From NCBI GenBank assembly GCA_021735655.1, contig JAIPGM010000002.1, forward strand, positions 32,001 through 96,000: a stretch of 64,000 nt of DNA. The letters run 5' to 3'. The position numbers and the translations under genes were made by a program. Positions within the stretch are counted from its first letter, which is position 1; every line of letters starts with the position of its first letter. This DNA is from Candidatus Omnitrophota bacterium. Its GTDB lineage: Bacteria > Omnitrophota > Gorgyraeia > Duberdicusellales > 4484-171. A model generated the notes under the pieces. The model worked only from the letters and a program-made list of their open reading frames with translations. It made no database searches and was not told the origin of the DNA. Below, one piece after another: positions 1 through 64,000 of this stretch.

Positions 1-1
1 G

Positions 2-214
2 CCTCAGCATAACGCTAATTCAAACGTTCATCTTCTGGTTGTAAGGGGCAATGATTTAACGGTCAATCTTGACGGTGCTGATAATCAGGTTAAGAAAGGC
101 GATCTATTGCCGGTCGCCTTTCAAGCGCCGATGATCATTAAAAACACCGGCAGTATTGACGCCACATTTTTAGTGTTTAAAACGCCCAATCCGTCAGAAA
201 TGGGGACGGTATAG
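2..214 (+). CDS. cupin-like protein, C-terminal fragment (5' end outside window)
   Basis: Open frame from the window edge to TAG at 212-214. Translation ...HLLVVRGNDLTVNLDGADNQVKKGDLLPVAFQAPMIIKNTG... looks like the beta-barrel C-terminus of a cupin protein. Not listed in the ORF track because it has no start. Confidence 0.3.
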   Translation, partial: PQHNANSNVHLLVVRGNDLTVNLDGADNQVKKGDLLPVAFQAPMIIKNTGSIDATFLVFKTPNPSEMGTV

Positions 215-215
215 C

Positions 216-584
216 GTGAAAATCAGGGATAGTGGAATGCCGGATAAGGGGATGTGGAAAGGTTTCTTTTTCCCTGCTCAAACGTTAGAAACGCTCGAAT
301 TCAATAGCGGTGTTCGCGATGCTGTGGAATTTGGGTGTGGCTATGGCACATTTACGATTCCGGCCGCTAGGATCATTAAAGGTGTGGAGTATCAAAGCAT
401 AAGCACCGATAAATTCAATACTATTGAGCAGGCAGAGAAGTTTATGCAAGATGGTGGCAAAATACTTGCCTGCGGAACTTGTATTAAATCTCGCAATCAA
501 GAAGGCACCGAAATGTGCCCGATCAACACGATGAAGGACATGTACGATATCGTTAAAGAATCTGATAAGGTAGTAACCTTTTAA
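216..584 (+). CDS. DsrE/DsrF-like (YchN-fold) protein
   Basis: C-terminal ...ILACGTCIKSRNQEG...TMKDMYDIVKESDKVVTF matches the Cys-containing C-terminal signature of the DsrE/DsrF/TusD family. The N-terminal half is atypical. Confidence 0.4.
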   Translation: MKIRDSGMPDKGMWKGFFFPAQTLETLEFNSGVRDAVEFGCGYGTFTIPAARIIKGVEYQSISTDKFNTIEQAEKFMQDGGKILACGTCIKSRNQEGTEMCPINTMKDMYDIVKESDKVVTF

Positions 585-598
585 AGGGCGGTGAACAT

Positions 599-958
599 AT
601 GATAAATATTTTACTTTATATTTTAATCGGCCTATTCGCGGGCGCGATAAGCGGTTTAATTGGAATAGGAGGGGGAATCATCATTGTTCCCGCCCTTATT
701 TATCTCTTTAAGTTTTCTCAGCATGCAGCTCAAGGGACAACTTTGGCGATGTTAATACCGCCTATTGGCATACTGGCGGCTTTAGCGTATTATAAGCAGG
801 GACACGTTAATTTTCCGGTGGCAGGATTTATATGTTTGGGATTTGTTATCGGCGGATTCTTAGGCGCGAAATTCGCGGTAGGATTTCCGGAAGTTGTGTT
901 AAGAAAAATATTCGGAGCGTGTCTTTTGGGTATAGCGAGTTATATGATTATTAAATAA
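599..958 (+). CDS. TauE/SafE (TSUP family) membrane protein, half-size (single 4-TM repeat)
   Basis: 119 aa polytopic membrane protein with glycine-rich GLIGIGGGIIIVP motif typical of TSUP/DUF81 sulfite-exporter-like transporters. Confidence 0.5.
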   Translation: MINILLYILIGLFAGAISGLIGIGGGIIIVPALIYLFKFSQHAAQGTTLAMLIPPIGILAALAYYKQGHVNFPVAGFICLGFVIGGFLGAKFAVGFPEVVLRKIFGACLLGIASYMIIK

Positions 959-959
959 T

Positions 960-1013
960 CGATAGGCGATGGGGTTCGCCGTTAACCGCCTCAACAGGCT
1001 GATAACTCCTACT
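960..1013 (+). promoter_or_regulatory. fluoride riboswitch (crcB RNA motif)
   Basis: Sequence AUAGGCGAUGGGGUUCGCCGUUAACCGCC...GCUGAUAACUCCUAC matches the crcB motif consensus (GGCGAUGG-GUUCGCC / AAACCGCC / GCUGAU-AUUCCUAC). It lies directly upstream of crcB with an AAGGAGGG RBS following. Confidence 0.85.
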
Positions 1014-1030
1014 TAAATGAAAGGAGGGAT

Positions 1031-1423
1031 TTGTCTATGTTGAGGCTTTTTTATATTGCTTTTGGTGGCGCCGCTGGCGCTTTATTGCGCTATTGGGCTT
1101 CAGGGCTGGCACATAGAATCGGAGGCAGTAGTTTCCCGTGGGGGACATTGAGCGTTAATCTCATAGGATCTTTTCTTATAGGTTTTTTATGGGGAATGTT
1201 TGAATCCGTTATCGTTTCCCAGAATACGCGAATTCTGATTTTTATTGGATTGCTTGGTTCTTTTACGACATTCTCCACGTTTTCGCTGGAGAGCTTTCAC
1301 CTGATCCGGGACGGTGAATACGGTCTTTTCATAGCAAATATATTATCGAGTTTTGCATTAGGTATATTACTAGTTTTTGCCGGATATTTTTTAAGCCGTT
1401 TTTTATTTAACATAGCGCGCTAA
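1031..1423 (+). CDS. crcB: fluoride ion channel CrcB/Fluc
   Basis: 130 aa, 4 TM, with the GGAAGALLRY signature of the CrcB family. It sits downstream of a fluoride riboswitch. Confidence 0.9.
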   Translation: MSMLRLFYIAFGGAAGALLRYWASGLAHRIGGSSFPWGTLSVNLIGSFLIGFLWGMFESVIVSQNTRILIFIGLLGSFTTFSTFSLESFHLIRDGEYGLFIANILSSFALGILLVFAGYFLSRFLFNIAR

Positions 1424-1437
1424 AGGAGGGACTAATC

Positions 1438-1770
1438 ATGAAACTGCCTGAAGAAGGAACATTGTTAAGGATATTCATAGGGGAATCCGACAAGTATAAG
1501 GGCAAGCCGTTATATGAGCAGATCGTTCTTAAAGCCAGAGAACTAAACTTGGCAGGAGCCACAGTTTTACGGGGGCTTATGGGTTTTGGGGCGGACAGCC
1601 ACATGCATTCGGCTAAAATCTTGAGGCTTTCCGAGGATTTGCCGGTGATTATTGAGCTTGTGGATACTGAAGAGAATTTAAACAAGCTCCTGCCTTTTTT
1701 AGATGAAACCGTGCAAGAAGGGCTGATTACGCTTGAAAAGGTTAGAGTCATAAAATACCGTCATAAGTAG
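1438..1770 (+). CDS. DUF190 (PII-like) protein commonly co-encoded with crcB
   Basis: 110 aa with a GGGAGG RBS. Sequence (..LRIFIGESDKYKGKPLYEQIV..TVLRGLMGFG..) fits the DUF190 family that co-occurs with fluoride channels. Confidence 0.7.
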   Translation: MKLPEEGTLLRIFIGESDKYKGKPLYEQIVLKARELNLAGATVLRGLMGFGADSHMHSAKILRLSEDLPVIIELVDTEENLNKLLPFLDETVQEGLITLEKVRVIKYRHK

Positions 1771-1786
1771 GGAGATAAATTTTAAA

Positions 1787-2269
1787 ATGAAAAAATCTAT
1801 TACAATTAAACCCATAGGCATCATAAATACGCCGTATAAAGAATCCAAGGGTATGCCTATTCAGGGTAAGTTTAAAAGGGGAGTTTTTGGCACTGCCAAA
1901 ATATTTCCTGAATATAAAGCGGGCCTAAAGGATATCAAAGGTTTTTCGCATGTTATCTTGATCTATCATTTTAACCGCTCGAAAGAGGAACGTCTAACAG
2001 GCAAACCGTTTCTAGAAGATACCGAACATGGAATATTTGCAATACGCAGCCCGCACCGGCCAAATCATATAGGTTTCTCGATCGTGAAATTAAAGAGCGT
2101 AAAAGGGAATACCATTACTTTTATGGAAGTCGATATTTTAGACGACACCCCGCTTCTGGACATCAAGCCTTACGTCAAACATTTCGACAGCCGGGATAAA
2201 GTCAAGAACGGTTGGATCGATAAACACTTCAAAACCGGCAAAATCCCAAAGCGCACAAGACTGGAATAA
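1787..2269 (+). CDS. trmO: tRNA (t6A37) methyltransferase TrmO/TsaA (YaeB family)
   Basis: IKPIGIINTPYKE...GFSHVILIYHF...IRSPHRPNHIGFSIVKL...DILDDTPLLDIKPY aligns along its whole length with E. coli YaeB/TrmO. Confidence 0.75.
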   Translation: MKKSITIKPIGIINTPYKESKGMPIQGKFKRGVFGTAKIFPEYKAGLKDIKGFSHVILIYHFNRSKEERLTGKPFLEDTEHGIFAIRSPHRPNHIGFSIVKLKSVKGNTITFMEVDILDDTPLLDIKPYVKHFDSRDKVKNGWIDKHFKTGKIPKRTRLE

Positions 2270-2309
2270 TGTTCACTTTTTCCTAATGTTCACTAATTAG
2301 TGAACATTA
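2268..2309. repeat. AATGTTCACT motif x3 (two direct copies, the second forming a perfect 26-bp palindrome TAATGTTCACTAA/TTAGTGAACATTA)
   Basis: Read directly: 2268-2277 AATGTTCACT, then the palindrome at 2284-2309, followed by a GGTTTTTGG run. It lies at the trmO stop and the left edge of the AbiE cassette. Confidence 0.6.
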
Positions 2310-2357
2310 GATAGTTGGTTTTTGGCTTTATAAAATTAAATAACTCGAAGAAATAGC

Positions 2358-2396
2358 TTGACATCCTGTCACAAATAATATATACTTTTTGTGACA
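2358..2396 (+). promoter_or_regulatory. sigma70-type promoter TTGACA-N17-TATACT with a TGTCACAAA/TTTGTGACA inverted repeat bracketing the -10 (candidate AbiEi autoregulatory operator)
   Basis: -35 at 2358-2363 and -10 at 2381-2386. The 9-bp inverted repeats are at 2367-2375 and 2388-2396. An AGCGAGG RBS and the abiEi ATG follow. Confidence 0.55.
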
Positions 2397-2413
2397 AAAG
2401 CGAGGTATATAAA

Positions 2414-3013
2414 ATGTCGCAAAGCATTGAGAATAAAGTAGTTAGCAGGATTTATGGTAAGAATAGGGGTTGGGTATTCACTCCAAATCACTTTCTTGAC
2501 CTTGGAAGCCGTACAGCCGTGGCTCAAGCCTTGGGGCGGTTGGCAAAAGCCGGTACTATTCGCCGATTGGCACATGGACTATATGATTATCCTGAGAAAC
2601 ACCCTACGCTGGGCGATCTTCCGCCTAACTATGAGCGGATAGCCCAAGCTTTGGCAGGAAGGGATAGTTTAAAAATTCAGCCATCGGGGGCGTATGCCGC
2701 CAATCTGCTCGGGCTTACTGAGCAGGTTCCTGCAAAGATTGTTTTTCTGACTGACGGCCCTAATCGCAAAGTACAAATAAACAAACAGCAGGTTGTCTTA
2801 AAAAGGACAACTCCTAAAAATATGGCCACTGCCATGCGGGTGAGCGGTCTGGTTATCCAGGCTCTGCGTCATTTAGGCCAAGATCATGTGGATGATAAAA
2901 TAATCGGGATGCTTAAGAAAAGATTATCCAGCGATGACAAGCGTCAGCTTATAAACGACCTTCGTTACGCTCCTGTATGGATAGGAAATATATTTCGGCA
3001 ATTACAAGGATAA
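2414..3013 (+). CDS. abiEi: type IV toxin-antitoxin/abortive infection antitoxin AbiEi
   Basis: 199 aa. N-terminal wHTH (..GLAKAGTIRRLAHGLYDYPE..) and overall similarity to the AbiEi family. It is immediately followed by the AbiEii nucleotidyltransferase. Confidence 0.8.
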   Translation: MSQSIENKVVSRIYGKNRGWVFTPNHFLDLGSRTAVAQALGRLAKAGTIRRLAHGLYDYPEKHPTLGDLPPNYERIAQALAGRDSLKIQPSGAYAANLLGLTEQVPAKIVFLTDGPNRKVQINKQQVVLKRTTPKNMATAMRVSGLVIQALRHLGQDHVDDKIIGMLKKRLSSDDKRQLINDLRYAPVWIGNIFRQLQG

Positions 3014-3020
3014 GAAGCCT

Positions 3021-4046
3021 GTGGACAAATTCGTATTATTGAGTGATAAAGACAAACGCGCCTATTTCGAAGTAGCCGCGGCTGACTTGAATGTAATGCC
3101 ACAGCTTATTGAAAAGGATTTCTGGGTTTGTTGGATACTCAGGACCCTTTTTTCGTTACCGTCATCAGGCAGTCACTTGACATTTAAGGGCGGTACATCA
3201 CTTTCAAAATGCTATGACGTTATCAGGCGTTTTTCAGAAGATGTCGATATTTCGATAGAAAGGTCTTTTTTATCAAGCCAACAGGCCATTGAACCTAAAA
3301 AACAAGAAAGTAACAAAGAAAACCAGCGAAGACTTGAAAGGTTACAGTTAGCCTGTCAAGCAAAGATCAGCGGCACTCTAATCCCAGAACTGAAAAAAAG
3401 TATTGCCGCTATTCTGACCGATAGAAAAAAATGGAATCTCGAAATCGATTCTAACGACGCATTAAAGCAGACAGTTTTGTTTACTTTCCCACACGCTTTG
3501 ACAAATAGTATGGAAAGCTACGTAAAGGCCGCTGTTAAAATTGAGTTTGGTTCCAGAGCCGACCATTGGCCTGTTGAAAATATGGCTGTTACGCCATATG
3601 TTGCTAATGTTTCAGACGATGTGACTATTGAAGGTGCATCAGTGCGTGTTTTAGCCGCAGAGCGGACCTTTTGGGAGAAAGCGACCATACTTCATATGAT
3701 ATATCATTATCCTGAAGGTAAGAATGTGCCTCCGCGGATGTCGCGGCACTATTATGATTTATTCGCGATGGTAGATTCTTTTGTATACAAGAAATCTTTA
3801 GAAAAAATATCGCTATTGAAACATGTATCCGATCATAAGTCTTTATTTTTTAAAGCTAACTGGGCGCATTATGAAGAGGCTAAACCGGGCAGCTTGCGGC
3901 TGGTGCCGCGCGATGACCAAATAAGCCAGTTGAAAACTGATTACCGACAAATGCAACAAATGTTTTTTGAGGATCCCCCGTCATTTGAGAGTGTTTTAGA
4001 GAAACTAAAAATAGCGGAAGATAAGATTAGCAGGGTCAAACAATGA
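3021..4046 (+). CDS. abiEii: nucleotidyltransferase toxin AbiEii/AbiGii (DUF1814)
   Basis: 341 aa with ..TFKGGTSLSKCYDVIRRFSEDVDISIE.. nucleotidyltransferase motifs characteristic of AbiEii. It is paired with abiEi. Confidence 0.8.
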   Translation: MDKFVLLSDKDKRAYFEVAAADLNVMPQLIEKDFWVCWILRTLFSLPSSGSHLTFKGGTSLSKCYDVIRRFSEDVDISIERSFLSSQQAIEPKKQESNKENQRRLERLQLACQAKISGTLIPELKKSIAAILTDRKKWNLEIDSNDALKQTVLFTFPHALTNSMESYVKAAVKIEFGSRADHWPVENMAVTPYVANVSDDVTIEGASVRVLAAERTFWEKATILHMIYHYPEGKNVPPRMSRHYYDLFAMVDSFVYKKSLEKISLLKHVSDHKSLFFKANWAHYEEAKPGSLRLVPRDDQISQLKTDYRQMQQMFFEDPPSFESVLEKLKIAEDKISRVKQ

Positions 4047-4167
4047 ATTACTGGTGGACGGCAGATTATCACTTTTCGCACGCCAAAGCTATTATGATAG
4101 CCGATGAACGATCGGGATTTTTATGATATTTTTGCAATAGAATAACGAAAAGTAGCATTTAGTAGAC

Positions 4168-5316
4168 ATGAATAACCCAAAAAACTCAATAAAAAAGGCA
4201 GTCTACATCCGTACCTTCGGATGCCAGATGAATGATCGAGACTCTGAGGCTCTTCTAGGCCTTTTTGTTGATTTGGGGTATTCTGTAGCTAAAGAGCCTA
4301 AGGAGGCCGATGTAATATTAGTTAATACTTGTTCGGTGAGAGAGCATGCTGAAGACCGGGCCCGTTCTTTTTTAGGTAGCCTACAGAAGCTCGCTGAGCG
4401 CCGGCGTTCCCGAGGCGCTAAACATAAGATAATTGGGCTTATTGGTTGTATGGCTCAGAATACTGGAGAAGAAATATTTAAAAGAATGCCCTATGTTGAT
4501 TTAATCTGTGGACCTGGCTGTCTAGATAGAGTCGTTGCTTATATTCAAAAGATAGAGAAAGAAAAAGTTCGGATTCTTGACTTAGAGGATAAGAAACGTA
4601 AAAGTGAATTTTATCAAGGTTCCTATCGTATTGAGAGCGACCATGCCCAAGTTGTGATATCAACCGGCTGTTCTAATTATTGTTCATATTGTGTTGTTCC
4701 TTATGTACGTGGTGAGTTACGCTTGCGCAAACCCAAAGATATCATTGATGAGATAAAGCAGAATATAGCTTTAGGTATTTCGAAAATTACTTTGCTTGGT
4801 CAAAATGTTAATGATTATTTTTTTAATCAGCGGGTTAATTTTGTTGAGTTACTTAATCGAATCGAGGCAATAAATGGATTAACCGAGTTAAATTTCATTA
4901 CTTCGCAACCAAGGAATATTCCTAAAGGTTTATTCGAGCTGATGGCAAAGAGCGATAAAATATCAAAGCATTTGCATTTACCTTTTCAGTCAGGATCAAA
5001 TCGTATTTTAAAGGCGATGAAACGAGGTTATACGATTGATAAGTACTTGCAAATAGTCTCTGATTATAAGAAAATAGTAAAAGGTACCTTGAGTACCGAT
5101 GTCATTGTTGGCTTTCCGACTGAGAGCGATGAAGATTTTGCGCAAACTAAGGAAGTTTTAGAAAAGGTGCGTTTCTCGAGTGCTTATATTTTTAAATATT
5201 CACCACGGAAAAGGGCAAAAAGTGCTAAGTTAATTGATGATCTAGTTCAGAGCGAAAAAGTTAAGAGGCACAAGATATTGCTCGATCTGCAAAGGAAGAT
5301 TTCACGCGATGGTTAA
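4168..5316 (+). CDS. MiaB-like tRNA/ribosomal methylthiotransferase (radical SAM), apparently lacking the C-terminal TRAM domain
   Basis: N-terminal MTTase domain (IRTFGCQMNDRDSE) and radical SAM CSNYCSYCVVP. The 382-aa ORF ends where the next gene begins, which is about 60 aa short of a typical MiaB/MtaB. Confidence 0.75.
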   Translation: MNNPKNSIKKAVYIRTFGCQMNDRDSEALLGLFVDLGYSVAKEPKEADVILVNTCSVREHAEDRARSFLGSLQKLAERRRSRGAKHKIIGLIGCMAQNTGEEIFKRMPYVDLICGPGCLDRVVAYIQKIEKEKVRILDLEDKKRKSEFYQGSYRIESDHAQVVISTGCSNYCSYCVVPYVRGELRLRKPKDIIDEIKQNIALGISKITLLGQNVNDYFFNQRVNFVELLNRIEAINGLTELNFITSQPRNIPKGLFELMAKSDKISKHLHLPFQSGSNRILKAMKRGYTIDKYLQIVSDYKKIVKGTLSTDVIVGFPTESDEDFAQTKEVLEKVRFSSAYIFKYSPRKRAKSAKLIDDLVQSEKVKRHKILLDLQRKISRDG

Positions 5317-6046
5317 AAGAAGTAAGGTTTGGTTTTTACTTATTTTTTATTTTTGTCTTGTTGCTAATGTTTGGGCAGTTTCTTTAGAGGAGGCCCAACA
5401 AGATTATCTTTTGGGTAATTATGAGGAAGCGATAGTTAAGGCCCGCCGTTTGCATGAAAACGATGAAACCCTTTATTTTTTAGGTTTAGCTTATACTAAA
5501 ACCGCAGACTATGAACGGGCCAGAGCATATTTAGATAAATTGATTGATCGCTTCCCGGGGTCAGATTTTCGTAATCTGGCTATGATGAAATTAGCCGATA
5601 CTTATTTTTTACAAAAAGACTATGATAAGGCTAAAGAACTTTATCAAATTATCGAGAGTAAATGTTTGAAACTCGAGAATCCATCTTTGCTTTTTCTTCG
5701 CTTGGCTCAAATTGCCAGCCGCCGGGGAGAGTGGGAAGATAAAGGCAAATATTTAGAGTTGATAAAGAAAAAATATCCTAATAGTCCGGAAATGTATTTT
5801 GTTAAAACTTTGGAGGAGTATGGTGACTTTTTTACTATTCAGGTAGGAGCCTTTAGTCAGAAGAAAAATGCAGTTTTACTTAAGGATGAGGTAACTTGTG
5901 AATCTAAGGCTTACATTGTTGAAGGTAAGTCTGGGGCCTATCCGATATATAAGGTGAGGGTAGGCAAATTTAAAAAGCGATATGATGCCGACAAGGTTGC
6001 CCAAGATTTACGTAGCCAGGGATATCCTGCCAGTATTTACCCTTAA
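5309..6046 (+). CDS. secreted TPR-repeat protein with C-terminal SPOR (peptidoglycan-binding) domain
   Basis: Signal peptide, YbgF/CpoB-like TPR region, and C-terminal FTIQVGAFSQKKNAVLL...YKVRVGKF...A..L...GY SPOR pattern. Confidence 0.6.
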   Translation: MVKRSKVWFLLIFYFCLVANVWAVSLEEAQQDYLLGNYEEAIVKARRLHENDETLYFLGLAYTKTADYERARAYLDKLIDRFPGSDFRNLAMMKLADTYFLQKDYDKAKELYQIIESKCLKLENPSLLFLRLAQIASRRGEWEDKGKYLELIKKKYPNSPEMYFVKTLEEYGDFFTIQVGAFSQKKNAVLLKDEVTCESKAYIVEGKSGAYPIYKVRVGKFKKRYDADKVAQDLRSQGYPASIYP

Positions 6047-6049
6047 TTT

Positions 6050-6967
6050 ATGAATCCGATTATTTGTATAGTTGGTCCGACCGCCTCCGGGAAAACTCAA
6101 ACTAGTTATCTATTGGCTCGTAAGCTTGGTGTTGAGATTATTTCTTGTGATTCGATGCTTATCTATCGGGAGCCTTCAATCATTACTTCAAAGCCATCGC
6201 ACCAGCTATTAGCCGAAGTTAACCATCATTTTATCGGAATAACTTCGGTTAGCGAAACTTATAGTGTGTTTGATTATTTTCGTTTGGCCACCGAAGCAAT
6301 TAGGGCTCTTTATTTTAAAAATCAATCTCCGGTAGTTTGTGGCGGAAGTGGCTTATATTTCAAAGCTATAATTGACGGTATTTTTCAAGGGCCGGGGAAA
6401 AATGATCAATTGCGCGAGTCTTTAATGAGAACTGCCGAGACCTACGGTAAACAATATCTTTATGAGGAGTTAAAAAAAGTAGATTCGCCGGCAGCAATGA
6501 GAATTTCTCCCAATGATTTAAGAAGAACCATCAGAGCACTTGAAGTCTATTATGAAAGCGGCATGCCGATGTCTCAAAAACAAACCTTTTCTTTTGGGTT
6601 ATGGGGAGATTTGCCGATTAAGATATTTGGTCTGCGGCTTAAGCGTAAAGAACTATATCACCGGATTGAAGAAAGGGTTGATCAGATGTTTGTTGAAGGC
6701 GCCGTAGATGAGGTTGAAGCTTTAAGACAGGGCAATTTGAGCCTTACTGCCGAGAAGATAATTGGGGTAAAAGAAATTTCTGAGTTTTTAGATGATAAGG
6801 TAACTGAGGCTCAGGCTAAGGCTAATATGAAGAAAAATACTCGCCATCTAGCTAAACGTCAAATAACTTGGTTTAAAAAAGAAAAGCGTATCGAGTGGAT
6901 AGATATTGATGAACAAACTCCTAAACAAACTGCTGAATTAATCGAGTCACGAATTAGCAATGCATGA
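6050..6967 (+). CDS. miaA: tRNA dimethylallyltransferase
   Basis: IVGPTASGKT P-loop and full-length similarity to MiaA. Confidence 0.9.
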   Translation: MNPIICIVGPTASGKTQTSYLLARKLGVEIISCDSMLIYREPSIITSKPSHQLLAEVNHHFIGITSVSETYSVFDYFRLATEAIRALYFKNQSPVVCGGSGLYFKAIIDGIFQGPGKNDQLRESLMRTAETYGKQYLYEELKKVDSPAAMRISPNDLRRTIRALEVYYESGMPMSQKQTFSFGLWGDLPIKIFGLRLKRKELYHRIEERVDQMFVEGAVDEVEALRQGNLSLTAEKIIGVKEISEFLDDKVTEAQAKANMKKNTRHLAKRQITWFKKEKRIEWIDIDEQTPKQTAELIESRISNA

Positions 6968-8228
6968 AACCATAAAAAAAGAAACCGCACTCTTGGTCGT
7001 GGTTAAAGAACCTAAAGAACTTTGGCTTTTTGAGGATTTAGCCTCGGAGTTTAAAAATTTAGTTATTTCTTCGGGGATTGAAGTGACTGAAGTTGTTTTA
7101 GTGAAACTGGCTCAGCCTAACCCTTCGCTTTATATTGGAAAAGGCAAGGTAGAAGAGATTAGACTTAAAAGGGAGGAGCTAGGGGTCGACGTAGTAATTT
7201 TTAACGCTAATTTGAAATTTACTCAACAGAGGAATCTGGAAGAAATATTAAATGTTAAGACCATTGATCGTACCCAGCTGATTTTAGATATATTCGCCAA
7301 GCACGCCCATAGTCAAGAAGGAATACTTCAGGTTGAGCTAGCTCAGTCTCAGTATCTCTTGCCGCGACTTAGAGGAAAAGGTATTGCTCTTAGCCGTTTA
7401 GGTGGTGGCATCGGGACCCGGGGCCCGGGTGAAAAAAAGCTTGAGGTTGATCAGAGAAAAATTTCCGATCGGATAAGTAAAATTAAAGAAGAACTTCATG
7501 ATCTAGGACAACATCATAATCTGATGCGCAAGCGGCGCGATAAGGCTAAAGAACATATGTGTTCTTTAGTTGGCTATACTAATGCCGGAAAGACTACCTT
7601 GTTTAATCTTCTAGCTCAAAGTGAGCAGGTAGAATCAGCCGGCTTGTTTACAACTTTAGATACAGTAACTCGTCAGTTTTCCTTAGCTGTTGGCCAAAAA
7701 GTAGTACTATCAGATACAGTAGGGTTTGTTTATAATTTACCTCCGAACCTAGTTGAGTCTTTTAAAACTACTCTTGATGAGTTGCAGTATTCAGATGTTT
7801 TATTACATTTAGTTGATCTGAGTAGTAAAAATTTCTTGCAGCTTAAGGCAGCGGTTGATAGTATCTTGACGGATTTAAAACTTGATTTAAAACCGACAAT
7901 TGTTGTTTTTAACAAGATTGATAAAATTTCCTCCCGAGAGGTTGAATTTTTAAAAAAAGATTATCCTAAGGCGGTTTTTATTTCTGCTAAGAGTGGTTTG
8001 GGTATAGAGGAATTAAAACAGGTAATTTCAATCAATATTTTTAAAGATACCCTAGAGGTTATAGCCAGGGTACCATTTGATCATATGGAAATTGTTAACT
8101 ATTTGCATAAAAATTGCGAGGTTTTGGAAAGCAACTATGAAGATAAAGAGGCTGTTTTTCACTTAAGGCTAAAGCGGGACAAATTAGATTATATTAAAAA
8201 TCAGGGGATCAAGACAAAGAAAGCTTAG
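6960..8228 (+). CDS. hflX: GTPase HflX
   Basis: N-terminal HflX domain plus G-domain (VGYTNAGKTTLFNLL, DTVGF, NKID). Confidence 0.9.
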   Translation: MHETIKKETALLVVVKEPKELWLFEDLASEFKNLVISSGIEVTEVVLVKLAQPNPSLYIGKGKVEEIRLKREELGVDVVIFNANLKFTQQRNLEEILNVKTIDRTQLILDIFAKHAHSQEGILQVELAQSQYLLPRLRGKGIALSRLGGGIGTRGPGEKKLEVDQRKISDRISKIKEELHDLGQHHNLMRKRRDKAKEHMCSLVGYTNAGKTTLFNLLAQSEQVESAGLFTTLDTVTRQFSLAVGQKVVLSDTVGFVYNLPPNLVESFKTTLDELQYSDVLLHLVDLSSKNFLQLKAAVDSILTDLKLDLKPTIVVFNKIDKISSREVEFLKKDYPKAVFISAKSGLGIEELKQVISINIFKDTLEVIARVPFDHMEIVNYLHKNCEVLESNYEDKEAVFHLRLKRDKLDYIKNQGIKTKKA

Positions 8229-8322
8229 ATACTGTTAAAATCAACAGTTGAATGATTGGTAAAACGCGGTAGAATTAGTTTCTTAGGTGAAGAGTTGTAA
8301 CTAAACAAAAAAGGGAGTTGTA

Positions 8323-8673
8323 ATGCGAGTTGATGTTTCTTTTAAGTATCTCAAGAAAAGCGATTTTATTAACAATGTTTTAGATAATGGTTTCAAAAAG
8401 ATTGAGCGTCGGATTAAGATGTTTCGGCGCAACGACCCAATACATATTTCAGTACACCTAGAGAAGAACCCTCATAAGGAGCAATATTTTTGTAAATCTC
8501 ACGTTTATCTGCCTTCATCAAAAGTTTTAGCTGCTAACGAAAAGGGCACCAAAGTTTCTTTGGCCATAAATAAGACCTTTTCGGCTTTGAGCAAGCAACT
8601 AGATAAAGAGAAACATAAGTGGCAAAAGCAGCTAAGAATCCGCCGTCAGAAGGACTCTTTTGACTTTGAATAA
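8323..8673 (+). CDS. hpf: ribosome hibernation promoting factor (short HPF/RaiA family)
   Basis: 116 aa. The pattern MRVDVSFK...ERRIKMF...IHISVHLEKNPHK...AINK..SAL.KQLDKEKHK matches the HPF/YfiA fold. Confidence 0.7.
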   Translation: MRVDVSFKYLKKSDFINNVLDNGFKKIERRIKMFRRNDPIHISVHLEKNPHKEQYFCKSHVYLPSSKVLAANEKGTKVSLAINKTFSALSKQLDKEKHKWQKQLRIRRQKDSFDFE

Positions 8674-8719
8674 AATAACAATTTTTTCTTGACGAGGCTG
8701 AAGCGGTGTGTTAGGATAC

Positions 8720-8746
8720 TTAGCACTCTAAGAGCTAGAGTGCTAA
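8720..8746 (+). promoter_or_regulatory. CIRCE operator (TTAGCACTC-N9-GAGTGCTAA)
   Basis: Perfect CIRCE inverted repeat read directly, ending at the hrcA RBS. A candidate -35 TTGACG lies at 8689-8694. Confidence 0.9.
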
Positions 8747-8758
8747 AGGAGATTGATT

Positions 8759-9499
8759 ATGGTACGAAATATTGATAGCCAAGAAAGAGAAAATGAGATT
8801 CTCGGCTTAATTATTGAAAGTTATATTGAGCAGAGTAAGCCGATCAGTTCAGCTTATTTATGTGATAATCATAAGCTTAATTGTTCACCGGCAACGATTA
8901 GGAATGTAATGCTTTCTTTAGAGAGGAAGGGGCTCATTTCTCATATTCATACTTCAAGCGGCCGCGTGCCGACTAAGCAGGGTTTTAAGCACTACGTAGA
9001 AAGTTTAAAACAGGAAGAGCTTCAAAAGCAGCAGCCATCTAATCTTGATTTTCATTCACTTCCTGAGTCCAACATTGAAGAGGCAATTAATTATTCTTTA
9101 GATAGTTTAGCCAGTCTGAGTGGTTATGCTTCGTTGATTGCTGTTTCTGGACAGGATGAGCGGTTTTCTTATCGAGGGATGCGTTTTATATTAGAGCAGC
9201 CGGAGTTTGAGGATATCTCCAAACTCCGTCATATAATCTATGCTCTTGAAGTGAGGATGATCGATTTTCAGCATCTTCTTTTTGACTATATTGATGAGAA
9301 TATAAAGATACTTATTGGTGATGAGATCGGATTCGAAGAGATTTCTGATTGTTCTTTGATAGTCTCGGGAATTCACGAAAAAGGGGTTGCTCTTTCGCTG
9401 GCTCTTTTGGGTCCGATGCGGATGAATTATTCCAAAGCCGCATCATGTCTAAACTCAGTGAGAAATCAGCTTCGTGAAGTTGTTGAGGAGTTCGTATGA
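8759..9499 (+). CDS. hrcA: heat-inducible transcription repressor HrcA
   Basis: ATG at 8759 has the best AAGGAG spacing. The ORF track starts at TTG 8753. ..CSPATIRNVMLSLERKGLI..SGRVPT.. It is followed by grpE-dnaK-dnaJ. Somewhat shorter than typical HrcA. Confidence 0.85.
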   Translation: MVRNIDSQERENEILGLIIESYIEQSKPISSAYLCDNHKLNCSPATIRNVMLSLERKGLISHIHTSSGRVPTKQGFKHYVESLKQEELQKQQPSNLDFHSLPESNIEEAINYSLDSLASLSGYASLIAVSGQDERFSYRGMRFILEQPEFEDISKLRHIIYALEVRMIDFQHLLFDYIDENIKILIGDEIGFEEISDCSLIVSGIHEKGVALSLALLGPMRMNYSKAASCLNSVRNQLREVVEEFV

Positions 9500-10068
9500 C
9501 CAAGAAAAATAAAAAACAGACTTCAAAGGAAGAAGCGTTAGAGAAAATTCAAAAAGAGTGTGATGAGCTTCGCGATAGATACTTAAGGCTTCAGGCGGAG
9601 TTTGATAATTATCGTAAACGTTCATTGAAAGAAAGGGGTGATTTTGTTAAGTTTGCTAACGAAGGTTTAATTGTTGAGCTGTTAGGCATTCTTGATAACT
9701 TCGAGCGTGGCATAAAAGCAGCAGACCTAAAGAAGGATTTTGACCTTTTACATCAGGGTGTGGACATGATTTCAAAACAGCTGCACGGATTGCTAGAGAG
9801 CAAGGGTCTAAAGCGAATAAAAGCACTGGGTGAGAAGTTTGATCCACATCAACATGAAGCAATGCAGGTAGTTGAGACTGAAGGTGTCGAGCAGGACATG
9901 GTGATTGAGGAGATGCAACCGGGCTATTTGCTGAATGGGCGTATAGTCAGGCCAGCCAAGGTTAAAGTTGCTAAGGCAAAGGAAGAAAAAAAGGAAGACG
10001 CAGAGGAAGATATAATAGAAGATCAAACAGAAGAAGTGATAGAGGAAGATTTTAACAAGGGAGGTTAA
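9496..10068 (+). CDS. grpE: nucleotide exchange factor GrpE
   Basis: [12 protein letters not shown] motif. Position in the hrcA-grpE-dnaK-dnaJ operon. Confidence 0.9.
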
Positions 10069-10070
10069 TT

Positions 10071-11978
10071 ATGGCAAAAGTAATTGGAATTGATTTAGGG
10101 ACATCTAACTCATCAGCTGCAGTAATGGAGGGTGGCAGGCCAACAATAATTCCATCAGCTGAAGGAGCTGGCGTTGCAAGTGGAAAGGCTTTCCCTTCGG
10201 TAGTTGCCTTTACTAAAGATGGCCAGCGATTGGTTGGTGAACCAGCCAGGAGGCAGGCTTCAGTTAATCCCGAAGGAACAGTCTTGGCGGCCAAAAGAAA
10301 AATTGGAACAAACTTTAAATTCAGCGTTTATGGTAATGAATATACACCGCAGCAGATTTCAGCCTTTATTTTGCAAAAGATAAAGCAAGATGCTGAGAGT
10401 TATCTTGGTGATACGGTAACCGAGGCAGTGGTGACTGTACCAGCCTACTTTAATGATAATCAACGCCAAGCTACTAAAGATGCTGGAAAAATTGCCGGTT
10501 TAGAGGTTTTGCGAATTGTCAATGAGCCTACGGCGGCTTGTCTAGCTTATGGATTGAATAAGGTTGGTAAAGAACTCAAGATCATGGTTTTTGACTTTGG
10601 CGGTGGAACTCTAGATGTAACGGTTATGGAAATGTGGGCTGAAGGGGGCTTTAAAGTTCTCTCAACCTCCGGTGATACTCATCTTGGCGGAACTGACATG
10701 GACAAGGTTTTAATCGACCATATTGCCGAAGATTTTAAGAAACAGTCGGGCATTGATTTACGTAATGACAGTATGGCTATGCAACGTTTACGTGAAGCAG
10801 CTGAAAAGGCAAAGATAGAGCTTTCCAGCACCTTGACTACTGAGATAAATTTACCTTTTATTACTGCTGATCAATCAGGCCCTAAGCATCTTACAATTTC
10901 ACTCAATCGAGCTAAAGTCGAAGAGCTAGTTACGCCAATTATTGATAAGTGTAAGGCTCCGCTTCAGCAGGCTTTAGATGATGCTAAGTTGTCAGGTGGC
11001 GATATTGACAAAATTATAATGGTCGGTGGACCGACTCGGATGCCGATTGTTCAAAAGTTTCTTGAAGATTATGTCGGTAAAAAGATTGAACGGGGTATTG
11101 ATCCGATGGAGTGCGTTTCAATGGGTGCTGCAGTCCAGGCATCAATCATCAAGGGTGATACTAAAGATGTTTTGCTTTTGGATGTTACACCGCTTTCTTT
11201 AGGTATTGAAACTCTAGGCGGAGTATCAACTAAATTAATCGAAAGAAACACAACGATTCCGACTAAGAAGAGCCAGGTTTTTTCAACCGCTGAAAGCAAT
11301 CAGCCGGCAGTTACAATAAGGGTTCTGCAAGGGGAGCGGCCAATGGCTAGTGATAATATTGAGCTTGGTCGGTTTGACTTAGTGGGAATCCCACCGGCAC
11401 CACGCGGAGTGCCCCAGATAGAAGTTACTTTTGATATTGACGCTAACGGAATAGTTCATGTTACCGCCAAAGACAAAGGTACCGGAAAAGAGCAGTCAGT
11501 TCGGATAACTGCCCCGGATAAGTTATCTGAGGCTGATGTTGAAAAAATGGTTAAAGAGGCTGATAAGTATGCCGATGAAGATAAACAACGAAAAGAAGCA
11601 GCCGAGTTAAAGAATAAGGCTGATACTTTAGTTTATTCGACTGAGAAGTCGCTTAAGGACTACGGCGATAAGATTTCTGAAGGTGACAAAACTGATATTC
11701 AGAATAAACTTGATGCTTTAAGGGAGACTTTAAAGTTAAAAGAAGCAACTAAAGAGCAGATTGAAAAAGGCCTTGATGAATTAACTAAGGCTTCTCATAA
11801 GCTAGCTGAACAGGTTTATAAGGCTCAGAGTGCTCAGCAACAAGGGGCTCAAGATGCCGGAGCCGCTGGCCAAGGTCAGGCTGGCCCAGAAGCTAGTCAG
11901 CAACAAGATCCACAAACTGGCTCAAAAGATGATAATGTTGTTGATGCTGAATATAAGGAAGAAGATAACAAGCAGTAA
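10071..11978 (+). CDS. dnaK: molecular chaperone DnaK (Hsp70)
   Basis: [32 protein letters not shown] and other Hsp70 signatures. 635 aa. Confidence 0.97.
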
Positions 11979-11983
11979 TCATA

Positions 11984-13081
11984 ATGAGTACTGCTAAAGA
12001 TTATTATGAAGTTATTGGGTTGAGCAAGGGTGCGACCGTTGATGAGGTTAAGAAGGCTTATCGGCAGTTGGTAATGAAGCATCATCCTGATCGAGTGCCT
12101 GAAAATCAGAAAAAAGTCGCTGAAGAAAAGTTTAAAGAAATCTCTGAAGCATATGCGGTTTTAAGCGATCCTCAGAAAAAGCAGCTTTATGATCAATATG
12201 GTCATGCTGGAATAGACTCTCGTTATTCAACTGAAGATATTTTCCGCGGCGCAGACTTTTCAAGTATATTCGGCAATGCCGGCGGAGGCCTTGGTGGAAT
12301 TTTTGAGAGCTTATTTTCTAACTCTGGAGTGTTTGGTGGATCGGGATTTTCTGGATCTGGCCGGACGCGTTCCGGCGAGGATCTTCAGATTCAAGTTACG
12401 ATAAGTCTCGATGAGGCCTACCGAGGCGTAGAAAAGGATATTTCCTTTGGCCGGAATGATAATTGTTCCCATTGTTCAGGAAGTGGTGCTGAACCTGGAT
12501 CAAGGAAGCAAACTTGTTCTACTTGTCGGGGAAGAGGCCAGGTTAGCGCAGGGTTGGGAGGTTTTATTAATTTTGCTCAAACCTGCCCTAATTGCCAAGG
12601 TCAGGGCGAGATTATTAAAAATCGCTGCAAGAAGTGTTCAGGAGCCGGCAGGATAAAGGTTAAGAAAAATCTTAAAGTTACTATTCCGAAAGGGGTTGAT
12701 AGCGGATCGGTTTTACGCCTAAGGGCTGAAGGAAGTTGGGCATCTGGAGCTAGAGGTGATTTATATATTTACATCAATGTTAGAACCCATCCGCAGTTTA
12801 AACGCCAGGGTGATACGATACTTTGTGCGGTAAAGTTAAATGTTATCCAGGCAATACTGGGAGCTGAAATTGAAGTTCCTACTTTGTCTGGCAAAGTTAT
12901 GATGAAGATTCCGCCAGGTACCCAGCCCAATACGGTATTTAGGTTAAAAGGAAAAGGAATAATTGATTTACATTCAAAACGTCCGGGAGATGAGCTTATC
13001 GAAGTAGAAATAGAGATACCTAAGAAGCTATCTTCTCGAGAAAAAAAGCTCATTGAGCAATGGGCAAAATTAATAGGATGA
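11984..13081 (+). CDS. dnaJ: molecular chaperone DnaJ
   Basis: J-domain with HPD, G/F-rich region, and four CxxCxGxG zinc-finger repeats. Confidence 0.95.
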   Translation: MSTAKDYYEVIGLSKGATVDEVKKAYRQLVMKHHPDRVPENQKKVAEEKFKEISEAYAVLSDPQKKQLYDQYGHAGIDSRYSTEDIFRGADFSSIFGNAGGGLGGIFESLFSNSGVFGGSGFSGSGRTRSGEDLQIQVTISLDEAYRGVEKDISFGRNDNCSHCSGSGAEPGSRKQTCSTCRGRGQVSAGLGGFINFAQTCPNCQGQGEIIKNRCKKCSGAGRIKVKKNLKVTIPKGVDSGSVLRLRAEGSWASGARGDLYIYINVRTHPQFKRQGDTILCAVKLNVIQAILGAEIEVPTLSGKVMMKIPPGTQPNTVFRLKGKGIIDLHSKRPGDELIEVEIEIPKKLSSREKKLIEQWAKLIG

Positions 13082-13093
13082 GGGAGTGATAAT

Positions 13094-13372
13094 ATGCCAA
13101 CTTACGATTACCAATGTTTAGATTGCGGAGATCATTTTGAACTTTTCCAGAATATGAGCGATAAAGTGCTCAAGGCTTGCCCGAAATGTAAGGGTAAAGT
13201 TAAAAGGTTAATTGGCTCAGGGAGTGGTTTGATTTTTAAGGGAAGTGGATTTTACGCAACAGACTACAAAAAACAGAATAAAAGTTCCAATAGCAAAAAG
13301 GTATCTTCGCCAGATTGTTCTGGATGCAAGGATGCTCCTAAGTGCCCGCAAGGCAAGATAAACAAAGAATAA
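13094..13372 (+). CDS. FmdB-family zinc-ribbon protein
   Basis: MPTYDYQCLDCGDHFE...CPKCKG N-terminal zinc ribbon typical of the FmdB family. Confidence 0.8.
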   Translation: MPTYDYQCLDCGDHFELFQNMSDKVLKACPKCKGKVKRLIGSGSGLIFKGSGFYATDYKKQNKSSNSKKVSSPDCSGCKDAPKCPQGKINKE

Positions 13373-13381
13373 GGAGGTTTT

Positions 13382-14578
13382 ATGCCTAAAACAGTAAAAC
13401 CGTTAAAGGCTACTTATTATAATCCGGCTATCTTTAAGGACTATTCTAGATTGGTTTCTCCACCTTATGATGTAATTAATAAAGACAAATTAAAAAGTTT
13501 ACGTAAAAAGTCTCCCTATAATTATTCCCGAGTTCTTTTGGCTGATCGAGGTGACTATAAGCAAGTAGCCGTCCGGCTTAAGAAATGGCTGGATTCACAA
13601 ATACTAGTTGACGATCAGAGCGAGAGTTTTTATATTTATGAGCAGACTTTTAAGGTTGAAGGGAAAACTTTTCGACGTTTTGGTGTTTTTTCTCTTTTAC
13701 GGATGGATAAAAAAGGTATTTTTCCTCACGAACATACCTTAAGTGCTCCGAAAAAAGATCGTAAAGCAATAATTGAATCAACTAAGGCTAACTTAGGTCC
13801 GATATTCGTTATCGCTACTAAAGAGCTGAATAAATTAAAGAAAGTCTATAATAACTGTCGTCAGCAAAAGCCTCTCTTTAAGTGTCAAGATAGCTTCACC
13901 GGTTTGAATAAGGTTTGGAAGATTTCCGATAAGCGGCAGGTTGCCAGTATTTGTCAGGATATTTCTAATTCAAAAATAGTTATCGCTGACGGACATCATC
14001 GTTTTGAAACTTCTTTTAATTATTTTAAAAATAATAAAGATAAATTTAAAGATTTAAATTATGTTTTGGCTTATATTACTCCGCCGCAAGAGGGATTAGT
14101 AATTCTGCCTACTCATCGGGTTTTAGCTGCTAATAAATCAACAGCATTGATTCCTGATAAATTAAAGAAATATTTTCGTATTGAGAAAATTTCAAAATCA
14201 GGGTTGGATAAAAAGTTGAAGTCCCGAGGGCCTTTTTGCCTGGGCCTATATCATCAGGATAAATTTTTATTTTTAGAGTTGAAAGATGAGCGACTTTTAG
14301 ATAGAATACCCAATAAACTTTTTCGGCAGTTAGATACTTATATTTTTCATAAATTGATATTGCCGATGTTTAAGTTAGACGGCGCAATTGAATATACCCA
14401 TAGTCTTGCTGAGGCTAAAAAAATGGCCGGTAAAACAAAAATCGGTTTTCTTTTACGGGCAGTACCTTTAGAAACTGTGTTAAAAATATCACGAAAAGGT
14501 TTTAAGTTTCCCCAAAAATCAACATATTTCTATCCGAAAATTTTATCGGGTTTGCTGATAAGGAGGTTTGGAGTTTGA
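13382..14578 (+). CDS. DUF1015 family protein
   Basis: N-terminal ..KPLKATYYNP....VSPPYDVINKDKL.. matches the DUF1015 signature. 398 aa. Confidence 0.6.
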   Translation: MPKTVKPLKATYYNPAIFKDYSRLVSPPYDVINKDKLKSLRKKSPYNYSRVLLADRGDYKQVAVRLKKWLDSQILVDDQSESFYIYEQTFKVEGKTFRRFGVFSLLRMDKKGIFPHEHTLSAPKKDRKAIIESTKANLGPIFVIATKELNKLKKVYNNCRQQKPLFKCQDSFTGLNKVWKISDKRQVASICQDISNSKIVIADGHHRFETSFNYFKNNKDKFKDLNYVLAYITPPQEGLVILPTHRVLAANKSTALIPDKLKKYFRIEKISKSGLDKKLKSRGPFCLGLYHQDKFLFLELKDERLLDRIPNKLFRQLDTYIFHKLILPMFKLDGAIEYTHSLAEAKKMAGKTKIGFLLRAVPLETVLKISRKGFKFPQKSTYFYPKILSGLLIRRFGV

Positions 14579-15411
14579 GAATATTTAAGAAGACTTTTGG
14601 TGGCCCGAAGAAACAGAAGAAAAACATTCCTGACGGCTTGTGGAGCAAATGTCCGAGCTGTTCGCATCTTGTTTTCAATAAACTATTAGAGGAAAATTCA
14701 AAGGTTTGTCCAAAATGCAGCCATCATTTTTTGCTTACTTGCTGGGAACGAATAGCCTTGATGACCGATAAGGATAGTTTTAATGAGATATCAGCTGGGT
14801 TAACCTCACGTGATCCGCTTGAATTCGCCGGCCCTAAGACTTATCGTACTAAACTAGAGGAAGCAACTAAAGCAACTGGATTAAAGGAAGCGGCTGTAGT
14901 CGGTGAGGCTAAAATAGAGGATAAACCAATTGCTTTGGGTGTCACTGATTCTCGTTTCATTATGGGCTCAATGGGTTCGGTGGTTGGTGAAAAAATAACC
15001 CGGATAGCCGAACTTGCTTTAGCTAAACATATTCCTTTAATAATTGTTTCTGGTTCTGGTGGCGGAGCAAGGATGTATGAGGGCATGCTTAGCCTTATGC
15101 AGATGGCAAAAACTAGCGGTGCCTTGGCGAGGCTTAAAGAGGAAAATATTCCCTTTATTTCAATTCTTACTAATCCGACTATGGCCGGAGTTATGGCTTC
15201 TTTTGCCGGTTTAGGCGATGTAACTATTGCTGAGCCCGGTGCTTTAATCGGGTTTACTGGTCCGCGAGTAATTAAACAAACGATAAAACAGGATTTACCT
15301 AAGGGGTTTCAGACTTCAGAGTTCAACTTAAAGCACGGAATGATCGATATGGTCGTGCCAAGGAAAGAGCTGAAAGCAATTTTAGCTAAATTGCTTTATT
15401 ATTTATCTTGA
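14575..15411 (+). CDS. accD: acetyl-CoA carboxylase carboxyltransferase subunit beta
   Basis: N-terminal C4 zinc finger (CPSCSH...CPKCSHH) followed by a carboxyltransferase domain. Confidence 0.9.
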   Translation: MRIFKKTFGGPKKQKKNIPDGLWSKCPSCSHLVFNKLLEENSKVCPKCSHHFLLTCWERIALMTDKDSFNEISAGLTSRDPLEFAGPKTYRTKLEEATKATGLKEAAVVGEAKIEDKPIALGVTDSRFIMGSMGSVVGEKITRIAELALAKHIPLIIVSGSGGGARMYEGMLSLMQMAKTSGALARLKEENIPFISILTNPTMAGVMASFAGLGDVTIAEPGALIGFTGPRVIKQTIKQDLPKGFQTSEFNLKHGMIDMVVPRKELKAILAKLLYYLS

Positions 15412-15444
15412 CATAAATCCCTTTAAAACTTACAATTTTAACTT

Positions 15445-16548
15445 ATGGCTGAAGTAGTTTTAAAAAATATCACTAAATCTTACGCTAGCGGAGCTGACGC
15501 GGTTAAAGATATAAACCTTAAAGTAGAGGATAAGGAGTTTGTAGTTTTAGTTGGTCCCTCTGGTTGCGGTAAATCGACTACTTTGAGGATGATTGCCGGC
15601 CTTGAGCAGCCAACCAAAGGCGAAATTTATGTCGCTGATAAATTAGTAAATGAAGTTCCGGCAAAGGATAGGGATATTGCCATGGTTTTTCAAAACTATG
15701 CTCTTTATCCTCATATGAACGTTTACAATAATATGGCTTTTGCTCTGAAGTTACGTAACTATTCTCGTGAAGATATAGATACTCGGGTTAAAGATGCTGC
15801 TGAGATTTTGGGAATAAGTGCCTTAGTTGATAGAAGACCGCGACAAATTTCCGGTGGTGAACGCCAGAGAGTTGCCGTCGGAAGAGCAATCGTCCGGAAA
15901 CCTCAAGTATTCCTTTTTGATGAACCCTTGAGTAATCTTGATGCTAAGATGCGGGTTCAGATGCGAACTGAGATTCATAAGCTTCATTTAAAAATTCAGA
16001 CCACAATGATTTATGTAACTCACGATCAAACTGAGGCTATGACTTTAGGAGATCGAATTGCAGTAATGAAGGATGGTGAGATTTTACAATTTGATACACC
16101 GCTGAATGTTTATGATAATCCAGTCAGTAAGTTTGTTGCCGGATTTATTGGTTCACCGCCAATGAACTTTATGAATGGTAAAATGGTTAAAGATGATTCT
16201 GGTCTTTATTTTGACGAAGGAAGTTTTCGGGTCAGAGCTTTAGATGAGATGTATGAAAAGCTAAATGCTTATGCCGGAAAAGACATTATTTTTGGAATAC
16301 GTCCAGAAAATATTTACGATAAACTTTTTGCTTCTTATGCAACTGCCGATAATACCCTAAGTGTCCTTTGTGAGGTTATGGAAACTATGGGTTCGCAAAA
16401 CCATCTTCATTTCTCTACCGGAAAACACACCCTGATAGCTGTAGTTGAAGCCTCTAATAAACCTTCTATCGGAAGTATGGTTGAAGTAGTTTTCGATATG
16501 AGGAAAGTCCATTTTTTTGATCCTTCAAACGAACGTATCATTGTATAA
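15445..16548 (+). CDS. sugar ABC transporter ATP-binding protein (MalK/UgpC type)
   Basis: Walker A GPSGCGKST, signature LSGGERQRVA, Walker B LFDEPLSNLD, and a C-terminal TOBE-like domain. Confidence 0.85.
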   Translation: MAEVVLKNITKSYASGADAVKDINLKVEDKEFVVLVGPSGCGKSTTLRMIAGLEQPTKGEIYVADKLVNEVPAKDRDIAMVFQNYALYPHMNVYNNMAFALKLRNYSREDIDTRVKDAAEILGISALVDRRPRQISGGERQRVAVGRAIVRKPQVFLFDEPLSNLDAKMRVQMRTEIHKLHLKIQTTMIYVTHDQTEAMTLGDRIAVMKDGEILQFDTPLNVYDNPVSKFVAGFIGSPPMNFMNGKMVKDDSGLYFDEGSFRVRALDEMYEKLNAYAGKDIIFGIRPENIYDKLFASYATADNTLSVLCEVMETMGSQNHLHFSTGKHTLIAVVEASNKPSIGSMVEVVFDMRKVHFFDPSNERIIV

Positions 16549-17800
16549 GCGTAATATTCTTATAAGCTTACCGTTTCTATTAATAACTTCAGTCATTTTA
16601 TCTCTCCATCCCAAAGGGGGACCTCTCTTTTTAATTCCAGCCGCAGTCAGCATTGTGATATTTATAGTTGTCTGCAAGATCCGAACTTTTATTATTTCTC
16701 AGCATCAAGGTGAATTTGAGAATTTTGATGAAAAAATAAATATTTTAAATAAAAGCATCGAAGAGAAAAATAAGATTTTGAACTCGTTTCCTAAAAAAAG
16801 TGAGCGAGCTTCCTTCCTTTTTGATATTTCTAAGAGTTTAATTGAACTAATTGAACTGGAAGAAATTTTTAATTCATTAATTAAAATCCTGGAAAAACTT
16901 TTTCCCGAAGCCGACAGTATTTTGATTTTCAGTTTTGACAAGGAAGGCGGGGCCTTAGAGCTTAAGCACTCTCTGAAACGTAAATTTAATACGATAAAAG
17001 AGAAAAAAGGCAGTAGCTTGGATAACTGGGTATTACATCAAAATCGTTCGCTGTTGATTGAAGATATTACTAAAGATTTTCGTTTCGATGCATCTAAGCT
17101 TACGGCTTATTATGAGCGTCGAGCACATTCATTCGTTTTAAGTCCTTTGTCGGTTGGCCGCAGGTCATTGGGGTTGGTGCGGATTGAAAGCCAAAGGCCA
17201 GGGGAGTTTTCTTTAGACGATTCAAGGCTCCTGCGGAATGTTTGTGATTTGGGCGTAGTGGTTCTGGAGCGTTCAGTTCTTTTTAAAAAAATTAAGGAGT
17301 TAGCCACCAAGGATGCTTTAACCGGACTATTTGTGCGTAGTTATTTTTCAGAGTATTTTTCGAGAGAATTAAAACTTATTCAGCGCCAAAACGGTAGGCT
17401 AGGCCTGATTATGCTTGATATTGATGATTTCAAAAAAATAAACGATACTCATGGTCATGTAGTGGGTGATTTGGTTATAGTGAAATTAGCTGACATTTTG
17501 CAAAAGAGTCTCACTAAAAGATCCGGTATAGTTTCTCGGTTTGGTGGAGAAGAGTTTACATTGCTTTTGCTTGAAATCAGCCTTAAAGAGCTTGTTGCTT
17601 GCGCTGAGGAAATTCGTTATGCAGTCGCGGCAGCCAATTTAGCATTTCGCAGAAAGAAAATTCAGTTTACAGTTTCTTTAGGGGCGGCTCTTTATCCGGA
17701 CAATGCTACAACGCCTACTGGATTAATTGAGGAGGCCGATCGAGCACTCTATAAGGCTAAACGGGAGGGTAAGAACAAGACGTGTTATTCTGGACAGTAA
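16517..17800 (+). CDS. membrane-anchored GAF-GGDEF diguanylate cyclase
   Basis: N-terminal TM, central GAF-like region, and C-terminal GGDEF with an intact RFGGEEF active site. The start is uncertain: the track uses TTG overlapping the upstream stop. Confidence 0.75.
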   Translation: MILQTNVSLYKRNILISLPFLLITSVILSLHPKGGPLFLIPAAVSIVIFIVVCKIRTFIISQHQGEFENFDEKINILNKSIEEKNKILNSFPKKSERASFLFDISKSLIELIELEEIFNSLIKILEKLFPEADSILIFSFDKEGGALELKHSLKRKFNTIKEKKGSSLDNWVLHQNRSLLIEDITKDFRFDASKLTAYYERRAHSFVLSPLSVGRRSLGLVRIESQRPGEFSLDDSRLLRNVCDLGVVVLERSVLFKKIKELATKDALTGLFVRSYFSEYFSRELKLIQRQNGRLGLIMLDIDDFKKINDTHGHVVGDLVIVKLADILQKSLTKRSGIVSRFGGEEFTLLLLEISLKELVACAEEIRYAVAAANLAFRRKKIQFTVSLGAALYPDNATTPTGLIEEADRALYKAKREGKNKTCYSGQ

Positions 17801-18750
17801 TAGCTATTGGGGAAGTAATTTTTTTAATCGAGGCTATTGTTTTTTTAGTTTGGTTCCGTAGTCAGGCTAACAAGAAGCGAGAAAATCTGTCTAAACAGGT
17901 TGCAAGTTTAGAAGCATCCGAATTCCAAATAAGAACAAAACTTGATAACTTGGAATCTATTCTTGCTGAGCGTTTTCTTTTTTATGATATGACCCGCCGG
18001 CTCGCTCCTTTACTTGATAAAAAAGAGCTTTTTGCTAATTTTTTGCAAGAGTTAAGCTATCTTGGTCCGATTGAGACAATGGAATTGTCGACAGAAATAA
18101 TGCCCGAGGAGTACTTGAGGTTTGAACTAGGCAAGGGGGTTAGGGAGGTATTGTATTTAAAGACAAGCTCAAAGAAGGTTGCTGAATATGCTTCTTACTT
18201 TGTAAAGATATTGCGTTTATGTCTTGAGCGTATTCGTCTTTATGATCGATTACAGCAGCTGTCTATTTACGATTCTTTAACTAAGATTTATAATCGTCGC
18301 CATTTCATGCAAAGATTTCAAGAGGAATTTGAACGGGCTAAAAAGTTTAAGCATAATTTGGCATTCCTAATGATTGATATTGATCATTTTAAAAAAGTTA
18401 ATGATACCTATGGTCATTTAGTCGGTGACGTAATCTTAAGAGAGGTTGCTCGTTTGATTAAAAAGAGTACAAGAGGAATAGACTTAGTAGCTCGTTTTGG
18501 CGGAGAGGAGTTCTCGGTAGTTTTGCCGGAGACCGACAAAGGCGGCGCAATTATGCTGGCCGAGCGTATTAATCAACATATTAATCGAGCACCAATTAGT
18601 GCTTTTGACGAAAAAATTATAACAAAGGTAAGCGTTGGGGTTGCCTCTTACCCTGAGAATGCGGTTAATTCTGATATTCTTCTTGAAGTTGCTGATAAGG
18701 CTCTTTATAAGGCTAAAATTTCCGGTCGCAATCGGGTTTCTTGGTTTTAG
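17782..18750 (+). CDS. GGDEF diguanylate cyclase with N-terminal TM helix
   Basis: GGDEF domain with ARFGGEEF and an upstream RxxD (RGID) I-site. GTG start overlapping the previous stop. Confidence 0.75.
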   Translation: MLFWTVIAIGEVIFLIEAIVFLVWFRSQANKKRENLSKQVASLEASEFQIRTKLDNLESILAERFLFYDMTRRLAPLLDKKELFANFLQELSYLGPIETMELSTEIMPEEYLRFELGKGVREVLYLKTSSKKVAEYASYFVKILRLCLERIRLYDRLQQLSIYDSLTKIYNRRHFMQRFQEEFERAKKFKHNLAFLMIDIDHFKKVNDTYGHLVGDVILREVARLIKKSTRGIDLVARFGGEEFSVVLPETDKGGAIMLAERINQHINRAPISAFDEKIITKVSVGVASYPENAVNSDILLEVADKALYKAKISGRNRVSWF

Positions 18751-18848
18751 ATTAAAAACATCTCAGTTTATACTATTTAATATTATAAATAATTAAGATT
18801 GATATTTTCAGTAATTTGTAGATAATAAGATACTTAAGGAGTTAATTA

Positions 18849-20285
18849 ATGAGCAAAGACTTAGAAAAATATTTGTTGGCGGCTATAGGTAAAGAAAAAG
18901 ATAGCCTACCCAGCGACAATCCTTATCGGGATGTTGGCTTTGACGGGGAGAAACGACGCCTGGGTTGGATACTTCCGGCATCCTTCATAGAGATAGAGAA
19001 GTCCTTAAGGGCATTGGCGCCTATTCTAGAAAACAAAGAAACTTTTATTTTTGTTGGCATGGGTGGCTCAATAAATGGAATAAAACCCCTACTTTCTTTG
19101 TTTAAAAATAAACAGTTTTATACTTTCGACAATTTAGACCCTAAAGCAGCTTCAGAACTTATTTCAAAGGTAGCTGATTTTAACAAAACTTTAGTTGTTT
19201 CGATATCTAAATCAGGCACAACTAAGGAAACTCAGCTTTTAGCTAAAACCTTACAGGAGTTATTTTCTAAAAAATTAGGATCGGACCAATGGCAGAAGAA
19301 CTTTCTTTGGTTGAGCGATAAGCCTTCTTTTGACAAGCTCAATGATTTAGGTTGGCAGGGTGTTGCCAAAACTCCTATTCAGTTTGATTCAGAAACTGAT
19401 ATTGGCGGCAGATTCTCTTCACCGCATACCTGTATTTTTTTCTTACCGCTATTTTTACTTTTAGGTCAAGATTTAGATAAACTGAAAAATGTCTATGATG
19501 ATTTTGTTTCTTTGCAGGAAGCAACTAGGGCGGAGGCCTGTCGCAAGGTTGAACAATATCGAGATACCAAGGAAGCTTACTTTTCTCCTTTAATTGATGA
19601 GATTCTAGGTAAATCTTTTTCTTCTTGGATAGTTCAGCTTTTCCAGGAATCTTTAGGTTCAAAAAGCACCCAACTCGCAGTCAAGACTATAACTAACTTA
19701 AAAGATACAGATCAGTTTTGTTCTTTAAGCTTAGATTTAGAGATTAGCGATAAGGTAGTTGAGCTTATGGAGCAAATGTATTTTTTCCAAGTGTTTATTG
19801 CTTATTATTCAGCTTTAAAAGGAATAAACTTTGTTACTCAGGAATTTGTTGAAAAGTATAAACAAGAGATGGGTCGTTTAGAAGGAGCCAGTGGCGAAAA
19901 CCAGTCGCCGCAAGTAGTAAATTTAGAAGATATTATTAAAGATTTACGGTCGAAGATAACCGAAAGGCAATGCTTTATTGAGGTGGTGCTTTATTTTTAT
20001 CCTGATTCTGAGTTCATTGAGGCGACTAAGTCTAGATTGGAAAAAGAATTCCCGGACAAACAAGTTTTAGTTTTTGTTGGTAGCGATTGGAACCATCAAT
20101 CCTATCAGGCTGCTTTCGGCGCTAAAGATACTTTTTATGTTTTACTTACCTTAGATCAATATGCTCAAAGGGCGTCAGTGGTGAGCGAGGCAACAAACGA
20201 TCGTAACATAGGAGCCTTAAAGCTTATTGCTCAAGCGACCTACCTTACTTTGAAAGACAAGTCAATTTTTTCTGTTTTTAAATAG
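18849..20285 (+). CDS. pgi: glucose-6-phosphate isomerase
   Basis: FVGMGGS and VVSISKSGTTKET motifs of the PGI/SIS family. It sits upstream of pta-ackA. Confidence 0.65.
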   Translation: MSKDLEKYLLAAIGKEKDSLPSDNPYRDVGFDGEKRRLGWILPASFIEIEKSLRALAPILENKETFIFVGMGGSINGIKPLLSLFKNKQFYTFDNLDPKAASELISKVADFNKTLVVSISKSGTTKETQLLAKTLQELFSKKLGSDQWQKNFLWLSDKPSFDKLNDLGWQGVAKTPIQFDSETDIGGRFSSPHTCIFFLPLFLLLGQDLDKLKNVYDDFVSLQEATRAEACRKVEQYRDTKEAYFSPLIDEILGKSFSSWIVQLFQESLGSKSTQLAVKTITNLKDTDQFCSLSLDLEISDKVVELMEQMYFFQVFIAYYSALKGINFVTQEFVEKYKQEMGRLEGASGENQSPQVVNLEDIIKDLRSKITERQCFIEVVLYFYPDSEFIEATKSRLEKEFPDKQVLVFVGSDWNHQSYQAAFGAKDTFYVLLTLDQYAQRASVVSEATNDRNIGALKLIAQATYLTLKDKSIFSVFK

Positions 20286-20301
20286 TTATTAAGGAGGATT
20301 T

Positions 20302-21258
20302 ATGGATGAAATTATCAAGAAACTATGGGGTCGGGCAAAAAGTGATCCTAAGGTAATAGTTTTTCCGGAAAGCCAGGATGAACGAGTTATTGAGGCGGTT
20401 AAGCGCATTGAACAGGAAAAAATAGCCAAACCTTTACTACTTACTCCGGATAATCTTAAGCCAGAACATCAGGAAGAGTTTGCTAGTATTTTTTTTGAAC
20501 GCAAGAAGGCAAAAGGGGTTACTTTTGAAGAGGCCCGAGAGCTCATGAATAATCCTTTATACTATGGGGCGATGATGACTCGCTATGGCAGCGCCGATGG
20601 TCTTGTTGCCGGAGCCGCATACACCACTTCCTCGGTTTTAAGAGCAGTCCTTGGCTGTTTGGAGATTGATAAGAGTGCGGGGGTGCTTTCTAGTGCTTTT
20701 ATCATGATTGTTCCTAATTGTTCTTATGGTGAGAATGGTGTTTTTGTTTTTGCTGACTGTAGTGTGATACCTCAGCCGAGCAGCGGGCAGCTTGCAAATA
20801 TTGCTATTTCCAGCGCTAGATTTACAAGTAAAGTACTTGGGGTTACACCTCGGGTTGCATTTTTAAGTTTTTCAACCAAAGGAAGCGCTAAGAATAAGTC
20901 AATTCAAAAGGTGAAAGAGGCGGTCGAAATTGCCAAATCTAAGAATAGTGGATTTTCAATTGATGGAGAGCTTCAGGCTGACAGTGCTTTAGTACCTGAA
21001 ATTGCCGCCAGAAAGCTTAGTGAAAGTGAAGTTGCCGGAAGAGCTAATGTTTTAATTTTCCCCGATTTAGATTCCGGAAATATTTGCTATAAGCTGACCC
21101 AGCGTTTAGCCAATGCTAGAGCGATTGGCCCGATTATTTTAGGAACCGTGCAACCTTGTAGTGATTTATCGCGCGGCTGTGACGTTAATGATATCGTTGA
21201 CTGTGCTGCAGTTACCGTAATAAGAGCTCAGGAAAAAAGCAAAACAGCTAAGAGATAA
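20302..21258 (+). CDS. pta: phosphate acetyltransferase (short form)
   Basis: 318 aa phosphate acetyl/butyryltransferase-family protein directly upstream of ackA. Confidence 0.85.
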   Translation: MDEIIKKLWGRAKSDPKVIVFPESQDERVIEAVKRIEQEKIAKPLLLTPDNLKPEHQEEFASIFFERKKAKGVTFEEARELMNNPLYYGAMMTRYGSADGLVAGAAYTTSSVLRAVLGCLEIDKSAGVLSSAFIMIVPNCSYGENGVFVFADCSVIPQPSSGQLANIAISSARFTSKVLGVTPRVAFLSFSTKGSAKNKSIQKVKEAVEIAKSKNSGFSIDGELQADSALVPEIAARKLSESEVAGRANVLIFPDLDSGNICYKLTQRLANARAIGPIILGTVQPCSDLSRGCDVNDIVDCAAVTVIRAQEKSKTAKR

Positions 21259-21268
21259 GAGAGTCGGT

Positions 21269-22375
21269 ATGAAAATATTGGTCATAAATTGTGGTAGCTC
21301 ATCAATAAAGTATAAGCTTTACACTAAAGGCAGCGATCGGCCGTTAGCTAAAGGTCTTATTGAAAAAATAGGTGAAAAAGGTTCAAGCGTAAAAAATCAT
21401 AGCCAGGGGATTAAGAATCTTGTTTCGGATATTCTTGAGAGCAAAATTATTAGCAGTCTAGACGAGATTAAGGTAATTGGCCATAGGGTTGTTCACGGGG
21501 CAGAGACTTTTAGGCAGCCTCATTTGATTGATTCAAGAGTAATTAAAAAAATTAAGCAGTGCTCATCCTTGGCGCCGCTTCATAATCCGGCTAATCTAGC
21601 TGGAATTTTTGGCTGTCGGAAGTTATTTCCTCAGATACCACAGGTAGCAGTTTTTGATACTGCTTTTCATCAGAGTATATCCAAAATTGCCTATACGTAT
21701 GCTATAAACAATAGTTATTATAAGAAACATAAGGTAAGAAAATATGGATTCCATGGAAGCTCGCACCAGTTTGTCGCTAATCAAGCAGCTAAGCTTCTTA
21801 AACGCCGATTATCCAAGTTAAAGTTAATTACTTGTCACTTAGGGAACGGTTGCAGTATAGCTGCTATTGATAAAGGTAAATGCGTAGATACTTCGATGGG
21901 TTTTACTCCCCTAGAGGGCTTAGTGATGGGAACTCGTTCCGGCGATATAGATGTAGCTGCTGTTTTTTATATTATGAAGAAGGAAAAGCTATCGGTCTCA
22001 GAAATGGATCGGATTTTAAATAAAGAAAGTGGGCTTCTAGGTGTTTCAGGGATAAGTAATGATTTTCGTTTGATTCAAAAGGCAATGGTTCGAGGTTCAA
22101 AGAGTGCTAAATTAGCTTATCAGGTTTTTGTTCATAGAATCAAAAAATATATCGGAGCTTATCTTTTTATTTTAGGCGGAGCCGACGCGATCTGTCTTAC
22201 CGGAGGCATTGGTGAGAACTCTCAAAGAGTGATCGATGGTTTAAGAAGGGATGTTTCAAAGTTTTTAAGAAAGAAAACAGAAGTTTTAGTTATCCCTACT
22301 GATGAAGAGCTAATGATAGCGCACTTGGCTTTAGAAACCGTAAAGCCAAAATTAAAAAAGAGGAAGAAAAAATGA
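21269..22375 (+). CDS. ackA: acetate kinase
   Basis: MKILVINCGSSSIKYKLY N-terminus and full-length acetate/propionate kinase similarity. Confidence 0.93.
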   Translation: MKILVINCGSSSIKYKLYTKGSDRPLAKGLIEKIGEKGSSVKNHSQGIKNLVSDILESKIISSLDEIKVIGHRVVHGAETFRQPHLIDSRVIKKIKQCSSLAPLHNPANLAGIFGCRKLFPQIPQVAVFDTAFHQSISKIAYTYAINNSYYKKHKVRKYGFHGSSHQFVANQAAKLLKRRLSKLKLITCHLGNGCSIAAIDKGKCVDTSMGFTPLEGLVMGTRSGDIDVAAVFYIMKKEKLSVSEMDRILNKESGLLGVSGISNDFRLIQKAMVRGSKSAKLAYQVFVHRIKKYIGAYLFILGGADAICLTGGIGENSQRVIDGLRRDVSKFLRKKTEVLVIPTDEELMIAHLALETVKPKLKKRKKK

Positions 22376-22734
22376 TGAGGACAATGCTTAAATCAAAAGT
22401 TAGCTATGCAGTTTTAACTGATTTGCAGCTTTATTACAAAGGGAGTATAACTGTTGATCAGGCGATAATGGAAGCTGCCAATTTAAAGGAAGGCGAGCAG
22501 GTCGATGTCTTAAATGTGAACACCGGCGGACGTCTGCAGACTTATGTAATTAAGGGTGAAAAAAACAGCGGTACGATTTGTTTGAATGGGCCGGCGGCAC
22601 GTTTGGGATTTAAAGGCGACAAAATTATAATTATTTCGTATGCGGCCTATTCTGAAGAAGAGTTAAAAGGCTTTAAATCACAGTACGTGGAGTTAGATGA
22701 GCAAAACAAAATTAAGAATACATACCTGGCCTGA
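22372..22734 (+). CDS. panD: aspartate 1-decarboxylase
   Basis: MLKSKVSYAVLTDLQLYYKGSITVD...ICLNGPAARL closely parallels E. coli PanD, including the self-processing GS site. Confidence 0.9.
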   Translation: MMRTMLKSKVSYAVLTDLQLYYKGSITVDQAIMEAANLKEGEQVDVLNVNTGGRLQTYVIKGEKNSGTICLNGPAARLGFKGDKIIIISYAAYSEEELKGFKSQYVELDEQNKIKNTYLA

Positions 22735-23227
22735 GAAGATTTTACGCAAGAAGTGCAAAAAAATTAAGGTGGTTGACGATTCGATACGTTCCCAGCTTTC
22801 GGAGATGTTGACCTTAATGCGGGTGACTGATGGCTTTGGTTTAGCCGGAAATCAGGCGGGCTTAGACGCTTCTTTAATCGTGGTTGGGATTGAGGATAGC
22901 GTATTTAAGCTGGTTAATCCTAAAATTATAAAGCGGGAAGGGTCGATATCTTTCCCTGAGGGATGCTTAAGTTTTCCTGGCTTAGAGATGGAGGTTAAGA
23001 GGGATAATAAAATTTTGATTTCTGCCTTGAATGAGAACGGCAAGAAAGTCGAGATTGAAGTCGAAGGGGTGCTTTCAGTTATTTTTCAGCATGAAATTGA
23101 CCATATCGAGGGAAAAGTTTTTATTGATCGAGTTTCTTTTTTGAAAAGATTGCAGATTGCTCCCAAGCTAGCAGCGATTACCAGGAGGACAAGAAATGTC
23201 TTGCGAAAACAAGAAAAAAAACACTGA
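22697..23227 (+). CDS. def: peptide deformylase
   Basis: GLAGNQ, EGCLSFPG and QHEIDHIEG motifs. The ORF overlaps the panD 3' end by 38 nt. Confidence 0.9.
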   Translation: MSKTKLRIHTWPEKILRKKCKKIKVVDDSIRSQLSEMLTLMRVTDGFGLAGNQAGLDASLIVVGIEDSVFKLVNPKIIKREGSISFPEGCLSFPGLEMEVKRDNKILISALNENGKKVEIEVEGVLSVIFQHEIDHIEGKVFIDRVSFLKRLQIAPKLAAITRRTRNVLRKQEKKH

Positions 23228-23396
23228 TTTTTGTAGTTGCAGTTATCCTGGTTGTCCGCGAAAAGGGGTTTGTTGTGAGTGTCTGCAGTATCATTTAGCT
23301 AATAATGAAATTCCCGGATGTCTTTTCCCGCCTGAGGCTGAAAAAACCTACAATCGTTCGAGAGACTATTTTATTTCTATTTGTAAGGATAAATAA
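23196..23396 (+). CDS. small cysteine-rich protein (9 Cys in 66 aa), unknown function
   Basis: MSCENKKKNTDFCSCSYPGCPRKGVCCECLQYH...CL. It overlaps the def 3' end by 32 nt and lies upstream of trxB. No recognisable family from memory. Confidence 0.4.
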   Translation: MSCENKKKNTDFCSCSYPGCPRKGVCCECLQYHLANNEIPGCLFPPEAEKTYNRSRDYFISICKDK

Positions 23397-23401
23397 TAAC
23401 A

Positions 23402-24334
23402 ATGAACGATCCAAAAGATTTAATTATTGTGGGAGCCGGTATAGCCGGAGTAAGTGCAGCTATTTATGCTAAACGGTCTGGGCTCGATTTTTTAATTTTC
23501 GAGCCTCAAGCTGTTGGCGGACAACTTTTGCTTATGCAGGATATCGATAACTATGTCGGTATTGGCTTAGGTTTGAAAGGTGTCCAGATGGCTCAGACTT
23601 TAGTTAAGACTTTGGATGATTTAGAGATCGAGGTCATCAATGAACGAATAAGTAAAGCTGAATTCGAAAAGGATCAGGTTATTTTTCAATCAGAAGATGC
23701 TACTTATATTGCAAAAACAGCTATTATTGCAACTGGGGCTAGTTTTAAAAAATTAGGTTTGGCCAAAGAGGCTAAATTTACTGGCAAAGGTATATCTTAT
23801 TGTGCGGTTTGTGATGGTTTCTTTTTTAAGGGAAAAGACGTAGCCGTGGTCGGCGGTGGTAATACAGCAGTTGAAGAGGCTTTGTATCTTTCGGACATTG
23901 CCAATAAAGTTACCCTTATTCATCGTCGCGATAAGTTAAGATCACTTGATTATTTACAGAAGCAGCTTTTGGCTAAAGATAATGTAGAGATTGCTTACAA
24001 TAGTGTAGTGGTTGAGCCCAAGGGTAAGGAGCTATTAGAGGAAATCATTATTGAAGATAACCTAACTAAAGATAAGCGTACCATAGCTTTACAGGGGTTA
24101 TTTGTTGCAATCGGCATTAATCCAGCAACTGAAATTTTTAAAGAGTTGGTAGCAAGAGACGATAAAGGTTTTATAATCACCGATCAGGAAATGAAGAGTT
24201 CTTGCGATTTAGTTTGGGCTTGTGGCGATTGCCGCAAGCGTCCCCTAAAGCAGCTGATAACGGCAGCCTCAGAAGGTGCTACAGCTGCCCTCAGCGCCTA
24301 TAAGCACATTAAAGGTCATTATATAAGTTCCTAA
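23402..24334 (+). CDS. trxB: thioredoxin-disulfide reductase
   Basis: FAD GxGxxG, redox-active CAVCDG, and an NADPH-binding GGGNTA motif. Confidence 0.9.
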   Translation: MNDPKDLIIVGAGIAGVSAAIYAKRSGLDFLIFEPQAVGGQLLLMQDIDNYVGIGLGLKGVQMAQTLVKTLDDLEIEVINERISKAEFEKDQVIFQSEDATYIAKTAIIATGASFKKLGLAKEAKFTGKGISYCAVCDGFFFKGKDVAVVGGGNTAVEEALYLSDIANKVTLIHRRDKLRSLDYLQKQLLAKDNVEIAYNSVVVEPKGKELLEEIIIEDNLTKDKRTIALQGLFVAIGINPATEIFKELVARDDKGFIITDQEMKSSCDLVWACGDCRKRPLKQLITAASEGATAALSAYKHIKGHYISS

Positions 24335-25305
24335 TGTCTAAGAAGAAGAATTTCTTTCTAATTTTTAAAGTTGTTGTAACTATAGCAATTCTCTTTGCTC
24401 TTTTTAAGCTAGTACCCTATCAGAAAATAATCGAAGTTTTCAAAGATTCAAATAAAATATATCTTTTTTATGCTGCACTTATTTTCTTTAGTTGTTATTT
24501 TATTGCTGCCTGTCGTTGGCGCTTTCTTCTTTCTTCTCTAGGCGTTGACATGTCTTTTAAAGAAGTTTTCTATGCTTTTTTCTCAGGTCTGTTTTTTAAT
24601 TTATTTTTTCCGTCTTTTGTTGCCGGTGATGTATTTAGAAGCATGAGTATTTCCTATCGCCACGGCTCAGCAAAAAAAGTTGCCTCGTCGGTGCTGATGG
24701 ATAGATTCAGTGGTGCGATAGCTTTGGTTTCAGTTTCGGCGATAGCCTATTTTTTCGGCAGAGATATTTTGAATGACCCTCAGATAATTGTAGCCATAGC
24801 TATTCTTTGTTTGATAATTGTGTTTTCGTCTTTAGTAATATTTAATCGGAAAGTCTTTTTATTTTTAACTAAGATTTTTAGAAAAAATGATGCGATTGAA
24901 GAGAAAATTATTTCTTTTCATGATCAGCTTTATTTTTTCAAAAATAACCCCAAGGTGCTTTTAAAAAGTTTGTATTTTTCGGTGCCGATGCAGATGCTAA
25001 CTGCCATCAGTTTTTTTATTGCTTCTCGAGCATTTGGAGTAGAGGTGAGTATTGTTAATTTTTTAATTTTAGTTCCGATAATTATGGCAATAGCGATGAT
25101 TCCAATTACGATTGCCGGAGCCGGCACCCGAGAGGCCTCAGCAGTTTACTTTTTTTCTCTAATCGGAATAGAAAAAAGCATTGGATTGGGAATATCTTTA
25201 CTTAACCTCATTCTTATGATAGTTGTTGGAATCTTAGGGGGTATTTTTTATGTTAGTGTATATCATCGATGGCTACAATCTCACTCACCGAGTAAAAAGT
25301 CTTAA
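24334..25305 (+). CDS. flippase-like/UPF0104 (lysylphosphatidylglycerol-synthase TM-region-like) membrane protein
   Basis: 323 aa polytopic membrane protein. The conserved CRWRFLL...FFSGLFFNLFFPSFVAGDVFRS region is typical of the TIGR00374/UPF0104 family. Confidence 0.6.
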   Translation: MSKKKNFFLIFKVVVTIAILFALFKLVPYQKIIEVFKDSNKIYLFYAALIFFSCYFIAACRWRFLLSSLGVDMSFKEVFYAFFSGLFFNLFFPSFVAGDVFRSMSISYRHGSAKKVASSVLMDRFSGAIALVSVSAIAYFFGRDILNDPQIIVAIAILCLIIVFSSLVIFNRKVFLFLTKIFRKNDAIEEKIISFHDQLYFFKNNPKVLLKSLYFSVPMQMLTAISFFIASRAFGVEVSIVNFLILVPIIMAIAMIPITIAGAGTREASAVYFFSLIGIEKSIGLGISLLNLILMIVVGILGGIFYVSVYHRWLQSHSPSKKS

Positions 25306-25705
25306 GAGTTCCAGTACTCCTCAGAAGGATCTCGTTCATTATATTGAAAAAAATCGTCTTACCGGAAGCAAAAACAACAAAGTAATAATTGTCTTTGATG
25401 GTGGCTTAGAAATAGATGTCAGACAACAATCAGGTTCTTTTAATGTTTTTGGTAGTGGTGAAGTTAGCGCTGACGATGTAATAAGAAGAAAGGTTTCGAC
25501 AATAAGGACTAAAGGCGAAGTGGTGGTAGTAACTGATGATAGAGCTTTGAGGGATTCGGTTCGGGGGCCTAAAGTAAAACTCTGCCGAATAGCCGATTTT
25601 ATTAAACTTAAGTCAAAAGATGTTCCAGAAGCTGATAAGGATATAAATTATACCTTGCAACATGAAATCACTGAGGAAATGAGAAAGATTTGGCTTGATG
25701 AATAA
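25250..25705 (+). CDS. NYN-domain (YacP-like) putative ribonuclease
   Basis: MLVYIIDGYNL...VIIVFDGG... resembles the YacP/NYN PIN-like N-terminus. It overlaps the previous gene by 56 nt. Confidence 0.55.
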   Translation: MLVYIIDGYNLTHRVKSLKSSSTPQKDLVHYIEKNRLTGSKNNKVIIVFDGGLEIDVRQQSGSFNVFGSGEVSADDVIRRKVSTIRTKGEVVVVTDDRALRDSVRGPKVKLCRIADFIKLKSKDVPEADKDINYTLQHEITEEMRKIWLDE

Positions 25706-25753
25706 TTTTTAAAGGCCATTTGACTAGTTGGTTAATTTACTATATAATTTCTA

Positions 25754-27061
25754 TTGATGGATAAAAGAGCTCAAATAAAAAGTTTAGGTTTATTATCATT
25801 TTTTTTGTTTTTAAGTTTTAATTTATGCGCTCAAGATTTCCTTGATGAGCCGATATTTTCTCCGGTTGCCGATAAGGTCTCCCAATACCCCGCTTCTTCA
25901 ATTCTTTATAAACAGTACTTAGAAAATGGTAATCATTATCTAGATCAAGGTCTCTATCGTGAAGCAAAAGAACTATTCTGGAAGGCGATACATCTGTATC
26001 CTCAAAATCCCGATGCTTATATAAATTTAGGAACTGCTCATATGCGTCAAGAGGATCTCGACAGCGCTTTGAGAATTTTAAAAGATGCAGAAGGGCTTGT
26101 TAGTCAGGATTATCAGCAGATCGAAATTCTTTTTTATAATTTAGGAAAGTGTAATTTTTTAAAAGAGGATTACCATCAGGCAATCTTTTACCTTGAGAAA
26201 GCTTTGGCTGAGTTTTCTGACTTTGCCCAAGCTAGATATTATTTAGGAGTTAGCTATTATCGATTGGGCCAGAATGAAAAGGCTTTCGTGAATATATTTA
26301 TGGCTGCTGAGATGTTTGATAAAAATGGTGATCAGGCTACGAGCTTAGAGGTAAGACAATTTTTAAGAAATATTCAGGGTACTCAAAATATTGATCGAGT
26401 TTCTTTAGCCAAGAGTCTTTTTGGTGATGCTCAGGTAGCTTTAGCTAATCAAGAACTAAGTCGGGCCATTGTTTTAATGAAGGAGAGTATATTTTTAAAT
26501 CCCAATGATGCTAATGTCTACTATGAGCTGGCACTTATTTACTCGCGAGAAAATGCCTTCCATAATGCAATTATTTATTTGAATAAGGCAATTGAAGTTG
26601 ATCCTGGTTTTACTAAGGCTTACTTGGGCCTTAATCAAGCTTATCGCAAGGTAGAAAAATATGATTCAGCAGTTGAAATTCTCAAAGCAGCCGCAGACCT
26701 TGATAAGGAAAATCCTTTAATTTATTATAATATGGCTCTTGCTTCCATTGAGGGTCATGACTTTAATACCGCAAGAAGATATCTAACTGAAGCGGAATTG
26801 GGCGCTTTAGCTAACAAAGATGATCTTTTGCTTGAGAAGATAAACGTTGCCTATGGTTTGATTGAGCAATATAAGCAGGCAAAAACTAAGCCACCCTTCT
26901 TTCCTAAGAAAATCACGCGTAAACCGAGCGAGACTCTTTATCCTTATCATTCGCTACCAGGCAATTCTGGTAACTTTAGTGGTGGCTATTTTGTTGTCCA
27001 GCGTTCTACTGAGGATGAGCAAAAGAAGTCAAAAAGTCATCGGACAACCCTTGAATATTAA
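25754..27061 (+). CDS. secreted TPR-repeat protein
   Basis: Signal peptide followed by multiple 34-aa TPR-like repeats (..AYINLGTAH.., ..AYLGLNQAY..). Confidence 0.6.
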   Translation: MMDKRAQIKSLGLLSFFLFLSFNLCAQDFLDEPIFSPVADKVSQYPASSILYKQYLENGNHYLDQGLYREAKELFWKAIHLYPQNPDAYINLGTAHMRQEDLDSALRILKDAEGLVSQDYQQIEILFYNLGKCNFLKEDYHQAIFYLEKALAEFSDFAQARYYLGVSYYRLGQNEKAFVNIFMAAEMFDKNGDQATSLEVRQFLRNIQGTQNIDRVSLAKSLFGDAQVALANQELSRAIVLMKESIFLNPNDANVYYELALIYSRENAFHNAIIYLNKAIEVDPGFTKAYLGLNQAYRKVEKYDSAVEILKAAADLDKENPLIYYNMALASIEGHDFNTARRYLTEAELGALANKDDLLLEKINVAYGLIEQYKQAKTKPPFFPKKITRKPSETLYPYHSLPGNSGNFSGGYFVVQRSTEDEQKKSKSHRTTLEY

Positions 27062-27092
27062 AATCTCGCCAGTTTCTTATTAAAATATTGAG

Positions 27093-27120
27093 TTGACAGA
27101 TATGATTTTGTAGATAGAAT
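27093..27120 (+). promoter_or_regulatory. candidate promoter TTGACA-N16-TAGAAT for tRNA-Glu
   Basis: -35 at 27093-27098 and -10 at 27115-27120, read directly. It is 15 nt upstream of the tRNA 5' end. Confidence 0.45.
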
Positions 27121-27135
27121 TATTATAATTTATTT

Positions 27136-27210
27136 GGCCCCATCGTCTAGTCCGGCCTAGGACACATGGTTCTCAGCCATGAGACACCGGTTCGAATCCG
27201 GTTGGGGCTA
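27136..27210 (+). tRNA. tRNA-Glu (anticodon CUC), no encoded CCA
   Basis: Folded by hand: acceptor GGCCCCA/TGGGGCT (G1-U72 wobble), D-arm GTCT..AGGAC as in tRNA-Glu, anticodon stem CATGG/CCATG with loop TTCTCAG giving anticodon CTC, T-arm ACCGG-TTCGAAT-CCGGT. Confidence 0.85.
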
Positions 27211-27262
27211 CTGTTTTTATTTCTCCCTATTGAATCCCCCCCTGTAGTGGTATAATTTAACT

Positions 27263-27925
27263 ATGAGAAAAGGATTTACCCTAATCGAACTAATAGTGGT
27301 CATTGCAATTATTGCAATTTTAGCTGCCATTATTGCTCCTAATGCTTTTAAAGCTATTGAGAAGGCAAAGATTGCAAAAACTATAGCCGAATTAAGGGTT
27401 TTCAAAACTGCTGCACATTCTTTGTATTCTGATACTGGTCGATGGCCAGGCTCTGGCGGAATTGGACCTATTGCTCAGTGGGTTTATCTTGATAATGGAT
27501 TAATTTGGCCGAGAACCCCTGCTGGTTTAAATAGCAGCTTGTTTGATAATGATGATGGAGTAGGAAATACAATTTCTGGTTGGGACGGACCGTATCTTGA
27601 TCGCCGATCATCTAAATCCGCTTGGGGTGGAACTTATGCTATGTATAAACGTTACAATGGTTTTCCTCAAACTGGATCTAGTGCCGGCGATCTTACTCTT
27701 GTTATTACTAGCATTTGTTATGGGTCACTTAATTCAGTGCTATCTAACAGGAATTGCCCTTTGAGTGAAGAATTAGCGGAGATAATTAATGGTAAAATTG
27801 AAGGCGACAATGATTTACGTTTTGACCAATCAACCGCCGGAAATTTTAGAAAGTTCCTTTGGGCTAACTCGGGTGATACTTGGGAAGGTTTTTATCATTT
27901 CATGATTGGAGAAGACGTTTTATAG
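27263..27925 (+). CDS. GspG-like pseudopilin / type IV pilin paralog 1
   Basis: Class III signal MRKG|FTLIELIVVIAIIAILAAIIAPNAF with Glu5, and GspG-like ..AIEKAK..L..Y..D.GRWP.. plus the WDGPYL motif. A TGGTATAAT -10 ends 7 nt before the ATG with no SD, suggesting a leaderless mRNA. Confidence 0.8.
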   Translation: MRKGFTLIELIVVIAIIAILAAIIAPNAFKAIEKAKIAKTIAELRVFKTAAHSLYSDTGRWPGSGGIGPIAQWVYLDNGLIWPRTPAGLNSSLFDNDDGVGNTISGWDGPYLDRRSSKSAWGGTYAMYKRYNGFPQTGSSAGDLTLVITSICYGSLNSVLSNRNCPLSEELAEIINGKIEGDNDLRFDQSTAGNFRKFLWANSGDTWEGFYHFMIGEDVL

Positions 27926-27938
27926 GGGGAGGCATCCC

Positions 27939-28496
27939 ATGAAAAAATCATTCACTCTAATCGAACTTATAGTAGTCATCGCTATTATAGCTATCCTTGC
28001 CGCAATTATTGCCCCGAATGCTTTTCGGGCTATTGAGAAGGCGAAGGTGGCTCAGGTGGTATCAGATTTAAAGACATTTAAAACAGCTGCTGTAGGTTAT
28101 TATGGGGATACTGGGCAGTGGCCACCAGATGGGGTTAGTTGGTTTACTGATGAAGAGCTGCAGTTTTTCATTACTGGAGTAGGGCAACCAGCAGGCTGGG
28201 ATGGACCCTATTTAGAAAGTTGGCCAAATCCACCTTGGCATTGTGAATTTGTCTATGGTGCTGATACGGTTCATGAAAATTATGATTGGGACCACTGGGT
28301 GGGGTGGTCTTATTGGGGTGTAGTGCCTGCGAATACTGATACTTGCGGTGCAAGTATTTCATGCGTTCCTCAAAAGTCAGCGACAAAGATAGATGTTAGT
28401 TTAGATGACGGTAACCCTTCTTCGGGCAGGGTTCGTTGGGTCAGCTCATATGCCGGTGGTTTCATGAATGCAATTATCATCGAAGGAGGACAGTAA
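27939..28496 (+). CDS. GspG-like pseudopilin paralog 2
   Basis: True start MKKSFTLIEL at 27939 with a GGGGGAGG RBS. The track ORF begins earlier at 27906. Conserved prepilin N-terminus and GWDGPYLE motif, with a divergent Trp-rich C-terminus. Confidence 0.8.
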   Translation: MKKSFTLIELIVVIAIIAILAAIIAPNAFRAIEKAKVAQVVSDLKTFKTAAVGYYGDTGQWPPDGVSWFTDEELQFFITGVGQPAGWDGPYLESWPNPPWHCEFVYGADTVHENYDWDHWVGWSYWGVVPANTDTCGASISCVPQKSATKIDVSLDDGNPSSGRVRWVSSYAGGFMNAIIIEGGQ

Positions 28497-28531
28497 AGGC
28501 CTGATTTGCATTGATAAGAGAAATAACTACT

Positions 28532-29134
28532 ATGAAAAAATCATTTACTCTCATTGAACTAATTGTAGTCATAGCTATCATTGCTATCCTTGCTGCAATC
28601 ATTGCTCCCAATGCCTTTCGTGCCATTGAGAAAGCTAAAATTACAAAAACCATTGCTGATCTAAAAGCCATAAAAACTGCCATTGGGGCTATGTATGCTG
28701 ATACTGGAAAATTTCCCAGCGGCTGTATTGCCTTTACCGTCAATGACCCTGAAGTTAATTTAGATACGGCACAGGCAGGGTTGGTATCCGAACCTCCGGT
28801 TGGAATTTTTACTGGCGCTACCGGCGGCACTTGTGAGTGGACCCAAGCTAATGTCAATTCTTGGGATGGTCCTTACCTTGAAAGCGGGCAAGTAAAGGAT
28901 GTTTGGCATTCAGCATATCATTATGACCCTGATTATTATTATTGCATAAATGGATATTTAAGCCCAGCTGGAGACGGGCCAATAACTAATTGCGGTGACG
29001 CTCCGGTAGCTCAAACTTGTCTAGAGGTATGCGGCGGCGCCTTTAACTGTGGCTTTCCAGTAATACAATCATTTGGCCCTGACAAAAGCGGTTATGGTTG
29101 TGATGATATTATAGTAAAAATGACACTCAATTAG
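28532..29134 (+). CDS. GspG-like pseudopilin paralog 3 (Cys-rich C-terminus)
   Basis: Start MKKSFTLIEL at 28532. WDGPYLE and the C-terminal SFGPDKSGYGCDDIIVK motif are shared with the 43503 paralog. Confidence 0.8.
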   Translation: MKKSFTLIELIVVIAIIAILAAIIAPNAFRAIEKAKITKTIADLKAIKTAIGAMYADTGKFPSGCIAFTVNDPEVNLDTAQAGLVSEPPVGIFTGATGGTCEWTQANVNSWDGPYLESGQVKDVWHSAYHYDPDYYYCINGYLSPAGDGPITNCGDAPVAQTCLEVCGGAFNCGFPVIQSFGPDKSGYGCDDIIVKMTLN

Positions 29135-29282
29135 TGAAAAATAAATAGATAATTAACCACTTTTCCAATCCCAATCAACCCAAAACCGACTATTTCCTTT
29201 CCGTTTGACCACTTTTTACCAAGATGGTTGACAGTTTGGTTGACATCTTACGCTTAACTACTTGAGCCATAATAGTTTTAAT

Positions 29283-29463
29283 AGGACGCATGGTTCTTAG
29301 TCATGAGACACCGGTTCGAACTCGCAATTATTTAGGTTTTTACCTCTCGAGTCCATGAGTACGCCGAAGGCGTACGAATGAATCCTTCCGCCTGCGGACT
29401 AAAGTCCTCGGCGGAATCCCGCCGAATCCGCCAAAGGCAGATGCAGGCGGGAGGTTGGGGCTA
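29283..29463 (+). pseudogene. tRNA remnant (3' two-thirds of the tRNA-Glu-like gene, anticodon loop now TTCTTAG) interrupted by a ~128-nt GC-rich structured insertion
   Basis: 29283-29320 AGGACgCATGGTTCTtAGtCATGAGACACCGGTTCGAA aligns with 27159-27196 of the tRNA-Glu. The tRNA 3' end GGTTGGGGCTA plus similar T-rich downstream sequence reappears at 29453-29477. No matching 5' acceptor strand is present. The intervening 29325-29452 folds into at least three GC hairpins (GTACGCC-GAA-GGCGTAC, TTCCGCC..GGACTAAAGTCC..GGCGGAA, CCCGCC..GGCGGG). Confidence 0.55.
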
Positions 29464-29619
29464 TTTGTTTTCATTTTTTCTTCAGAATTTTAGTAAATCC
29501 CATACGAATTAGTTTTCTATCTTTAAGGATGAGGCCAGGCTATATTTTGAGGTGGCATAAGAGTCAGCTGATGATATAATATGCTTAGTTCTAGAAGCAG
29601 TACATAAAGGGAGTAAAAG

Positions 29620-30543
29620 ATGAAAAAAGTAATCGTTGCGACAACAATACAAAACCCTACAGAAGCTATTGAAAAATTTGATAGTTTGAAGGAATGGACG
29701 CTTATTGTAGTAGGAGACTTAAAAACTCCAGAAAGTTATAAATTAGAAAATGGTATGTATTTCTCTCCCCAGGAGCAAGAAAAATATGATCAAGAGCTTT
29801 CTGATTTAATTGGCTGGAATACCCACGCGAGGAGAAATTTCGGCCATCTATTAGCAAAAGACATGGGTGCGGATGTTATTGCATGTGTGGATGATGACAA
29901 TATTCCGTATAATACATGGGGAAAAGACATTTTTATAGGAAAAGTTGTAGAGGCTAATTACTATGAATCTGACCTCGAGGCTTTTGACCCTGTAGGCGCT
30001 ACTAATCACCCTTACTTATGGCATAGAGGTTTTCCTATTCAGCTAATAAATAAAAGGGATTATAGTAAAAAAATAAAAAAGAAAATAAAAGTAGATATCC
30101 AAGCAGATTTTTGGAACGGTGATCCGGATATAGATGCTATATGCCGAATGATTTATAAATCGGAGGTTAGCTTCGAAGAACAGTATTTTCCTATAGCGTC
30201 TAACAAGCCGTCTCCTTTTAATTCGCAAAATACATTTATTGCGAAAGATGTCCTTCCATATTGTTTTTTTCTTCCACATATTACGCCACTTGGAAGACAG
30301 AGTGATATAGGGATCTCTTATCACTTAGCATCGCTGGGATATAATGTTATATATTGCAAGCCGTCTGTTTATCAGGCTAGAAACACACACAACTTAACTA
30401 TAGATATGGAGGATGAGTTTAAGGGATATATGAGCAATATAGATATCGTAAGAGCTATAGGCAATGGAACGTATAAGAAAGAAGACTTCTGGCCTGAACA
30501 GACATGCGCAGCATATGAGGTTTATCAGAGGAGATTTAAGTGA
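29620..30543 (+). CDS. GT75-like protein (reversibly glycosylated polypeptide / UDP-arabinopyranose mutase family homolog)
   Basis: By-eye alignment with plant RGP1. IVATTIQNP...LIVVGD resembles IVIPTIRN...IIVQDGD. DVIACVDDDNIP resembles YIFTIDDDCF. HRGFPIQL...DFWNGDPDIDA resembles RGYPFSLREGV...GLWLNIPDYDA. RQSDIGISYHLASLGYNV...NTHN resembles RYDDMWAGW..HLGLGVK...SNP. A TATAAT -10 and AAGGGAG RBS lie upstream. The gene is A+T-rich. Confidence 0.45.
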   Translation: MKKVIVATTIQNPTEAIEKFDSLKEWTLIVVGDLKTPESYKLENGMYFSPQEQEKYDQELSDLIGWNTHARRNFGHLLAKDMGADVIACVDDDNIPYNTWGKDIFIGKVVEANYYESDLEAFDPVGATNHPYLWHRGFPIQLINKRDYSKKIKKKIKVDIQADFWNGDPDIDAICRMIYKSEVSFEEQYFPIASNKPSPFNSQNTFIAKDVLPYCFFLPHITPLGRQSDIGISYHLASLGYNVIYCKPSVYQARNTHNLTIDMEDEFKGYMSNIDIVRAIGNGTYKKEDFWPEQTCAAYEVYQRRFK

Positions 30544-31460
30544 AGAATAGCAACGATACAAAAATCAATAATTCACTTTCCGGCATACTTTGTTGTATAA
30601 ATTTCAACGAAGTGCACTACGACAATATAGAATTTTTAAAAGATTTGTATAGCAATTTTGTTGATGTAGTTTTTTACGGGCCAGAGCGGAAGCAGGGGTT
30701 CGAAGTAAATCAATTATGCCACCATCGTGGCTATTTTAGTTATGCAGTGATATTAGACGCAATTAAAAAATTTCCAGATTACAATGGATATATATTTGTT
30801 AATGATGATTGTATCATGAATATATGGCAATTCATAAATAAAGACAAGACTAAAGTATGGTTGCAGCCGTTTCATTCTAAAGTTAATCGCCATGATTATA
30901 AAGAAAGCACATGGTTTTGGCTGAATGAGCCATGCGGTATCTCTGCTTATGGTAAAGCTTTCTTGCAAATCCCGCGTAGATACCGTGAAAGGCTTAAATC
31001 GTCATTTGGGTCTGAAGATGCTGTGATTTGTGGACCTGCTGATTGTTTTTATTTGCCCAAAAGACGGATAAATGATTTTGCTTCCTTGTTTGATATATAT
31101 TTTTCCAACAGGGTGTTTACTGAAATAGCGGTGCCTACTGGCCTATACGCAATCGAAGATAAGGCACAAATTACAGTTTTCAAGGGTCATGACAGAGTGA
31201 CATTTCCTTTGTCATTTATTCCTTATGACCTAAAAGCAAAAATATTCTACAGAGGAGAGTTGGACTTATACCATCCTTTAAAATTGTCTAATTCTAAAAT
31301 GAGATCTATGGTTAAAAATATGTTTAATGTATATCTTTTTCAAAGAAATAAATTTTTTTCAAAAATTTTAAGATTATGCGATTTGCTACGTCCTTTTATT
31401 TGGTTTTGGGCATATATGTATATGATTCAGGGGAGATTTTTGAGAAAGATTCGTTATTGA
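30540..31460 (+). CDS. putative GT-A-fold nucleotide-sugar transferase (hydrophobic-DDx motif YIFVNDDC), unknown family
   Basis: 306 aa. Its start overlaps the stop of the GT75-like gene, indicating an operon. The DxD-like motif is preceded by a beta-strand-like hydrophobic run. No confident family assignment. Confidence 0.3.
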   Translation: MKNSNDTKINNSLSGILCCINFNEVHYDNIEFLKDLYSNFVDVVFYGPERKQGFEVNQLCHHRGYFSYAVILDAIKKFPDYNGYIFVNDDCIMNIWQFINKDKTKVWLQPFHSKVNRHDYKESTWFWLNEPCGISAYGKAFLQIPRRYRERLKSSFGSEDAVICGPADCFYLPKRRINDFASLFDIYFSNRVFTEIAVPTGLYAIEDKAQITVFKGHDRVTFPLSFIPYDLKAKIFYRGELDLYHPLKLSNSKMRSMVKNMFNVYLFQRNKFFSKILRLCDLLRPFIWFWAYMYMIQGRFLRKIRY

Positions 31461-31537
31461 AAAGTTATATGAGAAAGTAGAAGCAAACTGTTAACTTATA
31501 GTTTCGTGATATAATTTTAAGCAGAGGAGGTACCCTA

Positions 31538-31657
31538 TGAAAAAATCATTCACCCTCATCGAACCAATAGTAGTCATTGCTATTATTGCAGCAATCATCG
31601 CCCCTAATGCGTTTAAAGCTATTGAAAAAGCAGAGGAAGTAAAATGTCCACTTGGTG
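31538..31657 (+). pseudogene. truncated pseudopilin gene fragment (39 codons)
   Basis: MKKSFTLIEPIVVIAIIA-AIIAPNAFKAIEKAEEV... is the conserved prepilin N-terminus with a 3-codon in-frame deletion and L->P change, then an early stop. It retains a GATATAAT -10 and GGAGG RBS. Confidence 0.6.
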
Positions 31658-31846
31658 GCAAGATAAGAATCTAGGAGGTAGGTGGTATTGGAAATTAATA
31701 TTAATGGTGCTATTTGTTGGTATTGCTGTACGAATCATTATTAGCATATCAATAAGATAACAGGTGATTTAATTTTATAGTATTTTTTTATTATGAAGTT
31801 GTTGATAACGGCTGGTCTATTTTTAATCGGATTCACAACTAGTCAT

Positions 31847-31875
31847 AAAAAATCCCGCCCTTTTACAGGCGGGAT
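31847..31875 (-). terminator. rho-independent terminator for the minus-strand PilZ gene
   Basis: 8-bp stem ATCCCGCC/GGCGGGAT (31852-31859 / 31868-31875) with an 8-nt loop. On the minus strand it is followed by U5 (complement of AAAAA 31847-31851), 27 nt beyond the PilZ stop. Confidence 0.6.
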
Positions 31876-31901
31876 CTATAGAGTAGAAAGTTATTTCTTA
31901 G

Positions 31902-32258
31902 TTATTCTTTCAAAAGATAAAATCGGATATGATCCAGAATCTGTTTTTTTGAATCCTGGCTGATCTTTCGAAATTTCATGCCTATCAAATAAGGATAGTT
32001 GCGATCGTTAGTCTCGTTTCTCCTTACTACCTCGGCAGTAGCGATGATAGGTTCTTTTTTCTCAGGAACATATATGCTTAGGTCCATTCTCTCACCTATG
32101 TCTAACTTATAAGGGGTCATTAAGCATATCCCGTCTTCGGAAATATCCTCACTCAAGGCATTGTGCTCAAATAGGTATTTAACCGGACAGCGAAATACGT
32201 TTAATTTTGCTTTAAGTCTGAAGTGTTTTCTTTCATTAACTCTCATGGTTGCCTCCAT
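31902..32258 (-). CDS. PilZ-domain c-di-GMP binding protein
   Basis: RxxxR (RKHFR) and DxSxxG (DISEDG) PilZ motifs with correct spacing. GGAGG RBS. 118 aa single-domain protein. Confidence 0.75.
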   Translation of the reverse strand: MEATMRVNERKHFRLKAKLNVFRCPVKYLFEHNALSEDISEDGICLMTPYKLDIGERMDLSIYVPEKKEPIIATAEVVRRNETNDRNYPYLIGMKFRKISQDSKKQILDHIRFYLLKE

Positions 32259-32425
32259 GTTTTGGCCTTAATCCTTTTGGCCTCACCTTAACCATAACAT
32301 ATAAGTTGATGATTTTTAAGGGAAAGGAGAGCCTCTAGCTTGAAGCGTTTACAGGTAAATTTTGCCTGTAAAATAAGGGATAATTGCTAAATTTTGAGCT
32401 AACCTATTGAGATAAGAAATAATTT

Positions 32426-32758
32426 TTACCAGCGGTTTAATACCTTTTGCTGGTCTTGAAACTTTTTATTGAGGGATTCTGCGGTATTTTCACTACGTTT
32501 GAGTAATGTCTGATATTCTGAGGAACCGATGTTCTCAGCTGAAGGGTTGGCTTCGTCATTTTTGTTAAAAAAATCTTTCCTGAGATAGAGCTTATTCATG
32601 ATAAGGAGGATGAGAGCGGAGATAATCGTGAAAGTTACAACAATGCTGATTAGGCTAGCAAAACCTTTTTTACCATACATAAGGATAAATTTTGGCTGCA
32701 GCAGGAGGCACTCCACCAACCACGGGAGAGGTAGTAAGCCTTTACCTGCCACAACCAC
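32426..32758 (-). CDS. small membrane protein (possible true start at Met27, 32680)
   Basis: Hydrophobic segment KKGFASLISIVVTFTIISALILLIM is loosely prepilin-like but lacks Glu5. No family recognised. Confidence 0.35.
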   Translation of the reverse strand: MVVAGKGLLPLPWLVECLLLQPKFILMYGKKGFASLISIVVTFTIISALILLIMNKLYLRKDFFNKNDEANPSAENIGSSEYQTLLKRSENTAESLNKKFQDQQKVLNRW

Positions 32759-32813
32759 TCCTGAATATATCCATTATAACTTAATAATTATAAAATTGAA
32801 AGCATAAGATAAT

Positions 32814-32844
32814 AAAAAAAGAGAGGTTTCTACCTCTCTTTTTT
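32814..32844. terminator. bidirectional rho-independent terminator (A7 - GAGAGGT-TTCT-ACCTCTC - T6)
   Basis: 7-bp perfect stem with a tetraloop at 32821-32838, flanked by A-run 32814-32820 and T-run 32839-32844. On the minus strand it terminates the small-lipoprotein transcript. Confidence 0.6.
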
Positions 32845-32976
32845 GGAAAACCTCTCCCGTGGCTGGTGGATCCTCCTACTTCATTTATACAATGTTAAAC
32901 GTTGAGTTTCAAGGGTTTGGGAGGTTAACTTTGGAAACGCTTCCAGGGGATAGGTTGTTTTAGTGAGAAGATTATC

Positions 32977-33156
32977 TTAGTTAAATTGTTGTTTTTGTTT
33001 TGATCTGGAGCGGAGTTTTTTGTATTGATATTTACTGAGCTTGCCTTGCTTGTAATAGCTTTTTAGGAATTGAGATTCTTCAGTATAAGGGCTTTTTTGA
33101 GACTTACATCCGAATAGAAATGTGAGGGTTAAGAAGAGTAAGATTAGGCGTACCAT
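32977..33156 (-). CDS. small lipoprotein (59 aa), not in ORF track
   Basis: Hand-translated from the minus strand: MVRLILLFLTLTFLFGCKSQKSPYTEESQFLKSYYKQGKLSKYQYKK... It has a signal peptide with lipobox LFGC. Confidence 0.4.
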   Translation of the reverse strand: MVRLILLFLTLTFLFGCKSQKSPYTEESQFLKSYYKQGKLSKYQYKKLRSRSKQKQQFN

Positions 33157-33165
33157 ACTTGGCGG

Positions 33166-33354
33166 TTACCACCCAGGATCCATTATCTTGGTAAAGATTT
33201 TCTTCAGTTCTTTACCTCTTTCTGCATGAATGAGGTTATTCTTTACCCGTTGGCCCTTAGTTAGTCCTTTTAGGCGATAGTCATCATGTATACGGCTTGG
33301 TCCGCAACCAACTAAAATAACAGTTATAGAGATAAGCAAGATTACCTTTTCCAT
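33166..33354 (-). CDS. small lipoprotein (62 aa)
   Basis: MEKVILLISITVILVGCGPSR... has a signal peptide with lipobox LVGC. It is tandem with the previous small lipoprotein and divergent from hisF. Confidence 0.45.
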   Translation of the reverse strand: MEKVILLISITVILVGCGPSRIHDDYRLKGLTKGQRVKNNLIHAERGKELKKIFTKIMDPGW

Positions 33355-33430
33355 TGAGTTATTATACCATAAATGGGTTTATTTTCTAACTTGTTTTGAT
33401 TTTTTAGGAGTTGTGGTATAATTTTAGCTT

Positions 33431-34192
33431 ATGTTAGCAAAAAGGATCATTCCCTGTCTTGATATAAAGGATGGCCGAGTCGTAAAAGGGGTTAATTTTA
33501 TTAACCTACGCGATGCTGGAGACCCGGTAGAGAATGCCCATATTTACGAGAAAGAGGGAGCTGATGAGTTGGTATTTTTGGACATTACCGCAAGTCCTGA
33601 GAAACGATCAACTACCGTAGAATTGGTTCGTCGGGTGGCTGAGGTTGTGTTTATGCCTTTTACCGTCGGTGGTGGGGTAAGAACTGTTAGCGATATCCGT
33701 AAACTTCTTTTAGCTGGAGCAGAAAAAGTATCTTTGAATACCGCGGCAGTTAAAAATCCTCAGATTATTAGTGATGCTAGTGGAGTTTTTGGGGGTCAAT
33801 GTATTGTTGTGGCTATCGATGCAAAGCTAAATTCAAAAACTAATAAGTGGGAAGTCTATGTGAATGGTGGTCGGACTCCGACCGGTTTAGATGTTTTAAG
33901 GTGGGCGAAAAAGGTCGAAAGATTGGGAGCCGGTGAAATTCTTCTTACCAGCATGGATTTTGACGGGACTAAGGAAGGCTTTGATATAGTTTTAACTAAG
34001 GCAGTATCCGAAAGCGTGAATATCCCGGTGATTGCTTCTGGTGGCGCTGGTAGACTTAAAGATTTTTTTGAAGTTTTTGAAAAGACTAAGGCTACTGCTG
34101 GGCTGGCAGCTTCAATATTTCACTATAGAGAGATTGAAATCGGCGAAATTAAAAAATATTTGCAAAAAAAAGGGGTGACGGTGAGAGTATGA
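33431..34192 (+). CDS. hisF: imidazole glycerol phosphate synthase cyclase subunit
   Basis: [20 protein letters not shown]...full-length HisF TIM-barrel similarity. Confidence 0.93.
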
Positions 34193-34551
34193 TAAAAAAA
34201 GCTAGAGTAAAAAGCCGAAAAACCAAAAGCAAACGCTTGATAATTCCGAGTCTTAAATTTGATAAGAATGGGTTAATTCCGGCAATTGTTCAGGATAAAA
34301 AAAGCGGCGATGTTTTAATGGTTGCTTATATGAACAAGGAGTCTTTGAAAATTACCTTAAAAGAAAAAAGAACCTGTTTTTACTCTCGTTCACGAAAAGT
34401 CCTTTGGAGAAAGGGGGAGACTAGCGGGCATATTCAGAAAGTTAAAGGTGTTTATTATGATTGTGATAAAGACGCTCTTTTAATAAAAGTAGAGCAGCAC
34501 GGCGTGGCTTGCCATACAGGTTCCTGGAGTTGTTTTTACCGAAAGATATAG
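34189..34551 (+). CDS. hisI: phosphoribosyl-AMP cyclohydrolase
   Basis: ..[10 protein letters not shown]...[25 protein letters not shown] matches HisI. Confidence 0.85.
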
Positions 34552-34572
34552 GTTTATTTTTAGCGATAAATT

Positions 34573-36042
34573 ATGAGGATAAGTCCAACTTTAAAGCAGT
34601 TTAAGAGATTCGCTAAGGAAAACAATCTTATTGTTTTTTCCGAGAAGTTTTCTACTGGTCGGCTGACGCCGCTATCGGTCTATCATAGTTTAGCTAGAAA
34701 AATTAAAGGCGAAAGCTTTCTTTTGGAATCAGTGGAAGGCCAGGGAAAGGTTTGTCGTTATTCATTTTTGGGTTTTGAGCCAATTTGTACCTTTAAAAGC
34801 AAAGGAAAAACAATATATATAACTAAAGGCAAAACCCGTAGCTTTAAAACTAAAAAAGACCCTTGTTATGAGCTTAAACGAATAATGAGCACTTTTAAAG
34901 TTGCCCCTAAGGAGAATTTACGTTTTTTTGGTGGGTTTGTTGGTTATCTTGGTTATGACTTAGTCCGTTTTTATGAGCCGATTGGGAAAAACTTGCCTGA
35001 CTTGCTTAAAGATTATGATACTTATTTAATTCTTCCTAAATTTTTGATTATTTTTGATCACCTAAAGTCTCAGATAGAGATACTTTCTTTTGTGTCGATT
35101 AGCGCAAAAAATAATTTGGTTAAGGTTTATGAAAAGGAAAAGAAAGTTCTCCAGGATTTATACAAGAAAATAGCTAATTGTCGAGAGTTGCCAAAATTGG
35201 CAACCACAGCCTTAAAATTAAAACTTAAGTCTAATTTTAGACAGGAAAATTTTTTGAATGGAGTTAAAAAAGCAAAAGATTATATAAAATCGGGAGAGAT
35301 AATCCAGACCGTTCTTTCACAAAGATTTTCGGTGCCTTTTAAGGGAGATACTTTTAGTGCTTATCGTCAGTTGAGAAAACTTAATCCGTCGCCTTATATG
35401 TTTTATTTAAATTTCGCTAAGGTGAAATTGTGCGGTTCATCGCCGGAGATGCTTTTGCGTTGCGAGAAGAAAACTCTTTTTACCCATCCGATTGCTGGTA
35501 CTCGAAAAAGAGGTCGCAATCGCAATGAGGATGAGTGCCTTGAGAAATCGCTTTTGGCTGACCCTAAGGAAAAGGCCGAGCACATTATGTTGGTGGATTT
35601 GGCGCGAAATGATCTAGGTCGGGTAGCTCAAAGAGCAACAGTTGATGTTTCACGATTCATGCAGGTTGAGCGGTTTTCACATGTTATGCATATTGTTAGT
35701 GAAGTTCGGGCCAAGCTTAAAAAAGATGAAGATATTTTTTCATCTTTGATAAGTTGCTTTCCGGCCGGCACAGTGAGTGGAGCGCCAAAGGTTCGAGCGA
35801 TGCAGATCATCAATGAACTTGAGCCTGATCGGCGAGGAATCTATGCTGGATGTGTAGGATATTTTTCCTTCACAAAAAGCCTAGATACCTGTATAATAAT
35901 CCGCACTATTGTTTTTAAAGGCCAAAAAGCCTATATTCAGGCTGGGGCAGGGATTGTGGCTGATTCAGTACCAGCCAAAGAGTATAAGGAAATTGTTAAT
36001 AAAGCTAAAGCTCAAATATTGGCACTTGAGCTTAGCGGATAG
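34573..36042 (+). CDS. trpE: anthranilate synthase component I family (TrpE/PabB-type chorismate-utilising enzyme)
   Basis: Conserved C-terminal chorismate-binding region (..FPAGTVSGAPKVRAMQII.ELE...RG.YAG.VGYF..). TrpE and PabB cannot be distinguished by eye, and no trpG is adjacent. Confidence 0.75.
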   Translation: MRISPTLKQFKRFAKENNLIVFSEKFSTGRLTPLSVYHSLARKIKGESFLLESVEGQGKVCRYSFLGFEPICTFKSKGKTIYITKGKTRSFKTKKDPCYELKRIMSTFKVAPKENLRFFGGFVGYLGYDLVRFYEPIGKNLPDLLKDYDTYLILPKFLIIFDHLKSQIEILSFVSISAKNNLVKVYEKEKKVLQDLYKKIANCRELPKLATTALKLKLKSNFRQENFLNGVKKAKDYIKSGEIIQTVLSQRFSVPFKGDTFSAYRQLRKLNPSPYMFYLNFAKVKLCGSSPEMLLRCEKKTLFTHPIAGTRKRGRNRNEDECLEKSLLADPKEKAEHIMLVDLARNDLGRVAQRATVDVSRFMQVERFSHVMHIVSEVRAKLKKDEDIFSSLISCFPAGTVSGAPKVRAMQIINELEPDRRGIYAGCVGYFSFTKSLDTCIIIRTIVFKGQKAYIQAGAGIVADSVPAKEYKEIVNKAKAQILALELSG

Positions 36043-36056
36043 GAGGTAGGAGAAAT

Positions 36057-36305
36057 ATGCTTAGAATAAGATTACAGAGGCCAGGGAAATCAGTTAAAGG
36101 TAAGCGTCATTACAAAATAGTAGTTATTGAGCGAGGCAGGGCTCGTGATGCAGGCTTTAAGGCCGAACTCGGTTACTATAATCCGGCAGAGAAGCTACTT
36201 AAGGTGGATATCGATAAGTATGACGCTTGGTTTAAGAAAGGAGCTCAGCCTACAGAGACTGTGGCTTCACTGTATAAAAAATATAAGAAGATAGATAAAA
36301 AGTAA
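36057..36305 (+). CDS. rpsP: 30S ribosomal protein S16
   Basis: MLRIRLQRPGKSVKGKRHYKIVV...GYYNP pattern of bS16. Confidence 0.85.
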   Translation: MLRIRLQRPGKSVKGKRHYKIVVIERGRARDAGFKAELGYYNPAEKLLKVDIDKYDAWFKKGAQPTETVASLYKKYKKIDKK

Positions 36306-36319
36306 TTTAGGAGGGTAAA

Positions 36320-36592
36320 ATGCAAGCTAATGCTGGAATTGTTAATTTTATACCACTTTTAGTGATCTTTGGGATTTTTTACTTTTTGATCATTAAGCCG
36401 CAACAGAAAAAGCAAAAGGATCACCAAGAGATGGTTAAGAATTTGAAAAAGAATGATGAAATAATTACTGCCGGAGGAATTCACGGAACAATTGTTCAGG
36501 TGAAAGATAAAACTCTTGGTGTGCGGATTGATGAAAATGCTAAAGTAGAGATCGATAAGATAGCAGTTGCTCAAGTAAAAAAGGTGCGTTAA
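36320..36592 (+). CDS. yajC: preprotein translocase subunit YajC
   Basis: 90 aa with a single TM, then ..IKPQQKKQKDHQEM...L.KNDEIITAGGIHGTIVQV.. typical of YajC. It is upstream of secDF. Confidence 0.8.
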   Translation: MQANAGIVNFIPLLVIFGIFYFLIIKPQQKKQKDHQEMVKNLKKNDEIITAGGIHGTIVQVKDKTLGVRIDENAKVEIDKIAVAQVKKVR

Positions 36593-38751
36593 TGATAAAA
36601 AAAGCAGACCTAAAATTAAGGCTAGCTCTAATCGTTGGTTTGGTGGTTTGGAGCTTTTTTTATGTTTTTCCTTTAGAGAAAAAGATAAATCTTGGTCTTG
36701 ATTTAAAAGGTGGTATGTATGTTCTTTTGCGGGCCGATACCTCGGGTCTAGCTACTGATAAGAAGGCTAATGCAATAAGTGCGGCGGTTGAGAAGATCCG
36801 TAACCGAATTGATAGCTTCGGAGTCAAGGAGACTTCGATCCAGGTTCAAGGCTTAAACTCTATTTTAGTTCAGGTTCCCGGTTTAGTTAATCGTGAAATG
36901 GTAGACAAGTTAAAGCAGGTCGGGAAATTGGAGTTTAAAATAGTTGAAGATGATGAAGAAAAAGTTACCAGTGCTTTAGGCGGCGAAGTACCCGAAGGCT
37001 ATGAATTAAAGAAATATGATGATACCCGTCTTTTGCTTAAGCAAGAGGCAGCCTTGGTTGGCTCTGATCTTTCTGAGAGTTTTGTTGGATTTGATTCTTA
37101 TGGATTAGCTGAGGTACGTTTGAAGTTCACTTCAGAAGGTACTAAGGCTTTTGCTGAGGCGACTGAACAAAATGTTGGGGAGCGCTTGGCAATTGTTTTA
37201 GATGGAGTAGTCAAAAGTGCTCCGGTAATCCGTGAACCGATATTGAGCGGTGAAGCGCAGATTTCTGGAGATTTTTCGGTAGATGAAGCCCGATTAATTG
37301 TTTCGGTATTAAACTCTGGTGCGTTGCCTATTCCTTTAACCGTAGAGGAAGAAAGAAGCGTAGGTCCACTTCTTGGTTCTGATTCAATACGTAGAGGGGT
37401 ATCTTCAATTCTTCTTGGGGCGCTTTTAGTAGTTGTTTTTGTAGTTATTTATTATCTTTTTGGCGGCTTTATAACTATTTTTTGTCTTGCTCTAGACTTG
37501 CTATTTATTCTCGGTGGTTTACATCTTTTTAAAGGAACTCTTACCCTTCCCGGTATCGCCGGCATGATTCTAACCTTAGGTATGGCCGTTGACGCCAATG
37601 TTTTAATTTTTGAAAGAATTCGTGAGGAGCTCAGCCTACATAAACCTTTGGGTTTGGCGGTTAAGAATGGTTTTAATAAAGCCAAGCGTACTATAGTTGA
37701 TGCTAACATAACCACCTTGATCGCAGCCTTCTTTTTGTTTTATTATGGAACTGGACCGATAAAGGGTTTTGCTACTACACTTTCTTTAGGTATAGTTGCC
37801 AGTATCTTTACTTCTGTATTTGTCGGAAGAACAATTTTTTCAGTGCTTTTGGATAGACGTTTAAAAAAGTTTCCGATGCTTTCACTTATTGGCTCTCCGA
37901 AGATTAATTTTGTTAAATTAAGAGGTATTTGCAGTATCGCTTCTTTAATCGCTGTATTTTTAGGAATGTTTTATTTTTATTCTAATCAAGATAAGGTTTA
38001 CGGTATCGATTTTGAGGGCGGGCAAGTTCTTGAGTACAAGATTACACCGCCTGCCGACACTGAAGATGTCCGCCAAATATTAAAAGGTAAGGGTTTTGTT
38101 GATTTAGTAATTCAGGAGTTTAGCGATATTCCGGGAGGAGTTATAATTAAGAGTAAGGATGATATCGGCTATGAGCTAGAGAAAACCTTAAAAGACAATT
38201 TTGATCAGGTTGATGAACTTAGAGTCACGACCATTGGTCCGACTGTTGGTAAGATTCTAAGGCAGAAGGCTTATCTGGCGATTTTGCTTTCTCTTTTAGG
38301 GATACTTGTTTATATAGCTTTTCGTTTCAAACACTTTGATTTTGCTTTAGCTGCGGTAATTGCTCTTTTCCACGATGTTTTTATAACTTTGGGTATACTT
38401 TGTTTTGTCGGCTTCAAGGTTGATCTTTTGGTTGTTACTGCTTTACTTACAATCGCCGGTTATTCGATAAACGATACGATTGTAATTTATGATCGAATAC
38501 GTGAAATCGAACCACGCTTTAAGCGAAGCTCATTGGGCGAAGTTATTAATTTAGCCATAAATAGTACCTTGTCCCGAACGATAATCACATCGCTCACTAC
38601 ACTCATGGTGGTTGTGTCGATATATATACTCGGTGGAGAGGCGCTTAAAGGGTTTTCCTTTGCTCTTTTAATCGGAATCGTTGCCGGTACTTACTCTTCG
38701 GTTTATATTGCCTCCCCCTTAGTGCTTCTTTTTAGAAAGACTCGTGCTTGA
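36592..38751 (+). CDS. secDF: fused protein-export membrane protein SecD/SecF
   Basis: 719 aa with two 6-TM bundles and periplasmic domains. The SecD N-half and SecF C-half are fused. Confidence 0.9.
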   Translation: MIKKADLKLRLALIVGLVVWSFFYVFPLEKKINLGLDLKGGMYVLLRADTSGLATDKKANAISAAVEKIRNRIDSFGVKETSIQVQGLNSILVQVPGLVNREMVDKLKQVGKLEFKIVEDDEEKVTSALGGEVPEGYELKKYDDTRLLLKQEAALVGSDLSESFVGFDSYGLAEVRLKFTSEGTKAFAEATEQNVGERLAIVLDGVVKSAPVIREPILSGEAQISGDFSVDEARLIVSVLNSGALPIPLTVEEERSVGPLLGSDSIRRGVSSILLGALLVVVFVVIYYLFGGFITIFCLALDLLFILGGLHLFKGTLTLPGIAGMILTLGMAVDANVLIFERIREELSLHKPLGLAVKNGFNKAKRTIVDANITTLIAAFFLFYYGTGPIKGFATTLSLGIVASIFTSVFVGRTIFSVLLDRRLKKFPMLSLIGSPKINFVKLRGICSIASLIAVFLGMFYFYSNQDKVYGIDFEGGQVLEYKITPPADTEDVRQILKGKGFVDLVIQEFSDIPGGVIIKSKDDIGYELEKTLKDNFDQVDELRVTTIGPTVGKILRQKAYLAILLSLLGILVYIAFRFKHFDFALAAVIALFHDVFITLGILCFVGFKVDLLVVTALLTIAGYSINDTIVIYDRIREIEPRFKRSSLGEVINLAINSTLSRTIITSLTTLMVVVSIYILGGEALKGFSFALLIGIVAGTYSSVYIASPLVLLFRKTRA

Positions 38752-40636
38752 AACATTCAAGATCTATCCTCACAAGCGAATTTCGCTTCAAGAAATAACT
38801 AAAAAACTACTTTCTTTGGGTTATCGACGTTTCGACCAGGTAGCTCAAGAAGGAGATTTTTCTATCCGTGGTGATACCTTAGAGATTTTTCCAGCTAATT
38901 TTAGCTACCCTTTAAGAGTTGAATGGGAATTCGAGACGATTAACAAAATTTTTTCTTTTGATAAGTCTTTTAATAAGAAAATTCTTGATTATGATTTTCT
39001 TTTTTTGATCCCTTGCCTAAAGAAGCGTAAACGCTACATTTCCGAAGATTCGCCAATTTCAGCGGTATTACAAATTAAAAAAGGTGATTACGTAGTTCAT
39101 AGCCGTTATGGGATAGGTGTATTTTGCGGTTTAAATAAGTTAATTGTAAGGAATAAGGAAGATTATTATTTTGAGATTGAATACGAAAATAAAGATAAGC
39201 TTTATGTGTCTAGAGAAGAAGCTCACCTTATTCAGAAATATTCTAATTTTAACTTAAACCGGCCACGGCTCACCCGTCTTGGTAGCCGAGATTGGCCGCG
39301 CCTTAAAGAGAAGGTTGAAAAGGGTATCAAGCATTTTGCTGTATCAATTTTGCGCATGGAGGCTCAAAGAAAAATAATCGGCGGGTTTAAATATGCTGAG
39401 GATGATTCCTGGCAGAAAAAGTTTGAACAGGGTTTTCCTTATCGAGAGACGCTTGATCAAGCTAAAGCCACGATTGATACAAAGAATGATATGCAGCGGA
39501 CTGGTTGTATGGATCGAATAATTTGTGGTGATGTCGGTTATGGTAAAACTGAAGTTGCAATGCGAGCAGCTTTTAAGGCGGCTAGTTGTGGTCGGCAGGT
39601 GGCTTTTTTAGTTCCGACTACAATTCTTGCGTATCAGCATTATATAAATTTAACAAAAAGATTGTCTGGTTTTCCTTTTTACGTTGAAATGCTTTCTCGG
39701 TTTCGTTCAGGCTCCGAGCAAAAAAATATTTTAACTAAATTAAAAGAGGGTAAGATCGATATTATTGTCGGTACTCATCGTCTTTTATCCGGCGATGTCG
39801 ATTTTAAGGATTTGGGTCTTTTGATTATCGATGAGGAGCATAAGTTTGGGGTGACCCATAAGGACAAGATAAAAAAACTGAGAGTGCGTATAGATATTCT
39901 TAGTCTTACCGCAACACCAATACCACGTACTCTTTATATGAGTTTAGTCGGTTTAAAAAATATATCCTTAATAAAAACACCACCTAAACAGCGCTTGGCG
40001 ATTAAAACTGAAATGATATCTTTTAATCCTGAACATTTAAAAGATATAATTGTTCGGGAGGCAAAGCGTGGTGGCCAGGTTTTTCTCATTCATAATCGTA
40101 TCGAAACCATAGATCGCATCGAGAACGCTCTAAGAAAGGTTTTACCTAAAGAGTTAAGGATGGAGGTTATTCATGGAAGGCTTCCTACTAAAGAAATAGA
40201 GGAAGTGATGCTTGAATTTATTAATCAAAAGATAGATTGTTTGCTGTCGACGGCAATCGTTGAATCGGGGATAGATATTCCTACGGCCAATACAATTATT
40301 ATCAACGATGCTTATAGATTTGGTTTGGCTGATTTGCATCAGCTGCGGGGTAGAGTTGGCAGGCATAATGTTCAAGCTTATTGTTATTTGGTTATTCCGC
40401 CTAAACATAGTGTATCTTCTGATGCGATTAAACGTCTTAAGATGATTGAGGAATTTTCTCATCTTGGAGCTGGTTTTGAGATAGCAATGCGAGATTTGGA
40501 GCTTCGAGGTGCCGGAAATATTTTAGGTCGCCAGCAGCACGGATTTATTTGGATGGTTGGTTTTGACCTATATTGTCGAATGCTTAAAAAAGAGATTGAA
40601 TATTTAAAAGAAGCGTTTAAGATAGGTATGAGTTAG
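38744..40636 (+). CDS. mfd: minimal Mfd-like transcription-repair coupling factor (CarD/RID domain + SF2 translocase only)
   Basis: CarD-like RNAP-interacting domain (KGDYVVHSRYGIGVFCGL). Helicase motifs GDVGYGKTEVA, DEEH, and TRG-like ..RGRVGR. At 630 aa it lacks the N-terminal UvrB-homology domains and the C-terminal D7. Confidence 0.7.
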   Translation: MLETFKIYPHKRISLQEITKKLLSLGYRRFDQVAQEGDFSIRGDTLEIFPANFSYPLRVEWEFETINKIFSFDKSFNKKILDYDFLFLIPCLKKRKRYISEDSPISAVLQIKKGDYVVHSRYGIGVFCGLNKLIVRNKEDYYFEIEYENKDKLYVSREEAHLIQKYSNFNLNRPRLTRLGSRDWPRLKEKVEKGIKHFAVSILRMEAQRKIIGGFKYAEDDSWQKKFEQGFPYRETLDQAKATIDTKNDMQRTGCMDRIICGDVGYGKTEVAMRAAFKAASCGRQVAFLVPTTILAYQHYINLTKRLSGFPFYVEMLSRFRSGSEQKNILTKLKEGKIDIIVGTHRLLSGDVDFKDLGLLIIDEEHKFGVTHKDKIKKLRVRIDILSLTATPIPRTLYMSLVGLKNISLIKTPPKQRLAIKTEMISFNPEHLKDIIVREAKRGGQVFLIHNRIETIDRIENALRKVLPKELRMEVIHGRLPTKEIEEVMLEFINQKIDCLLSTAIVESGIDIPTANTIIINDAYRFGLADLHQLRGRVGRHNVQAYCYLVIPPKHSVSSDAIKRLKMIEEFSHLGAGFEIAMRDLELRGAGNILGRQQHGFIWMVGFDLYCRMLKKEIEYLKEAFKIGMS

Positions 40637-40660
40637 ATAATTCGATCTAACATTTTTTAA

Positions 40661-40758
40661 TCCCTCGCAGAAATCCCCGGGCTTTAGCCCGAGGGATGAA
40701 TGCTCTTTTAGGATTTCTGCTCGGGAGGAAGCCTTGGCCTTTAGGCCGGGGAGGCTTC
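40661..40758 (+). repeat. tandem GC-rich palindromic stem-loop units containing GGGC-TTTAG-CCC / GGCC-TTTAG-GCC cores
   Basis: Unit 1: TCCCTCG(40661-67)...GGGCTTTAGCCC...CGAGGGA(40690-96). Unit 2: GAAGCCT(40728-34)..GGCCTTTAGGCC..AGGCTTC(40752-58). A 10-bp inverted repeat GCAGAAATCC (40667-76) / GGATTTCTGC (40711-20) is also present. The element is intergenic between mfd and the surA-like gene. Confidence 0.5.
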
Positions 40759-40833
40759 ACTGCAACTTGAATCTTGAAAAGATTCGTTAGTTGAATTATG
40801 AAAAAATGTTGATCTCATTAAAGGAGGATGATA

Positions 40834-41757
40834 GTGTTTAGAAAAACTAATAAGAAGTATTTAATTCTTGGGTTGGTTATTGGTTCTGTTTGTTTATTTG
40901 GCTTAACTTTAAGAGTAAACGCTGAGGCGGTAGCTAAGATAATCGCTAAGGTCAATAAGCAAGTAATAACCTCTCGAGATTTGGATGAGTATTGCAAGGT
41001 TTTGCAGTTTAAATTAAGTGATTCTCGGGATAATATTCCTTCCGAAGATGTTGAGTTTCGGAAAATAGCTCTTAGTAGGTTAATTGAAGATAAGCTTATT
41101 CTTGATGAGGCAAAAAGAATAAAGATGGAAATCCCTCGGGCTTTGGTTGAGGATCGTCTTAATGAGATTATTAAATCTCATCCTTCGCGTGAGGTTTTTG
41201 AGGAATCTTTAGAAGAACGAGGACTTACAGTTACCAAATTAAAGGAAAAAATAAGAGAGCAGTACTTAATGCGTGAACTTATACAGATGCAGGTAAAGTC
41301 TTCAATTGCTATATCGCCACAAGAGTTAAATAGTTATTACTCTGAGAATAAGAGCCAAATGCTTTCTCCGGCAGGATACATTTTTTATATCGCTACCTCT
41401 AAAGATGAGGGTAGTCTTAATCAGATAGTTGATAAAATTAAAACTGAGGGCATAGCTAAGGCTCTCGGTGACTATCAGGATGAGTTGATAAGGATGGAGT
41501 CGGCTGAAGATGAGTTGAAACCTCAGATAGTCGGCATTCTTGAGAAACTTAAAGGTGGTCAAAGTGAAGTGGCTAAAATGGAAGAGACTTATTATTTAGT
41601 TTACATGGAGAGCAAAATAGACCCTAGAGAGCTTACTCTTTCTGAGGCCCAAGAGGCAATTCGTGGTTATCTTTGGGATCAGAAATTCAAACAAAAATTT
41701 AGTGAGTGGGTTAAAGAGTTGAAAGAGATGTCGGTAATAAAAATTTATAATGAGTAA
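40834..41757 (+). CDS. SurA N-terminal-domain-like periplasmic chaperone (no obvious PPIase domain)
   Basis: Signal peptide and SurA_N-like helical region. The conserved gene order surA-pdxA-ksgA supports the call. GTG 40834 is preferred over ATG 40828 because of its spacing from the GGAGG RBS. Confidence 0.5.
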   Translation: MFRKTNKKYLILGLVIGSVCLFGLTLRVNAEAVAKIIAKVNKQVITSRDLDEYCKVLQFKLSDSRDNIPSEDVEFRKIALSRLIEDKLILDEAKRIKMEIPRALVEDRLNEIIKSHPSREVFEESLEERGLTVTKLKEKIREQYLMRELIQMQVKSSIAISPQELNSYYSENKSQMLSPAGYIFYIATSKDEGSLNQIVDKIKTEGIAKALGDYQDELIRMESAEDELKPQIVGILEKLKGGQSEVAKMEETYYLVYMESKIDPRELTLSEAQEAIRGYLWDQKFKQKFSEWVKELKEMSVIKIYNE

Positions 41758-42679
41758 AAAGAGAGTCGTAATTGCCTCCGGAGATCCAGCTGGTTGTGGG
41801 CCGCTAATTACCTTAAAGGCTATTGAGCAGCTCAAAAACAAGGATATTGATTTTTTTGTTACTGGTGATAATAAAATTTTCGAGCAGTTTCCGGTATATA
41901 AAAGGGTAAAAAAACGTATTAATTTTATTGATCTTAATACTCCCGGAATCAAAAAACTAAAAAAAGGAAAACCGTCAATTTCATCTGGACGAGCCGCCTT
42001 AAGCTATCTTAATGAGGCCTTAGAGCTAGTTGATAGCAAGGATATTAGGCGGTTAGTTACCGCCCCCTTATCTAAAGAAGCCGTACAGTTAATCTATAGG
42101 CAGTTTAGTGGTCATACTGAGTACTTAAAGAATTATTTTAGGGTCCCACAGATTGAGATGATGATGGTTTCAGCTCAGCTAAAGATAGTTCTCCTAACTC
42201 GGCACATTGATTTAAGTAAGGTGAATTCTTTATTGAGACCAGAAGAGATTAAAAAAACTCTCAGCTTAGTCTATTCTTCACTTCAAGGTCAGTTTAAACT
42301 AAAAAAACCAAACATAGCCTTTGCTTCTTTTAACCCTCATGCCGGAGTTGATACTTTTTTCGGAAAGGAGGAAAAGAAGATAGCTTTCGGTATTGCTAAA
42401 TTTAGAAAGAAGATTTCCGGCCCATACCCGTCGGATACTTTATTTACTAAAGATAGTCTAAATAAATATGATTGTATTGTTTGTGTTTACCATGATCAGG
42501 CAATGATTCCTTTTAAGTTGCTAGCGATGAGGGAGGGGGTAAATCTTACTTTGGGTTTACCGATCGTGAGAACCTCTCCGGCTCACGGCGTAGCTTATGA
42601 TCTTACAAAACAGAAAAAAACTCCATTTCATTCCTCAATGTTTGAAGCTATCAAATTAGCTTTAAAACTCACCCCATGA
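41750..42679 (+). CDS. pdxA: 4-hydroxythreonine-4-phosphate dehydrogenase
   Basis: VIASGDPAGCGP... and the conserved ..HAGVDT..G.EE.. His-rich metal site pattern of PdxA. Confidence 0.88.
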   Translation: MSKKRVVIASGDPAGCGPLITLKAIEQLKNKDIDFFVTGDNKIFEQFPVYKRVKKRINFIDLNTPGIKKLKKGKPSISSGRAALSYLNEALELVDSKDIRRLVTAPLSKEAVQLIYRQFSGHTEYLKNYFRVPQIEMMMVSAQLKIVLLTRHIDLSKVNSLLRPEEIKKTLSLVYSSLQGQFKLKKPNIAFASFNPHAGVDTFFGKEEKKIAFGIAKFRKKISGPYPSDTLFTKDSLNKYDCIVCVYHDQAMIPFKLLAMREGVNLTLGLPIVRTSPAHGVAYDLTKQKKTPFHSSMFEAIKLALKLTP

Positions 42680-43449
42680 AACAAAAGCGTTCTTTAAGCC
42701 AGGTATTCTTAAACGATAAGAAGTGTATTGAGAAAATGGTAAGCGTTTTAGATATCGATGGTAAAACTGTTTTTGAGATTGGCCCTGGTTCAGGGTGCAT
42801 TAGCGAGCATCTTGCTCAAAGGGCTAAAAAATTTATCTGTGTAGAGATCGATCCCCGTTTTTATAAAGTTCTAAGCGATAAATTTGCTCAAAAGTTAAAT
42901 ACCGAAGTCGTTGCGGCAGATGTACTTAAGTTTCCACTTTCTAAGGTAGGCGGAAAAATAGTTGTTTTTGGTAATGTTCCTTATCAGATAAGTTCAGATA
43001 TAATTGAATACCTTATAAGCTATCGTAGTCAAATCAAGCAAGCTTACCTTACTTTCCAGAAGGAGTTTGTTCAGAAACTTCTCGCTAAACCTTCTTCAAG
43101 CTTTTACGGTATTCTTAGCTGTCGCATCCAGTATTATGCGAAAATCAAGAAAATATTTGATATATCGGCTGAGAGTTTTTGCCCTAAGCCGAAGGTAGAC
43201 TCTTCTTTTATTAGGTTAGAGTTTTATAAGAAACCTCTCTATAAAGCTAAAGATGAAAAGTTTCTTTTTGATCTTATTACCAAGGCTTTCTCCCAACGCC
43301 GCAAAAAGATTATTAACTCTTTAGCGATAGACGAACCAGAGAAGGTTCTTCTAAGCCTTAAGATAAACCCAAATCTAAGGGCTGAAGATTTATCTTTGAA
43401 AGAATATGTAGCTATAGCCAATAACTTTAGTATTTTGAGTCAGAAATAG
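42676..43449 (+). CDS. rsmA: 16S rRNA (adenine1518/1519-N6)-dimethyltransferase
   Basis: LSQVFLNDKKCIEKMV...FEIGPGSG...GNVPYQISS motifs of KsgA/RsmA. Confidence 0.88.
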   Translation: MKQKRSLSQVFLNDKKCIEKMVSVLDIDGKTVFEIGPGSGCISEHLAQRAKKFICVEIDPRFYKVLSDKFAQKLNTEVVAADVLKFPLSKVGGKIVVFGNVPYQISSDIIEYLISYRSQIKQAYLTFQKEFVQKLLAKPSSSFYGILSCRIQYYAKIKKIFDISAESFCPKPKVDSSFIRLEFYKKPLYKAKDEKFLFDLITKAFSQRRKKIINSLAIDEPEKVLLSLKINPNLRAEDLSLKEYVAIANNFSILSQK

Positions 43450-43502
43450 TTTGAAAATCGTAGTTAGGGGTGCTAAAATAAATATCAATTAAGGGAGGGT
43501 AT

Positions 43503-44111
43503 ATGCGTAAAGGTTTTACTCTAATTGAACTAATTGTAGTCATCGCGATTATCGCTATTTTAGCTGCTATCATCGCCCCTAATGCTTTCAAAGCAATTGA
43601 AAAAGCCAGAAATGCTAAGACAATAGCTGATTTGAAAGCCATAAAGACTGCGATAACCGCTTTGTATGCTGATACAGGGAGGTTCACTCGTGGTTGTGCT
43701 GCTTTTGTAACTACTGAGCTTGAGATGAGGTTAAATGATGAGGGTGTAGGTTTGCTAGATAAGCCTGTAGCGAGAGTGTGGCATGCTGGTGGTTCTGGTG
43801 ATGCGCCTTGCGAATGGACTGCAAGTAATGTGGAGGCTTGGGACGGACCTTATGTTGAGGGTGGTAACCTTATTGATGTTTGGCAAGAGGCTTATATCTA
43901 TGATGGTGATTATACAGTTTGTACGATTAACTGTGCTGGTGGTTGTGTGTTTAATATTTATACTGAGTGTGCTTCAGCTGATCCAGCACGATTGTTATGT
44001 GAAGATGAATGTGGCCCAGCTGGACCCTGTAAGCCCCCAGTTTTGGGTTCGTTTGGTCCAGACGGTGAGTGGTACACTTGTGATGATATAGTAGTGAAGC
44101 TTAGCAACTAA
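43503..44111 (+). CDS. GspG-like pseudopilin paralog 4 (14 Cys in the mature region)
   Basis: MRKG|FTLIELIVVIAIIAILAAIIAPNAF, AWDGPYVE, and the C-terminal SFGPDGEWYTCDDIVVKLSN motif shared with paralog 3. GGGAGGG RBS. Confidence 0.8.
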   Translation: MRKGFTLIELIVVIAIIAILAAIIAPNAFKAIEKARNAKTIADLKAIKTAITALYADTGRFTRGCAAFVTTELEMRLNDEGVGLLDKPVARVWHAGGSGDAPCEWTASNVEAWDGPYVEGGNLIDVWQEAYIYDGDYTVCTINCAGGCVFNIYTECASADPARLLCEDECGPAGPCKPPVLGSFGPDGEWYTCDDIVVKLSN

Positions 44112-44112
44112 A

Positions 44113-45624
44113 ATGAAGAATCAAACTCTAGCCCATCATCGGCCCCAGTGGAAAACCCATATCGGATTTCTTTTGGCTGCTGTAGGCTCAGCCATTGGCT
44201 TAGGTAATATTTGGCGTTTTTCTTACCTTTGTTATAAGAATGGTGGAGGAGCCTTCCTAATACCTTATTTAATTGCATTATTGATTGTCGGTATTCCTTT
44301 GATGGTTTTGGAAATCGGCCTTGGTCATAAGATGCGTGGTTCAGCCCCGGCCTCATTCGCTAGTGTTTCTAAAAAATGGGAGTGGCTTGGTTGGTGGCAG
44401 GTAATTTTTGTAATGTTTGGCATCGTTCTTTATTATTCAGTTGTCATATCTTGGTGTTTAAGTTTTCTATTTTTTTCCTTTAAACTAAACTGGGCACCTG
44501 ACCCGAATGTTTTCTTTTTTAAAAAGTTCCTAATGGTTAGTAGTGGCCCTTTTGATATCGGCCAGCTACGCACACCGATTGTATTTTCTTTACTTTTGGT
44601 CTGGTTTTTTAGTTGGCTTATTTTGTTTCGCGGGGTACAAAAGGGCTTAGAGCGGGCCAATAAGATATTTATGCCCCTTTTATTTTTTTTAACAGCAATT
44701 ATTGTTTTTTGGGGTTTGCACCTGCCGGGAGCAAGGGCCGGGGTGATGGTTTATCTTACTCCTGATTTTAGTAGACTTAGCGATGTAAAAGTTTGGATGG
44801 ATGCTTTTAGCCAGATATTTTTTACTTTGAGTTTAGGTTTCGGGATTATGATTGCGTATGCATCATATCTTCCTAAGAAGAGTGAAATTGTCAGAGACGC
44901 TTTAATTATTAGTGGCGTAAACTCTTTATTTTCTTTGTTTGCCGGGTTTGGTGTATTTGCAGTTTTGGGTTATATGGCTCATACTACCGGTCAGCCAATT
45001 AGCGAGGTAGTATCTGAGTCAATTGGCTTGGCCTTTGTAGCCTTCCCTAAGGCGATAAGCCTTTTGCCGTACCTTGCTAAGTTTTTTGGAATTGTCTTCT
45101 TTGGAAGTTTAGTTATTGCCGGATTGTCATCCTCAATTTCGATAGTCGAAGCTTTTACCTCAGGCTTAGTCGATAAGTTTCATTACTCACGTAAAAGTGT
45201 TGTCTCAGCTTTGTCAATATTGGGATTTTTAGGGGGTGTAGTTTTCGCAACCCAAGGTGGGCTTTATTGGTTAGATATTGTAGATCATTTCCTTACTCAG
45301 TATGGATTAGTGGCTGCGGCAATCTTTGAGTGTATATTACTTGGTTGGATTTATAAATCAAACAAGCTGAGGGGACACATAAACCATTATAGTAGTTGGC
45401 GTTTGCGCGGTTGGTGGGATATTTGTGTAAAATTTGTGATACCGTTAATTTTGCTTATAATTTTTGTTTCAGCTTTGGTCGAAGAGTTTAGTACGCCCTA
45501 TGGAGGATATTCTCGTCTAGCAATCGTTTTAATTGGCAGAGATTGGCTTATCTACACTTTATTCTTCGCAATTATCGTCGCCTCACATCACTGGAAAACA
45601 GAACCCAGTGAAAGAAACCTTTAA
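44113..45624 (+). CDS. sodium-dependent (NSS/SNF family) transporter
   Basis: N-terminal GFLLAAVGSAIGLGNIWRFSY NSS signature. 12-TM, 503 aa. Confidence 0.8.
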   Translation: MKNQTLAHHRPQWKTHIGFLLAAVGSAIGLGNIWRFSYLCYKNGGGAFLIPYLIALLIVGIPLMVLEIGLGHKMRGSAPASFASVSKKWEWLGWWQVIFVMFGIVLYYSVVISWCLSFLFFSFKLNWAPDPNVFFFKKFLMVSSGPFDIGQLRTPIVFSLLLVWFFSWLILFRGVQKGLERANKIFMPLLFFLTAIIVFWGLHLPGARAGVMVYLTPDFSRLSDVKVWMDAFSQIFFTLSLGFGIMIAYASYLPKKSEIVRDALIISGVNSLFSLFAGFGVFAVLGYMAHTTGQPISEVVSESIGLAFVAFPKAISLLPYLAKFFGIVFFGSLVIAGLSSSISIVEAFTSGLVDKFHYSRKSVVSALSILGFLGGVVFATQGGLYWLDIVDHFLTQYGLVAAAIFECILLGWIYKSNKLRGHINHYSSWRLRGWWDICVKFVIPLILLIIFVSALVEEFSTPYGGYSRLAIVLIGRDWLIYTLFFAIIVASHHWKTEPSERNL

Positions 45625-45643
45625 AGATAAAATTTTTAAAAAG

Positions 45644-46540
45644 ATGAGAAAAAATAATCTTTTCATCGTCGGGATCATTCTTGTTATTTTTCTTTTCTTG
45701 GCTTTATTTTTTGGCTTTAAATTATCTCAAAAACAAAAGTTATTTTATGAGATAAGAGAGGCGATAGCTCAAGAGGCAGAAAAATCAAGCATTAACTATT
45801 CATTGTTTATTAAGGATTTAGCTTTTCCTAGGGTTAATTTAAGCTATCGAGTTAGCGAAAGTATTCCAGCGGCAAGTCTACTAAAAGTGCCAATTTTAGC
45901 TGTAGCTTTTCGGGCCACAGCTGAAGGAAAGGTGACTCTCGATCAGACAGTTGTAATTGAAAAAAAAGATATTACCGGCGGTTCGGGAAAATTAAAGGCA
46001 ATGAGCTTGCCATATAGTTTGACTTTTGTTGAATTGCTTGAATTTATGATTAGCATAAGCGACAACACTGCTACTAATAAGGTGATTAATCTTTTGGGTG
46101 CTGATTATATCAACACAATTTTTAAGGAGCTAAATTTAACTAGCACAAGCTTAAGTCGAAAGATGATGGATTTTTCAAGGCGATCTCAGGGTGTTGAAAA
46201 TTATACCAGCGCTGCCGATATCGGACTTATTTTAGAGAAGATTTATGATCGAAAATTAGTCAATAGGGAGTTTTCTGATATAGCGATGGATCTTTTAAAA
46301 AATCAGAAGGTTAACGATCGCATCCCGCGCTATTTACCAGACGAGGCTATTGTTGCTCATAAGACTGGGCTAGAACGGGGAGTTGTCCATGATGCTGGTA
46401 TTGTTTTCTCTCCGGCCGGGGATTACATAATATGTGTATTGGTTGAAGGCGAGAAAGATTATCGCAAGGCTAAGAAATTCATTGCTCAAAGTTCACTACT
46501 GGCGTATAATTTATATAGTAAAAATAAGAATAAAAAATAG
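45644..46540 (+). CDS. class A beta-lactamase family serine hydrolase (membrane-anchored)
   Basis: Start at ATG 45644 (MRKNNLF). The track ORF starts earlier and overlaps the transporter. Motifs S-L-L-K (SxxK), ISDNTA (SDN), and HKTG (KTG) are present in canonical order. Confidence 0.6.
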   Translation: MRKNNLFIVGIILVIFLFLALFFGFKLSQKQKLFYEIREAIAQEAEKSSINYSLFIKDLAFPRVNLSYRVSESIPAASLLKVPILAVAFRATAEGKVTLDQTVVIEKKDITGGSGKLKAMSLPYSLTFVELLEFMISISDNTATNKVINLLGADYINTIFKELNLTSTSLSRKMMDFSRRSQGVENYTSAADIGLILEKIYDRKLVNREFSDIAMDLLKNQKVNDRIPRYLPDEAIVAHKTGLERGVVHDAGIVFSPAGDYIICVLVEGEKDYRKAKKFIAQSSLLAYNLYSKNKNKK

Positions 46541-46562
46541 TTAATTTTATTGGGGCAAAGAA

Positions 46563-47237
46563 ATGGAAATTATTTCGGCTGTCTTACCAGTTATAATAAT
46601 TATTGTAATATTTTTCTTGGTTGTTCGAATAGCGACCGCGGTTTTAAAGCTTACTGGGATGGATGAAAAAACTGCTCGCTTTCAGGCGATTTCGGCTTTT
46701 ACTGGAACTGGATTTACTACTAAGGAGGCTGAAACGATTTTAGAAGACCAGATGCGCAGAAAGACTATTTCAGTTCTTATGATTCTTGGTAAGGTTGGAA
46801 TCGTATCGGTTATTGCCGGTTTATTTTTTTCCTTCGGTAAAGGTGATGTTGTTACTGATGTTTGGAAGGCGATAATACTTCTCATATTTATTTTTATTCT
46901 TTATAAGCTAACTAGCTTAAAGTCTTTTAGCCGGGCCTTAAATAAGTTTATTGAAAAAAGAATTGTGGCCCGGGGGATTACCCAGCAAAAGACTTTAGAA
47001 GAATTATTTCATCTTCCTAAGGGTTATGGTTTGGCTCAGCTTACCGTGGTTGAGGGCAGCAAGGAAAATGGCCTCAGTTTAGCTGAAGCCGGGTTCATTA
47101 AGAAAGATATTTTAGTTTTGTCTATCGAGAGAAAAAATAGGCTTATTTCCTTTCCTCATGCTCAGGATTTAATTAAAGAAGGGGATCGGCTTCTTTGTTA
47201 TGGGTTAATAAAGAATATAAAGGTCTATGCGGCTTAA
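46563..47237 (+). CDS. ion-channel-like membrane protein with C-terminal TrkA-C (RCK_C) domain
   Basis: Two TM helices flank a pore-like SAFTGTGFTT segment. The C-terminus (..GDRLLCYGL..) resembles RCK_C regulatory domains. Confidence 0.4.
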   Translation: MEIISAVLPVIIIIVIFFLVVRIATAVLKLTGMDEKTARFQAISAFTGTGFTTKEAETILEDQMRRKTISVLMILGKVGIVSVIAGLFFSFGKGDVVTDVWKAIILLIFIFILYKLTSLKSFSRALNKFIEKRIVARGITQQKTLEELFHLPKGYGLAQLTVVEGSKENGLSLAEAGFIKKDILVLSIERKNRLISFPHAQDLIKEGDRLLCYGLIKNIKVYAA

Positions 47238-47269
47238 ATTTTGCTACATTTTTAAAGGAGGTCAATGGT

Positions 47270-47728
47270 ATGGTTGTTTCTAACTATTTAAAAGAGCAAT
47301 ATTGTTTAATCGGGTTAGTGTCTCAGGATAAAAAAAGCGTAATTACTGAAATAGCTGACAAGCTAGCGGCAAGTGGCAAGCTCATTGATAAAGAAAAATT
47401 CGTCAATGATGTTGTTGAAAGAGAAGAGCTTGGTTCTACTGGCATTGGCAAAAAGGTTGCTATTCCTCATGCTCGTACCAGTTCGGTTAAAGGCTTTATC
47501 ATTGGTTTTGGAAAGTCTGAAGCGGGAATTGATTTTTCAGCTTTAGATGGAGACAAAGTCAATTTGGTTTTTCTGATGGGGGCAGATCCGAGTGAATTAA
47601 ATCTTTATTTGAGAATTTTAGCTGAGCTTTCTAAATTGTTGATGAATAATTCTTTTCGCGAAGAACTTATTTTAGCCAAAAATCCGAAAGAAGTTATTGC
47701 AACGATTAAGAAATTCGAGAGAGTTTAA
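47270..47728 (+). CDS. ptsN: PTS EIIA (fructose/nitrogen-type, PtsN-like) regulatory protein
   Basis: Start at ATG 47270 after an AGGAGG RBS. The track ORF is 5'-extended. ..IPHARTS.VKGFIIGFG..GIDF.ALDG..V.LVFLM.. EIIA-2 motifs with the active His. Confidence 0.7.
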   Translation: MVVSNYLKEQYCLIGLVSQDKKSVITEIADKLAASGKLIDKEKFVNDVVEREELGSTGIGKKVAIPHARTSSVKGFIIGFGKSEAGIDFSALDGDKVNLVFLMGADPSELNLYLRILAELSKLLMNNSFREELILAKNPKEVIATIKKFERV

Positions 47729-47765
47729 ATTTAGCTAAGTTAGCTTAAAGAGATAGGGAGCTATT

Positions 47766-48236
47766 ATGGAAATAAAAGTGTCCGAAATCGTTAAAAAAGA
47801 TATTATAAAAGTTAAACGTTCAATGTCTCTGCGGAAACTTCTTAATCTATTTAAGGAGTTTCATACCCATCCTTTAATTCCGGTTGTCAATGACCAGGAT
47901 GAGTTGATTGGTGTTGTTTACCCGGAGAATATGCTTGATCTTCTCAGGCCAGCCCAGGCAAAACTATTTCGAAATATCCCGTTTATGGAGATCGATGAAG
48001 ACGTTTTTGACTTAGATCCGGTCCCGGCTATGGGCGATTTGTTGATTGTTGATGACATTATGGACACTAATGTTATATCAATAAAAGATCAGAGTCTTCT
48101 TAATGATGCTTATGCTGCTATGCGTCGGCATAAACGCGATCGCCTGCCAGTGGTTGATGCTCAAGGAAAAATCGTCGGCATCATAGGTGTTTTTGATATC
48201 ATTTGGAGAATGTTTAAAGAAAAAGAAATTGTTTAA
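47766..48236 (+). CDS. CBS-domain pair protein
   Basis: Two CBS motifs (..HPLIPVVNDQDELIGVV.., ..DRLPVVDAQGKIVGII..). Confidence 0.65.
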   Translation: MEIKVSEIVKKDIIKVKRSMSLRKLLNLFKEFHTHPLIPVVNDQDELIGVVYPENMLDLLRPAQAKLFRNIPFMEIDEDVFDLDPVPAMGDLLIVDDIMDTNVISIKDQSLLNDAYAAMRRHKRDRLPVVDAQGKIVGIIGVFDIIWRMFKEKEIV

Positions 48237-48247
48237 AAGATTTAAAT

Positions 48248-49441
48248 ATGGTCAACAATCCGATTCTAAGCCTAGCGATTGTTTTCATCCTAGGCTTTTT
48301 TGCTTCCCGTCTGGCTAAGAAGTTAAAAATACCTACCATTACTGCTTATGTTATTCTAGGTATATTGTTTTCGCCGAGTTTATTGAATCTGTTATCTAAG
48401 AACTTACTTGAGGCGTCAGGGTTTTTTTCTAATGTAGTTTTAGGGATGATTGCTTTTAGCTTGGGTGAAAGTTTCTCACTTGGAACTTTGAGACGGGTAG
48501 GTAGGGCGGTTACTGGAATTTCAATAAGCGCTTCAGTTGTCCCTTGGTTTTTAGTTACCTTGGCGGTAAGGTTTATTTTTAATCAGCCATTCTCGGTAGC
48601 TTTGATATTTGGAGCGATTGCTGCAGCTACTGCTCCGGCAGCTGTAGTAATGGTAACTCAGGAATATAAGAGTAAAGGAGATTTTACTGACACTCTTTTA
48701 GGGGTTGTGGCCATAGATGATGCTTGGGCTTTAATGATTTTTGGATTTTCATTAGCCTTAGCTAAAACTTCTTTAAACGGCAATGGTTCAGCTTTGCATG
48801 TAATTAAAGATGTCGGTTGGGCATCTTTAGAAATAGCCGGATCTTTAGGGGTGGGGGCTTTAGTTGCGGTAATTTTTGGTGCGCTTTCTAAGTTTGTCAA
48901 TACGATGAAAGACCGATTGATCTATACTTTAGGTTTTCTATTTTTTGCAATCGGGGTCTCAATGTTTTTTCATCTGTCGGTTCTTTTGTCTTGTATATTC
49001 TTTGGGGCGATGTTGACGAATACTAACCGGATTAGTTTTGAATTTTTTAATTCCTTACGCGAGATAGATTCACCGTTGTATTTAATATTTTTTGTTTTAG
49101 CCGGTGCCAGTTTAAAAATCAGTGTTTTAGGCACGGCGATATCTTTAACCATTGGTTACATTGTTTTTAGGTCTTTAGGTAAAATTATCGGTGCCTTTTT
49201 GGGGGCGAAGATTATCGATACTTCTTTAATTATAAAAAAGTATATGGGGATAGCTTTAATACCTCAGGCCGGAGTAGCTTTGGCTTGTGCCCTTGTGGCT
49301 AAAGATGCTATTGGTGGTAGTTGGGGCGATAAAATTCTTACGATAACTATTGCTAGTACAGTTATTTTTGAACTTATTGGTCCTTGGGCGACAAAATTTG
49401 CTTTAGTTAGGTCTGGAGAAATACAGGAGCAAGAAATATGA
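48248..49441 (+). CDS. cation:proton antiporter (Na+/H+ exchanger family)
   Basis: 397 aa, about 11-12 TM. CPA-family conserved segments, no RCK domain. Confidence 0.6.
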   Translation: MVNNPILSLAIVFILGFFASRLAKKLKIPTITAYVILGILFSPSLLNLLSKNLLEASGFFSNVVLGMIAFSLGESFSLGTLRRVGRAVTGISISASVVPWFLVTLAVRFIFNQPFSVALIFGAIAAATAPAAVVMVTQEYKSKGDFTDTLLGVVAIDDAWALMIFGFSLALAKTSLNGNGSALHVIKDVGWASLEIAGSLGVGALVAVIFGALSKFVNTMKDRLIYTLGFLFFAIGVSMFFHLSVLLSCIFFGAMLTNTNRISFEFFNSLREIDSPLYLIFFVLAGASLKISVLGTAISLTIGYIVFRSLGKIIGAFLGAKIIDTSLIIKKYMGIALIPQAGVALACALVAKDAIGGSWGDKILTITIASTVIFELIGPWATKFALVRSGEIQEQEI

Positions 49442-50670
49442 GTACGATTCTTAAAGATGATGTATTGGCTTTTGTTTTAGCCGGGGGTAGAGGCGAGCGG
49501 TTGTTTCCTCTAACCGAAGAAAGAACAAAACCATCGGTTCCTTTTGGTGGTAAGTATAGAATAATTGACTTTGCGTTAAGTAATCTAGTCAACTCTGGTG
49601 TTTATTCAATTTACGTTTTGGTGCAGTATAAGTCACAATCGCTGATTGAGCATATAAGAACTAGTTGGCGTAAACCAGGAGTTTTACCGAAACATTTTAT
49701 AACTGTAGTTCCGCCGCAAATGCGTAAGGATGCCGTAAGTGAGTGGTATCGAGGGACAGCTGACGCCATTTATCACAATATTAATCTTATTTATGATTTT
49801 AAACCACGTCATGTTGTTATTTTGGGCGGTGATCATATTTATCGGATGAATATAAAGGCAATGCTTGATTATCATATTCGTAAAAAAGCTCAATGTACGG
49901 TTGCGGCAATTCCAATTCAGGCTAATCAAGCCTATGAGTTTGGCGTGGCCGACGTTGATAAAAATTTTCAGGTTAAAAAATTCAAAGAAAAACCGGCGCT
50001 TTCAAGCGATAAAGCGGTCTTTGCTTCAATGGGAAACTATATATTCAATACAGATCTTTTAATTGATTTTCTTAATGAAGGGGCGAGAAAAAATACTCTG
50101 CATGATTTTGGTCAAGATGCAATACCCTATCTAGCTAGAAAAAAACGCGGAGTTTATGCCTATGATTTTTCAAAAAATAAGATCCCATCCCTGGGCCGGC
50201 ATGAAGCTTCTTATTATTGGAAAGATGTAGGTTCAGTTTATTCTTATTGGCAGGCGAATATGGATTTGTTAGGTCGGCATCCGGTTCTTGATCTTGATAA
50301 CCGACAGTGGCCGATATATACTTCTAATTTTGACTGCCCACCGGCTTATACTATTGGTTCGACAATAGAAAACTCTTTACTTTGCGAAGGGGTTAAAGTT
50401 TATGGTTCAACGATTAGGAATTCGATTCTTGGGCGTTCAGTTAAAATAGATGATGGTTGTTTGATTGAAGATTCAATAGTCATGGATTTTACACATATTA
50501 AGAAGACATCTTCTATCAAGCGGTCAATTGTTGATCGTTTTAATACTATACCGGCTGGAACAAAGATTGGTTATGATTCTCGGGGAGATTCAAAAAAATA
50601 CCATCTTGATTCTTCAGGTATCGTAGTTGTAAAGAGAGGGTCTCGCAACGTGTCTTATGTTGGTTTATAG
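49438..50670 (+). CDS. glgC: glucose-1-phosphate adenylyltransferase
   Basis: LAGGRGERLFPLTEERTKPSVPFGGKYRIIDFALSN motif and a left-handed beta-helix C-terminus. Confidence 0.88.
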   Translation: MSTILKDDVLAFVLAGGRGERLFPLTEERTKPSVPFGGKYRIIDFALSNLVNSGVYSIYVLVQYKSQSLIEHIRTSWRKPGVLPKHFITVVPPQMRKDAVSEWYRGTADAIYHNINLIYDFKPRHVVILGGDHIYRMNIKAMLDYHIRKKAQCTVAAIPIQANQAYEFGVADVDKNFQVKKFKEKPALSSDKAVFASMGNYIFNTDLLIDFLNEGARKNTLHDFGQDAIPYLARKKRGVYAYDFSKNKIPSLGRHEASYYWKDVGSVYSYWQANMDLLGRHPVLDLDNRQWPIYTSNFDCPPAYTIGSTIENSLLCEGVKVYGSTIRNSILGRSVKIDDGCLIEDSIVMDFTHIKKTSSIKRSIVDRFNTIPAGTKIGYDSRGDSKKYHLDSSGIVVVKRGSRNVSYVGL

Positions 50671-50681
50671 GTGCTAGTTTT

Positions 50682-51224
50682 ATGGATGTTTTCGAAGCAA
50701 TAAAAACAAGGCGGAGTATTCGTAGTTATCAACAGGATCCGATTGAGGAAGAGAAACTACAAATTATTCTTGAGGCTGGTCGGTGGGCTCCTTCAGCTTC
50801 AAACCGACAAGAGTGGCGCTTTATTGTTGTTAGAGATAAAGCTAGGAGAGAAGCGCTTTCAGTGGCTGCCAAGAATCAGATTTTCGTAAAAGAAGCGCCG
50901 GTGGTTATAGCTTGCTGTGCTGAGACGGATGGTCACCTGATGACTTGTGGTCAAGCCTGTTATCCAATCGATATAGCCATTGCAATCGATCATATGACTT
51001 TGGCTGCGGTTGAACTAGGTTTAGGTACTTGCTGGGTAGGGGCTTTCTATCCTGATCAAGTGAGGGCTATCCTTAGCATTCCCGAAGATATAAAAATAGT
51101 TGAGCTGCTTACTTTGGGATATCCTAAAACAAGCCCTTTCGGTCCTCATGATCGTTTAGCGATTGATAAAATAGTTTTTTCTGAAAAATGGGGTAATTTT
51201 TATAGGCCCACCGAGCACTTTTAG
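50682..51224 (+). CDS. nitroreductase-family protein
   Basis: ..RRSIRSY....E....IL.A.RWAPSA.N.Q.WRF.VV.. nitroreductase fold signature. Confidence 0.75.
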   Translation: MDVFEAIKTRRSIRSYQQDPIEEEKLQIILEAGRWAPSASNRQEWRFIVVRDKARREALSVAAKNQIFVKEAPVVIACCAETDGHLMTCGQACYPIDIAIAIDHMTLAAVELGLGTCWVGAFYPDQVRAILSIPEDIKIVELLTLGYPKTSPFGPHDRLAIDKIVFSEKWGNFYRPTEHF

Positions 51225-51343
51225 TTCCATTTTACTTGCTTCAAAAAGCTTTATTTAGTCTCAATCTTTTACTTTTGATTGTAGGGTCCAAGTGGTATAA
51301 TCGATAATAATTATAGGATTATTGTTTAAACAGAGGTAACTCT

Positions 51344-52696
51344 ATGTTGCGGCGAGGGTTAGTTAAAAAAATTGAGCGTTTGATTGAGGAAAAGAAATAC
51401 TCTGGTATAAAGAGTTTGCTTCCGCGTCACCCTGAGGATATCGCTGAGCTTATCAGTCAGTTTTCAATTCCTGCTCACAAACTTTTTGTCTTCCGTTTAG
51501 TTCCCTACAGTAAGGCTGTCGACGTTTTTGAGTATCTATCAACCGAAGAAGAAGAGGATATGCTTAAAACTTTAAGCAGTCAAGAAATTCGGGATATTCT
51601 TAATGAGATGTCTCCTGACGATAGAACTGAGTTATTTGAAGAGGTACCGGCAGAGTTGGCCAAGCGATTTATTAACTTATTGTCGCCTGAGGAGCGTAAA
51701 GTTGCCGTTGAGTTTCTTAATTATCCTTCGGAGTCAGTAGGCCGTCTAGTTACTCCGGATTTTGTACAGTTGTACGAAAGTATGACTGTAGCTGAAGCTC
51801 TTTCTCATATTCGCGAGGTAGGTATTGAAAAGGAAACTGTCTACCATTGTTATGTTTTAGATAATCAGAAGCGCTTAATTGGCATAGTTTCTTTAAAGAA
51901 GCTAGTGCTTTCAAATCCCGAGACTAGAATTTCTGAAATAATGTTTAATAAAGATGTAATTAAAGTAACCGCTTCAACCGATAAAGAAGTTGCGGCTAAT
52001 ATTTTTAAGCGTTACGATCTTTTAGTTCTTCCAGTTGTCGACCATAATGATAAGTTGCTAGGTATAGTTACCTTTGATGACTTGGTTGATGTTTTAGAAG
52101 AGGAGGCAACCGAAGACTTTGAAAGAATCGCAGCGGTCGTTCCAGTTGAAAAGCCTTATTTAGAGGCTAATTTCTTTGAGTTGCTTTGGAAGCGAAGTTT
52201 TTGGCTGATCGTGTTGGTAGTTCTCGAATCAACCTCAAGCCTAGTTATGAAGAATTATGGTGGAGTTATCCAACGTTGGATAGCCTTAAGTTTTTTTCTT
52301 CCGGTTCTTATTGCCACTGGTGGAAATGCCGGCATGCAGTCAGCAATGATGATTATTAGAGGCTTAACTATTGGTGATATCAAGGTTAAGGATTTTTTTA
52401 GGGTCGTTTTCAGGGAATCTCTGCTTGGTCTTTCAATCGGATTGATTCTTGCTTTAGTAGGTTTGGCTCGGGTTTTCATTCAAGAAGGAGGAGATTGGCT
52501 GTTAAGCATTTCAGTCGGAGTAGCCATGGGTATTACGGTTATGTTCGCGGCAGTTATCGGGGCATCGCTTCCGATTATTTTTAGAAAGTTAAAGCTCGAT
52601 CCGGCCCTTATGAGTGGACCTTTAATTACAACTATCGTTGATGTTGTCGGAGTTTTTATTTATTTTGAAATAGCCCGCTTGATATTAGGATTATGA
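51344..52696 (+). CDS. mgtE: magnesium transporter MgtE
   Basis: MgtE N-domain, tandem CBS, and a C-terminal 5-TM domain with the GGNAGMQS motif. Confidence 0.9.
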   Translation: MLRRGLVKKIERLIEEKKYSGIKSLLPRHPEDIAELISQFSIPAHKLFVFRLVPYSKAVDVFEYLSTEEEEDMLKTLSSQEIRDILNEMSPDDRTELFEEVPAELAKRFINLLSPEERKVAVEFLNYPSESVGRLVTPDFVQLYESMTVAEALSHIREVGIEKETVYHCYVLDNQKRLIGIVSLKKLVLSNPETRISEIMFNKDVIKVTASTDKEVAANIFKRYDLLVLPVVDHNDKLLGIVTFDDLVDVLEEEATEDFERIAAVVPVEKPYLEANFFELLWKRSFWLIVLVVLESTSSLVMKNYGGVIQRWIALSFFLPVLIATGGNAGMQSAMMIIRGLTIGDIKVKDFFRVVFRESLLGLSIGLILALVGLARVFIQEGGDWLLSISVGVAMGITVMFAAVIGASLPIIFRKLKLDPALMSGPLITTIVDVVGVFIYFEIARLILGL

Positions 52697-53727
52697 CCAG
52701 AAAAGCAGCTGCTTGTTTTTTATTTTTAATCTGTTCGGTTTTGGTTGGTTGCGCAACAACTCATTACAAAGGTTCTCAGAGGTACGTTTCAATTTGCGAT
52801 TACATTGAATTAGAGAGTTTTTGTAAAAAGCATAATTTTACTTATAGCTTCGATACTATTGATGATGTCATTCACTTAAACTCAAACGATAAAGAGATAA
52901 AGCTTCTTTTAAACTCACCAGTCGTGGTTAAGAATGGTTCTTTTTTTCAGCTTAAGAGTCCGCCTTTGTATCGTAACGGTAAGATTTTGCTTCCGCCTCA
53001 GCTCACAAAGCTTATTTCTAAAGGCCCGGCAGTTTCCTTTAAACCGACATTTCAGCTAAAGACAATTGTTATTGATCCTGGGCATGGCGGAAAAGATCCA
53101 GGAGCTATTTCTAGGAGTGGCATGCAAGAGAAAAAAATAAATCTTATCGTTGCTGACTATTTAAAACAAGAGCTTGAGAGGCAAGGTTTTAAGGTGGTTA
53201 TGAGTCGTTCTCGCGACACATACCTTACCTTGGCTGAACGTACTGGGGTTGCTAAAAGTCACAATGCCGATCTTTTCGTAAGTATTCATGCTAATTCCAA
53301 TCGGTCATCGAGTGTTAACGGTACTGAAATATACTATTTGTCGCCTTCTCGCTTGAACAGTCGAGAGAGAGCTTTGCGACTAGCTAAGTCAGAAAATTTT
53401 TACGGTAAGTCCTTGAGTCCGGATACTAAAACGATTCTTTGGGACCTTTTGATTGCCAAGAATTATGCTCTTTCAGTTGAGTTTTCTAATATTCTTCATT
53501 TTACTTTCAAAAATTTGGGATTTAAGGTTGCATCGCCCAAGCAGGCTTCGTTTTATGTATTGCGTTTTGCTTATGTTCCGTCAGTTTTAGTTGAGATTGG
53601 GTATTTGAGCAATAGCTATGAGGAAAAAGCTCTTAGGAAAAAGCATTATCAGAAACAGTTAGCTCAAGCTATAGCATTAGGGATAACCTCTTTGAATAAA
53701 CGTTATTCTGAAAACCCAAAGAATTAA
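52693..53727 (+). CDS. N-acetylmuramoyl-L-alanine amidase (AmiC-like lipoprotein)
   Basis: Lipobox LVGC. The Amidase_3 domain has DPGHGGKDPGA and ..SIHANS.. zinc ligands. Confidence 0.8.
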   Translation: MTRKAAACFLFLICSVLVGCATTHYKGSQRYVSICDYIELESFCKKHNFTYSFDTIDDVIHLNSNDKEIKLLLNSPVVVKNGSFFQLKSPPLYRNGKILLPPQLTKLISKGPAVSFKPTFQLKTIVIDPGHGGKDPGAISRSGMQEKKINLIVADYLKQELERQGFKVVMSRSRDTYLTLAERTGVAKSHNADLFVSIHANSNRSSSVNGTEIYYLSPSRLNSRERALRLAKSENFYGKSLSPDTKTILWDLLIAKNYALSVEFSNILHFTFKNLGFKVASPKQASFYVLRFAYVPSVLVEIGYLSNSYEEKALRKKHYQKQLAQAIALGITSLNKRYSENPKN

Positions 53728-53728
53728 C

Positions 53729-54520
53729 ATGAATAAACGACCAATCGGTATTTTTGATTCGGGAGTTGGTGGGCTTACGGTTTTAAGAGAAATCGAACGC
53801 GCTTTGCCAGGTGAGAATTTAGTTTATTTTGGTGATACGGCCAGGGTTCCTTATGGCAATAAATCAAGATCAACAGTAATAAAGTTTAGTCGTCAGAGCG
53901 TTAAGTTTCTTTTGAGTAAAAAGGTTAAAGCGATAGTCGTTGCTTGTAATACCTCTTCGGCCTTGGCTTTGGATAATTTAAAGGTTAGCTTTAAAATACC
54001 GATTGTTGGGGTTATTGAAGCCGGGGTTAAGAAGGCAATCACGGCTTCAACTAATAATAAAATTGCGGTTATTGGAACAAAATCGACAATTGCCAGCAGA
54101 AGTTATGAAAAAGAGATCACTAAAAGAGATTCTCAGGTGAAAGTCTATTCTCAAAGTTGTCCTTTATTTGTTCCTTTGGCTGAAGAAGGCATATTAAGGG
54201 GTAAAATAGTAAACGATATAATAAAGATGTACTTAGGAAAGATTAAAGCAAAGAAAGTCGGGGTAGTAATTTTAGGTTGTACGCACTACCCGTTATTAAA
54301 AGCCGAAATTTCTAAATATTTAAAAGGCGTCACAGTGATTGATTCAGCTCGAGCAGTAGCTTTATATACTAAAGAATTGCTGGCAAACAAGCGATTACTT
54401 AATTCTGGCCGAGGAGCAAGAAAAGAGTTCTACGTTTCTGATCAACCGGCTAGTTTTAGTAAATCAGCAAAGTTATTTCTAAAGCGAGAGATAACAAAAC
54501 CAAGGATAGCAAATGCATAA
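53729..54520 (+). CDS. murI: glutamate racemase
   Basis: IGIFDSGVGGLTV and ..ACNTSS.. / GCTHYP catalytic Cys motifs. Confidence 0.88.
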   Translation: MNKRPIGIFDSGVGGLTVLREIERALPGENLVYFGDTARVPYGNKSRSTVIKFSRQSVKFLLSKKVKAIVVACNTSSALALDNLKVSFKIPIVGVIEAGVKKAITASTNNKIAVIGTKSTIASRSYEKEITKRDSQVKVYSQSCPLFVPLAEEGILRGKIVNDIIKMYLGKIKAKKVGVVILGCTHYPLLKAEISKYLKGVTVIDSARAVALYTKELLANKRLLNSGRGARKEFYVSDQPASFSKSAKLFLKREITKPRIANA

Positions 54521-54881
54521 AGTAAAGATAACAAGTCGTTTCAGTTCGGCCCATTTTTTACGTAATTATAAGGGTAAGTGCGAGAATCTTCATGGTCATA
54601 ATTGGAAGGTGGAGGTCGTAGTTTCCGGTGAAGAGTTAAATTCTTTAGGGATGGTTATTGATTTTTCAGATTTAAAGAAACTTACTAAGTCGGTATTGGA
54701 TGAATTAGACCATAAAAATCTTAACGATTTAGAATATTTCAAAAAAAATAATCCTAGCTCTGAAGAAATTGCTAAGTATGTATTTATTGAGCTAGAACCG
54801 GTCATATCAGCTAAGGGTTGCATTCTTGATGAGATACGGGTTTGGGAAACAGATAATTCTTGTGCAATATATCAAGGATGA
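54513..54881 (+). CDS. queD: 6-carboxy-5,6,7,8-tetrahydropterin synthase
   Basis: ..FSSAHFLRNYKGKCENLHGHNWKVEV.. QueD/PTPS motifs. Confidence 0.85.
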   Translation: MHKVKITSRFSSAHFLRNYKGKCENLHGHNWKVEVVVSGEELNSLGMVIDFSDLKKLTKSVLDELDHKNLNDLEYFKKNNPSSEEIAKYVFIELEPVISAKGCILDEIRVWETDNSCAIYQG

Positions 54882-55540
54882 AAAAAGCGGTAGTTCTTTT
54901 ATCCGGAGGTATTGACTCAGTAACCACTCTTTATTATGCTAAAAGAAAAGGCTACAAACTAACTGCTTTAATTTTTGATTATAAGCAAAGACATAGAAAA
55001 GAGATTGGGTTTGCTAAAAGAGTAGCCCGGCTTAACAGAATCGATTATTTTGTTCAAAGAATAGATTTATCTTGGACTAAATCGAGCCTGACTAATAAGA
55101 AAATAAAAGTTCCTTCAAGGCGTAATCTAAAAAGTAAAAGTATACCCTTAACTTATGTCGCTGGAAGGAATATAATTTTTTTAACTTATGCTTTTTCTTT
55201 GGCTGAAAGTATTGGGGCGAAGTCGGTATTAATCGGCGCACATATCCAGGATTATTCTGGCTATCCGGATTGCAGGCCCGATTTCTTAGAGGCTTACGGT
55301 CGCGCGATAAACAAAGGACTTAAAGATAAGGGAATTAAGTTGGTTGCGCCGTTGATAAATAAGGATAAAAAAAGTATTATTAGACTGGGCTTAAAGCTTA
55401 AGGTTCCTTTTAACTATACTTGGTCTTGTTACGGGGGTAATAAACGGCCTTGTGAAAGTTGTGATAGCTGCCGTTTTAGAATCAAGGCTTTTAGAGACTT
55501 GGGCTTAATTGATCCAGGTCTGGTTAAGGTGGCCAATTGA
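54860..55540 (+). CDS. queC: 7-cyano-7-deazaguanine synthase
   Basis: VLLSGGIDS PP-loop and a C-terminal zinc-binding CxxC...C..C cluster. Confidence 0.88.
   Translation: MCNISRMKKAVVLLSGGIDSVTTLYYAKRKGYKLTALIFDYKQRHRKEIGFAKRVARLNRIDYFVQRIDLSWTKSSLTNKKIKVPSRRNLKSKSIPLTYVAGRNIIFLTYAFSLAESIGAKSVLIGAHIQDYSGYPDCRPDFLEAYGRAINKGLKDKGIKLVAPLINKDKKSIIRLGLKLKVPFNYTWSCYGGNKRPCESCDSCRFRIKAFRDLGLIDPGLVKVAN

Positions 55541-64000: not shown

Follow-up and report, generated by a model that had tools for sequence, protein, structure and literature searches.

The bacterial GT75 enzymes MtdL and Hyg20 are NDP-pyranose mutases that convert GDP-L-Fuc/GDP-L-Gal from the pyranose to the furanose form; the residues required by MtdL are known from mutagenesis, and GT75 proteins also show glycosyltransferase (self-glycosylation) activity (PMC9937993). 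In STELLO proteins (plant STELLO1/2 and fungal STELLO-type proteins; Pfam PF03385, previously DUF288), a GT75-related region and a DUF288 domain are combined in one protein, and the GT75-like domain of eukaryotic STELLO faces the Golgi lumen (PMC4906169).

Here, we describe a stretch of an Omnitrophota chromosome that carries a tRNA gene, a pilin gene cluster and a pair of sugar-enzyme genes (coordinates are positions in the window, the whole 64,000-nt stretch of DNA that was analysed). With moderate confidence, we interpret the segment as three unrelated things that happen to be juxtaposed: tRNA-Glu(CUC), a pilin block bounded by a tRNA repeat, and a two-gene mutase and transferase module outside that repeat. 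The enzyme pair is most likely an uncharacterised variant of known enzyme families. Nearly all features reported in a first-pass annotation of this DNA are present in the sequence (tRNA, promoter-like site, pilin paralogs, tRNA copy, operon, and truncated pilin); its interpretation stands for the GT75 type, the GT-A/DUF288 type and the gene pair as a unit, but not for a link to the pilins, a single island, or pilin variation. The features are as follows:

27093–27120 (+), promoter-like site TTGACA-16-TAGAAT upstream of the tRNA, 11/12 consensus matches
27136–27211 (+), intact tRNA-Glu, anticodon CUC (ARAGORN; Rfam RF00005, 56.9 bits, E 1.7e-10)
27263–27925 (+), pilin/pseudopilin paralog 1, 220 aa (Pfam N_methyl, 32.2 bits; NCBIfam GspG-like N-terminus)
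27939–28496 (+), pilin/pseudopilin paralog 2, 185 aa from ATG (Pfam N_methyl; T2SSG 31.4 bits, above cutoff)
28532–29134 (+), pilin/pseudopilin paralog 3, 200 aa (Pfam N_methyl; T2SSG 27.3 bits, above cutoff)
29282–29320 (+), decayed partial tRNA-Glu copy, 3' side of the D-arm to the T-loop, direct repeat of 27158–27196
29321–29452 (no strand), 132-nt insert, G+C-rich and strongly structured, splitting the partial tRNA copy in the T-loop (read directly)
29453–29463 (+), copy of the tRNA-Glu acceptor 3' end, GGTTGGGGCTA, exact match to 27200–27210
29552–29580 (+), promoter-like site with extended -10, GTGGCA-17-TG-TATAAT, 10/12 consensus matches
29620–30543 (+), GT75-like protein K9L86_01300, 307 aa (NCBI 'hypothetical protein'), candidate NDP-sugar pyranose/furanose mutase
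30540–31460 (+), GT-A-fold glycosyltransferase K9L86_01305, 306 aa, resembling the STELLO C-terminal half and carrying a hydrophobic helix at its C-terminus
31537–31674 (+), truncated pilin remnant, 45 aa (N_methyl 19.3 bits, weak)

K9L86_01300 matches MtdL in sequence (phmmer against PDB, E 9e-17) and in fold: for its AlphaFold model (pLDDT 92.8), MtdL is the best structural match (Foldseek E 8e-20, TM 0.78), followed by rice UAM2 (8cid; E 3e-10, TM 0.61). The initial assignment to GT75/RGP thus holds with respect to MtdL by sequence and fold and UAM2 by fold, but there is no match to the Pfam RGP profile (PF03214) at E ≤ 0.1. The DDD motif, R136, D170, S202-Q203, R226, D229, R254 and H257 are conserved across 120 homologs, and K9L86_01300 shares with MtdL the DDD motif, the nucleophile Arg, both Asp residues, Ser-Gln, the second Arg, and the loop A Arg/His. 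All residues essential in MtdL by mutagenesis are invariant in the 120 homologs except at two positions: the Mn2+ ligand His287 is replaced by an invariant Gln, and Asp87 by Ile or His; therefore, judging from these substitutions, metal binding or chemistry may differ from MtdL in the K9L86_01300 clade. Like MtdL and Hyg20, K9L86_01300 is cytoplasmic and lacks a signal peptide, but it is ~70 residues shorter than MtdL (307 vs. 376 aa) and, unlike either, lies outside any antibiotic gene cluster. The plant RGP/UDP-arabinopyranose mutases (GT75, PF03214) belong to the same fold family and share the same catalytic Arg and DxD logic (PMC9937993). K9L86_01300 has Thr at the GDP-favouring positions of MtdL (T8 and T68; mapping of the N-terminal region is inferred from the motif pattern). 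In its base-choice residues it appears closer to the bacterial enzymes that use GDP than to the plant RGPs, which use UDP. The clade (4832 homologs found) spans many phyla as well as viral contigs, and its members have no function name in the sources checked; the family is rare in genomes, with 285 matching stretches in 185,579 species genomes.

The first-pass annotation regarded the second operon protein as GT-A-like, and this proved correct; the protein also resembles DUF288/STELLO. K9L86_01305 has a GT-A fold that is nearest to the GT31 family, including the fungal galactofuranosyltransferase GfsA, and its best structural neighbours are the GT31-like domains of two-domain chondroitin synthases. 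The GT31-type GT-A neighbours (B3GNT2, B3GalT5, C1GalT1, chondroitin synthase N-domains, and Aspergillus GfsA) are only 7–14% identical in sequence to K9L86_01305, a candidate member of GT31; there is no GT31 Pfam match. The match to the Pfam STELLO profile is weak and under the Pfam cutoff.

The pair forms an operon, as the first-pass annotation had recognised; the genes overlap by 4 bases (GTGA; 29620–30543 and 30540–31460), with a GGAG sequence 5' of the GTG start, and are translationally coupled. Each is the counterpart of one of the two domains that eukaryotic STELLO-type proteins carry in a single chain, and thus the module is a split STELLO. In a 708-aa protein of Podila horticola, K9L86_01300 aligns with residues 72–328 (E 3e-26) and K9L86_01305 with residues 454–688 (E 8e-23), and in such fungal proteins both domains are joined in the STELLO arrangement, the N-terminal (GT75-related) and C-terminal halves of one chain aligning with the pair. 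The two halves of plant STELLO match the pair as well. Positions 1 to ~115 of the Pfam STELLO profile match GT75-like proteins at their C-terminal end, and positions ~190–387 match the second family; by the Pfam cutoff, K9L86_01305 falls short and K9L86_01300 has no match at all. The Omnitrophota pair also differs from STELLO in being two polypeptides rather than one, in lacking an N-terminal membrane anchor, and in being cytoplasmic rather than Golgi-lumenal.

The module is recurrent. Of 30 metagenomic loci retrieved with the second protein, 14 also carry a GT75-like gene no more than 2 kb away, and in 12 of these it is directly adjacent (gap ≤ 143 nt); both gene orders are seen, and GC contents range from 33 to 68%. 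The 30 loci include duplicates (L092/L093, L108/L109, and L087, which equals L001), and in the comparison loci genes were called by simple ORF rules and pilins detected by motif. L001 and L003 hold the closest copies of the pair and preserve its 4-nt overlap; in L001 the neighbours are radical-SAM and methyltransferase genes, and in L003 a GT-B-like gene. The recurrent adjacency, together with the fusion proteins, shows that the two genes are a functional unit, as originally proposed. Other partners, which speak for a donor-making role, are seen as well: among 83 loci (those of 80 species genomes, together with the window, L001 and L003), the GT75-like gene is coupled to a DPM1/ArnC-like GT2 in 62, and elsewhere it is coupled to another transferase family with a 4-nt overlap. 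A gene for a nucleotide-sugar enzyme of the SDR type is likewise coupled to the GT75-like gene, as are SDR genes in the viral contigs.

Most likely, the pair comprises a cytoplasmic furanose-forming mutase and a dedicated transferase that acts on an envelope acceptor. K9L86_01300 would convert an NDP-pyranose to the NDP-furanose in the cytoplasm by the mechanism proposed for MtdL, in which the nucleophile would be Arg136 and the base Asp229. K9L86_01305 is a putative transferase of the GT31-like GT-A kind that has a DD metal motif and a C-terminal helix predicted to associate with the membrane. It would transfer the furanose from this donor to an acceptor on the inner membrane face, probably a glycan or lipid of the envelope. 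Counting against our best explanation is the Golgi-lumenal position of the GT75-like domain in eukaryotic STELLO, for which donor-pool mutase is not the obvious role.

We consider it unlikely that the proteins are instead two ordinary glycosyltransferases forming a heterodimer without mutase activity, which would add successive or alternating sugars in the manner of two-domain polymerases. Such an arrangement would accord with the fusion of two GT-A-type domains in STELLO-type proteins, the chondroitin synthase domains found as structural neighbours of K9L86_01305, the Gln in place of the Mn2+-binding His of MtdL, and the self-glycosylation by GT75 proteins (PMC9937993). However, the ring-contraction set of MtdL (Arg nucleophile, Asp base, second Asp, Ser-Gln, and second Arg) is invariant throughout, and the GT75-like gene is partnered by several unrelated transferase families. 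Furthermore, in most genomes the GT75-like gene has a nucleotide-sugar SDR gene on one side and a polyprenyl-phosphate-type GT2 gene on the other, as would suit a donor-modifying enzyme.

The N_methyl motif is present in all three pilin genes, and T2SSG scores above the Pfam cutoff in two of the three (under it in paralog 1); for paralog 2 the prepilin motif was identified by six-frame scan. As the first-pass annotation observed, the paralogs have like N-termini and dissimilar C-terminal domains: pilins 1 and 3 and an orphan pilin at 43503–44111 are 78–86% identical over the first 58 residues (pilin 2 is nearly the same, compared by eye), and the C-terminal domains have little in common except a WDGPYL motif, although that of pilin 3 is 40% identical to that of the orphan. 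The annotated downstream pseudogene corresponds to the truncated pilin, which has lost three residues and carries P in place of L in the helix; over 64 nt, ribosome-binding site included, its 5' region shares 86% identity with the 5' region of pilin 2. The proposal of a pilin variation system was not upheld: the paralogs are complete genes, a GGAGG ribosome-binding site is retained by at least pilin 2 and the truncated copy, the common 5' DNA is only 71–86% identical, and there are no silent pilin cassettes.

The placement of the operon, with three pilin genes upstream and a pilin remnant downstream, suggested a pilin glycosylation system in which the mutase would supply a furanose donor and the GT-A enzyme would transfer the sugar to the neighbouring pilins, for which there is precedent in the D-arabinofuranose carried by group IV pilins of Pseudomonas aeruginosa, whose modification genes also adjoin the pilin gene (bioRxiv 10.1101/2020.04.19.049825). 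We regard this as very improbable, and the link was rejected on the gene-neighbourhood survey: a true prepilin motif occurs within 5 kb in only 2 of 83 other GT75-like loci (both Planctomycetes) and is adjacent in none, and no adjacent pilin occurs in the 30 loci found through the second gene, so that relatives of the pair are essentially never beside pilin genes, unlike the TfpW system. The closest copies of the pair adjoin the radical-SAM/methyltransferase and GT-B-like genes instead, and further pilin paralogs are dispersed in the genome (the orphan at 43503 sits between ksgA and a symporter gene). Moreover, mature pilin domains lie in the periplasm, but neither enzyme has a signal peptide. 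For pilin arabinosylation by TfpW, DprE1/E2-like enzymes provide D-Araf in the form of a polyprenyl-phosphate donor, and a GT75 enzyme is not known to take part. The transfer in that system depends on TfpW, a membrane GT-C oligosaccharyltransferase (bioRxiv 10.1101/2020.04.19.049825), and there is none among the proteins of the region. Because pilin genes lie on either side of the module here, it may nevertheless have a local, lineage-specific use on pilins in this Omnitrophota genome.

The degraded second copy of the tRNA 3' portion noted in the first-pass annotation is present, as a 39-nt repeat (92% identity to 27158–27196) and the acceptor end GGTTGGGGCTA; the 'downstream context' said to be common to both copies is only a T-rich stretch. 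In the 39-nt repeat the anticodon is changed from CTC to CTT, the 5' acceptor half is missing, and neither ARAGORN nor Rfam calls a tRNA. The sole other exact copy of GGTTGGGGCTA is within the intact tRNA; a second match to an 11-mer is not rare in itself (at least two matches in 15 of 100 shuffles), and the copy at 29453–29463 gains its weight from its position just 3' of the 39-nt repeat, in the correct order and orientation. A 22-nt tRNA 3' pattern with up to three mismatches has no further match, and none is expected by chance.

The layout of the pilin block represents a trace of either site-specific integration or local duplication at the tRNA gene. Like tRNA-linked genomic islands, it is bordered by an intact tRNA, here on the left, and by a direct repeat of the 3' part of that tRNA, here on the right; it differs from them in that the bounded segment is only ~2.1 kb, without an integrase, and contains only pilin genes with normal codon usage. 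That the whole of 27.06–31.46 kb is one horizontally acquired tRNA-Glu island that has lost its integrase, as first suggested, appears improbable. In addition to the tRNA at the left edge and its partial repeat, the patchy distribution of the enzyme pair is compatible with acquisition, and other loci show tRNA associations: in L003 the pair follows tRNA-Met and a 17-nt repeat of the tRNA-Met 3' end, and three short stretches there match the 132-nt insert in collinear order (individual E-values of 0.1–0.5 count against these), and in L006 the GT75-like gene follows tRNA-Ser. Against a single island, the tRNA repeat ends at 29463 and therefore encloses the pilin genes only, leaving the operon outside, and there is no further tRNA-Glu fragment 3' of the operon. 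The 29 metagenomic module loci scanned (L093, the duplicate of L092, being left out) contain no tRNA, and in the other genome loci no tRNA adjoins the GT75-like gene. The stated absence of an integrase, which also counts against a single island, was verified, in that there is no integrase-sized ORF at 25–34 kb.

Composition is mildly atypical overall. Tetranucleotide distance is raised, with z 3.0 for the pilin block and z 2.5 for the operon, which would fit an acquired island, but the two enzyme genes are ordinary in GC3 and in codon usage (z within 1). The description of the operon as 'markedly A+T-rich' is overstated: against a mean of 0.386, GC is 0.363 for K9L86_01300 (z -0.8) and 0.334 for K9L86_01305 (z -1.8), although the latter is the lowest among 66 genes.

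The proposed promoter of the tRNA is represented by the site ending 15 nt 5' of the gene, and the second promoter-like site, in which TG precedes the -10 hexamer, lies 40 nt 5' of the operon; both are consensus matches only, and the region shows no enrichment for sites of this kind (21 found vs. 18.8 expected). The insert that splits the partial tRNA copy in the T-loop was overlooked in the first-pass annotation. It matches no Rfam family, occurs once in the window, and has a predicted fold of -67.9 kcal/mol (z -5.6 vs. shuffles).

The overlapping genes at 29620-30543 and 30540-31460 encode a GT75-like protein (the first enzyme) and a GT-A protein related to the C-terminal region of STELLO (the second enzyme), and are identical at the protein level to NCBI "hypothetical proteins" K9L86_01300 and K9L86_01305 from a 322,746-bp contig of a Candidatus Omnitrophica MAG. 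The genes of the window are nearly all plus-strand housekeeping genes (e.g., SecDF, Mfd, SurA, PdxA, KsgA, HisF, and TrpE, as well as GlgC, MurI, HldD, and RNase PH), with an rRNA operon starting near 62 kb. The features around the operon are as follows:

15 nt upstream of tRNA-Glu (3' end of the site): promoter-like site, TTGACA-16-TAGAAT
27136-27211: tRNA-Glu(CUC), intact
27263-27925: pilin 1, with prepilin N-methylation motif (N_methyl above cutoff)
27939-28496: pilin 2, with prepilin N-methylation motif (N_methyl above cutoff)
28532-29134: pilin 3, with prepilin N-methylation motif (N_methyl above cutoff)
29282-29320: partial tRNA-Glu copy, a repeat of 27158-27196 (36/39 positions identical, 92%)
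29453-29463: copy of the tRNA acceptor 3' end, GGTTGGGGCTA (11 nt)
40 nt upstream of the operon's first gene: extended -10 promoter-like site
29620-30543 and 30540-31460: two-gene operon, with a 4-nt overlap (GTGA) and GGAG ahead of the GTG start
31537-31674: pilin remnant of 45 aa, its 5' region 86% identical to that of pilin 2

Several elements of the first-pass annotation are recovered in this layout: a tRNA-Glu(CUC) with its own promoter (here a promoter-like site), a second, degraded tRNA copy, a two-gene operon, and a further pilin pseudogene downstream.

The first enzyme matched no family in Pfam (E ≤ 0.1, including RGP, PF03214) or NCBIfam, and its assignment to GT75 came initially from a sequence search of the PDB alone (phmmer), in which residues 59-275 matched the MtdL chains 7yua and 7xpr (E 9e-17). 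MtdL is a structurally characterised bacterial GT75 NDP-pyranose mutase (PMC9937993). The predicted model of the first enzyme (pLDDT 92.8) has the Rossmann-like GT-A N-terminal domain, distinctive core, and C-terminal helices of the GT75 fold; its top six Foldseek matches are MtdL (TM 0.71-0.78) and the seventh is rice UDP-arabinopyranose mutase 2 (UAM2), the next GT-A matches being at least four orders of magnitude weaker than this group. When the residues essential in MtdL (PMC9937993) were mapped onto 120 homologs of the first enzyme, D91-D92-D93, R136, D170, S202-Q203, R226, and D229 were invariant, and Arg254 and His257 almost so. The MtdL counterpart of Arg136 is the proposed nucleophile and the arginine that becomes self-glycosylated (residue roles as in PMC9937993). 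The position of the MtdL Mn2+ ligand His287 is taken by Gln252, again invariant in the 120 homologs, and that of Asp87 by Ile (83 homologs), His (36), or Val (1); plant RGPs likewise do without this Asp, having Ser in its place (PMC9937993). Homologs number 4832 at E ≤ 1e-3, and the GT75-like clade extends across many phyla at 52-69% identity. The first enzyme is a member of a distinct, large, and uncharacterised GT75-like clade. The GT75 label of the first-pass annotation is correct at the family level, because the protein matches MtdL in sequence and fold and retains the essential residues.

For the second enzyme, the suggested relationship to DUF288 (now Pfam STELLO, PF03385) held, though with a score of 23.3 bits, under the cutoff of 27.8; 33 of 50 relatives match the same profile at E ≤ 0.01. 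In the protein, which adopts a Rossmann-like GT-A fold, a beta-strand is followed by an acidic metal-binding motif (D89-D90), and this DD motif is invariant in the family, for which an exhaustive HMMER search gave 555 cluster representatives. A hydrophobic helix makes up the C-terminal ~35 residues; both window proteins are without a signal peptide or N-terminal hydrophobic segment. Profile-profile comparison of the two enzyme families detected no similarity, and they are therefore not close paralogs. Only three close relatives of the second enzyme were returned by a word-index protein search and 13 with a profile, several of the latter being on sparse-gene, eukaryote-like contigs. More distant relatives occur on contigs of the same kind (L085 and L086), and a stand-alone relative (P0147) is annotated in a Candidatus Babeliales MAG.

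The pairing of the two genes is recurrent. Metagenome contigs were scanned with a 14-sequence alignment of the second-enzyme family (a 50-sequence alignment being too diverse), which yielded 30 loci; in 14 of the 30, a GT75-like gene lies within 2 kb of the second gene, directly adjacent in 12 (gap -8 to 143 nt), and the loci without one are mostly on contigs too short to show the neighbour. Both gene orders and one divergent arrangement are found, at GC contents from 33 to 68%. With duplicates removed (L092/L093, L108/L109, and L087, which is the same as L001), independent instances number about a dozen, to which the window and L003 are added (L001 and L003 being the closest copies of the pair). 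In a second class of GT75-like partners, the C-terminal ends match positions 1 to ~110 of Pfam STELLO above the cutoff (31-85 bits), and the second-enzyme family matches positions ~190-387; the first enzyme itself has no match to this profile. In second-class pairs (L101, 6820-8456; L106, 5875-7645), both proteins begin with a hydrophobic stretch, either a signal peptide or an anchor, unlike those of the cytoplasmic window pair, and many of the neighbouring proteins look secreted, reminiscent of host-associated bacteria. At another locus (L092, 6585-7436), the GT75-like and second genes are set apart by genes for a sulfotransferase-like protein and a small protein that looks secreted, a hint that the glycan product there is sulfated.

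Some relatives of the second enzyme are long proteins in which a GT75-like domain comes first; the named ones are from Mortierellomycota fungi (Podila and Actinomortierella; fused proteins P0262, P0185, P0215, and P0237). An example of a fused fungal protein is KAF9315390.1. The first enzyme aligns to residues 72-328 (E 3e-26) and the second to residues 454-688 (E 8e-23) of the same 708-aa Podila horticola protein (BLASTP), which scores 82 bits against Pfam STELLO. STELLO has the same layout, with a GT75-related region and then DUF288 behind a membrane anchor in one polypeptide (PMC4906169); the window has two genes with a 4-nt overlap, neither product beginning with a hydrophobic segment. Because both proteins are homologous to halves of one fused fungal STELLO-type protein, the window operon is a split, anchor-less, and cytoplasmic version of the STELLO architecture. 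The fusion in fungi is, moreover, an independent argument that the two proteins work together. The patchy, cross-domain distribution of fused and stand-alone relatives of the second enzyme suggests horizontal transfer.

Homology, fold, conservation of catalytic residues, translational coupling, recurrent adjacency, fusion proteins, and the lack of signal peptides are direct observations, and on these we put forward, tentatively, that the pair is a prokaryotic split counterpart of eukaryotic STELLO, in which a furanose-forming mutase is coupled to a furanosyltransferase. The first enzyme would turn an NDP-pyranose into the corresponding NDP-furanose via an Arg adduct, as has been proposed for MtdL. 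The nucleotide would more likely be GDP than UDP, because the first enzyme has Thr at two positions occupied by Thr/Ser in MtdL and by Pro/Asp in the plant enzymes, as mapped in the N-terminal part by motif pattern only. The second enzyme would then transfer that furanose with inversion, as GT31-type enzymes do, at the cytoplasmic face of the inner membrane, and the acceptor would probably be an envelope glycan or lipid rather than a pilin.

The wider genomic company of the GT75-like gene bears on this proposal. Across 83 loci (80 species genomes, the window, L001, and L003), the gene is immediately preceded by a GT2 gene in 62 and immediately followed by an NAD-dependent SDR gene in 46 (both in 41, GT2 alone in 21, SDR alone in 5). 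The cassette GT2 is nearest to dolichol/polyprenyl-phosphate hexose synthases (DPM1) and ArnC; the SDR is similar to nucleotide-sugar enzymes, GDP-fucose synthase among them. At other loci, the GT75-like gene is coupled to another putative transferase family, with overlapping stop and start codons. A constant GT75-like enzyme accompanied by varied transferases and a nucleotide-sugar enzyme is the pattern expected of a donor-modifying step. The main alternative, that both window proteins are ordinary transferases which join in a two-enzyme complex, is in our view unlikely. The GT2/GT75-like/SDR cassette itself appears to be uncharacterised; in the genome loci (L005-L084), it is sometimes joined by a membrane protein, either of the LPG_synthase_TM type or a TPR protein of 640 aa. 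In the window, profiles of the cassette GT2 and SDR identified neither next to the operon, the sole SDR match being ADP-heptose epimerase, 29 kb from it. Among viral contigs (IMG/VR), 302 stretches, including giant-virus bins, encode GT75-like relatives at 44-52% identity. Of the 80 viral loci kept (L117-L196), 62 have an SDR gene, directly adjacent in 22, and none has a second-enzyme relative or cassette-type GT2 next to the GT75-like gene. Members of the Gln-variant GT75-like clade are encoded on phage-like and giant-virus contigs as well as in many bacterial phyla.

If the pair does couple furanose formation to furanosyl transfer, STELLO-type proteins, which function in plant cellulose-synthase assembly, would be bifunctional, both producing a furanose and transferring it. 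The large GT75-like clade would in that case give microbes a widespread way of making envelope furanose sugars that does not depend on FAD. With its gene usually flanked by those for a nucleotide-sugar SDR and a GT2 of the polyprenyl-phosphate type, this clade could commonly supply furanose donors, in a metal-dependent manner, for the glycans of bacteria and viruses. That genes for a GT75-like enzyme and a STELLO-C-like transferase lie side by side at about twelve unrelated microbial loci, and are fused in fungi, is a comparative-genomics lead, for which the window pair offers a small, soluble bacterial system in which to test STELLO-type chemistry. The families are known and the fold assignments unsurprising. 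Our search of the literature, which was incomplete in coverage, turned up nothing published on this GT75-like clade or on STELLO-like pairs in bacteria; within that coverage, there is apparently no description of the recurrent bacterial pairing, of its correspondence to a split STELLO, or of how large the Gln-variant clade is and how conserved its wiring is.

The first-pass annotation had placed the pilin genes and the operon in a single acquired island at tRNA-Glu. A tRNA does lie at one boundary, and its 3' part is directly repeated at the other; the 2.1 kb enclosed contain the pilin genes alone, the operon being located beyond the repeat on the right. The "downstream context" said to be common to both tRNA copies is merely a T-rich run. 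The partial copy is split in the T-loop by a G+C-rich insert of 132 nt (29321-29452), which replaces three T-loop bases, folds into several hairpins (z -5.6 vs. shuffles), is without an Rfam match, and occurs once in the window. As had been reported, there is no integrase-sized ORF within 25-34 kb; among ORFs of ≥110 aa in that interval, no Pfam integrase family was matched, the ORF at 32426-32758 giving sub-threshold matches only. The operon was described as markedly A+T-rich, but its GC contents are 0.363 and 0.334 vs. a gene mean of 0.386 (sd 0.029), with only the 30540 gene an outlier; GC3 and codon usage of both the pilin block and the operon are within 1 sd, and tetranucleotide distance is raised in both (z 3.0 and 2.5, respectively). 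With the operon outside the repeat, the acquired-island framing is not supported; the compositional signals are mixed. The exact tRNA-Glu pattern was found on no other contig of the metagenome collection.

A single tRNA-Glu island covering both pilins and operon is quite improbable. It would gain from L003, in which the same pair is preceded by a tRNA-Met whose 3' end recurs as a 17-nt repeat (AAGTCCACTCGCCGCTA) after a hairpin-rich spacer of 97 nt, and in which three short matches are collinear with the window insert, as well as from L006, where a GT75-like gene follows a tRNA-Ser. However, the L003 matches are individually insignificant (9-13 nt, E 0.1-0.5, short-word BLAST), no tRNA gene was found in the other module loci scanned or beside the GT75-like gene in the other genome loci, and the repeat brackets the pilin block alone, a search to the right of the operon revealing no third tRNA-Glu fragment. 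This bracketing would be compatible with a pilin block that integrated or was duplicated at tRNA-Glu, beside an operon that was there earlier. In L003, the intact tRNA-Met, spacer, and repeat occupy 612-801, and the GT75-like gene starts about 190 nt later. The motifs collinear with the window insert are TATTTAGGTT; GCGGAATCCCGCC (window) vs. GCGGGATCCCGCC (L003); and TATTTGTTT. A MAFFT alignment of the window tRNA-fragment region with L003 was uninformative. The layout of the two loci is similar and the tRNAs differ; the likeness is statistically weak and no more than suggestive.

The three pilin paralogs were described as alike at the N-terminus and unlike in their globular parts, which domain matches and identities bear out. 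T2SSG is above the Pfam cutoff in two of the three, and matches to TIGR01710 (GspG) are under its cutoff. Over the N-terminal 58 residues, pilins 1 and 3 and a further paralog at 43503 show 78-86% identity, and the N-terminus of pilin 2 is nearly the same on reading. The globular parts have little in common beyond a WDGPYL motif, except for pilin 3 and the 43503-44111 paralog (40% identity). The gene for this orphan pilin, 83-86% identical to pilins 1 and 3 over the N-terminal 58 residues, has ksgA on one side and a symporter gene of the sodium:neurotransmitter family on the other. Among the ORFs scanned within 21-61 kb, none was identified as a secretion or pilus ATPase, a platform protein, or a secretin.

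A functional link between the enzymes and the pilins finds no support in the neighbourhood survey, which had been set in advance as the criterion and shows no conserved pilin linkage. In a six-frame scan for the prepilin motif across the 80 genome loci with a GT75-like gene, L001, and L003, genuine pilin N-termini were found within 5 kb of that gene at two loci, both in Planctomycetes and neither adjacent, and at 5-9 kb at two more; the 30 loci found via the second enzyme contain one true pilin motif, 7 kb away. L001 has radical-SAM and methyltransferase genes as neighbours, and L003 a GT-B-like gene. Adjacency in the window is weak evidence, because pilin paralogs are scattered among housekeeping genes in this genome (e.g., at 43503). 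No GT-C-like membrane protein that could be an oligosaccharyltransferase is encoded within 25-34 kb; the lack of such a periplasm-facing enzyme and of conserved linkage speaks against a pilin-glycosylation locus, and the glycosylation island of the first-pass annotation is, as a whole, not upheld.

Other genes near the operon are of separate interest. A TPR gene (25754-27061) precedes tRNA-Glu. An LPG_synthase_TM (flippase-like) membrane protein is encoded at 24334-25305, 1.8 kb upstream of tRNA-Glu; this Pfam family adjoins the GT75-like cassette in eight other genomes, and a profile built from the proteins of those cassettes does not match the window copy. A 110-aa ORF at 32426-32758 (minus strand), with one hydrophobic segment, very atypical codon usage (residual z 6.9), and a GC3 z of 2.8, may be foreign or may not be a real gene. 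Just to the right of the pilin remnant is a gene for a PilZ-domain protein (c-di-GMP receptor family; 31902-32258, minus strand), beside which lies a terminator-like hairpin (31854-31869).

Follow-up and report, generated by a model that had tools for sequence, protein, structure and literature searches.

One conserved major pseudopilin is needed per type II secretion system (T2SS). In Thermus thermophilus, PilA4 and PilA5 (PDB 6xxd and 6xxe) are alternative major type IV pilins that use one machine and give fibres with differing surfaces. Four complete pilin genes, pil1 to pil4, all of the class III signal peptide type, were analysed here in a 64,000-nt stretch (the window) of a metagenome-assembled genome (MAG) of an Omnitrophota bacterium. 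Their products share the class III signal peptide, Phe+1, Glu+5, Pro22 and long α1 helix of GspG, PulG and EpsG (TIGR01710, PF08334; PDB 4lw9, 5wda, 3gn9, 3g20 and 1t92), and their WDGPY..(D)xW..Y stretch matches positions 52–77 of the T2SSG profile. Unlike GspG (~140 aa), they are 185–220 aa long with Cys-rich or Trp-rich insertions in the head, number at least five per genome and are scattered among housekeeping genes outside a gspC–M operon; moreover, Ser at position −1 is as frequent as Gly in the Omnitrophota family and the scores lie below the GspG equivalog cut-off.

As in T. thermophilus, a genome encodes two or more major-type pilins. Unlike PilA4 and PilA5, the Omnitrophota paralogs are virtually identical over their N-terminal 36 residues, also across the family sampled, and their heads are GspG-like. 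Several pilin copies that agree in the 5′ part and vary in the 3′ part recall pilE/pilS of Neisseria, from which the present genes differ in being complete, with start signals of their own, in their lack of long shared tracts, in their synonymous saturation and in having heads under purifying selection. The prepilin expansions of the PVC group (DUF1559, H-X9-DG) also consist of many paralogs with a pilin-like N-terminus and diverse C-terminal domains, but the present family has the N-terminus IIAPNAFKAIEKAK and a GspG-like WDGPY head, with no H-X9-DG domain. Two 218-aa proteins of an Omnitrophota MAG (L025), with the N-terminus LLVVVAII..LLPALSKARE, look by eye to be of the DUF1559 type.

Omnitrophota are uncultured and ultra-small and presumably rely on hosts or prey, and pili are among the few structures reported that might serve them for contact; a homolog search placed the host of the window in this lineage, in line with the ultra-small cell proposed in the initial annotation (PMC10066038). 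The interpretation favoured here, to which we give a probability of about 0.6, is that these genes supply a set of major-pilin-type subunits. The subunits, GspG/PulG-like in fold and part of the type IV filament superfamily, would be assembled by one machine into alternative fibre surfaces.

The genes and their surroundings

The features of the window referred to below are as follows.

27136–27211, + strand: tRNA-Glu(CTC), directly upstream of pil1 (ARAGORN; Rfam tRNA, 56.9 bits)
27230–27256, + strand: candidate pil1 promoter, on the basis of sequence (TTGAAT, 15 nt, extended −10 TGgTATAAT)
27263–27925, + strand: pil1, 220 aa, MCF7907501.1, prepilin leader MRKG followed by F
27939–28496, + strand: pil2, 185 aa, MCF7907502.1, leader MKKS followed by F, with the Shine–Dalgarno (SD) sequence GGGGGAGG ahead of the start
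28532–29134, + strand: pil3, 200 aa, MCF7907503.1, leader MKKS followed by F, 8 Cys, C-terminus SFGPDKSGYGCDDIIVK
29238–29480, + strand: degenerate second tRNA-Glu copy, comprising the promoter and the 3′ two-thirds of the tRNA (by alignment)
31537–31674, + strand: truncated pilin remnant of 45 codons, with the −10 TGATATAAT and a GGAGG SD kept, and with L6P, three codons of the helix deleted and a premature stop
43451–43479, + strand: candidate pil4 promoter (TTGAAA, 17 nt, TAAAAT preceded by TG), with the SD GGGAGGG after it
43503–44111, + strand: pil4, 202 aa, MCF7907520.1, leader MRKG followed by F, 10 Cys, between rsmA-like and SNF-transporter genes

All four reading frames lie where the initial annotation had placed them. 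Its count of four full paralogs holds for the window, but it overlooked the truncated fifth copy, which is probably a pseudogene and is called as a 45-aa gene on a Logan contig; a sixth copy, of full length, lies beyond the window. The pilin genes of this uncultured bacterium are ordinary ones and had been annotated before: NCBI names pil1 to pil4 as GspG or prepilin-type proteins. Genes pil1, pil2 and pil3 stand in tandem and form one probable operon, and pil4 is distant and solitary. A further family member, P0059, is also a solitary gene. The neighbours in the window are the tRNA-Glu gene and genes for a TPR protein, an NYN-domain protein, STELLO-like unknowns, an rsmA-like protein and an SNF transporter.

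The −10 element reported upstream of pil1 is indeed present (TGgTATAAT, 27248–27256); six bases separate its end from the ATG, and an SD is lacking. On the + strand, TATAAT occurs 5–9 nt ahead of an ATG four times only, three of these being at the starts of operon-head genes, and the layout seen at pil1 recurs at the gene starts at 25757 and 33431, each at the head of another operon of the window. From this arrangement a leaderless pil1 transcript is plausible. Alternatively, pil1 may be co-transcribed with the tRNA-Glu gene, which has a strong promoter of its own (TTGACA-16-TAGAAT, 27093–27120; 11/12 in a promoter scan). Ahead of pil3 only a weak AAGAGA stretch could serve as a ribosome site.

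The tRNA-Glu gene and its degenerate copy form a repeat that brackets pil1–pil3. In the right-hand copy the T loop is broken by a 132-nt insert of 55% GC. The copy has an RNA fold z of −5.8, an Rfam search of the tRNA-like copy with its insert gave no family, and nothing was found when its junction pattern was sought in metagenome contigs. Although the repeat brackets the cluster, a horizontally acquired island is not supported: there is no integrase and the GC content is barely higher than that of the flanks (0.40–0.46 against 0.33–0.40).

Pilin identity, fold and assembly machinery

The initial assignment as GspG-like pilins was borne out by profiles and fold. All four products exceed the cut-offs of Pfam N_methyl (PF07963; 28.3–32.9 bits, cut-off 21.2) and TIGR02532 (22.7–36.1, cut-off 16.3), and T2SSG (PF08334) is above cut-off in pil2 (31.4 bits) and pil3 and borderline in pil4. 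The profile for type IVa major pilins (PilA/PilE, PF00114) matches pil3 only, scoring 16.6 bits where 22 are required. The top NCBIfam match of each is GspG, with GspH, GspI and GspJ far weaker; the scores against the GspG equivalog (TIGR01710) are 52.0, 62.0, 55.0 and 55.5 bits, under the cut-off of 88.85. The head has the GspG fold, its best fold and profile matches being GspG, EpsG and PulG, and that of pil3 adds to it an insert with four extra cysteines. PDB sequence matches of the pilins were restricted to α1, and the last 100 aa of pil3, searched on their own, gave no significant match in the PDB. The AF2 model of pil1 (pLDDT 64) is confident in the core only, with disordered loops, and was left out of the fold search.

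At leader residue −1, where Gly is canonical, pil1 and pil4 have Gly and pil2 and pil3 have Ser. Across the family the counts are Ser 53, Gly 51 and Ala 14; as half of the family, pil2 and pil3 included, has Ser there, cleavage is assumed.

No assembly genes were found in the 64-kb window by Pfam context and motif scanning (no GspD, GspE or GspF, and no prepilin peptidase). The link to a machine comes from relatives. At two loci of other MAGs, L017 and L012, the gene immediately downstream of one for an MshEN+T2SSE ATPase encodes a family member whose N-terminus is the same as here, and other N_methyl genes surround it; L017 also has a secretin gene ahead of the ATPase. An ABC ATPase follows the family pilin in both, as does an ABC-2 permease in L012. 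This order of pilin and ABC ATPase may parallel pilA-pilGHI of Myxococcus xanthus, with the ABC genes as possible counterparts of PilH and PilI; it is absent from the window, and in both loci it falls within the cluster of ATPase and pilin genes. Motifs of PilB/GspE-type ATPases were also seen, at whatever distance from the pilin match, in the Omnitrophota-labelled L010, L022, L029, L059, L062, L072 and L081. Type 4a pilus genes have been reported from nearly all Omnitrophota (PMC10066038), and T2SS-like loci that include numerous small genes with class III signal peptides have been described as well (bioRxiv 10.1101/2023.11.21.568195).

The proteins might instead be true major pseudopilins, orthologs of GspG. 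In that case they would build a short endopilus in the periplasm and not surface pili, and it would drive substrates, for instance glycoside hydrolases or the giant proteins of Omnitrophota, through a secretin. The top fold and profile matches point this way, as does the GspG label that NCBI gives to four of the five paralogs. The T2SS-like loci rich in class-III-signal-peptide genes are conserved beside giant genes in Omnitrophota (bioRxiv 10.1101/2023.11.21.568195; 10.64898/2026.06.07.730766). In addition the closest ortholog of pil3, P0002, is encoded directly 3′ of a gene with faint glycoside-hydrolase Pfam matches. Against this stand the sub-threshold equivalog scores, the absence of any gsp operon (gspC–M beside GspH–K) around the genes, and the presence of at least five major-type paralogs with enlarged and differing heads. 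TXSScan-based surveys, furthermore, found type 4a pili rather than T2SS to be common in the phylum (PMC10066038). We regard an endopilus as the less likely reading, though still a serious competitor.

A role as minor pilins seems considerably less probable. Here pil1, pil2 and pil3 would make up a complex for the tip or for initiation, comparable to GspH–K or FimU-PilVWX, and would not be alternative major subunits. Three differing pilin-like genes in tandem, in one probable operon, do resemble minor-pilin operons, and further N_methyl genes lie beside family members in related loci. However, all copies have Glu+5 and the same major-type N-terminus, and the GspH/I/J/K profiles reach 27 bits at most against 52–62 for GspG. 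No gene for a GspK-like or PilY1-like large partner was found, pil4 and P0059 stand alone, and the slot after the ATPase in L017 and L012 is held by a member of the present family.

Conserved N-terminus and divergent heads

As first noted, the N-terminus is nearly invariant: residues 1–36 are alike in all four proteins save at positions 2 (R/K), 4 (G/S) and 30 (K/R), and residue 36 of pil4 is R. Phe+1, Glu+5, Pro22 and the hydrophobic helix are kept throughout. A search for homologs returned 1804, and among the matches listed every source named by organism was Omnitrophica or Omnitrophota; 94 of 126 family members agree with pil1 at 29 or more of the 32 mature N-terminal residues.

At the nucleotide level, by comparison, the first 36 codons are only 72–83% identical, each pair of genes having synonymous differences at 15–19 codons. 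The fraction of identical codons (0.42–0.52) is close to the 0.41 expected, i.e. synonymous saturation has been reached, and exact tracts common to two copies reach 20 nt at most. The paralogs are thus ancient, as had been proposed, and gene conversion between them is excluded because no longer shared tract exists. Antigenic variation of the pilE/pilS type, with stored cassettes recombining into an expression locus via the common 5′ region, can hardly be entertained: the conserved N-terminus with differing C-termini gives a superficial likeness and there is one truncated copy, but silent 5′-truncated cassettes with identity tracts are not found, no full copy lacks a start codon, pil1, pil2 and pil4 have a promoter or SD of their own, and the head subfamilies are stable across genomes.

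The heads had been described as hypervariable and completely different from one another, which proved incorrect. All four share α1C, a DTG motif, the invariant WDGPY noted earlier (followed by LD in pil1, LE in pil2 and pil3, and VE in pil4) and then a W..Y strand, and every type of head represents a subfamily that is conserved in other Omnitrophota. Moreover pil3 and pil4 (P0014) are homologous over their full length, with 54% identity. The C-terminal motif SFGPD..Y.CDDI.VK, which had been attributed to the whole family, is present in pil3 and pil4 and absent from pil1 and pil2, and so is a feature of one subfamily. The S.G.D....DDI tail of these two may resemble the C-terminal loop of GspG. 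Candidates for the calcium-binding loop that GspG has towards its C-terminus would be S.GPD....CDD in pil3 and pil4 and DDGN in pil2.

The 10–14 cysteines claimed for the Cys-rich heads were recounted as 8 in pil3 and 10 in pil4; values of 12–14 are confined to relatives in other genomes. The pattern of eight cysteines has been conserved, and 20 of 24 aligned members have an even number of cysteines, a regularity from which disulfides in these heads appear likely. Of the eight conserved cysteines, 65 would be expected to pair with 101 and 154 with 190, and the insert cysteines 138, 163, 167 and 173 among themselves. Comparison of the pil3 head with that of its closest ortholog (83% identity) gave dN 0.10 and dS 1.0, i.e. 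dN/dS of ~0.1, indicating purifying selection. This argues against diversifying selection on the heads.

The Trp-rich head that had been noted is that of pil2, with 10 Trp in 185 aa; it carries DDGN. Four full-length orthologs show 52–68% identity over the head query, and dS between pil2 and P0122 is saturated and hence uninformative. The orthologs of pil2 and pil3 lie in unrelated contexts, and synteny therefore defined no conserved locus.

An exhaustive HMMER search with pil1 gave just 8 matches among 1.84e9 representatives, the best at 37%. The protein nevertheless aligns over its full length with a well-populated subfamily whose heads have the pattern CYP..C..KID..DDGN..G.FR..W.L.WD, these motifs being degenerated in pil1. 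It is, therefore, a divergent member and not a new one, which rules out an orphan domain. With its poor head model and lost subfamily motifs, pil1 could be decaying.

A possible mechanism and its meaning

If the genes do encode a repertoire of alternative major subunits, each product would be a prepilin with a four-residue basic leader (MRKG or MKKS), which a prepilin peptidase would cut ahead of Phe+1. The α1N helix, invariant in the paralogs and nearly so in the family, would anchor the prepilin in the inner membrane, and polymerisation would be carried out by one machine, composed of a PilB/GspE-type ATPase, a platform and a secretin, encoded elsewhere in the genome. Purifying selection would freeze the first ~36 residues, so that every paralog would fit the same peptidase, platform and filament core. 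The heads, facing outwards, would differ: a Cys-rich, disulfide-stapled insert in pil3 and pil4, a Trp-rich head in pil2 and a divergent CYP/DDGN-type head in pil1. Separate promoters and ribosome sites might then allow the cell to switch or blend its fibre surface, and the fibres may serve in attachment to surfaces or to host or prey cells.

A bolder version, which we offer as speculative and rather doubtful, regards the frozen helix as a "universal adaptor" carrying many anciently diverged GspG-like heads reinforced by disulfides or Trp. One machine would display switchable surfaces that choose the host or prey, and the scattered genes with their separate promoters, one gene being leaderless and adjoining a duplicated tRNA-Glu, would be its switchboard.

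As a sequence finding this is a gene family of an expected kind that was annotated already, and the automatic label "GspG" in Omnitrophota genomes is no proof of a T2SS. What emerges is a large pilin family of this phylum with a near-invariant assembly helix and a limited set of conserved head types, several of them in a single genome. Knowledge of such a family shows what to aim at in metatranscriptomics, in labelling for cryo-ET and in studies of binding.

Identity and shared N-terminus of the pilin paralogs

The initial annotation reported four pilin-like open reading frames (pil1 to pil4). All are complete, with coordinates exactly as it gave them, but it overlooked a fifth copy, a remnant. 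The window has 38.8% GC and its + strand holds nearly all genes.

Pilin genes in the window
27263-27925, + strand: pil1, complete ORF, 220 aa (MCF7907501.1)
27939-28496, + strand: pil2, complete ORF, 185 aa (MCF7907502.1)
28532-29134, + strand: pil3, complete ORF, 200 aa (MCF7907503.1)
31537-31674, + strand: pilin remnant, 45 codons; Leu-to-Pro change (L6P), 3-codon deletion in the hydrophobic helix, early stop
43503-44111, + strand: pil4, complete ORF, 202 aa (MCF7907520.1)

The remnant still has its own -10 box (TGATATAAT) and GGAGG SD, and in the Logan assembly it is predicted as a 45-aa gene. The 322,746-bp contig that carries these genes, from a Candidatus Omnitrophota MAG, has one more full-length paralog (MCF7907694.1) beyond the window. 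The names in use at NCBI are 'type II secretion system protein GspG' or 'prepilin-type N-terminal cleavage/methylation domain-containing protein'; the gene family is of an expected kind and already annotated.

All four proteins passed Pfam N_methyl, and pil2 and pil3 also passed T2SSG, with pil4 at threshold. GspG was the top NCBIfam family for each (52-62 bits, under the equivalog cut-off of 88.85). The AlphaFold model of pil3, built from the family alignment of its relatives, was confident (pLDDT 92.5); that of pil1 was poor (pLDDT 64). Foldseek comparison of the pil3 model with the PDB gave T2SS major pseudopilins as the best fold matches (3gn9, 4lw9, 3g20, 1t92; probability up to 0.97, E only 0.05-0.3). 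Sequence matches in the PDB were limited to the alpha1 helix, where type IV pilins and PulG matched about equally. There were 1804 homologs of pil3 and, among the matches listed, every organism-named source was Omnitrophica/Omnitrophota.

Residues 1-36 are the same in pil1 to pil4 save for R/K at 2, G/S at 4 and K/R at 30, and WDGPY is invariant in all four, as first described. Among codons 1-36, each pair has 15-19 that differ synonymously (nucleotide identity 72-83%), and nowhere do two copies have an exact tract in common that is longer than 20 nt. Where the amino acid is invariant and the codon degenerate, the identical-codon fraction is 0.42-0.52, against 0.41 expected from random draws from the codon usage of this window. 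Synonymous sites are thus saturated, which means that the N-terminal identity has been kept by selection on the protein and not by recent recombination. The view that these are ancient paralogs under purifying selection, rather than recent conversion cassettes, therefore stands.

Among 126 retrieved family members, 94 match pil1 at 29 or more of the 32 mature N-terminal residues and 30 match at all 32. The residue before the predicted cleavage site (-1) is Ser in 53, Gly in 51 and Ala in 14, a departure from the canonical Gly(-1) rule for prepilins in that Ser is as frequent as Gly. Ser(-1) is found in pil2 (27948-27950) and pil3 (28541-28543).

Start signals and flanking elements

The pil1 ATG is preceded by TTGAAT, 15 nt, TGgTATAAT and 6 nt, and SD is absent; an automated promoter scanner skipped this site solely owing to its 15-nt spacer. 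TATAAT occurs 5-9 nt before only four of 1039 + strand ATGs, three of which are operon-head gene starts (25757, 27263, 33431). The other two heads, a TPR protein and hisF (25743-25759, 33417-33433), each carry an exact TATAAT 8 nt ahead of the ATG and lack an SD. As the layout is rare yet found at operon heads, the leaderless-type start first suggested for pil1 looks, from these motifs, like a real and recurrent feature of this genome. Alternatively, the pil1 transcript could begin at the strong tRNA-Glu promoter 170 nt upstream, with read-through and subsequent processing of the tRNA.

Other elements in the window
956-1423: fluoride riboswitch (62.7 bits), followed directly by a crcB-like fluoride channel gene (1031-1423)
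2414-4046: type IV toxin-antitoxin-like pair, a DUF6088/AbiEi-like protein (2414-3013) then an AbiEii nucleotidyltransferase toxin (3021-4046; 130.6 bits)
27136-27211: tRNA-Glu, real copy, left bracket of pil1-pil3
29238-29480: degenerate second copy of the tRNA-Glu region, just downstream of pil3, right bracket of pil1-pil3

In the degenerate copy, TTGACA..ATAATA resembles a promoter, and 36 of 39 positions of the anticodon and T arm agree with the real tRNA; the anticodon reads CTT instead of CTC. Neither the D arm nor the 5' strand of the acceptor stem is present. Its T loop carries a 132-nt insert (55% GC) with a strong fold (z -5.8). The element matched no Rfam family, and the junction pattern had no match in metagenome contigs.

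Head subfamilies

The globular heads, C-terminal of the shared helix, were said to be hypervariable and to differ completely. The second point fails for pil3 and pil4, which are homologs from end to end (54%), and head types recur as subfamilies in other genomes.

Head types
Cys-rich (pil3, pil4): ~28 full-length members, eight conserved cysteine positions
Trp-rich (pil2): four full-length orthologs, 52-68% identity over the head query
'HPWGG.Y ... CYP..C ... KID..DDGN..G.FR ... W.L.WD': P0059 (the extra paralog outside the window) and, in degenerate form, pil1

Four of the conserved cysteines are universal and four lie within an insert absent from shorter relatives. The count is 8 in pil3 and 10 in pil4, not 10-14, and SFGPD..Y.CDDI.VK, proposed as a family-wide motif, is present in these two only. 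Against its 83% ortholog the pil3 head has dN 0.10 and dS 1.0, indicating purifying selection, and 'hypervariable' is therefore the wrong word. An exhaustive HMMER search against 1.84 billion representatives gave the pil1 head only 8 matches, the best at 37%; pil1 is thus a fast-evolving outlier.

Filament machine and gene neighbourhood

No PilB/C/D/M-Q or GspC-M genes were found within the window, where the pilin genes neighbour housekeeping genes, a TPR protein, an NYN-domain protein, two unknown proteins and a PilZ-domain gene. In two loci from other MAGs, a family pilin with the same N-terminus sits inside a larger cluster reminiscent of Myxococcus pilA-pilGHI.

Clusters containing a family pilin
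L017 (labelled Omnitrophota), 332-10940: secretin, MshEN+T2SSE ATPase, pilin-like gene (in this locus only), family pilin, ABC ATPase, more N_methyl genes
L012 (labelled Planctomycetales), 373-7577: MshEN+T2SSE ATPase, family pilin, ABC ATPase, ABC-2 permease, more N_methyl genes

Seven more Omnitrophota-labelled pilin-match loci have PilB/GspE-type ATPase motifs, at whatever distance from the pilin. No synteny of orthologs was found: the closest pil3 ortholog (83%, locus L084) directly follows a gene with weak glycoside-hydrolase Pfam matches, and the closest pil2 ortholog (68%, locus L085) has an unknown gene on one side and DoxX on the other. Between related genomes, then, single pilin genes move to new locations. 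Another MAG has at least six family members over four contigs, and tandem arrays of pilin-like genes are frequent across many phyla.

The paralogs are probably (roughly 60%) alternative subunits, of major type, for a single type IV filament machine; type-4a pilus genes are reported from nearly all Omnitrophota (PMC10066038). The main rival, that they are subunits of a true T2SS endopilus, agrees with the pseudopilin fold matches and with the T2SS-like loci, rich in small class-III-signal-peptide genes, reported near giant genes (bioRxiv 10.1101/2023.11.21.568195; 10.64898/2026.06.07.730766); set beside the sub-cut-off GspG scores, it seems unlikely. Proposals of minor pilins, with GspH/I/J scores far weaker than GspG for all four proteins, or of an antigenic-variation system, with synonymous sites saturated, are weak or refuted.

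Some nearby genes hint, by sequence, at possible c-di-GMP control: a stand-alone PilZ-domain protein (31902-32258, on the rare - strand, 2.8 kb past the pilin cluster), two ORFs at 16517-18750 that, to judge by eye from a GGEEF motif in their translations, may be tandem GGDEF-type proteins, and the PAS-sensor and HD-type (HAMP/HD_5) genes that P0059 directly follows. The pilin cluster is separated from the remnant by two adjoining unknown genes (29620-31460; 307 and 306 aa). The first has a DDD motif and no Pfam match, the second a weak STELLO glycosyltransferase match (23 bits, below cut-off); any part they play in glycosylating pilins is speculative.

The analysis shows that the genes are anciently paralogous pilins, shows their fold, and shows that in relatives family members lie beside machine genes. 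As alternative subunits of one machine, the proteins may be processed and co-assembled and act in adhesion. Leader and alpha1N segment (F1, E5, P22), both frozen, would serve peptidase, platform and filament core, and different heads would give different fibre surfaces. Independent start signals (the leaderless-type promoter of pil1, for pil2 a strong SD located 13 nt past the pil1 stop, and for pil4 its own TG-extended promoter and SD) may allow differential or mixed expression. What is notable in this family is an N-terminus invariant to an unusual extent, along 36 residues both among the paralogs and in most members sampled, together with the frequent Ser at -1 and a Cys-rich insert conserved in a GspG-like head.

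Follow-up and report, generated by a model that had tools for sequence, protein, structure and literature searches.

The tRNA-like sequence at 29282–29463 of the window (the whole 64-kb stretch of Omnitrophota DNA that was analyzed) is most likely a dead, non-functional 3′ fragment of a tRNA-Glu(CUC) gene that has received two generations of small hairpin insertions. The best explanation overall, and one that we consider probable, is an insertion scar in tRNA-Glu whose T arm was then invaded by double-hairpin elements of a conserved family. The analysis defines the covariation-supported 67-nt double-hairpin element itself, which represents a conserved and apparently undescribed family; its tie to a minimal GIY-YIG gene that lies just before tRNA-Glu and appears to use the same promoter; and a breakpoint between gene nucleotides (nt) 22 and 23 that 5′ and 3′ remnants have in common, to the nucleotide. 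In the poorly studied phylum Omnitrophota, the pseudo-tRNA is a readable record of how one tRNA gene has repeatedly received insertions, and it cautions annotators against calling such loci ncRNAs.

Table 1. Features of the tRNA-Glu locus. Positions are those of the window; L numbers are handles for loci.
Feature	Position	Strand	Basis or comparison
Intact tRNA-Glu(CUC) gene	27136–27211	+	ARAGORN; Rfam RF00005, 56.9 bits; source of the remnant homology
Three tandem paralogous type IV pilin-like genes (27263–27925, 27906–28496, 28511–29134)	27263–29134	+	Pfam N_methyl/T2SSG; repeat family D1; synteny
Conserved non-coding arm directly upstream of the remnant	29161–29281	+	~80% identical to L015 5074–5174; BLAST E = 3.5e-19
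tRNA-Glu remnant, gene nt 23–61	29282–29320	+	Repeat search; 36/39 identity (92%) with 27158–27196
Module X, older T-loop insertion, two hairpins	29321–29382	+	Homologous to L034 ~1090–1150
TCC, tRNA gene nt 62–64, stranded between the two insertions	29383–29385	+	Read against the native junction of TTCGAATCC and GGTTGGGG
67-nt GC-rich double-hairpin element (core)	29386–29452	+	Homologues in L019 and L029–L037; covariation; R1, 89.1 bits; empty site in L034
SL1	29386–29416	+	TTCCGCC..GGAC-TAAA-GTCC..GGCGGAA
SL2	29417–29452	+	TCCCGCC..ATCCGCC-AAA-GGCAGAT..GGCGGGA
Remnant nt 65–75 (GGTTGGGGCTA, 29453–29463), then T-rich trailer	29453–29500	+	BLAST, 100% with 27200–27210
Truncated pilin gene, 45 codons	31537–31674	+	Sequence; compared with L015 4340–4520; called as a 45-aa gene in L001

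The tRNA-Glu remnant and its surroundings

The intact tRNA-Glu(CUC) gene has a promoter of its own (TTGACA-16-TAGAAT, 27093–27120, found by promoter scan). A preliminary description, made from the letters alone, had placed a degraded copy of this gene at 29283–29320; the copy is real, but it starts one base earlier. It comprises the D-stem 3′ strand, the anticodon arm with CTT, the variable loop, the T-stem 5′ strand, and most of the T-loop. Its three differences from the intact gene are all transitions, and one of them is the change of the anticodon from CTC to CTT that had been pointed out. The tRNA 3′ end and its T-rich trailer were said to reappear from 29453 onward, in agreement with the exact match of nt 65–75 and with a trailer behind 29463 that resembles, and is homologous to, the trailers of intact tRNA genes. 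The stretch between the two pieces measures 132 nt (29321–29452) rather than 128 nt. No homologue of the 5′ acceptor strand or of the D-arm 5′ strand is present at the remnant, and neither ARAGORN nor the RF00005 covariance model found a tRNA at 29283–29477 or in the wider interval 29200–29500, all of which bears out the view that this is not a functional tRNA. An Rfam scan, also proposed at that stage, matched no family to any part of the insert: no Rfam 15 family reached the gathering threshold for it in a search of the whole window, and at E ≤ 10 the interval 29100–29650 gave only a chance match to CRISPR-DR11 at 17 bits. A role as a tRNA-derived regulatory RNA, one of the options first listed, has no support so far.

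Related loci, all of them metagenomic, were compared with the TPR gene upstream of tRNA-Glu as the synteny anchor. The downstream gene at 29620–30543 was rejected as an anchor, its homologues lying in unrelated polysaccharide loci. The window comes from a Candidatus Omnitrophica MAG, and the protein encoded by this gene is 100% identical to NCBI K9L86_01300.

The locus is hypervariable among relatives. Its order in L010, L012, and L017 is TPR, tRNA-Glu, terminator, PilZ(−), and HisF, with nothing between, and the pilin block that separates the intact tRNA from the 3′ remnant in the window is absent there. The order in the window is tRNA, three pilin paralogues, arm, remnant with its insert, two GT-like genes, truncated pilin, terminator, and PilZ, and that in L015 (GCA_018826075.1) is TPR, tRNA-Glu, pilin, arm, remnant, pilin, terminator, and PilZ. 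Because tRNA-Glu is followed directly by the terminator and PilZ in L010, L012, and L017, the pilin block and the remnant are an insertion. The remnant of L015 starts at nt 23 (TAGGAC), is uninterrupted, and is identical at 52 of 53 positions to the tRNA gene of L015 itself, including the T-stem variant of that gene. Since the same remnant stands behind the same arm in L015 without interruption, the remnant is old and the insert secondary. The truncated pilin gene has a TGaTATAAT-type promoter, the same as that of the pilin genes behind tRNA-Glu; it is probably the resident pilin that once followed the remnant, before the two genes at 29620–31460 were inserted.

The arm is about 120 nt long, and its 101-nt alignment with L015, which includes GGTTGACAGTTTRGTTGACA, is better conserved than the C-terminal domains of the pilins. 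It contains three TTGAC[CA] repeats (29204–29211, 29226–29233, and 29238–29245). The TTGACA pair reported earlier at 29228–29245 is present, and it is conserved in L015, but no −10 hexamer lies at a usable spacing from it in the window or in L015, and a sigma-70 promoter at this pair was rejected. A simple tandem duplication of the tRNA 3′ part, pilin, and arm was likewise rejected because the arm occurs once per locus, in the window and in L015.

The composite insert and the 67-nt double-hairpin family

The insert is composite, consisting of an older hairpin module of about 62 nt (module X) and a younger element of 67 nt. It had been described as GC-rich as a whole. Its 3′ half indeed reaches 63–67% GC in 60-nt windows compared with 38.8% for the whole window, and apart from rRNA no stretch of similar size in the neighborhood is richer in GC, but strong enrichment is confined to the 67-nt part (63–70% GC). 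A 221-nt region spanning the insert folds at −85.9 kcal/mol (z = −5.5, 0 of 200 shuffles as good); for the 67-nt part taken by itself the value is −41.3 (z = −6.9).

Module X has drifted toward AT and is the older of the two insertions. It folds into two hairpins, ACUCG...CGAGU around AGGU/ACCU and GUACGCC-GAA-GGCGUAC; the L034 counterpart of the second is ACCCGCC-GAA-GGCGGGU, which amounts to three compensatory pairs. In L034, a degenerate 3′ remnant lies downstream of the intact tRNA, and this remnant contains the module X homologue. After the homologue, GAATCC is followed directly by GGTTGGGGCTA, which constitutes an empty site for the 67-nt element. When the 67 nt are removed from the window sequence, the two loci are 72% identical over 129 columns, with a score of 109 compared with 25.6 ± 4.7 for shuffles. 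Eight distinct element sequences formed the alignment from which covariation was assessed and a covariance model, R1, was made. In a post hoc comparison R1 gave weak matches to module X (15.4 bits in the window and 21.2 bits in L034), a faint hint that module X may be a decayed relative of the 67-nt element.

For the structural model, RNAalifold supplied the two outer stems and the SL1 inner hairpin, and the SL2 inner hairpin was added from single-sequence folds. The family consensus is TYCCGCC...GGCGGRA around a small hairpin for SL1 and TCCCGCM...KGCGGGA around a second hairpin for SL2. This double-hairpin model leaves 94.0% of cells paired (slid controls, ≤48%), with compensatory changes at six pairs and 15 cells changed on both sides; its covariation score is 0.205 compared with 0.093 ± 0.017 in shuffles (0 of 500). 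Both inner hairpin sequences have been replaced in L035 and the hairpins kept. The hairpins named in the preliminary description are thus real, and two of them (TTCCGCC...GGCGGAA and CCCGCC...GGCGGG) are supported by covariation across homologous loci, a check that it had put forward. A four-way-junction fold, the minimum-free-energy (MFE) structure of the window copy, was rejected: in the homologues it pairs 91.3% of cells compared with 94.0% and scores 0.156 for covariation compared with 0.205, and its mismatches coincide with the compensatory pairs of the double hairpin (C-G to U-A and A-U to C-G, in either direction). The conserved, covarying stems show selection on pairing, which fits a functional RNA as well as it fits hairpin-dependent mobile DNA; because all exchanges are Watson-Crick, they are equally compatible with RNA and with single-stranded or cruciform DNA. 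The ends of the element (TYCCGCCTGC...GCAKGCGGGA) are complementary and form terminal inverted repeats.

Copies of the 67-nt element recur in seven or more loci, which represent at least five different lineages of Omnitrophota. L019 was recovered by a metagenome scan with 21 nt of the insert, and its 67-nt sequence is 94% identical over 50 nt to 29388–29437 of the window. The order in L019 is promoter, GGCCCCATCGTCT (nt 1–13), 67-nt sequence, AGCCCGGCC (nt 14–22), an 86-aa GIY-YIG open reading frame (ORF), and intact tRNA-Glu. Homologues of this ORF (26 proteins, the named ones from Omnitrophota) led to L029/30, L031–33, L034, L035, and L036/37. In all of these loci, and in L019, the element sits at CT^AG, between T13 and A14, in the D-loop of a 5′ remnant of nt 1–22. 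In the window it sits at CC^GG, between C64 and G65. The flanks join to uninterrupted native tRNA sequence in both cases (GAATCC and GGTTGG in the window, CGTCT and AGCC in the GIY-YIG loci), and no base is duplicated or missing. The element is thus known from two independent insertion sites, one in the D-loop and one in the T-stem, and all D-loop copies may descend from a single event.

L034 and the window form an empty and filled pair without flanking duplication, and the orthologous site of L015 also lacks the element. The case for mobility is this one empty/filled comparison, because a search with R1, covering the 64-kb window and ~280 kb of related loci, gave no additional copy. Of the readings first offered for the insert, that of a miniature inserted element holds for its 3′ 67 nt, which are a clean insertion of an element found in other loci; the proposed check for a dispersed repeat gave one copy in the window and further copies in related genomes. 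Rfam at E ≤ 5 gave no match on L019, its copy of the element included, or on L020. The metagenome match L020 was itself judged unrelated. A scan of a genome collection with GCGGACTAAAGTCCTCGG gave eight matches (in Acidobacteria, Gemmataceae, Balneola, and others) that had only the small hairpin in common; they were judged to be chance or unrelated hairpin repeats because no tRNA lay nearby and the rest of the element was missing. One scan of viral contigs returned nothing, and another returned two chance matches inside coding sequence.

Both insertion sites lie in redundant tRNA-Glu fragments, which by a rough estimate is unlikely to be chance (a target of ~55 nt among an assumed ~200 kb of non-coding DNA). 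This suggests that the element prefers tRNA-Glu-derived sequence, hits in the working gene being lost, or that it has a role tied to the fragments; such a role could be to break up direct repeats or a leftover nuclease target flanking the inserted DNA. No evidence of a host function was found for the copy in the window, and the orthologous L015 and L034 sites lack the element; the window copy would then be a passenger without host function.

In the GIY-YIG loci the unit consists of a 5′ tRNA-Glu remnant with the element, the 86-aa ORF, and an intact tRNA-Glu. The ORF matched Pfam PF01541 (E = 1.8e-17) and scored 27.9 bits against TIGR01453, below the cutoff of 56; it encodes the catalytic domain only, without a DNA-binding domain, and a PDB sequence search with the protein gave no match. 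A consensus TTGACA-17-TAAAAT promoter lies upstream, and the element lies 20–37 nt before the start codon. L036 has the fragment and element twice, before and after the ORF. The locus with YacP and TPR upstream of tRNA-Glu is filled by the unit in L029, L035, and L036 and empty in the window, L010, L012, L015, and L017, and the unit of L031 stands in another genomic context. The window contains no GIY-YIG gene. No description of bacterial GIY-YIG genes with units of tRNA fragment and hairpin was found in the literature searched, the coverage of which was partial.

Proposed history of the locus and alternative readings

The 5′ fragments linked to GIY-YIG genes always stop at gene nt 22, and nt 23 is where the 3′ fragments of the window and L015 start. 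This fit, exact to the nucleotide, points toward a single favored site of entry into the tRNA-Glu(CUC) gene. We propose that a segment made up of nt 23–76, the trailer, one or more pilin genes, and the arm entered a tRNA gene between nt 22 and 23. As the incoming segment would have brought its own nt 23–76, an intact tRNA would have been re-formed upstream and the resident 3′ part left redundant; the remnant (gene nt 23–76) would then mark the far edge of the inserted pilin genes and ~120-nt arm. More generally, incoming DNA would bring the missing part of the tRNA, either nt 1–22 at its right end or nt 23–76 at its left end. The T arm of the remnant would have been invaded first by the ~62-nt module, now drifted toward AT, and more recently by the 67-nt element, precisely at the center of CCGG and without target duplication.

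A homing-like, GIY-YIG-induced break in the tRNA-Glu gene may drive these insertions. Homing, in which a nuclease-made break is repaired from an occupied allele, would be the simplest mechanism, and the double hairpin would be a tiny non-autonomous mobile element that moves between tRNA-Glu-derived sequences. A precedent for such homing comes from fungal mitochondria, where homing-endonuclease ORFs supply a new gene end and the displaced one persists as a fragment. As support for site-specific GIY-YIG cleavage, the shared breakpoint at nt 22/23 is only suggestive, and it counts against such cleavage that the re-formed intact tRNA would still carry any nuclease target lying wholly inside the gene. 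In a more ambitious and tentative form, which we think is probably not correct, the hairpin and the fragments would be parts of an undescribed homing element that targets a tRNA gene: the 86-aa GIY-YIG protein would break nt 22/23, the elements would bring the replacement tRNA part, and the hairpin would either be a substrate that the nuclease recognizes by its structure and mobilizes in trans or would disrupt a leftover target or repeat, conferring immunity or stability. This would explain why the element is seen only inside tRNA-Glu remnants. If the mechanistic link between nuclease and hairpin is true, the system would offer a new and compact model of how essential RNA genes can be targets of homing; if the two are unlinked, it is a tidy case of selfish hairpin DNA settled in redundant gene fragments.

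The main rival to an insertion scar with hairpin invasions assigns the double hairpin a function as a cis-acting RNA structure. Next to the GIY-YIG genes it would serve as a 5′-UTR element (a stabilizer, or one acting in processing or translational control) of a nuclease mRNA made from the tRNA promoter, and in the window it would close the pilin operon as a 3′-UTR stabilizer or a structure resembling a terminator, before the T-rich trailer. Such a role would suit stems that covary and are kept across at least five lineages, their very stable folding (z about −7), and the placing of the element between a consensus promoter and the start codon of the nuclease gene. The element of the window is probably co-transcribed with the pilins, since no terminator was predicted in the stretch that separates it from the last pilin gene. 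However, one 67-nt unit would have to serve in transcripts of two unrelated kinds, ahead of a nuclease gene in one and behind pilin genes in the other, and both copies lie inside a tRNA-Glu fragment, which a generic stabilizer does not need. There is also no U-run directly behind the element and no asymmetry of G-U over A-C that would identify a strand, and L015 and L034 do without the element at the orthologous site. We therefore consider a cis-acting role rather unlikely.

A recombination scar was among the options of the preliminary description, and in the general sense it is borne out: the remnant is common to the window and L015, and is uninterrupted in the latter. We judge it a good deal less credible that the scar is an ordinary attR of a tyrosine-integrase genomic islet in tRNA-Glu, with the 132-nt insert as a residue of island DNA or as the trace of another element since deleted. 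The direct repeat of the tRNA 3′ part (27158–27196 with 29282–29320, and 27200–27210 with 29453–29463) does flank foreign-looking cargo beside a tRNA gene, the locus varies strongly among relatives, as noted above, and the three repeats of the arm could be arm-type recombinase binding sites. No integrase or recombinase gene was found, however, among the ORFs between or around the repeats in the window (pilins, TPR protein, and GT-like proteins) or in the gene tables of L015 and L034. The first base of the repeat is nt 23, within the D arm, and the repeat abuts the GIY-YIG-linked 5′ fragments without an overlap region, and the insert is no random leftover, since both of its parts have homologues with conserved hairpins. 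The lack of a nearby integrase, together with the breakpoint in common with the GIY-YIG-associated 5′ remnants, means that an integrase att scar is not the best-fitting mechanism.

That the sequence belongs to a working tRNA-type RNA, either as half of an intron-containing or split tRNA or as a D-armless tRNA-like RNA with the upstream AGUUUUA as acceptor strand, is very improbable: the 5′ (nt 1–22) and 3′ (nt 23–76) fragments are exactly complementary halves, and in the MFE fold of the window copy AAUAGUUUUAA and UUGGGGCUAUU pair, with the help of G-U pairs, in the register of an acceptor stem, but every locus has an intact tRNA-Glu(CUC) gene, both halves occur together only in L034, where the 3′ half is heavily degenerate, the anticodon is mutated to CTT, ARAGORN and the tRNA covariance model reject the site, the two ends of the insert face one another within an unbroken helix instead of forming a bulge-helix-bulge, and the pseudo-acceptor pairing reaches only 5–6 of 7 in L015. 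The 11-bp pairing of AAUAGUUUUAA with UUGGGGCUAUU is probably fortuitous, because four of its pairs are G-U and L015 retains it only in part. An archaeal-type (bulge-helix-bulge) tRNA intron was rejected on its junctions, which are opposite in a continuous helix (C-G/U-A or C-G/C-G flanks), and on its host, which is a gene fragment. The tmRNA, group I intron, and split-tRNA readings were rejected on the ARAGORN and Rfam results, the insert boundaries, and the comparison of fragments.

Relation to known systems

Like integrative elements that target tRNA genes, the window has a partial tRNA repeat that bounds cargo, an intact tRNA restored at one junction, and a hot-spot locus. Unlike them, it has no integrase, its cargo is ~2 kb of pilin genes, and its repeat begins in the D arm, at the point where the GIY-YIG-linked 5′ duplications end.

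REP/BIME and MITE-type repeats resemble the 67-nt element in being small, palindromic, intergenic, and non-coding, and the element has the terminal inverted repeats of a MITE. It differs in having no target-site duplication, no RAYT or transposase gene nearby, and no sign of high copy number (one copy in the 64-kb window), and in its target, the center of a 4-bp palindrome in tRNA-derived DNA.

Among free-standing GIY-YIG homing endonucleases, T4 SegB recognizes a conserved tRNA gene motif (PMC2330249). SegB, encoded in a tRNA gene cluster, and the Omnitrophota unit are alike in that a small GIY-YIG gene lies beside tRNA genes and is present or absent at a conserved locus. This presence/absence polymorphism is seen among the Omnitrophota loci, and the catalytic ORF is confined to the related loci. 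SegB comes from a phage, includes a part that binds DNA, and has demonstrated cleavage and homing; the Omnitrophota protein, by comparison, has 86 aa and a catalytic domain only, is encoded next to a duplicated tRNA fragment with a structured insert in it, and is known from sequence alone.

The closest architectural parallel lies in AT-rich mitochondrial genomes, which contain GC-rich double-hairpin elements without flanking duplications (PMC2800124, citing Paquin et al. 2000). The double-hairpin elements of Allomyces mtDNA and the related repetitive hairpin-forming elements or GC clusters of AT-rich organelle genomes share with the 67-nt element a short length, GC richness in an AT-rich genome, two tandem hairpins, the absence of target duplication, and stems that are kept despite sequence change (PMC2800124). 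Membership of this class would be consistent with the two stable tandem hairpins of the element, its GC-rich composition in an AT-rich genome, and its filled and empty sites. The organellar elements are multi-copy and dispersed in intergenic regions, introns, and rRNA variable regions (PMC2800124), whereas the 67-nt element is bacterial, is known from two sites in tRNA-Glu fragments, and is GIY-YIG-linked in most of its copies. The resemblance is one of architecture only and implies no claim of homology in sequence. Should a mechanistic link between nuclease and hairpin hold, the Omnitrophota system would be a bacterial counterpart of the organellar double-hairpin elements.

Sequences around the tRNA remnant

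The non-coding arm upstream of the window's tRNA remnant, a dead 3' piece of a tRNA-Glu gene, is about 80% identical to its counterpart in a second species (GCA_018826075.1, L015), and conservation of the adjoining pilin genes is confined to the N terminus. The arm carries three TTGAC[CA] repeats with no usable -10 hexamer, and it may contain protein-binding sites. A truncated pilin gene with its own promoter of the TGnTATAAT type is stranded 3' of two GT-like genes, which appear to be an insertion separating it from the trailer of the tRNA remnant. The window also contains a fluoride riboswitch, an ordinary annotation with no relation to the tRNA remnant or its hairpins.

Positions of the features described in the window and in related or compared loci
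Feature	Locus	Position	Detail
Fluoride riboswitch (crcB motif)	Window	956-1018	62.7 bits
Non-coding arm	Window	29161-29281	
Non-coding arm	L015	5074-5197	
Two GT-like genes	Window	29620-31460	
Truncated pilin gene	Window	31537-31674	45 codons; MKKSFTLIEP...
PilZ-HisF inverted repeat	Window	32695-32880	
PilZ-HisF inverted repeat	L010	~9955-10145	
PilZ-HisF inverted repeat	L012	~9865-10055	
PilZ-HisF inverted repeat	L036	~3580-3785	
tRNA-Glu gene and promoter	L012	9186-9300	Inverted
tRNA-Glu gene and promoter	L010	9255-9385	
Duplicated unit with GIY-YIG ORF	L036	2888-3351	
Remnant hairpins	L034	1030-1090	CCGC-GGAA-GCGG; GCACAC-GAA-GTGTGC
Acidobacteriota motif	L023	~6300-6340	
Acidobacteriota motif	L024	~5220-5265	
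Acidobacteriota motif	L028	~7880-7925	

Rearrangements at the tRNA-Glu hot spot

In the related locus L012, the tRNA-Glu gene and its promoter lie in the opposite orientation to those of L010 and the window, with the same genes on either side; this inversion is small and local and sits at the same hot spot. In L036, a unit made up of a tRNA fragment and the double hairpin flanks the GIY-YIG nuclease ORF on both sides, and beyond the second copy lies a spacer whose ATGTGG end is fused to the tRNA 5' end. ATGTGG corresponds to the first two codons of the GIY-YIG ORF, and the spacer may be the footprint of a second, since deleted, copy of that ORF.

Inverted repeat between PilZ and HisF

A long-range inverted repeat is kept at the PilZ/HisF interval in four Omnitrophota genomes. 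Its nearly invariant arms of ~30 bp (GGCAGGAGGC..CTCCACCAACCACGGGAGAGGTA paired with ACCTCTCCCGTGGCTGGTGG..CCTCC) enclose an AT-rich stretch of about 125 nt that varies in sequence and includes a terminator-like hairpin. The repeat had no match in Rfam (E<=1), and it could be either a long-hairpin non-coding RNA or an invertible, phase-variable segment.

Similar hairpins in other loci

In the degenerate 3' tRNA remnant of L034, GC-rich hairpins with GAA or GGAA loops replace the D side and anticodon arm. They look like the GAA-loop hairpins found in the double-hairpin element, the GC-rich insertion in the window's remnant, and they suggest that hairpins have been gained repeatedly in degenerate tRNA remnants. 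Three unrelated Acidobacteriota genomes (MAGs) share the motif GCAGGTCCCTCC[GA]CGCGGACTAAAGTCCTCGGTCGGGATGAC, which looks like a REP-type repeat with the GGAC-TAAA-GTCC hairpin that also occurs in the double-hairpin element.

Follow-up and report, generated by a model that had tools for sequence, protein, structure and literature searches.

Rickettsia palindromic elements (RPEs) are palindromic repeats of about 100-150 bp that form stable stem-loops, and we know of no transposase that moves them. They are scattered intergenically and also occur in frame within unrelated housekeeping genes, which have survived their repeated insertion (PMC10969869). Bacterial MITEs, among them Correia, ERIC, BOX, and Nezha, are small, structured, non-coding, and multi-copy, and they are sometimes co-transcribed and occasionally intragenic (PMC10969869). 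Non-autonomous derivatives of the IS200/IS605 elements are described as having no terminal inverted repeats (TIRs) and no target-site duplications (TSDs) but carrying subterminal imperfect hairpins in the same orientation and a left end at a fixed sequence, with an orientation that matches the lagging-strand template (PMC5027513; PMC3201880). Sequences of the REP/BIME/REPIN type (RAYT, Y1) are many-copy GC-rich imperfect palindromes often found downstream of genes, and it has been proposed that an HUH enzyme handles REPs in trans as folded single strands (PMC3333891, PMC3733652). A REP is defined as 20-40 nt long with a GTAG or CGTC tag (PMC3733652).

Here we analyze a GC-rich element at 40656-40761 of a 64-kb stretch of DNA that we call the window, where it lies intergenically between an mfd-like gene (38744-40636) and a surA-like gene, both confirmed by Pfam, in the gene string yajC-secDF-mfd-surA-pdxA-ksgA. 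The segment 40661-40760, with TTTAA on its left, is probably one copy of a non-autonomous mobile element, possibly of the single-strand type that is mobilized in trans. It falls into a well-known general class of selfish DNA and is not a locus-specific regulator, and the mobile repeat family to which it belongs, which is dispersed among genomes of the Omnitrophota type, was previously unlisted; a literature search by name and by sequence string returned no description of it.

Anatomy and insertion of the mfd-surA copy

A first-pass annotation of this region had placed two adjacent stem-loops between mfd and the surA-like gene, had noted a 10-bp inverted repeat that bridges them, and had described them as GC-rich islands in an AT-rich background. 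All of this is present in the DNA, since the two stem-loops are found at 40661-40696 and 40728-40758, the bridging repeat (GCAGAAATCC/GGATTTCTGC) falls within two 16-nt arms, 40661-76 and 40711-26, that show 88% complementarity, and the element is one of the two intergenic GC islands in the window, whose GC content is 38%. The features of the locus are the following.

40644-40815, no strand: window-specific frame, made of the 13-nt inverted repeat AACATTTTTTAAT (40649-61) / ATGAAAAAATGTT (40798-810) and, outside it, the direct repeat GATCT (40644-48 and 40811-15)
40656-40660, + strand: TTTAA, immediately 5′ of the element; probably the insertion target and not mobile DNA
40661-40760, + strand: putative mobile unit, TCCCTCG...GGCTTCAC; 100 nt here, canonical 99 nt
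40661-40676, + strand: conserved 5′ leader TCCCTCGCAGAAATCC, the 5′ strand of the outer stem P1, which pairs with 40711-40726
40661-40696, + strand: stem-loop 1, TCCCTCG..GGGCTTTAGCCC..CGAGGGA, read directly in the sequence
40677-40694, + strand: hairpin 1 from folding, CCGGGC-TTTA-GCCCGAGG; family helices 2 and 3
40695-40710, + strand: central spacer, which starts with conserved GATGAATG and continues with a variable part
40711-40726, + strand: P1 3′ strand GGATTTCTGCTCGGGA, including conserved CTGCTCGGGA
40728-40758, + strand: hairpin 2, GAAGCCTTGGCC-TTTA-GGCCGGGGAGGCTTC; 8 bp, a bulge on the 3′ side, 4 bp
40728-40758, + strand: stem-loop 2, GAAGCCT..GGCCTTTAGGCC..AGGCTTC, read directly in the sequence
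40759-40761, + strand: right terminus AC, then a conserved T; sharp family boundary
40762-40827, + strand: AT-rich segment that is not common to the family, with a small hairpin (40769-40785) and a TTGAAT direct repeat
40820-40827, + strand: Shine-Dalgarno sequence AAGGAGGA, 5′ of the probable surA start GTG 40834

The surA start at GTG 40834 was inferred from protein P0001 (307 aa) and from locus L003. Hairpins 1 and 2 of the window copy form a direct repeat of 26 nt with 73% identity, and at the start of the central spacer, columns G40-T46 of the family alignment (A1) are nearly invariant. The segment folds well both as RNA (z = -3.6 on the + strand, z = -5.0 on the - strand) and as DNA (z = -4.5), and none of the shuffled sequences folded as well as the window element. 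Searched with the family covariance model, the 64-kb window has one copy, at 40656-40761 (121 bits, E = 6e-27).

The mfd-surA spacer is 197 nt in the window genome. Among relatives it is about 28 nt in L003 and about 30 nt in L001, and in L007 the two genes overlap; the covariance model found no copy of the element in the 20-kb syntenic loci L003 and L007. Because the spacer of close relatives is only about 0-30 nt, the window copy is an insertion. When genome contigs were searched with SurA, a single distant relative was recovered. A Logan contig from the same organism terminates inside the element, at 40704, and we gave this break little weight as a sign of repetition because another contig from that sample also breaks, within mfd, without any visible cause. 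The copy at mfd-surA is most likely a passenger, carried on the operon transcript as a stable stem-loop. Our analysis turned up no evidence that the element regulates mfd or surA, and such regulation need not be invoked to explain the locus, whose odd GC-rich island is now accounted for.

A dispersed repeat family with sharp ends

A six-frame peptide query of the element led to a ProC protein (P0034) that carries a copy. The copy inside proC in L014 is 84% identical to the window over 109 nt (E = 2e-25), and the two share 29 identical nucleotides at the 5′ leader. With the exact 18-mer of the leader as the search probe, a scan of metagenomes gave 81 loci, and about 57 of these were confirmed as true copies by nhmmer and the covariance model, which also found further copies without the 18-mer. 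Family members are about 100-106 nt long and consist of the near-invariant start TTTAA-TCCCTCGCAGAAATCC, two GC-rich hairpins, and the end CA[A/C] followed by T, with the TTTA loops of both hairpins on the same strand, which is the top strand in most copies. The leader AATCCCTCGCAGAAATCC is the most conserved part of the family and the hairpin tips vary and covary, but both the leader and the AA of TTTAA look more conserved than they are, because the family was ascertained with that exact 18-mer. Beyond the window genome, the hosts named as Omnitrophota are only L066 and, via its closest named ProC homolog, L014.

The element could also be read as unique to this locus, for example as a terminator of this lineage or a remnant of foreign DNA, with all resemblances due to chance. 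The single copy in 64 kb and the chance frequency of its short palindrome fit this reading, but full-length matches at E = 1e-17 to 1e-28 occur in dozens of unrelated contigs, several contigs hold more than one copy (three in 14 kb in L047, two each in L071 and L083), and there are copies inside genes. The proC match in L014 and the family-wide matches refute the reading, and we give it practically no credence. What the searches recover is a dispersed family. Viral contigs scanned with three sub-sequences of the element gave 0 matches, and phage and plasmid BLAST gave nothing meaningful. A search of representative proteins with concatenated frames gave 7 matches only, since sequences of such length are too short for that library's E-values.

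The first-pass annotation had suspected a dispersed REP/MITE-like family and had taken a GGNC-TTTAG-GNCC core as its mark. The family exists, in the form of the roughly 100-nt homologues in metagenomes, which are what makes the window feature significant, but this core does not define it. The 13-nt motif GGNCTTTAGGNCC has 2 matches in the window at one mismatch or fewer where 0.83 are expected, and 23 of 100 shuffles equal that number. A genome-wide search for this short palindrome would have been uninformative. The core had also been seen in an insert within a tRNA remnant, where GGACTAAAGTCC does lie at 29396-29407 as reported:

29321-29452, - strand: insert B, GC-rich and structured, inside the T-loop of a tRNA-Glu-like 3′ remnant

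Matches to tRNA-Glu flank insert B at 29302-20 and 29453-63, the 18-mer GGACTTTAGTCCGCAGGC belongs to it, and it folds as a four-way junction (z = -6.0). The proposed kinship with the window element (A) is weak. Direct alignment of A with insert B is at shuffle level, the family HMM misses the insert, BLAST gives E = 2.1, and the covariance model reaches 12.3 bits on the predicted strand (E = 0.6), whereas a gapped local alignment with the hairpin-2 module of one subfamily beats 1000 of 1000 shuffles. This suggests that insert B may be, at best, a distant relative of the hairpin-2 module.

The boundaries of the family are sharp, at TTT/AATCCC on the left and CA[AC]/T on the right. TTT occupies positions -3 to -1 in 49-52 of the 54 unique copies, with position -4 and beyond random, and CA[A/C] is followed by T in 40 of 47, with the flank beyond random again. 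L014, L096, and other copies diverge from the window directly 3′ of CACT. A filled and an empty ProC differ by exactly 32 codons, only 96 nt being extra, and TTAAAAAAC (L-K-N) is native in ProC. This one cross-species comparison of a filled and an empty site thus gives moderate support to TTTAA being native target DNA. One nucleotide (T) is ambiguous at both ProC junctions. Another placement of the junction, in which native GTGAAG corresponds to the 3′ CTTCAC, was rejected, by argument only, on the ground that the subfamilies differ in step at the 3′ end and in the 5′ arm of hairpin 2, so that the two covary.

Classical MITEs are defined by TIRs together with TSDs, and our first reading of the locus was of that type: a cut-and-paste MITE moved by a DDE transposase, with a unit of 162 nt (40649-40810), 13-nt TIRs, and a 5-bp duplication, GATCT (40644-48 and 40811-15). 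Among the 35 inverted-repeat pairs of such quality in the window, this is the sole pair with identical 5-nt flanks, where shuffles give 0.03 per window, and the whole 162 nt is missing from relatives. However, this frame is not a family feature. More than 50 copies end sharply at CA[AC]T and have nothing in common with 40762-40810 of the window, and the family's own TTTAAT supplies half of the left arm of the window repeat. Across 39 full copies, no direct repeat was enriched over permuted flanks at any of the boundary offsets tried (-4 to +6 and -7 to +4, k = 2-5). The ends of the GATTCAAT subfamily are weakly inverted-repeat-like, but two of the three 3′-end subfamilies have no TIRs, as nothing in the GGCTCCACT and GGCTTCACT subfamilies answers to the left end TTTAATCCCTCG in inverted orientation, and the hairpins are oriented directly and not invertedly. 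A half copy (L058) beside an IS481-like DDE gene would also suit a DDE element. We demoted the 162-nt reading because the family unit ends at CACT without duplication, and we now regard it as very unlikely. The 13-nt inverted repeat and GATCT around the window copy are not explained by our best model, in which the mobile unit is 40661-40760.

Orientation, folding, and copies inside genes

Most of the copies seen are intergenic, and they lie mostly 3′ of a gene on the same strand, with 42 in the orientation of the upstream gene and 9 opposite to it. The top strand of the element is the G-rich strand in 40 of 48 contigs, although gene direction and GC skew coincide in these genomes, so that these counts do not separate a transcription-linked cause from a replication-linked one. 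The window agrees with the bias, having positive skew and its copy on the + strand.

Copies that interrupt a domain in frame occur in ProC, QueA, a radical-SAM/DUF6873 protein, and a histidine phosphatase (His_Phos_1), and of the few verified intragenic copies, two share the orientation of the gene and two oppose it. The length is a multiple of three in 33 of 48 unique copies, which argues for life inside coding DNA, and four frames are usually open. In a predicted structure of ProC, the insert is a low-confidence loop (pLDDT 31-58) within a confident fold (mean 86).

The family structure is conserved with covariation. Helix 1 is 93% paired and helices 2 and 3 are 90-96% paired; 87.8% of cells are paired versus 40-56% when the partners are slid, and 25 pairs carry double changes versus 10.6 in shuffles. 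Hairpin 1 shows some compensatory changes, among them one in L014 from GGGC/GCCC to GGGT/ACCC, and the strongest covariation in the family is in hairpin 2, where one pair is CG (24) or UA (18) and another is AU (17), CG (13), GC (6), or UA (4). The base 5′ of hairpin 2 is also associated, in two states, with the terminal dinucleotide, an association that in itself does not establish guide/cleavage-site pairing.

Strong and significant folding, a structure conserved with covariation, and a position mostly 3′ of same-strand genes are also what a functional structured RNA family could present, whether as an intercistronic mRNA stabilizer or 3′-end barrier, a partial terminator, or a small RNA, with its copies reflecting repeated recruitment. 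REP-type hairpins stabilize upstream mRNA (PMC3733652), and the first-pass annotation had allowed for a protein-binding or RNA-structure motif at this locus and had proposed an Rfam scan. That scan gave no match, either for the whole window at the gathering threshold or for both islands at E up to 10, the best scores being HgcC at 9.6 bits (threshold 50) and SNORD19B at 15.8 bits, both noise. Neither hairpin is followed by a U-tract; hairpin 2 runs into ACTGCAACTTG, which has no T-run and thus does not make an intrinsic terminator, and a promoter and terminator scan of the region found neither. A:C mismatches (89) are at least as frequent as G:T wobbles (75), whereas an RNA helix under purifying selection would show the reverse, and from this we conclude that single copies decay neutrally. 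The multiple-of-three lengths point to coding DNA instead. Given that no Rfam family matches, that copies sit in frame and in both orientations within conserved enzymes, and that close relatives have no element at their mfd-surA junction, we do not favor a functional motif here and consider it improbable.

Possible mobilization and comparison with known systems

On this reading, the window copy inserted into an original mfd-surA spacer of about 20 nt, and other family members have inserted both between genes and, in frame, within them. An enzyme acting in trans would recognize the folded hairpins on one DNA strand and would cut 3′ of a fixed TTTAA(T) at the left and 3′ of CA[A/C] at the right. 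The excised strand would then go back in 3′ of another TTTAA(T), leaving neither inverted terminal repeats nor a target duplication. This logic would be that of the "peel and paste" of IS200/IS605 elements and their REP/RAYT relatives, and as regards the class of enzyme and the single-strand route, we offer it as a possible account and not yet a probable one. Regex screens, a weak test that covered fragments of about 740 kb in all and motifs of Y1-HUH, TnpB, integrase, and RT, showed no transposase beside the copies or in the window, and no full-length autonomous element with the family ends was seen in the sequences examined. The half copy L058, which adjoins the IS481-like DDE gene and was considered as a candidate autonomous element, is truncated and joined to a piece of an ABC-2 permease.

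A further reading, which we think rather doubtful, is that the family represents a distinct class of single-strand-mobilized micro-element adapted to coding sequence, whose mobilizing enzyme has so far not been recognized. The multiple-of-three lengths extend across many size classes with four of six frames open, and the AT-rich target TTTAA(T) is common in Leu-Lys and Phe-Asn codons, which would suit such a class. The family would then be one that occurs across deeply diverged Omnitrophota. If this reading is correct, something like the RPEs would exist outside Rickettsia and would provide conserved enzymes with new surface loops.

With this family, the pattern of selfish DNA inside protein genes, best known from Rickettsia, is extended to an uncultivated phylum. 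For the annotation of Omnitrophota and related MAGs, the repeat can break assemblies, seed spurious small ORFs, and add about 32-46 residues to real proteins. A compact, sharply bounded, many-copy family is also a test case for which enzyme is responsible and for whether the inserts are neutral loops or have been co-opted.

The family differs from the classical MITEs in that neither TIRs nor TSDs are among its features, and only the window-specific 13-nt repeat and GATCT around the 162-nt segment recall them. It resembles the IS200/IS605 group of palindrome-associated transposable elements (IS608/ISDra2) in that it has no TIRs and no target duplication, carries same-orientation subterminal hairpins at both ends, and has its left end directly 3′ of a fixed short target sequence. 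Unlike that group, TnpA, TnpB, and a full-length parent were not found (regex screens on fragments), and hairpin 2 of the family stops only 2-3 nt short of the right end, whereas in IS608 the hairpin reportedly lies farther from it. Like REPs, the family consists of GC-rich imperfect palindromes in many copies, but its unit is about 100 nt long with a 16-nt non-palindromic leader, TCCCTCGCAGAAATCC, and has no GTAG/CGTC tag. REPINs pair REPs in inverted orientation, whereas the family hairpins are directly oriented with their loops on the same strand, and REPs are extragenic by definition, whereas family copies also lie inside the ProC, QueA, DUF6873, and His_Phos_1 genes.

The comparison with RPEs is one of description and not of sequence. 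RPE hosts are obligate intracellular alphaproteobacteria, whereas the family is hosted by Omnitrophota, which are free-living or epibiotic, and it is mostly intergenic; a TTTAA-adjacent left end and a strand bias are, to our knowledge, not features of RPEs. The likeness to RPEs lies in the in-frame copies within those same four genes, the multiple-of-three lengths with several open frames, and a ProC insert predicted to be a surface loop. Thus, what characterizes RPEs, the recurrent in-frame insertion of a palindromic repeat into unrelated protein genes, is found in this family as well.

Locus and family of the mfd-surA element

The first-pass annotation described two adjacent GC-rich stem-loops at 40655-40765, and on direct checking its sequence matches exactly. 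The features discussed here are the following.

38744-40636, mfd-like gene with Pfam UvrB_inter, CarD_TRCF_RID, DEAD and Helicase_C domains
40656-40761, plus strand, double GC-rich hairpin between mfd and surA (the window copy)
40649-40810, outer repeat frame around the window copy
29321-29452, minus strand, insert B, a GC-rich insert of ~132 nt within the T-loop of a tRNA-Glu-like remnant

Past the element the gene order is surA-like, then pdxA and ksgA (Pfam). The window is 38% GC with positive GC skew throughout, and when rRNA, tRNA and coding islands are set aside, the intergenic stretches above 65% GC number only two, the mfd-surA element and 29340-29462. A repeat finder recovered both stem-loops, the inverted repeat said to bridge them (as a 16-nt pair, TCCCTCGCAGAAATCC / GGATTTCTGCTCGGGA) and a 26-nt direct repeat between hairpins 1 and 2 with 73% identity. 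The element region folds well above shuffles as RNA on both strands and as DNA. The short palindrome GGNC-TTTAG-GNCC, put forward as a shared core motif, is not over-represented in a window search; the Rfam scan that had been suggested gave no match for the element, and no terminator or promoter consensus was detected at it. The mfd-like protein has the same length, only 630 aa, as its orthologues in the related loci L003, L004 and L007, and Pfam (E <= 0.001) reported no TRCF C-terminal domain for it; the product in this lineage appears to be a shortened form of Mfd. Close to the window's left end, at 956-1018, is a fluoride riboswitch (Rfam RF01734, 62.7 bits).

Peptides from all-frame translations of the two GC islands were concatenated and searched against protein databases of called ORFs from billions of contigs. 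The only match was P0034, a pyrroline-5-carboxylate reductase (ProC) with a 32-residue stretch matching one element frame. Its DNA, locus L014, holds a copy 84% identical to the window's over 109 nt (E = 2e-25), with compensatory changes in hairpins 1 and 2 and an identical 5′ block of 29 nt. An 18-mer from this block, AATCCCTCGCAGAAATCC, served as family probe; it matched no viral contigs and 81 metagenome loci, where inspection, an nhmmer profile and a covariance model identified true copies at ~57, and the remaining loci were rejected as chance matches within GC-rich genes. Extra copies without the exact 18-mer lie on the same contigs (three in 14 kb in L047, two each in L071 and L083), and the sample is biased by the probe. 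Host contigs have 34-51% GC; the L066 host is named Ca. Omnitrophica, and the closest named relative of the L014 ProC is Ca. Omnitrophota. The family spans deep divergence, because SecDF of the L069 host is only 48% identical to that of the window organism. It is absent from the organism's near relatives, and the window holds exactly one copy (covariance model, all filters off). Rfam, phage, plasmid and viral sequences gave no match to the family, and the literature turned up no paper containing its sequence and no account of repeats like these in Omnitrophota. The dispersed element family hinted at in the first-pass annotation is borne out by the ~57 loci with true copies, and we regard it as very probable that the window element is a copy of a dispersed mobile repeat.

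Family anatomy and the insertion between mfd and surA

The consensus begins with TTTAA, followed by TCCCTCGCAGAAATCC and hairpin 1 (CCGGGC-TTTA-GCCCGnGG), and continues with GATGAATG, a variable spacer, TTTCTGCTCGGGAGG, hairpin 2 (12 nt - TTTA - 14 nt, with a 2-nt bulge on the 3′ side), A[A/C] and T. Three subfamilies are distinct in hairpin 2 and the matching 3′ end (GAATC...GATTCAAT, GGAGC...GCTCCACT and GAAGC...GCTTCACT), and the window copy belongs to the last. Both boundaries are sharp: on the left, 49-52 of the 54 unique copies have TTT at -3..-1 and the sequence farther out is random, and on the right T comes after the end in 40/47 copies, with random sequence thereafter. TTTA occupies both hairpin loops on one strand, so the hairpins are direct rather than inverted repeats. 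The proposed structure is 87.8% paired, versus 40-56% with the 3′ partners slid, and both-side changes occur in 25 pairs versus 10.6 in shuffles, with covariation mostly in hairpin 2. G:T wobbles (75) are not in excess of A:C mismatches (89), and therefore individual copies seem to derive from structured master copies and to degrade by neutral change, without RNA-level selection on each. Short forms in three loci (L043, L087, L091) reflect recombination between hairpins 1 and 2. Many copies carry a nested second mini-element of ~45-65 nt, in either orientation, in the hairpin 1 loop (L022 1130-1280; L029 1926-2049; L038 420-593; also L055, L064, L066, L069, L076 and L084), containing CCCTCGAC...GCTCGGGATGG, an echo of the main element's P1 motif (the outer stem), and this suggests that the hairpin loops are themselves insertion targets.

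Syntenic loci of relatives were obtained through SurA homologues, which also place the window organism in Candidatus Omnitrophica; one of them (P0001, on an NCBI MAG contig) is 100% identical to the window SurA. The mfd-surA spacer is 197 nt in the window, ~28 nt in L003 (SurA 58% and SecDF 86% similarity to the window) and ~30 nt in L001, and in L007 the genes overlap with no spacer; the extra DNA is thus lineage-specific. The same organism is also represented in an independent Logan assembly, where one contig includes the element's right half and terminates within the element; a second Logan contig covers the other GC island (29340-29462). Because the co-directional gene string is tightly packed in relatives, the window copy is, judging from this arrangement, almost certainly co-transcribed with mfd and surA. 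The copy lacks a U-tract, and the surA Shine-Dalgarno and GTG start (40820-40836) are undamaged 3′ of it. Our default reading is a neutral passenger with no sign of a regulatory role; a possible candidate function, by analogy with REP elements, is an influence on the 3′ stability of the mfd message.

The repeat finder also detected an outer 13-nt inverted repeat (12/13 matching) that brackets 40649-40810, with GATCT identical on both outer sides (40644-40815), enclosing 49 nt of AT-rich sequence in addition to the family copy. This frame is the sole such configuration in the window and statistically unusual, and it is not a family feature. Possibly a small palindromic insert was already present and received the window copy; the composite may instead have been moved once by another enzyme, or the frame may be coincidence.

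The tRNA-Glu remnant and its insert

The tRNA remnant named in the first-pass annotation is real, in that its segments 29302-29320 and 29453-29463 correspond to the T-arm and 3′ end of tRNA-Glu(CUC) at 27136-27211, and the kinship proposed between its insert and the family is weak. Insert B had no match to the family nhmmer profile, E = 2.1 by BLAST, and 12.3 bits (E = 0.6, minus strand) with the covariance model. Against CGGGAT..GGACTTTAGTCCG..GGA.GATTCA from the GATTCAAT subfamily, a local alignment with gaps scored 16, whereas shuffles gave 8.3 +/- 1.4 with 0/1000 reaching 16. On the minus strand, insert B folds into a four-way junction with a UUCG-capped hairpin, GUACGCC-UUCG-GCGUAC (z = -6.0), and the searches made found no relatives. 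We take it to be an orphan insert separate from the family, in which a decayed hairpin-2 module may be present.

The remnant (29283-29465) is a copy of the 3′ two-thirds of tRNA-Glu, and in its anticodon loop CTC has changed to CTT. Together with the intact tRNA-Glu ~2.1 kb upstream, it flanks three prepilin-type (N_methyl/T2SSG) genes, and two unannotated genes (29620-31460) follow. In L003 the tRNA directly adjoins the PilZ gene, so 27136-31460 (roughly 4.5 kb) looks like a tRNA-associated variable island. A GC-rich block, TTGGCTGCAGCAGGAGGCACTCCACCAACCACGGGAGAGG (32692-32734), lies between the PilZ gene and hisF and is kept in L003 (2244-2285) and L007 (2017-2061); the beginning of a small minus-strand ORF (32426-32758) without a Pfam match overlaps this block, which had no convincing Rfam match.

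Copies inside genes, proposed target site and known systems

Several copies lie within open reading frames that pass through them unbroken, and the Pfam results show the host proteins to be real and interrupted. In the L014 ProC, F420_oxidored profile positions 1-94 are stretched across residues 6-124; in QueA of L069, profile positions 1-322 are spread over residues 9-387; the DUF6873 domain of a radical-SAM/DUF6873 protein (L030) is in two pieces; and a histidine phosphatase (L091) holds a 13-residue short form. ProC without the insert is 276 aa versus 308 aa for P0034, the difference being one clean 32-residue block in the alignment. In the AlphaFold model of P0034 (mean pLDDT 86), insert residues ~41-72 (pLDDT 31-58) are the sole disordered part, and the insert is predicted to form a surface excursion of the Rossmann domain. 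The length from AATCCC to CA[AC]T is divisible by three in 33/48 unique copies, across many size classes, and usually four of six frames per copy are open.

A 217-aa ORF starts within the copy at L051 279-384 (MREKVFFNPSQKSPGF...), so an element can give a protein its N-terminus or simulate one, a hazard for annotation. At L058 1-1771, a left-half copy adjoining an IS481-like DDE transposase gene is fused with what is left, at the 3′ end, of an ABC-2-type permease gene, to which it possibly gives a start codon; this looks like a local rearrangement. On L014, murG, a PNP_UDP_1 gene and EPSP synthase (2974-3977, 10931-11790, 17264-18573) are each split into two adjacent ORFs with no family copy at any break, which suggests frameshifts or assembly errors.

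In L014 the consensus covers 103 nt and the additional DNA is only 96 nt, so a few consensus bases are native. With a slash marking each junction, the gene strand reads GAGAAA/GTGAAG...GAGGGA/TTAAAAAAC, and the homologue L097 reads GATAAG/CTGAAGAAC at the ProC site, encoding K/LKN. The target would be the constant TTTAA (L-K codons) and the mobile unit TCCCTCG...CA[AC], with one T ambiguous at the left and right junctions. An alternative ProC junction with the 3′ CTTCAC native was rejected, since across subfamilies this end and the 5′ arm of hairpin 2 change together, which places the end in the element.

[quoted passage not shown] Like them, the family has a fixed short sequence 5′ of its left end, no terminal inverted repeats in two of three subfamilies, no target-site duplication (no flanking direct repeat was enriched at any offset tested) and same-sense subterminal hairpins; its strand bias would be a further point of likeness. 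The top strand is the G-rich strand in 40/48 contigs and the element is co-directional with the upstream gene in 42/51 cases, counts in which GC skew and gene direction are confounded; the window copy is on the plus strand, where skew is positive. A screen of family-bearing loci and the window found no Y1 transposase, TnpB or parent element. Given the confounded bias, this negative screen and the probe-biased sample, we advance an HUH single-strand route of mobilisation only tentatively. In kind, the family is a small non-autonomous palindromic mobile element, a kind already known. Its points of interest are IS200/IS605-like end rules without a visible enzyme and, outside Rickettsia, an in-frame, multiple-of-three lifestyle inside protein genes like that described for Rickettsia palindromic elements (PMC10969869).
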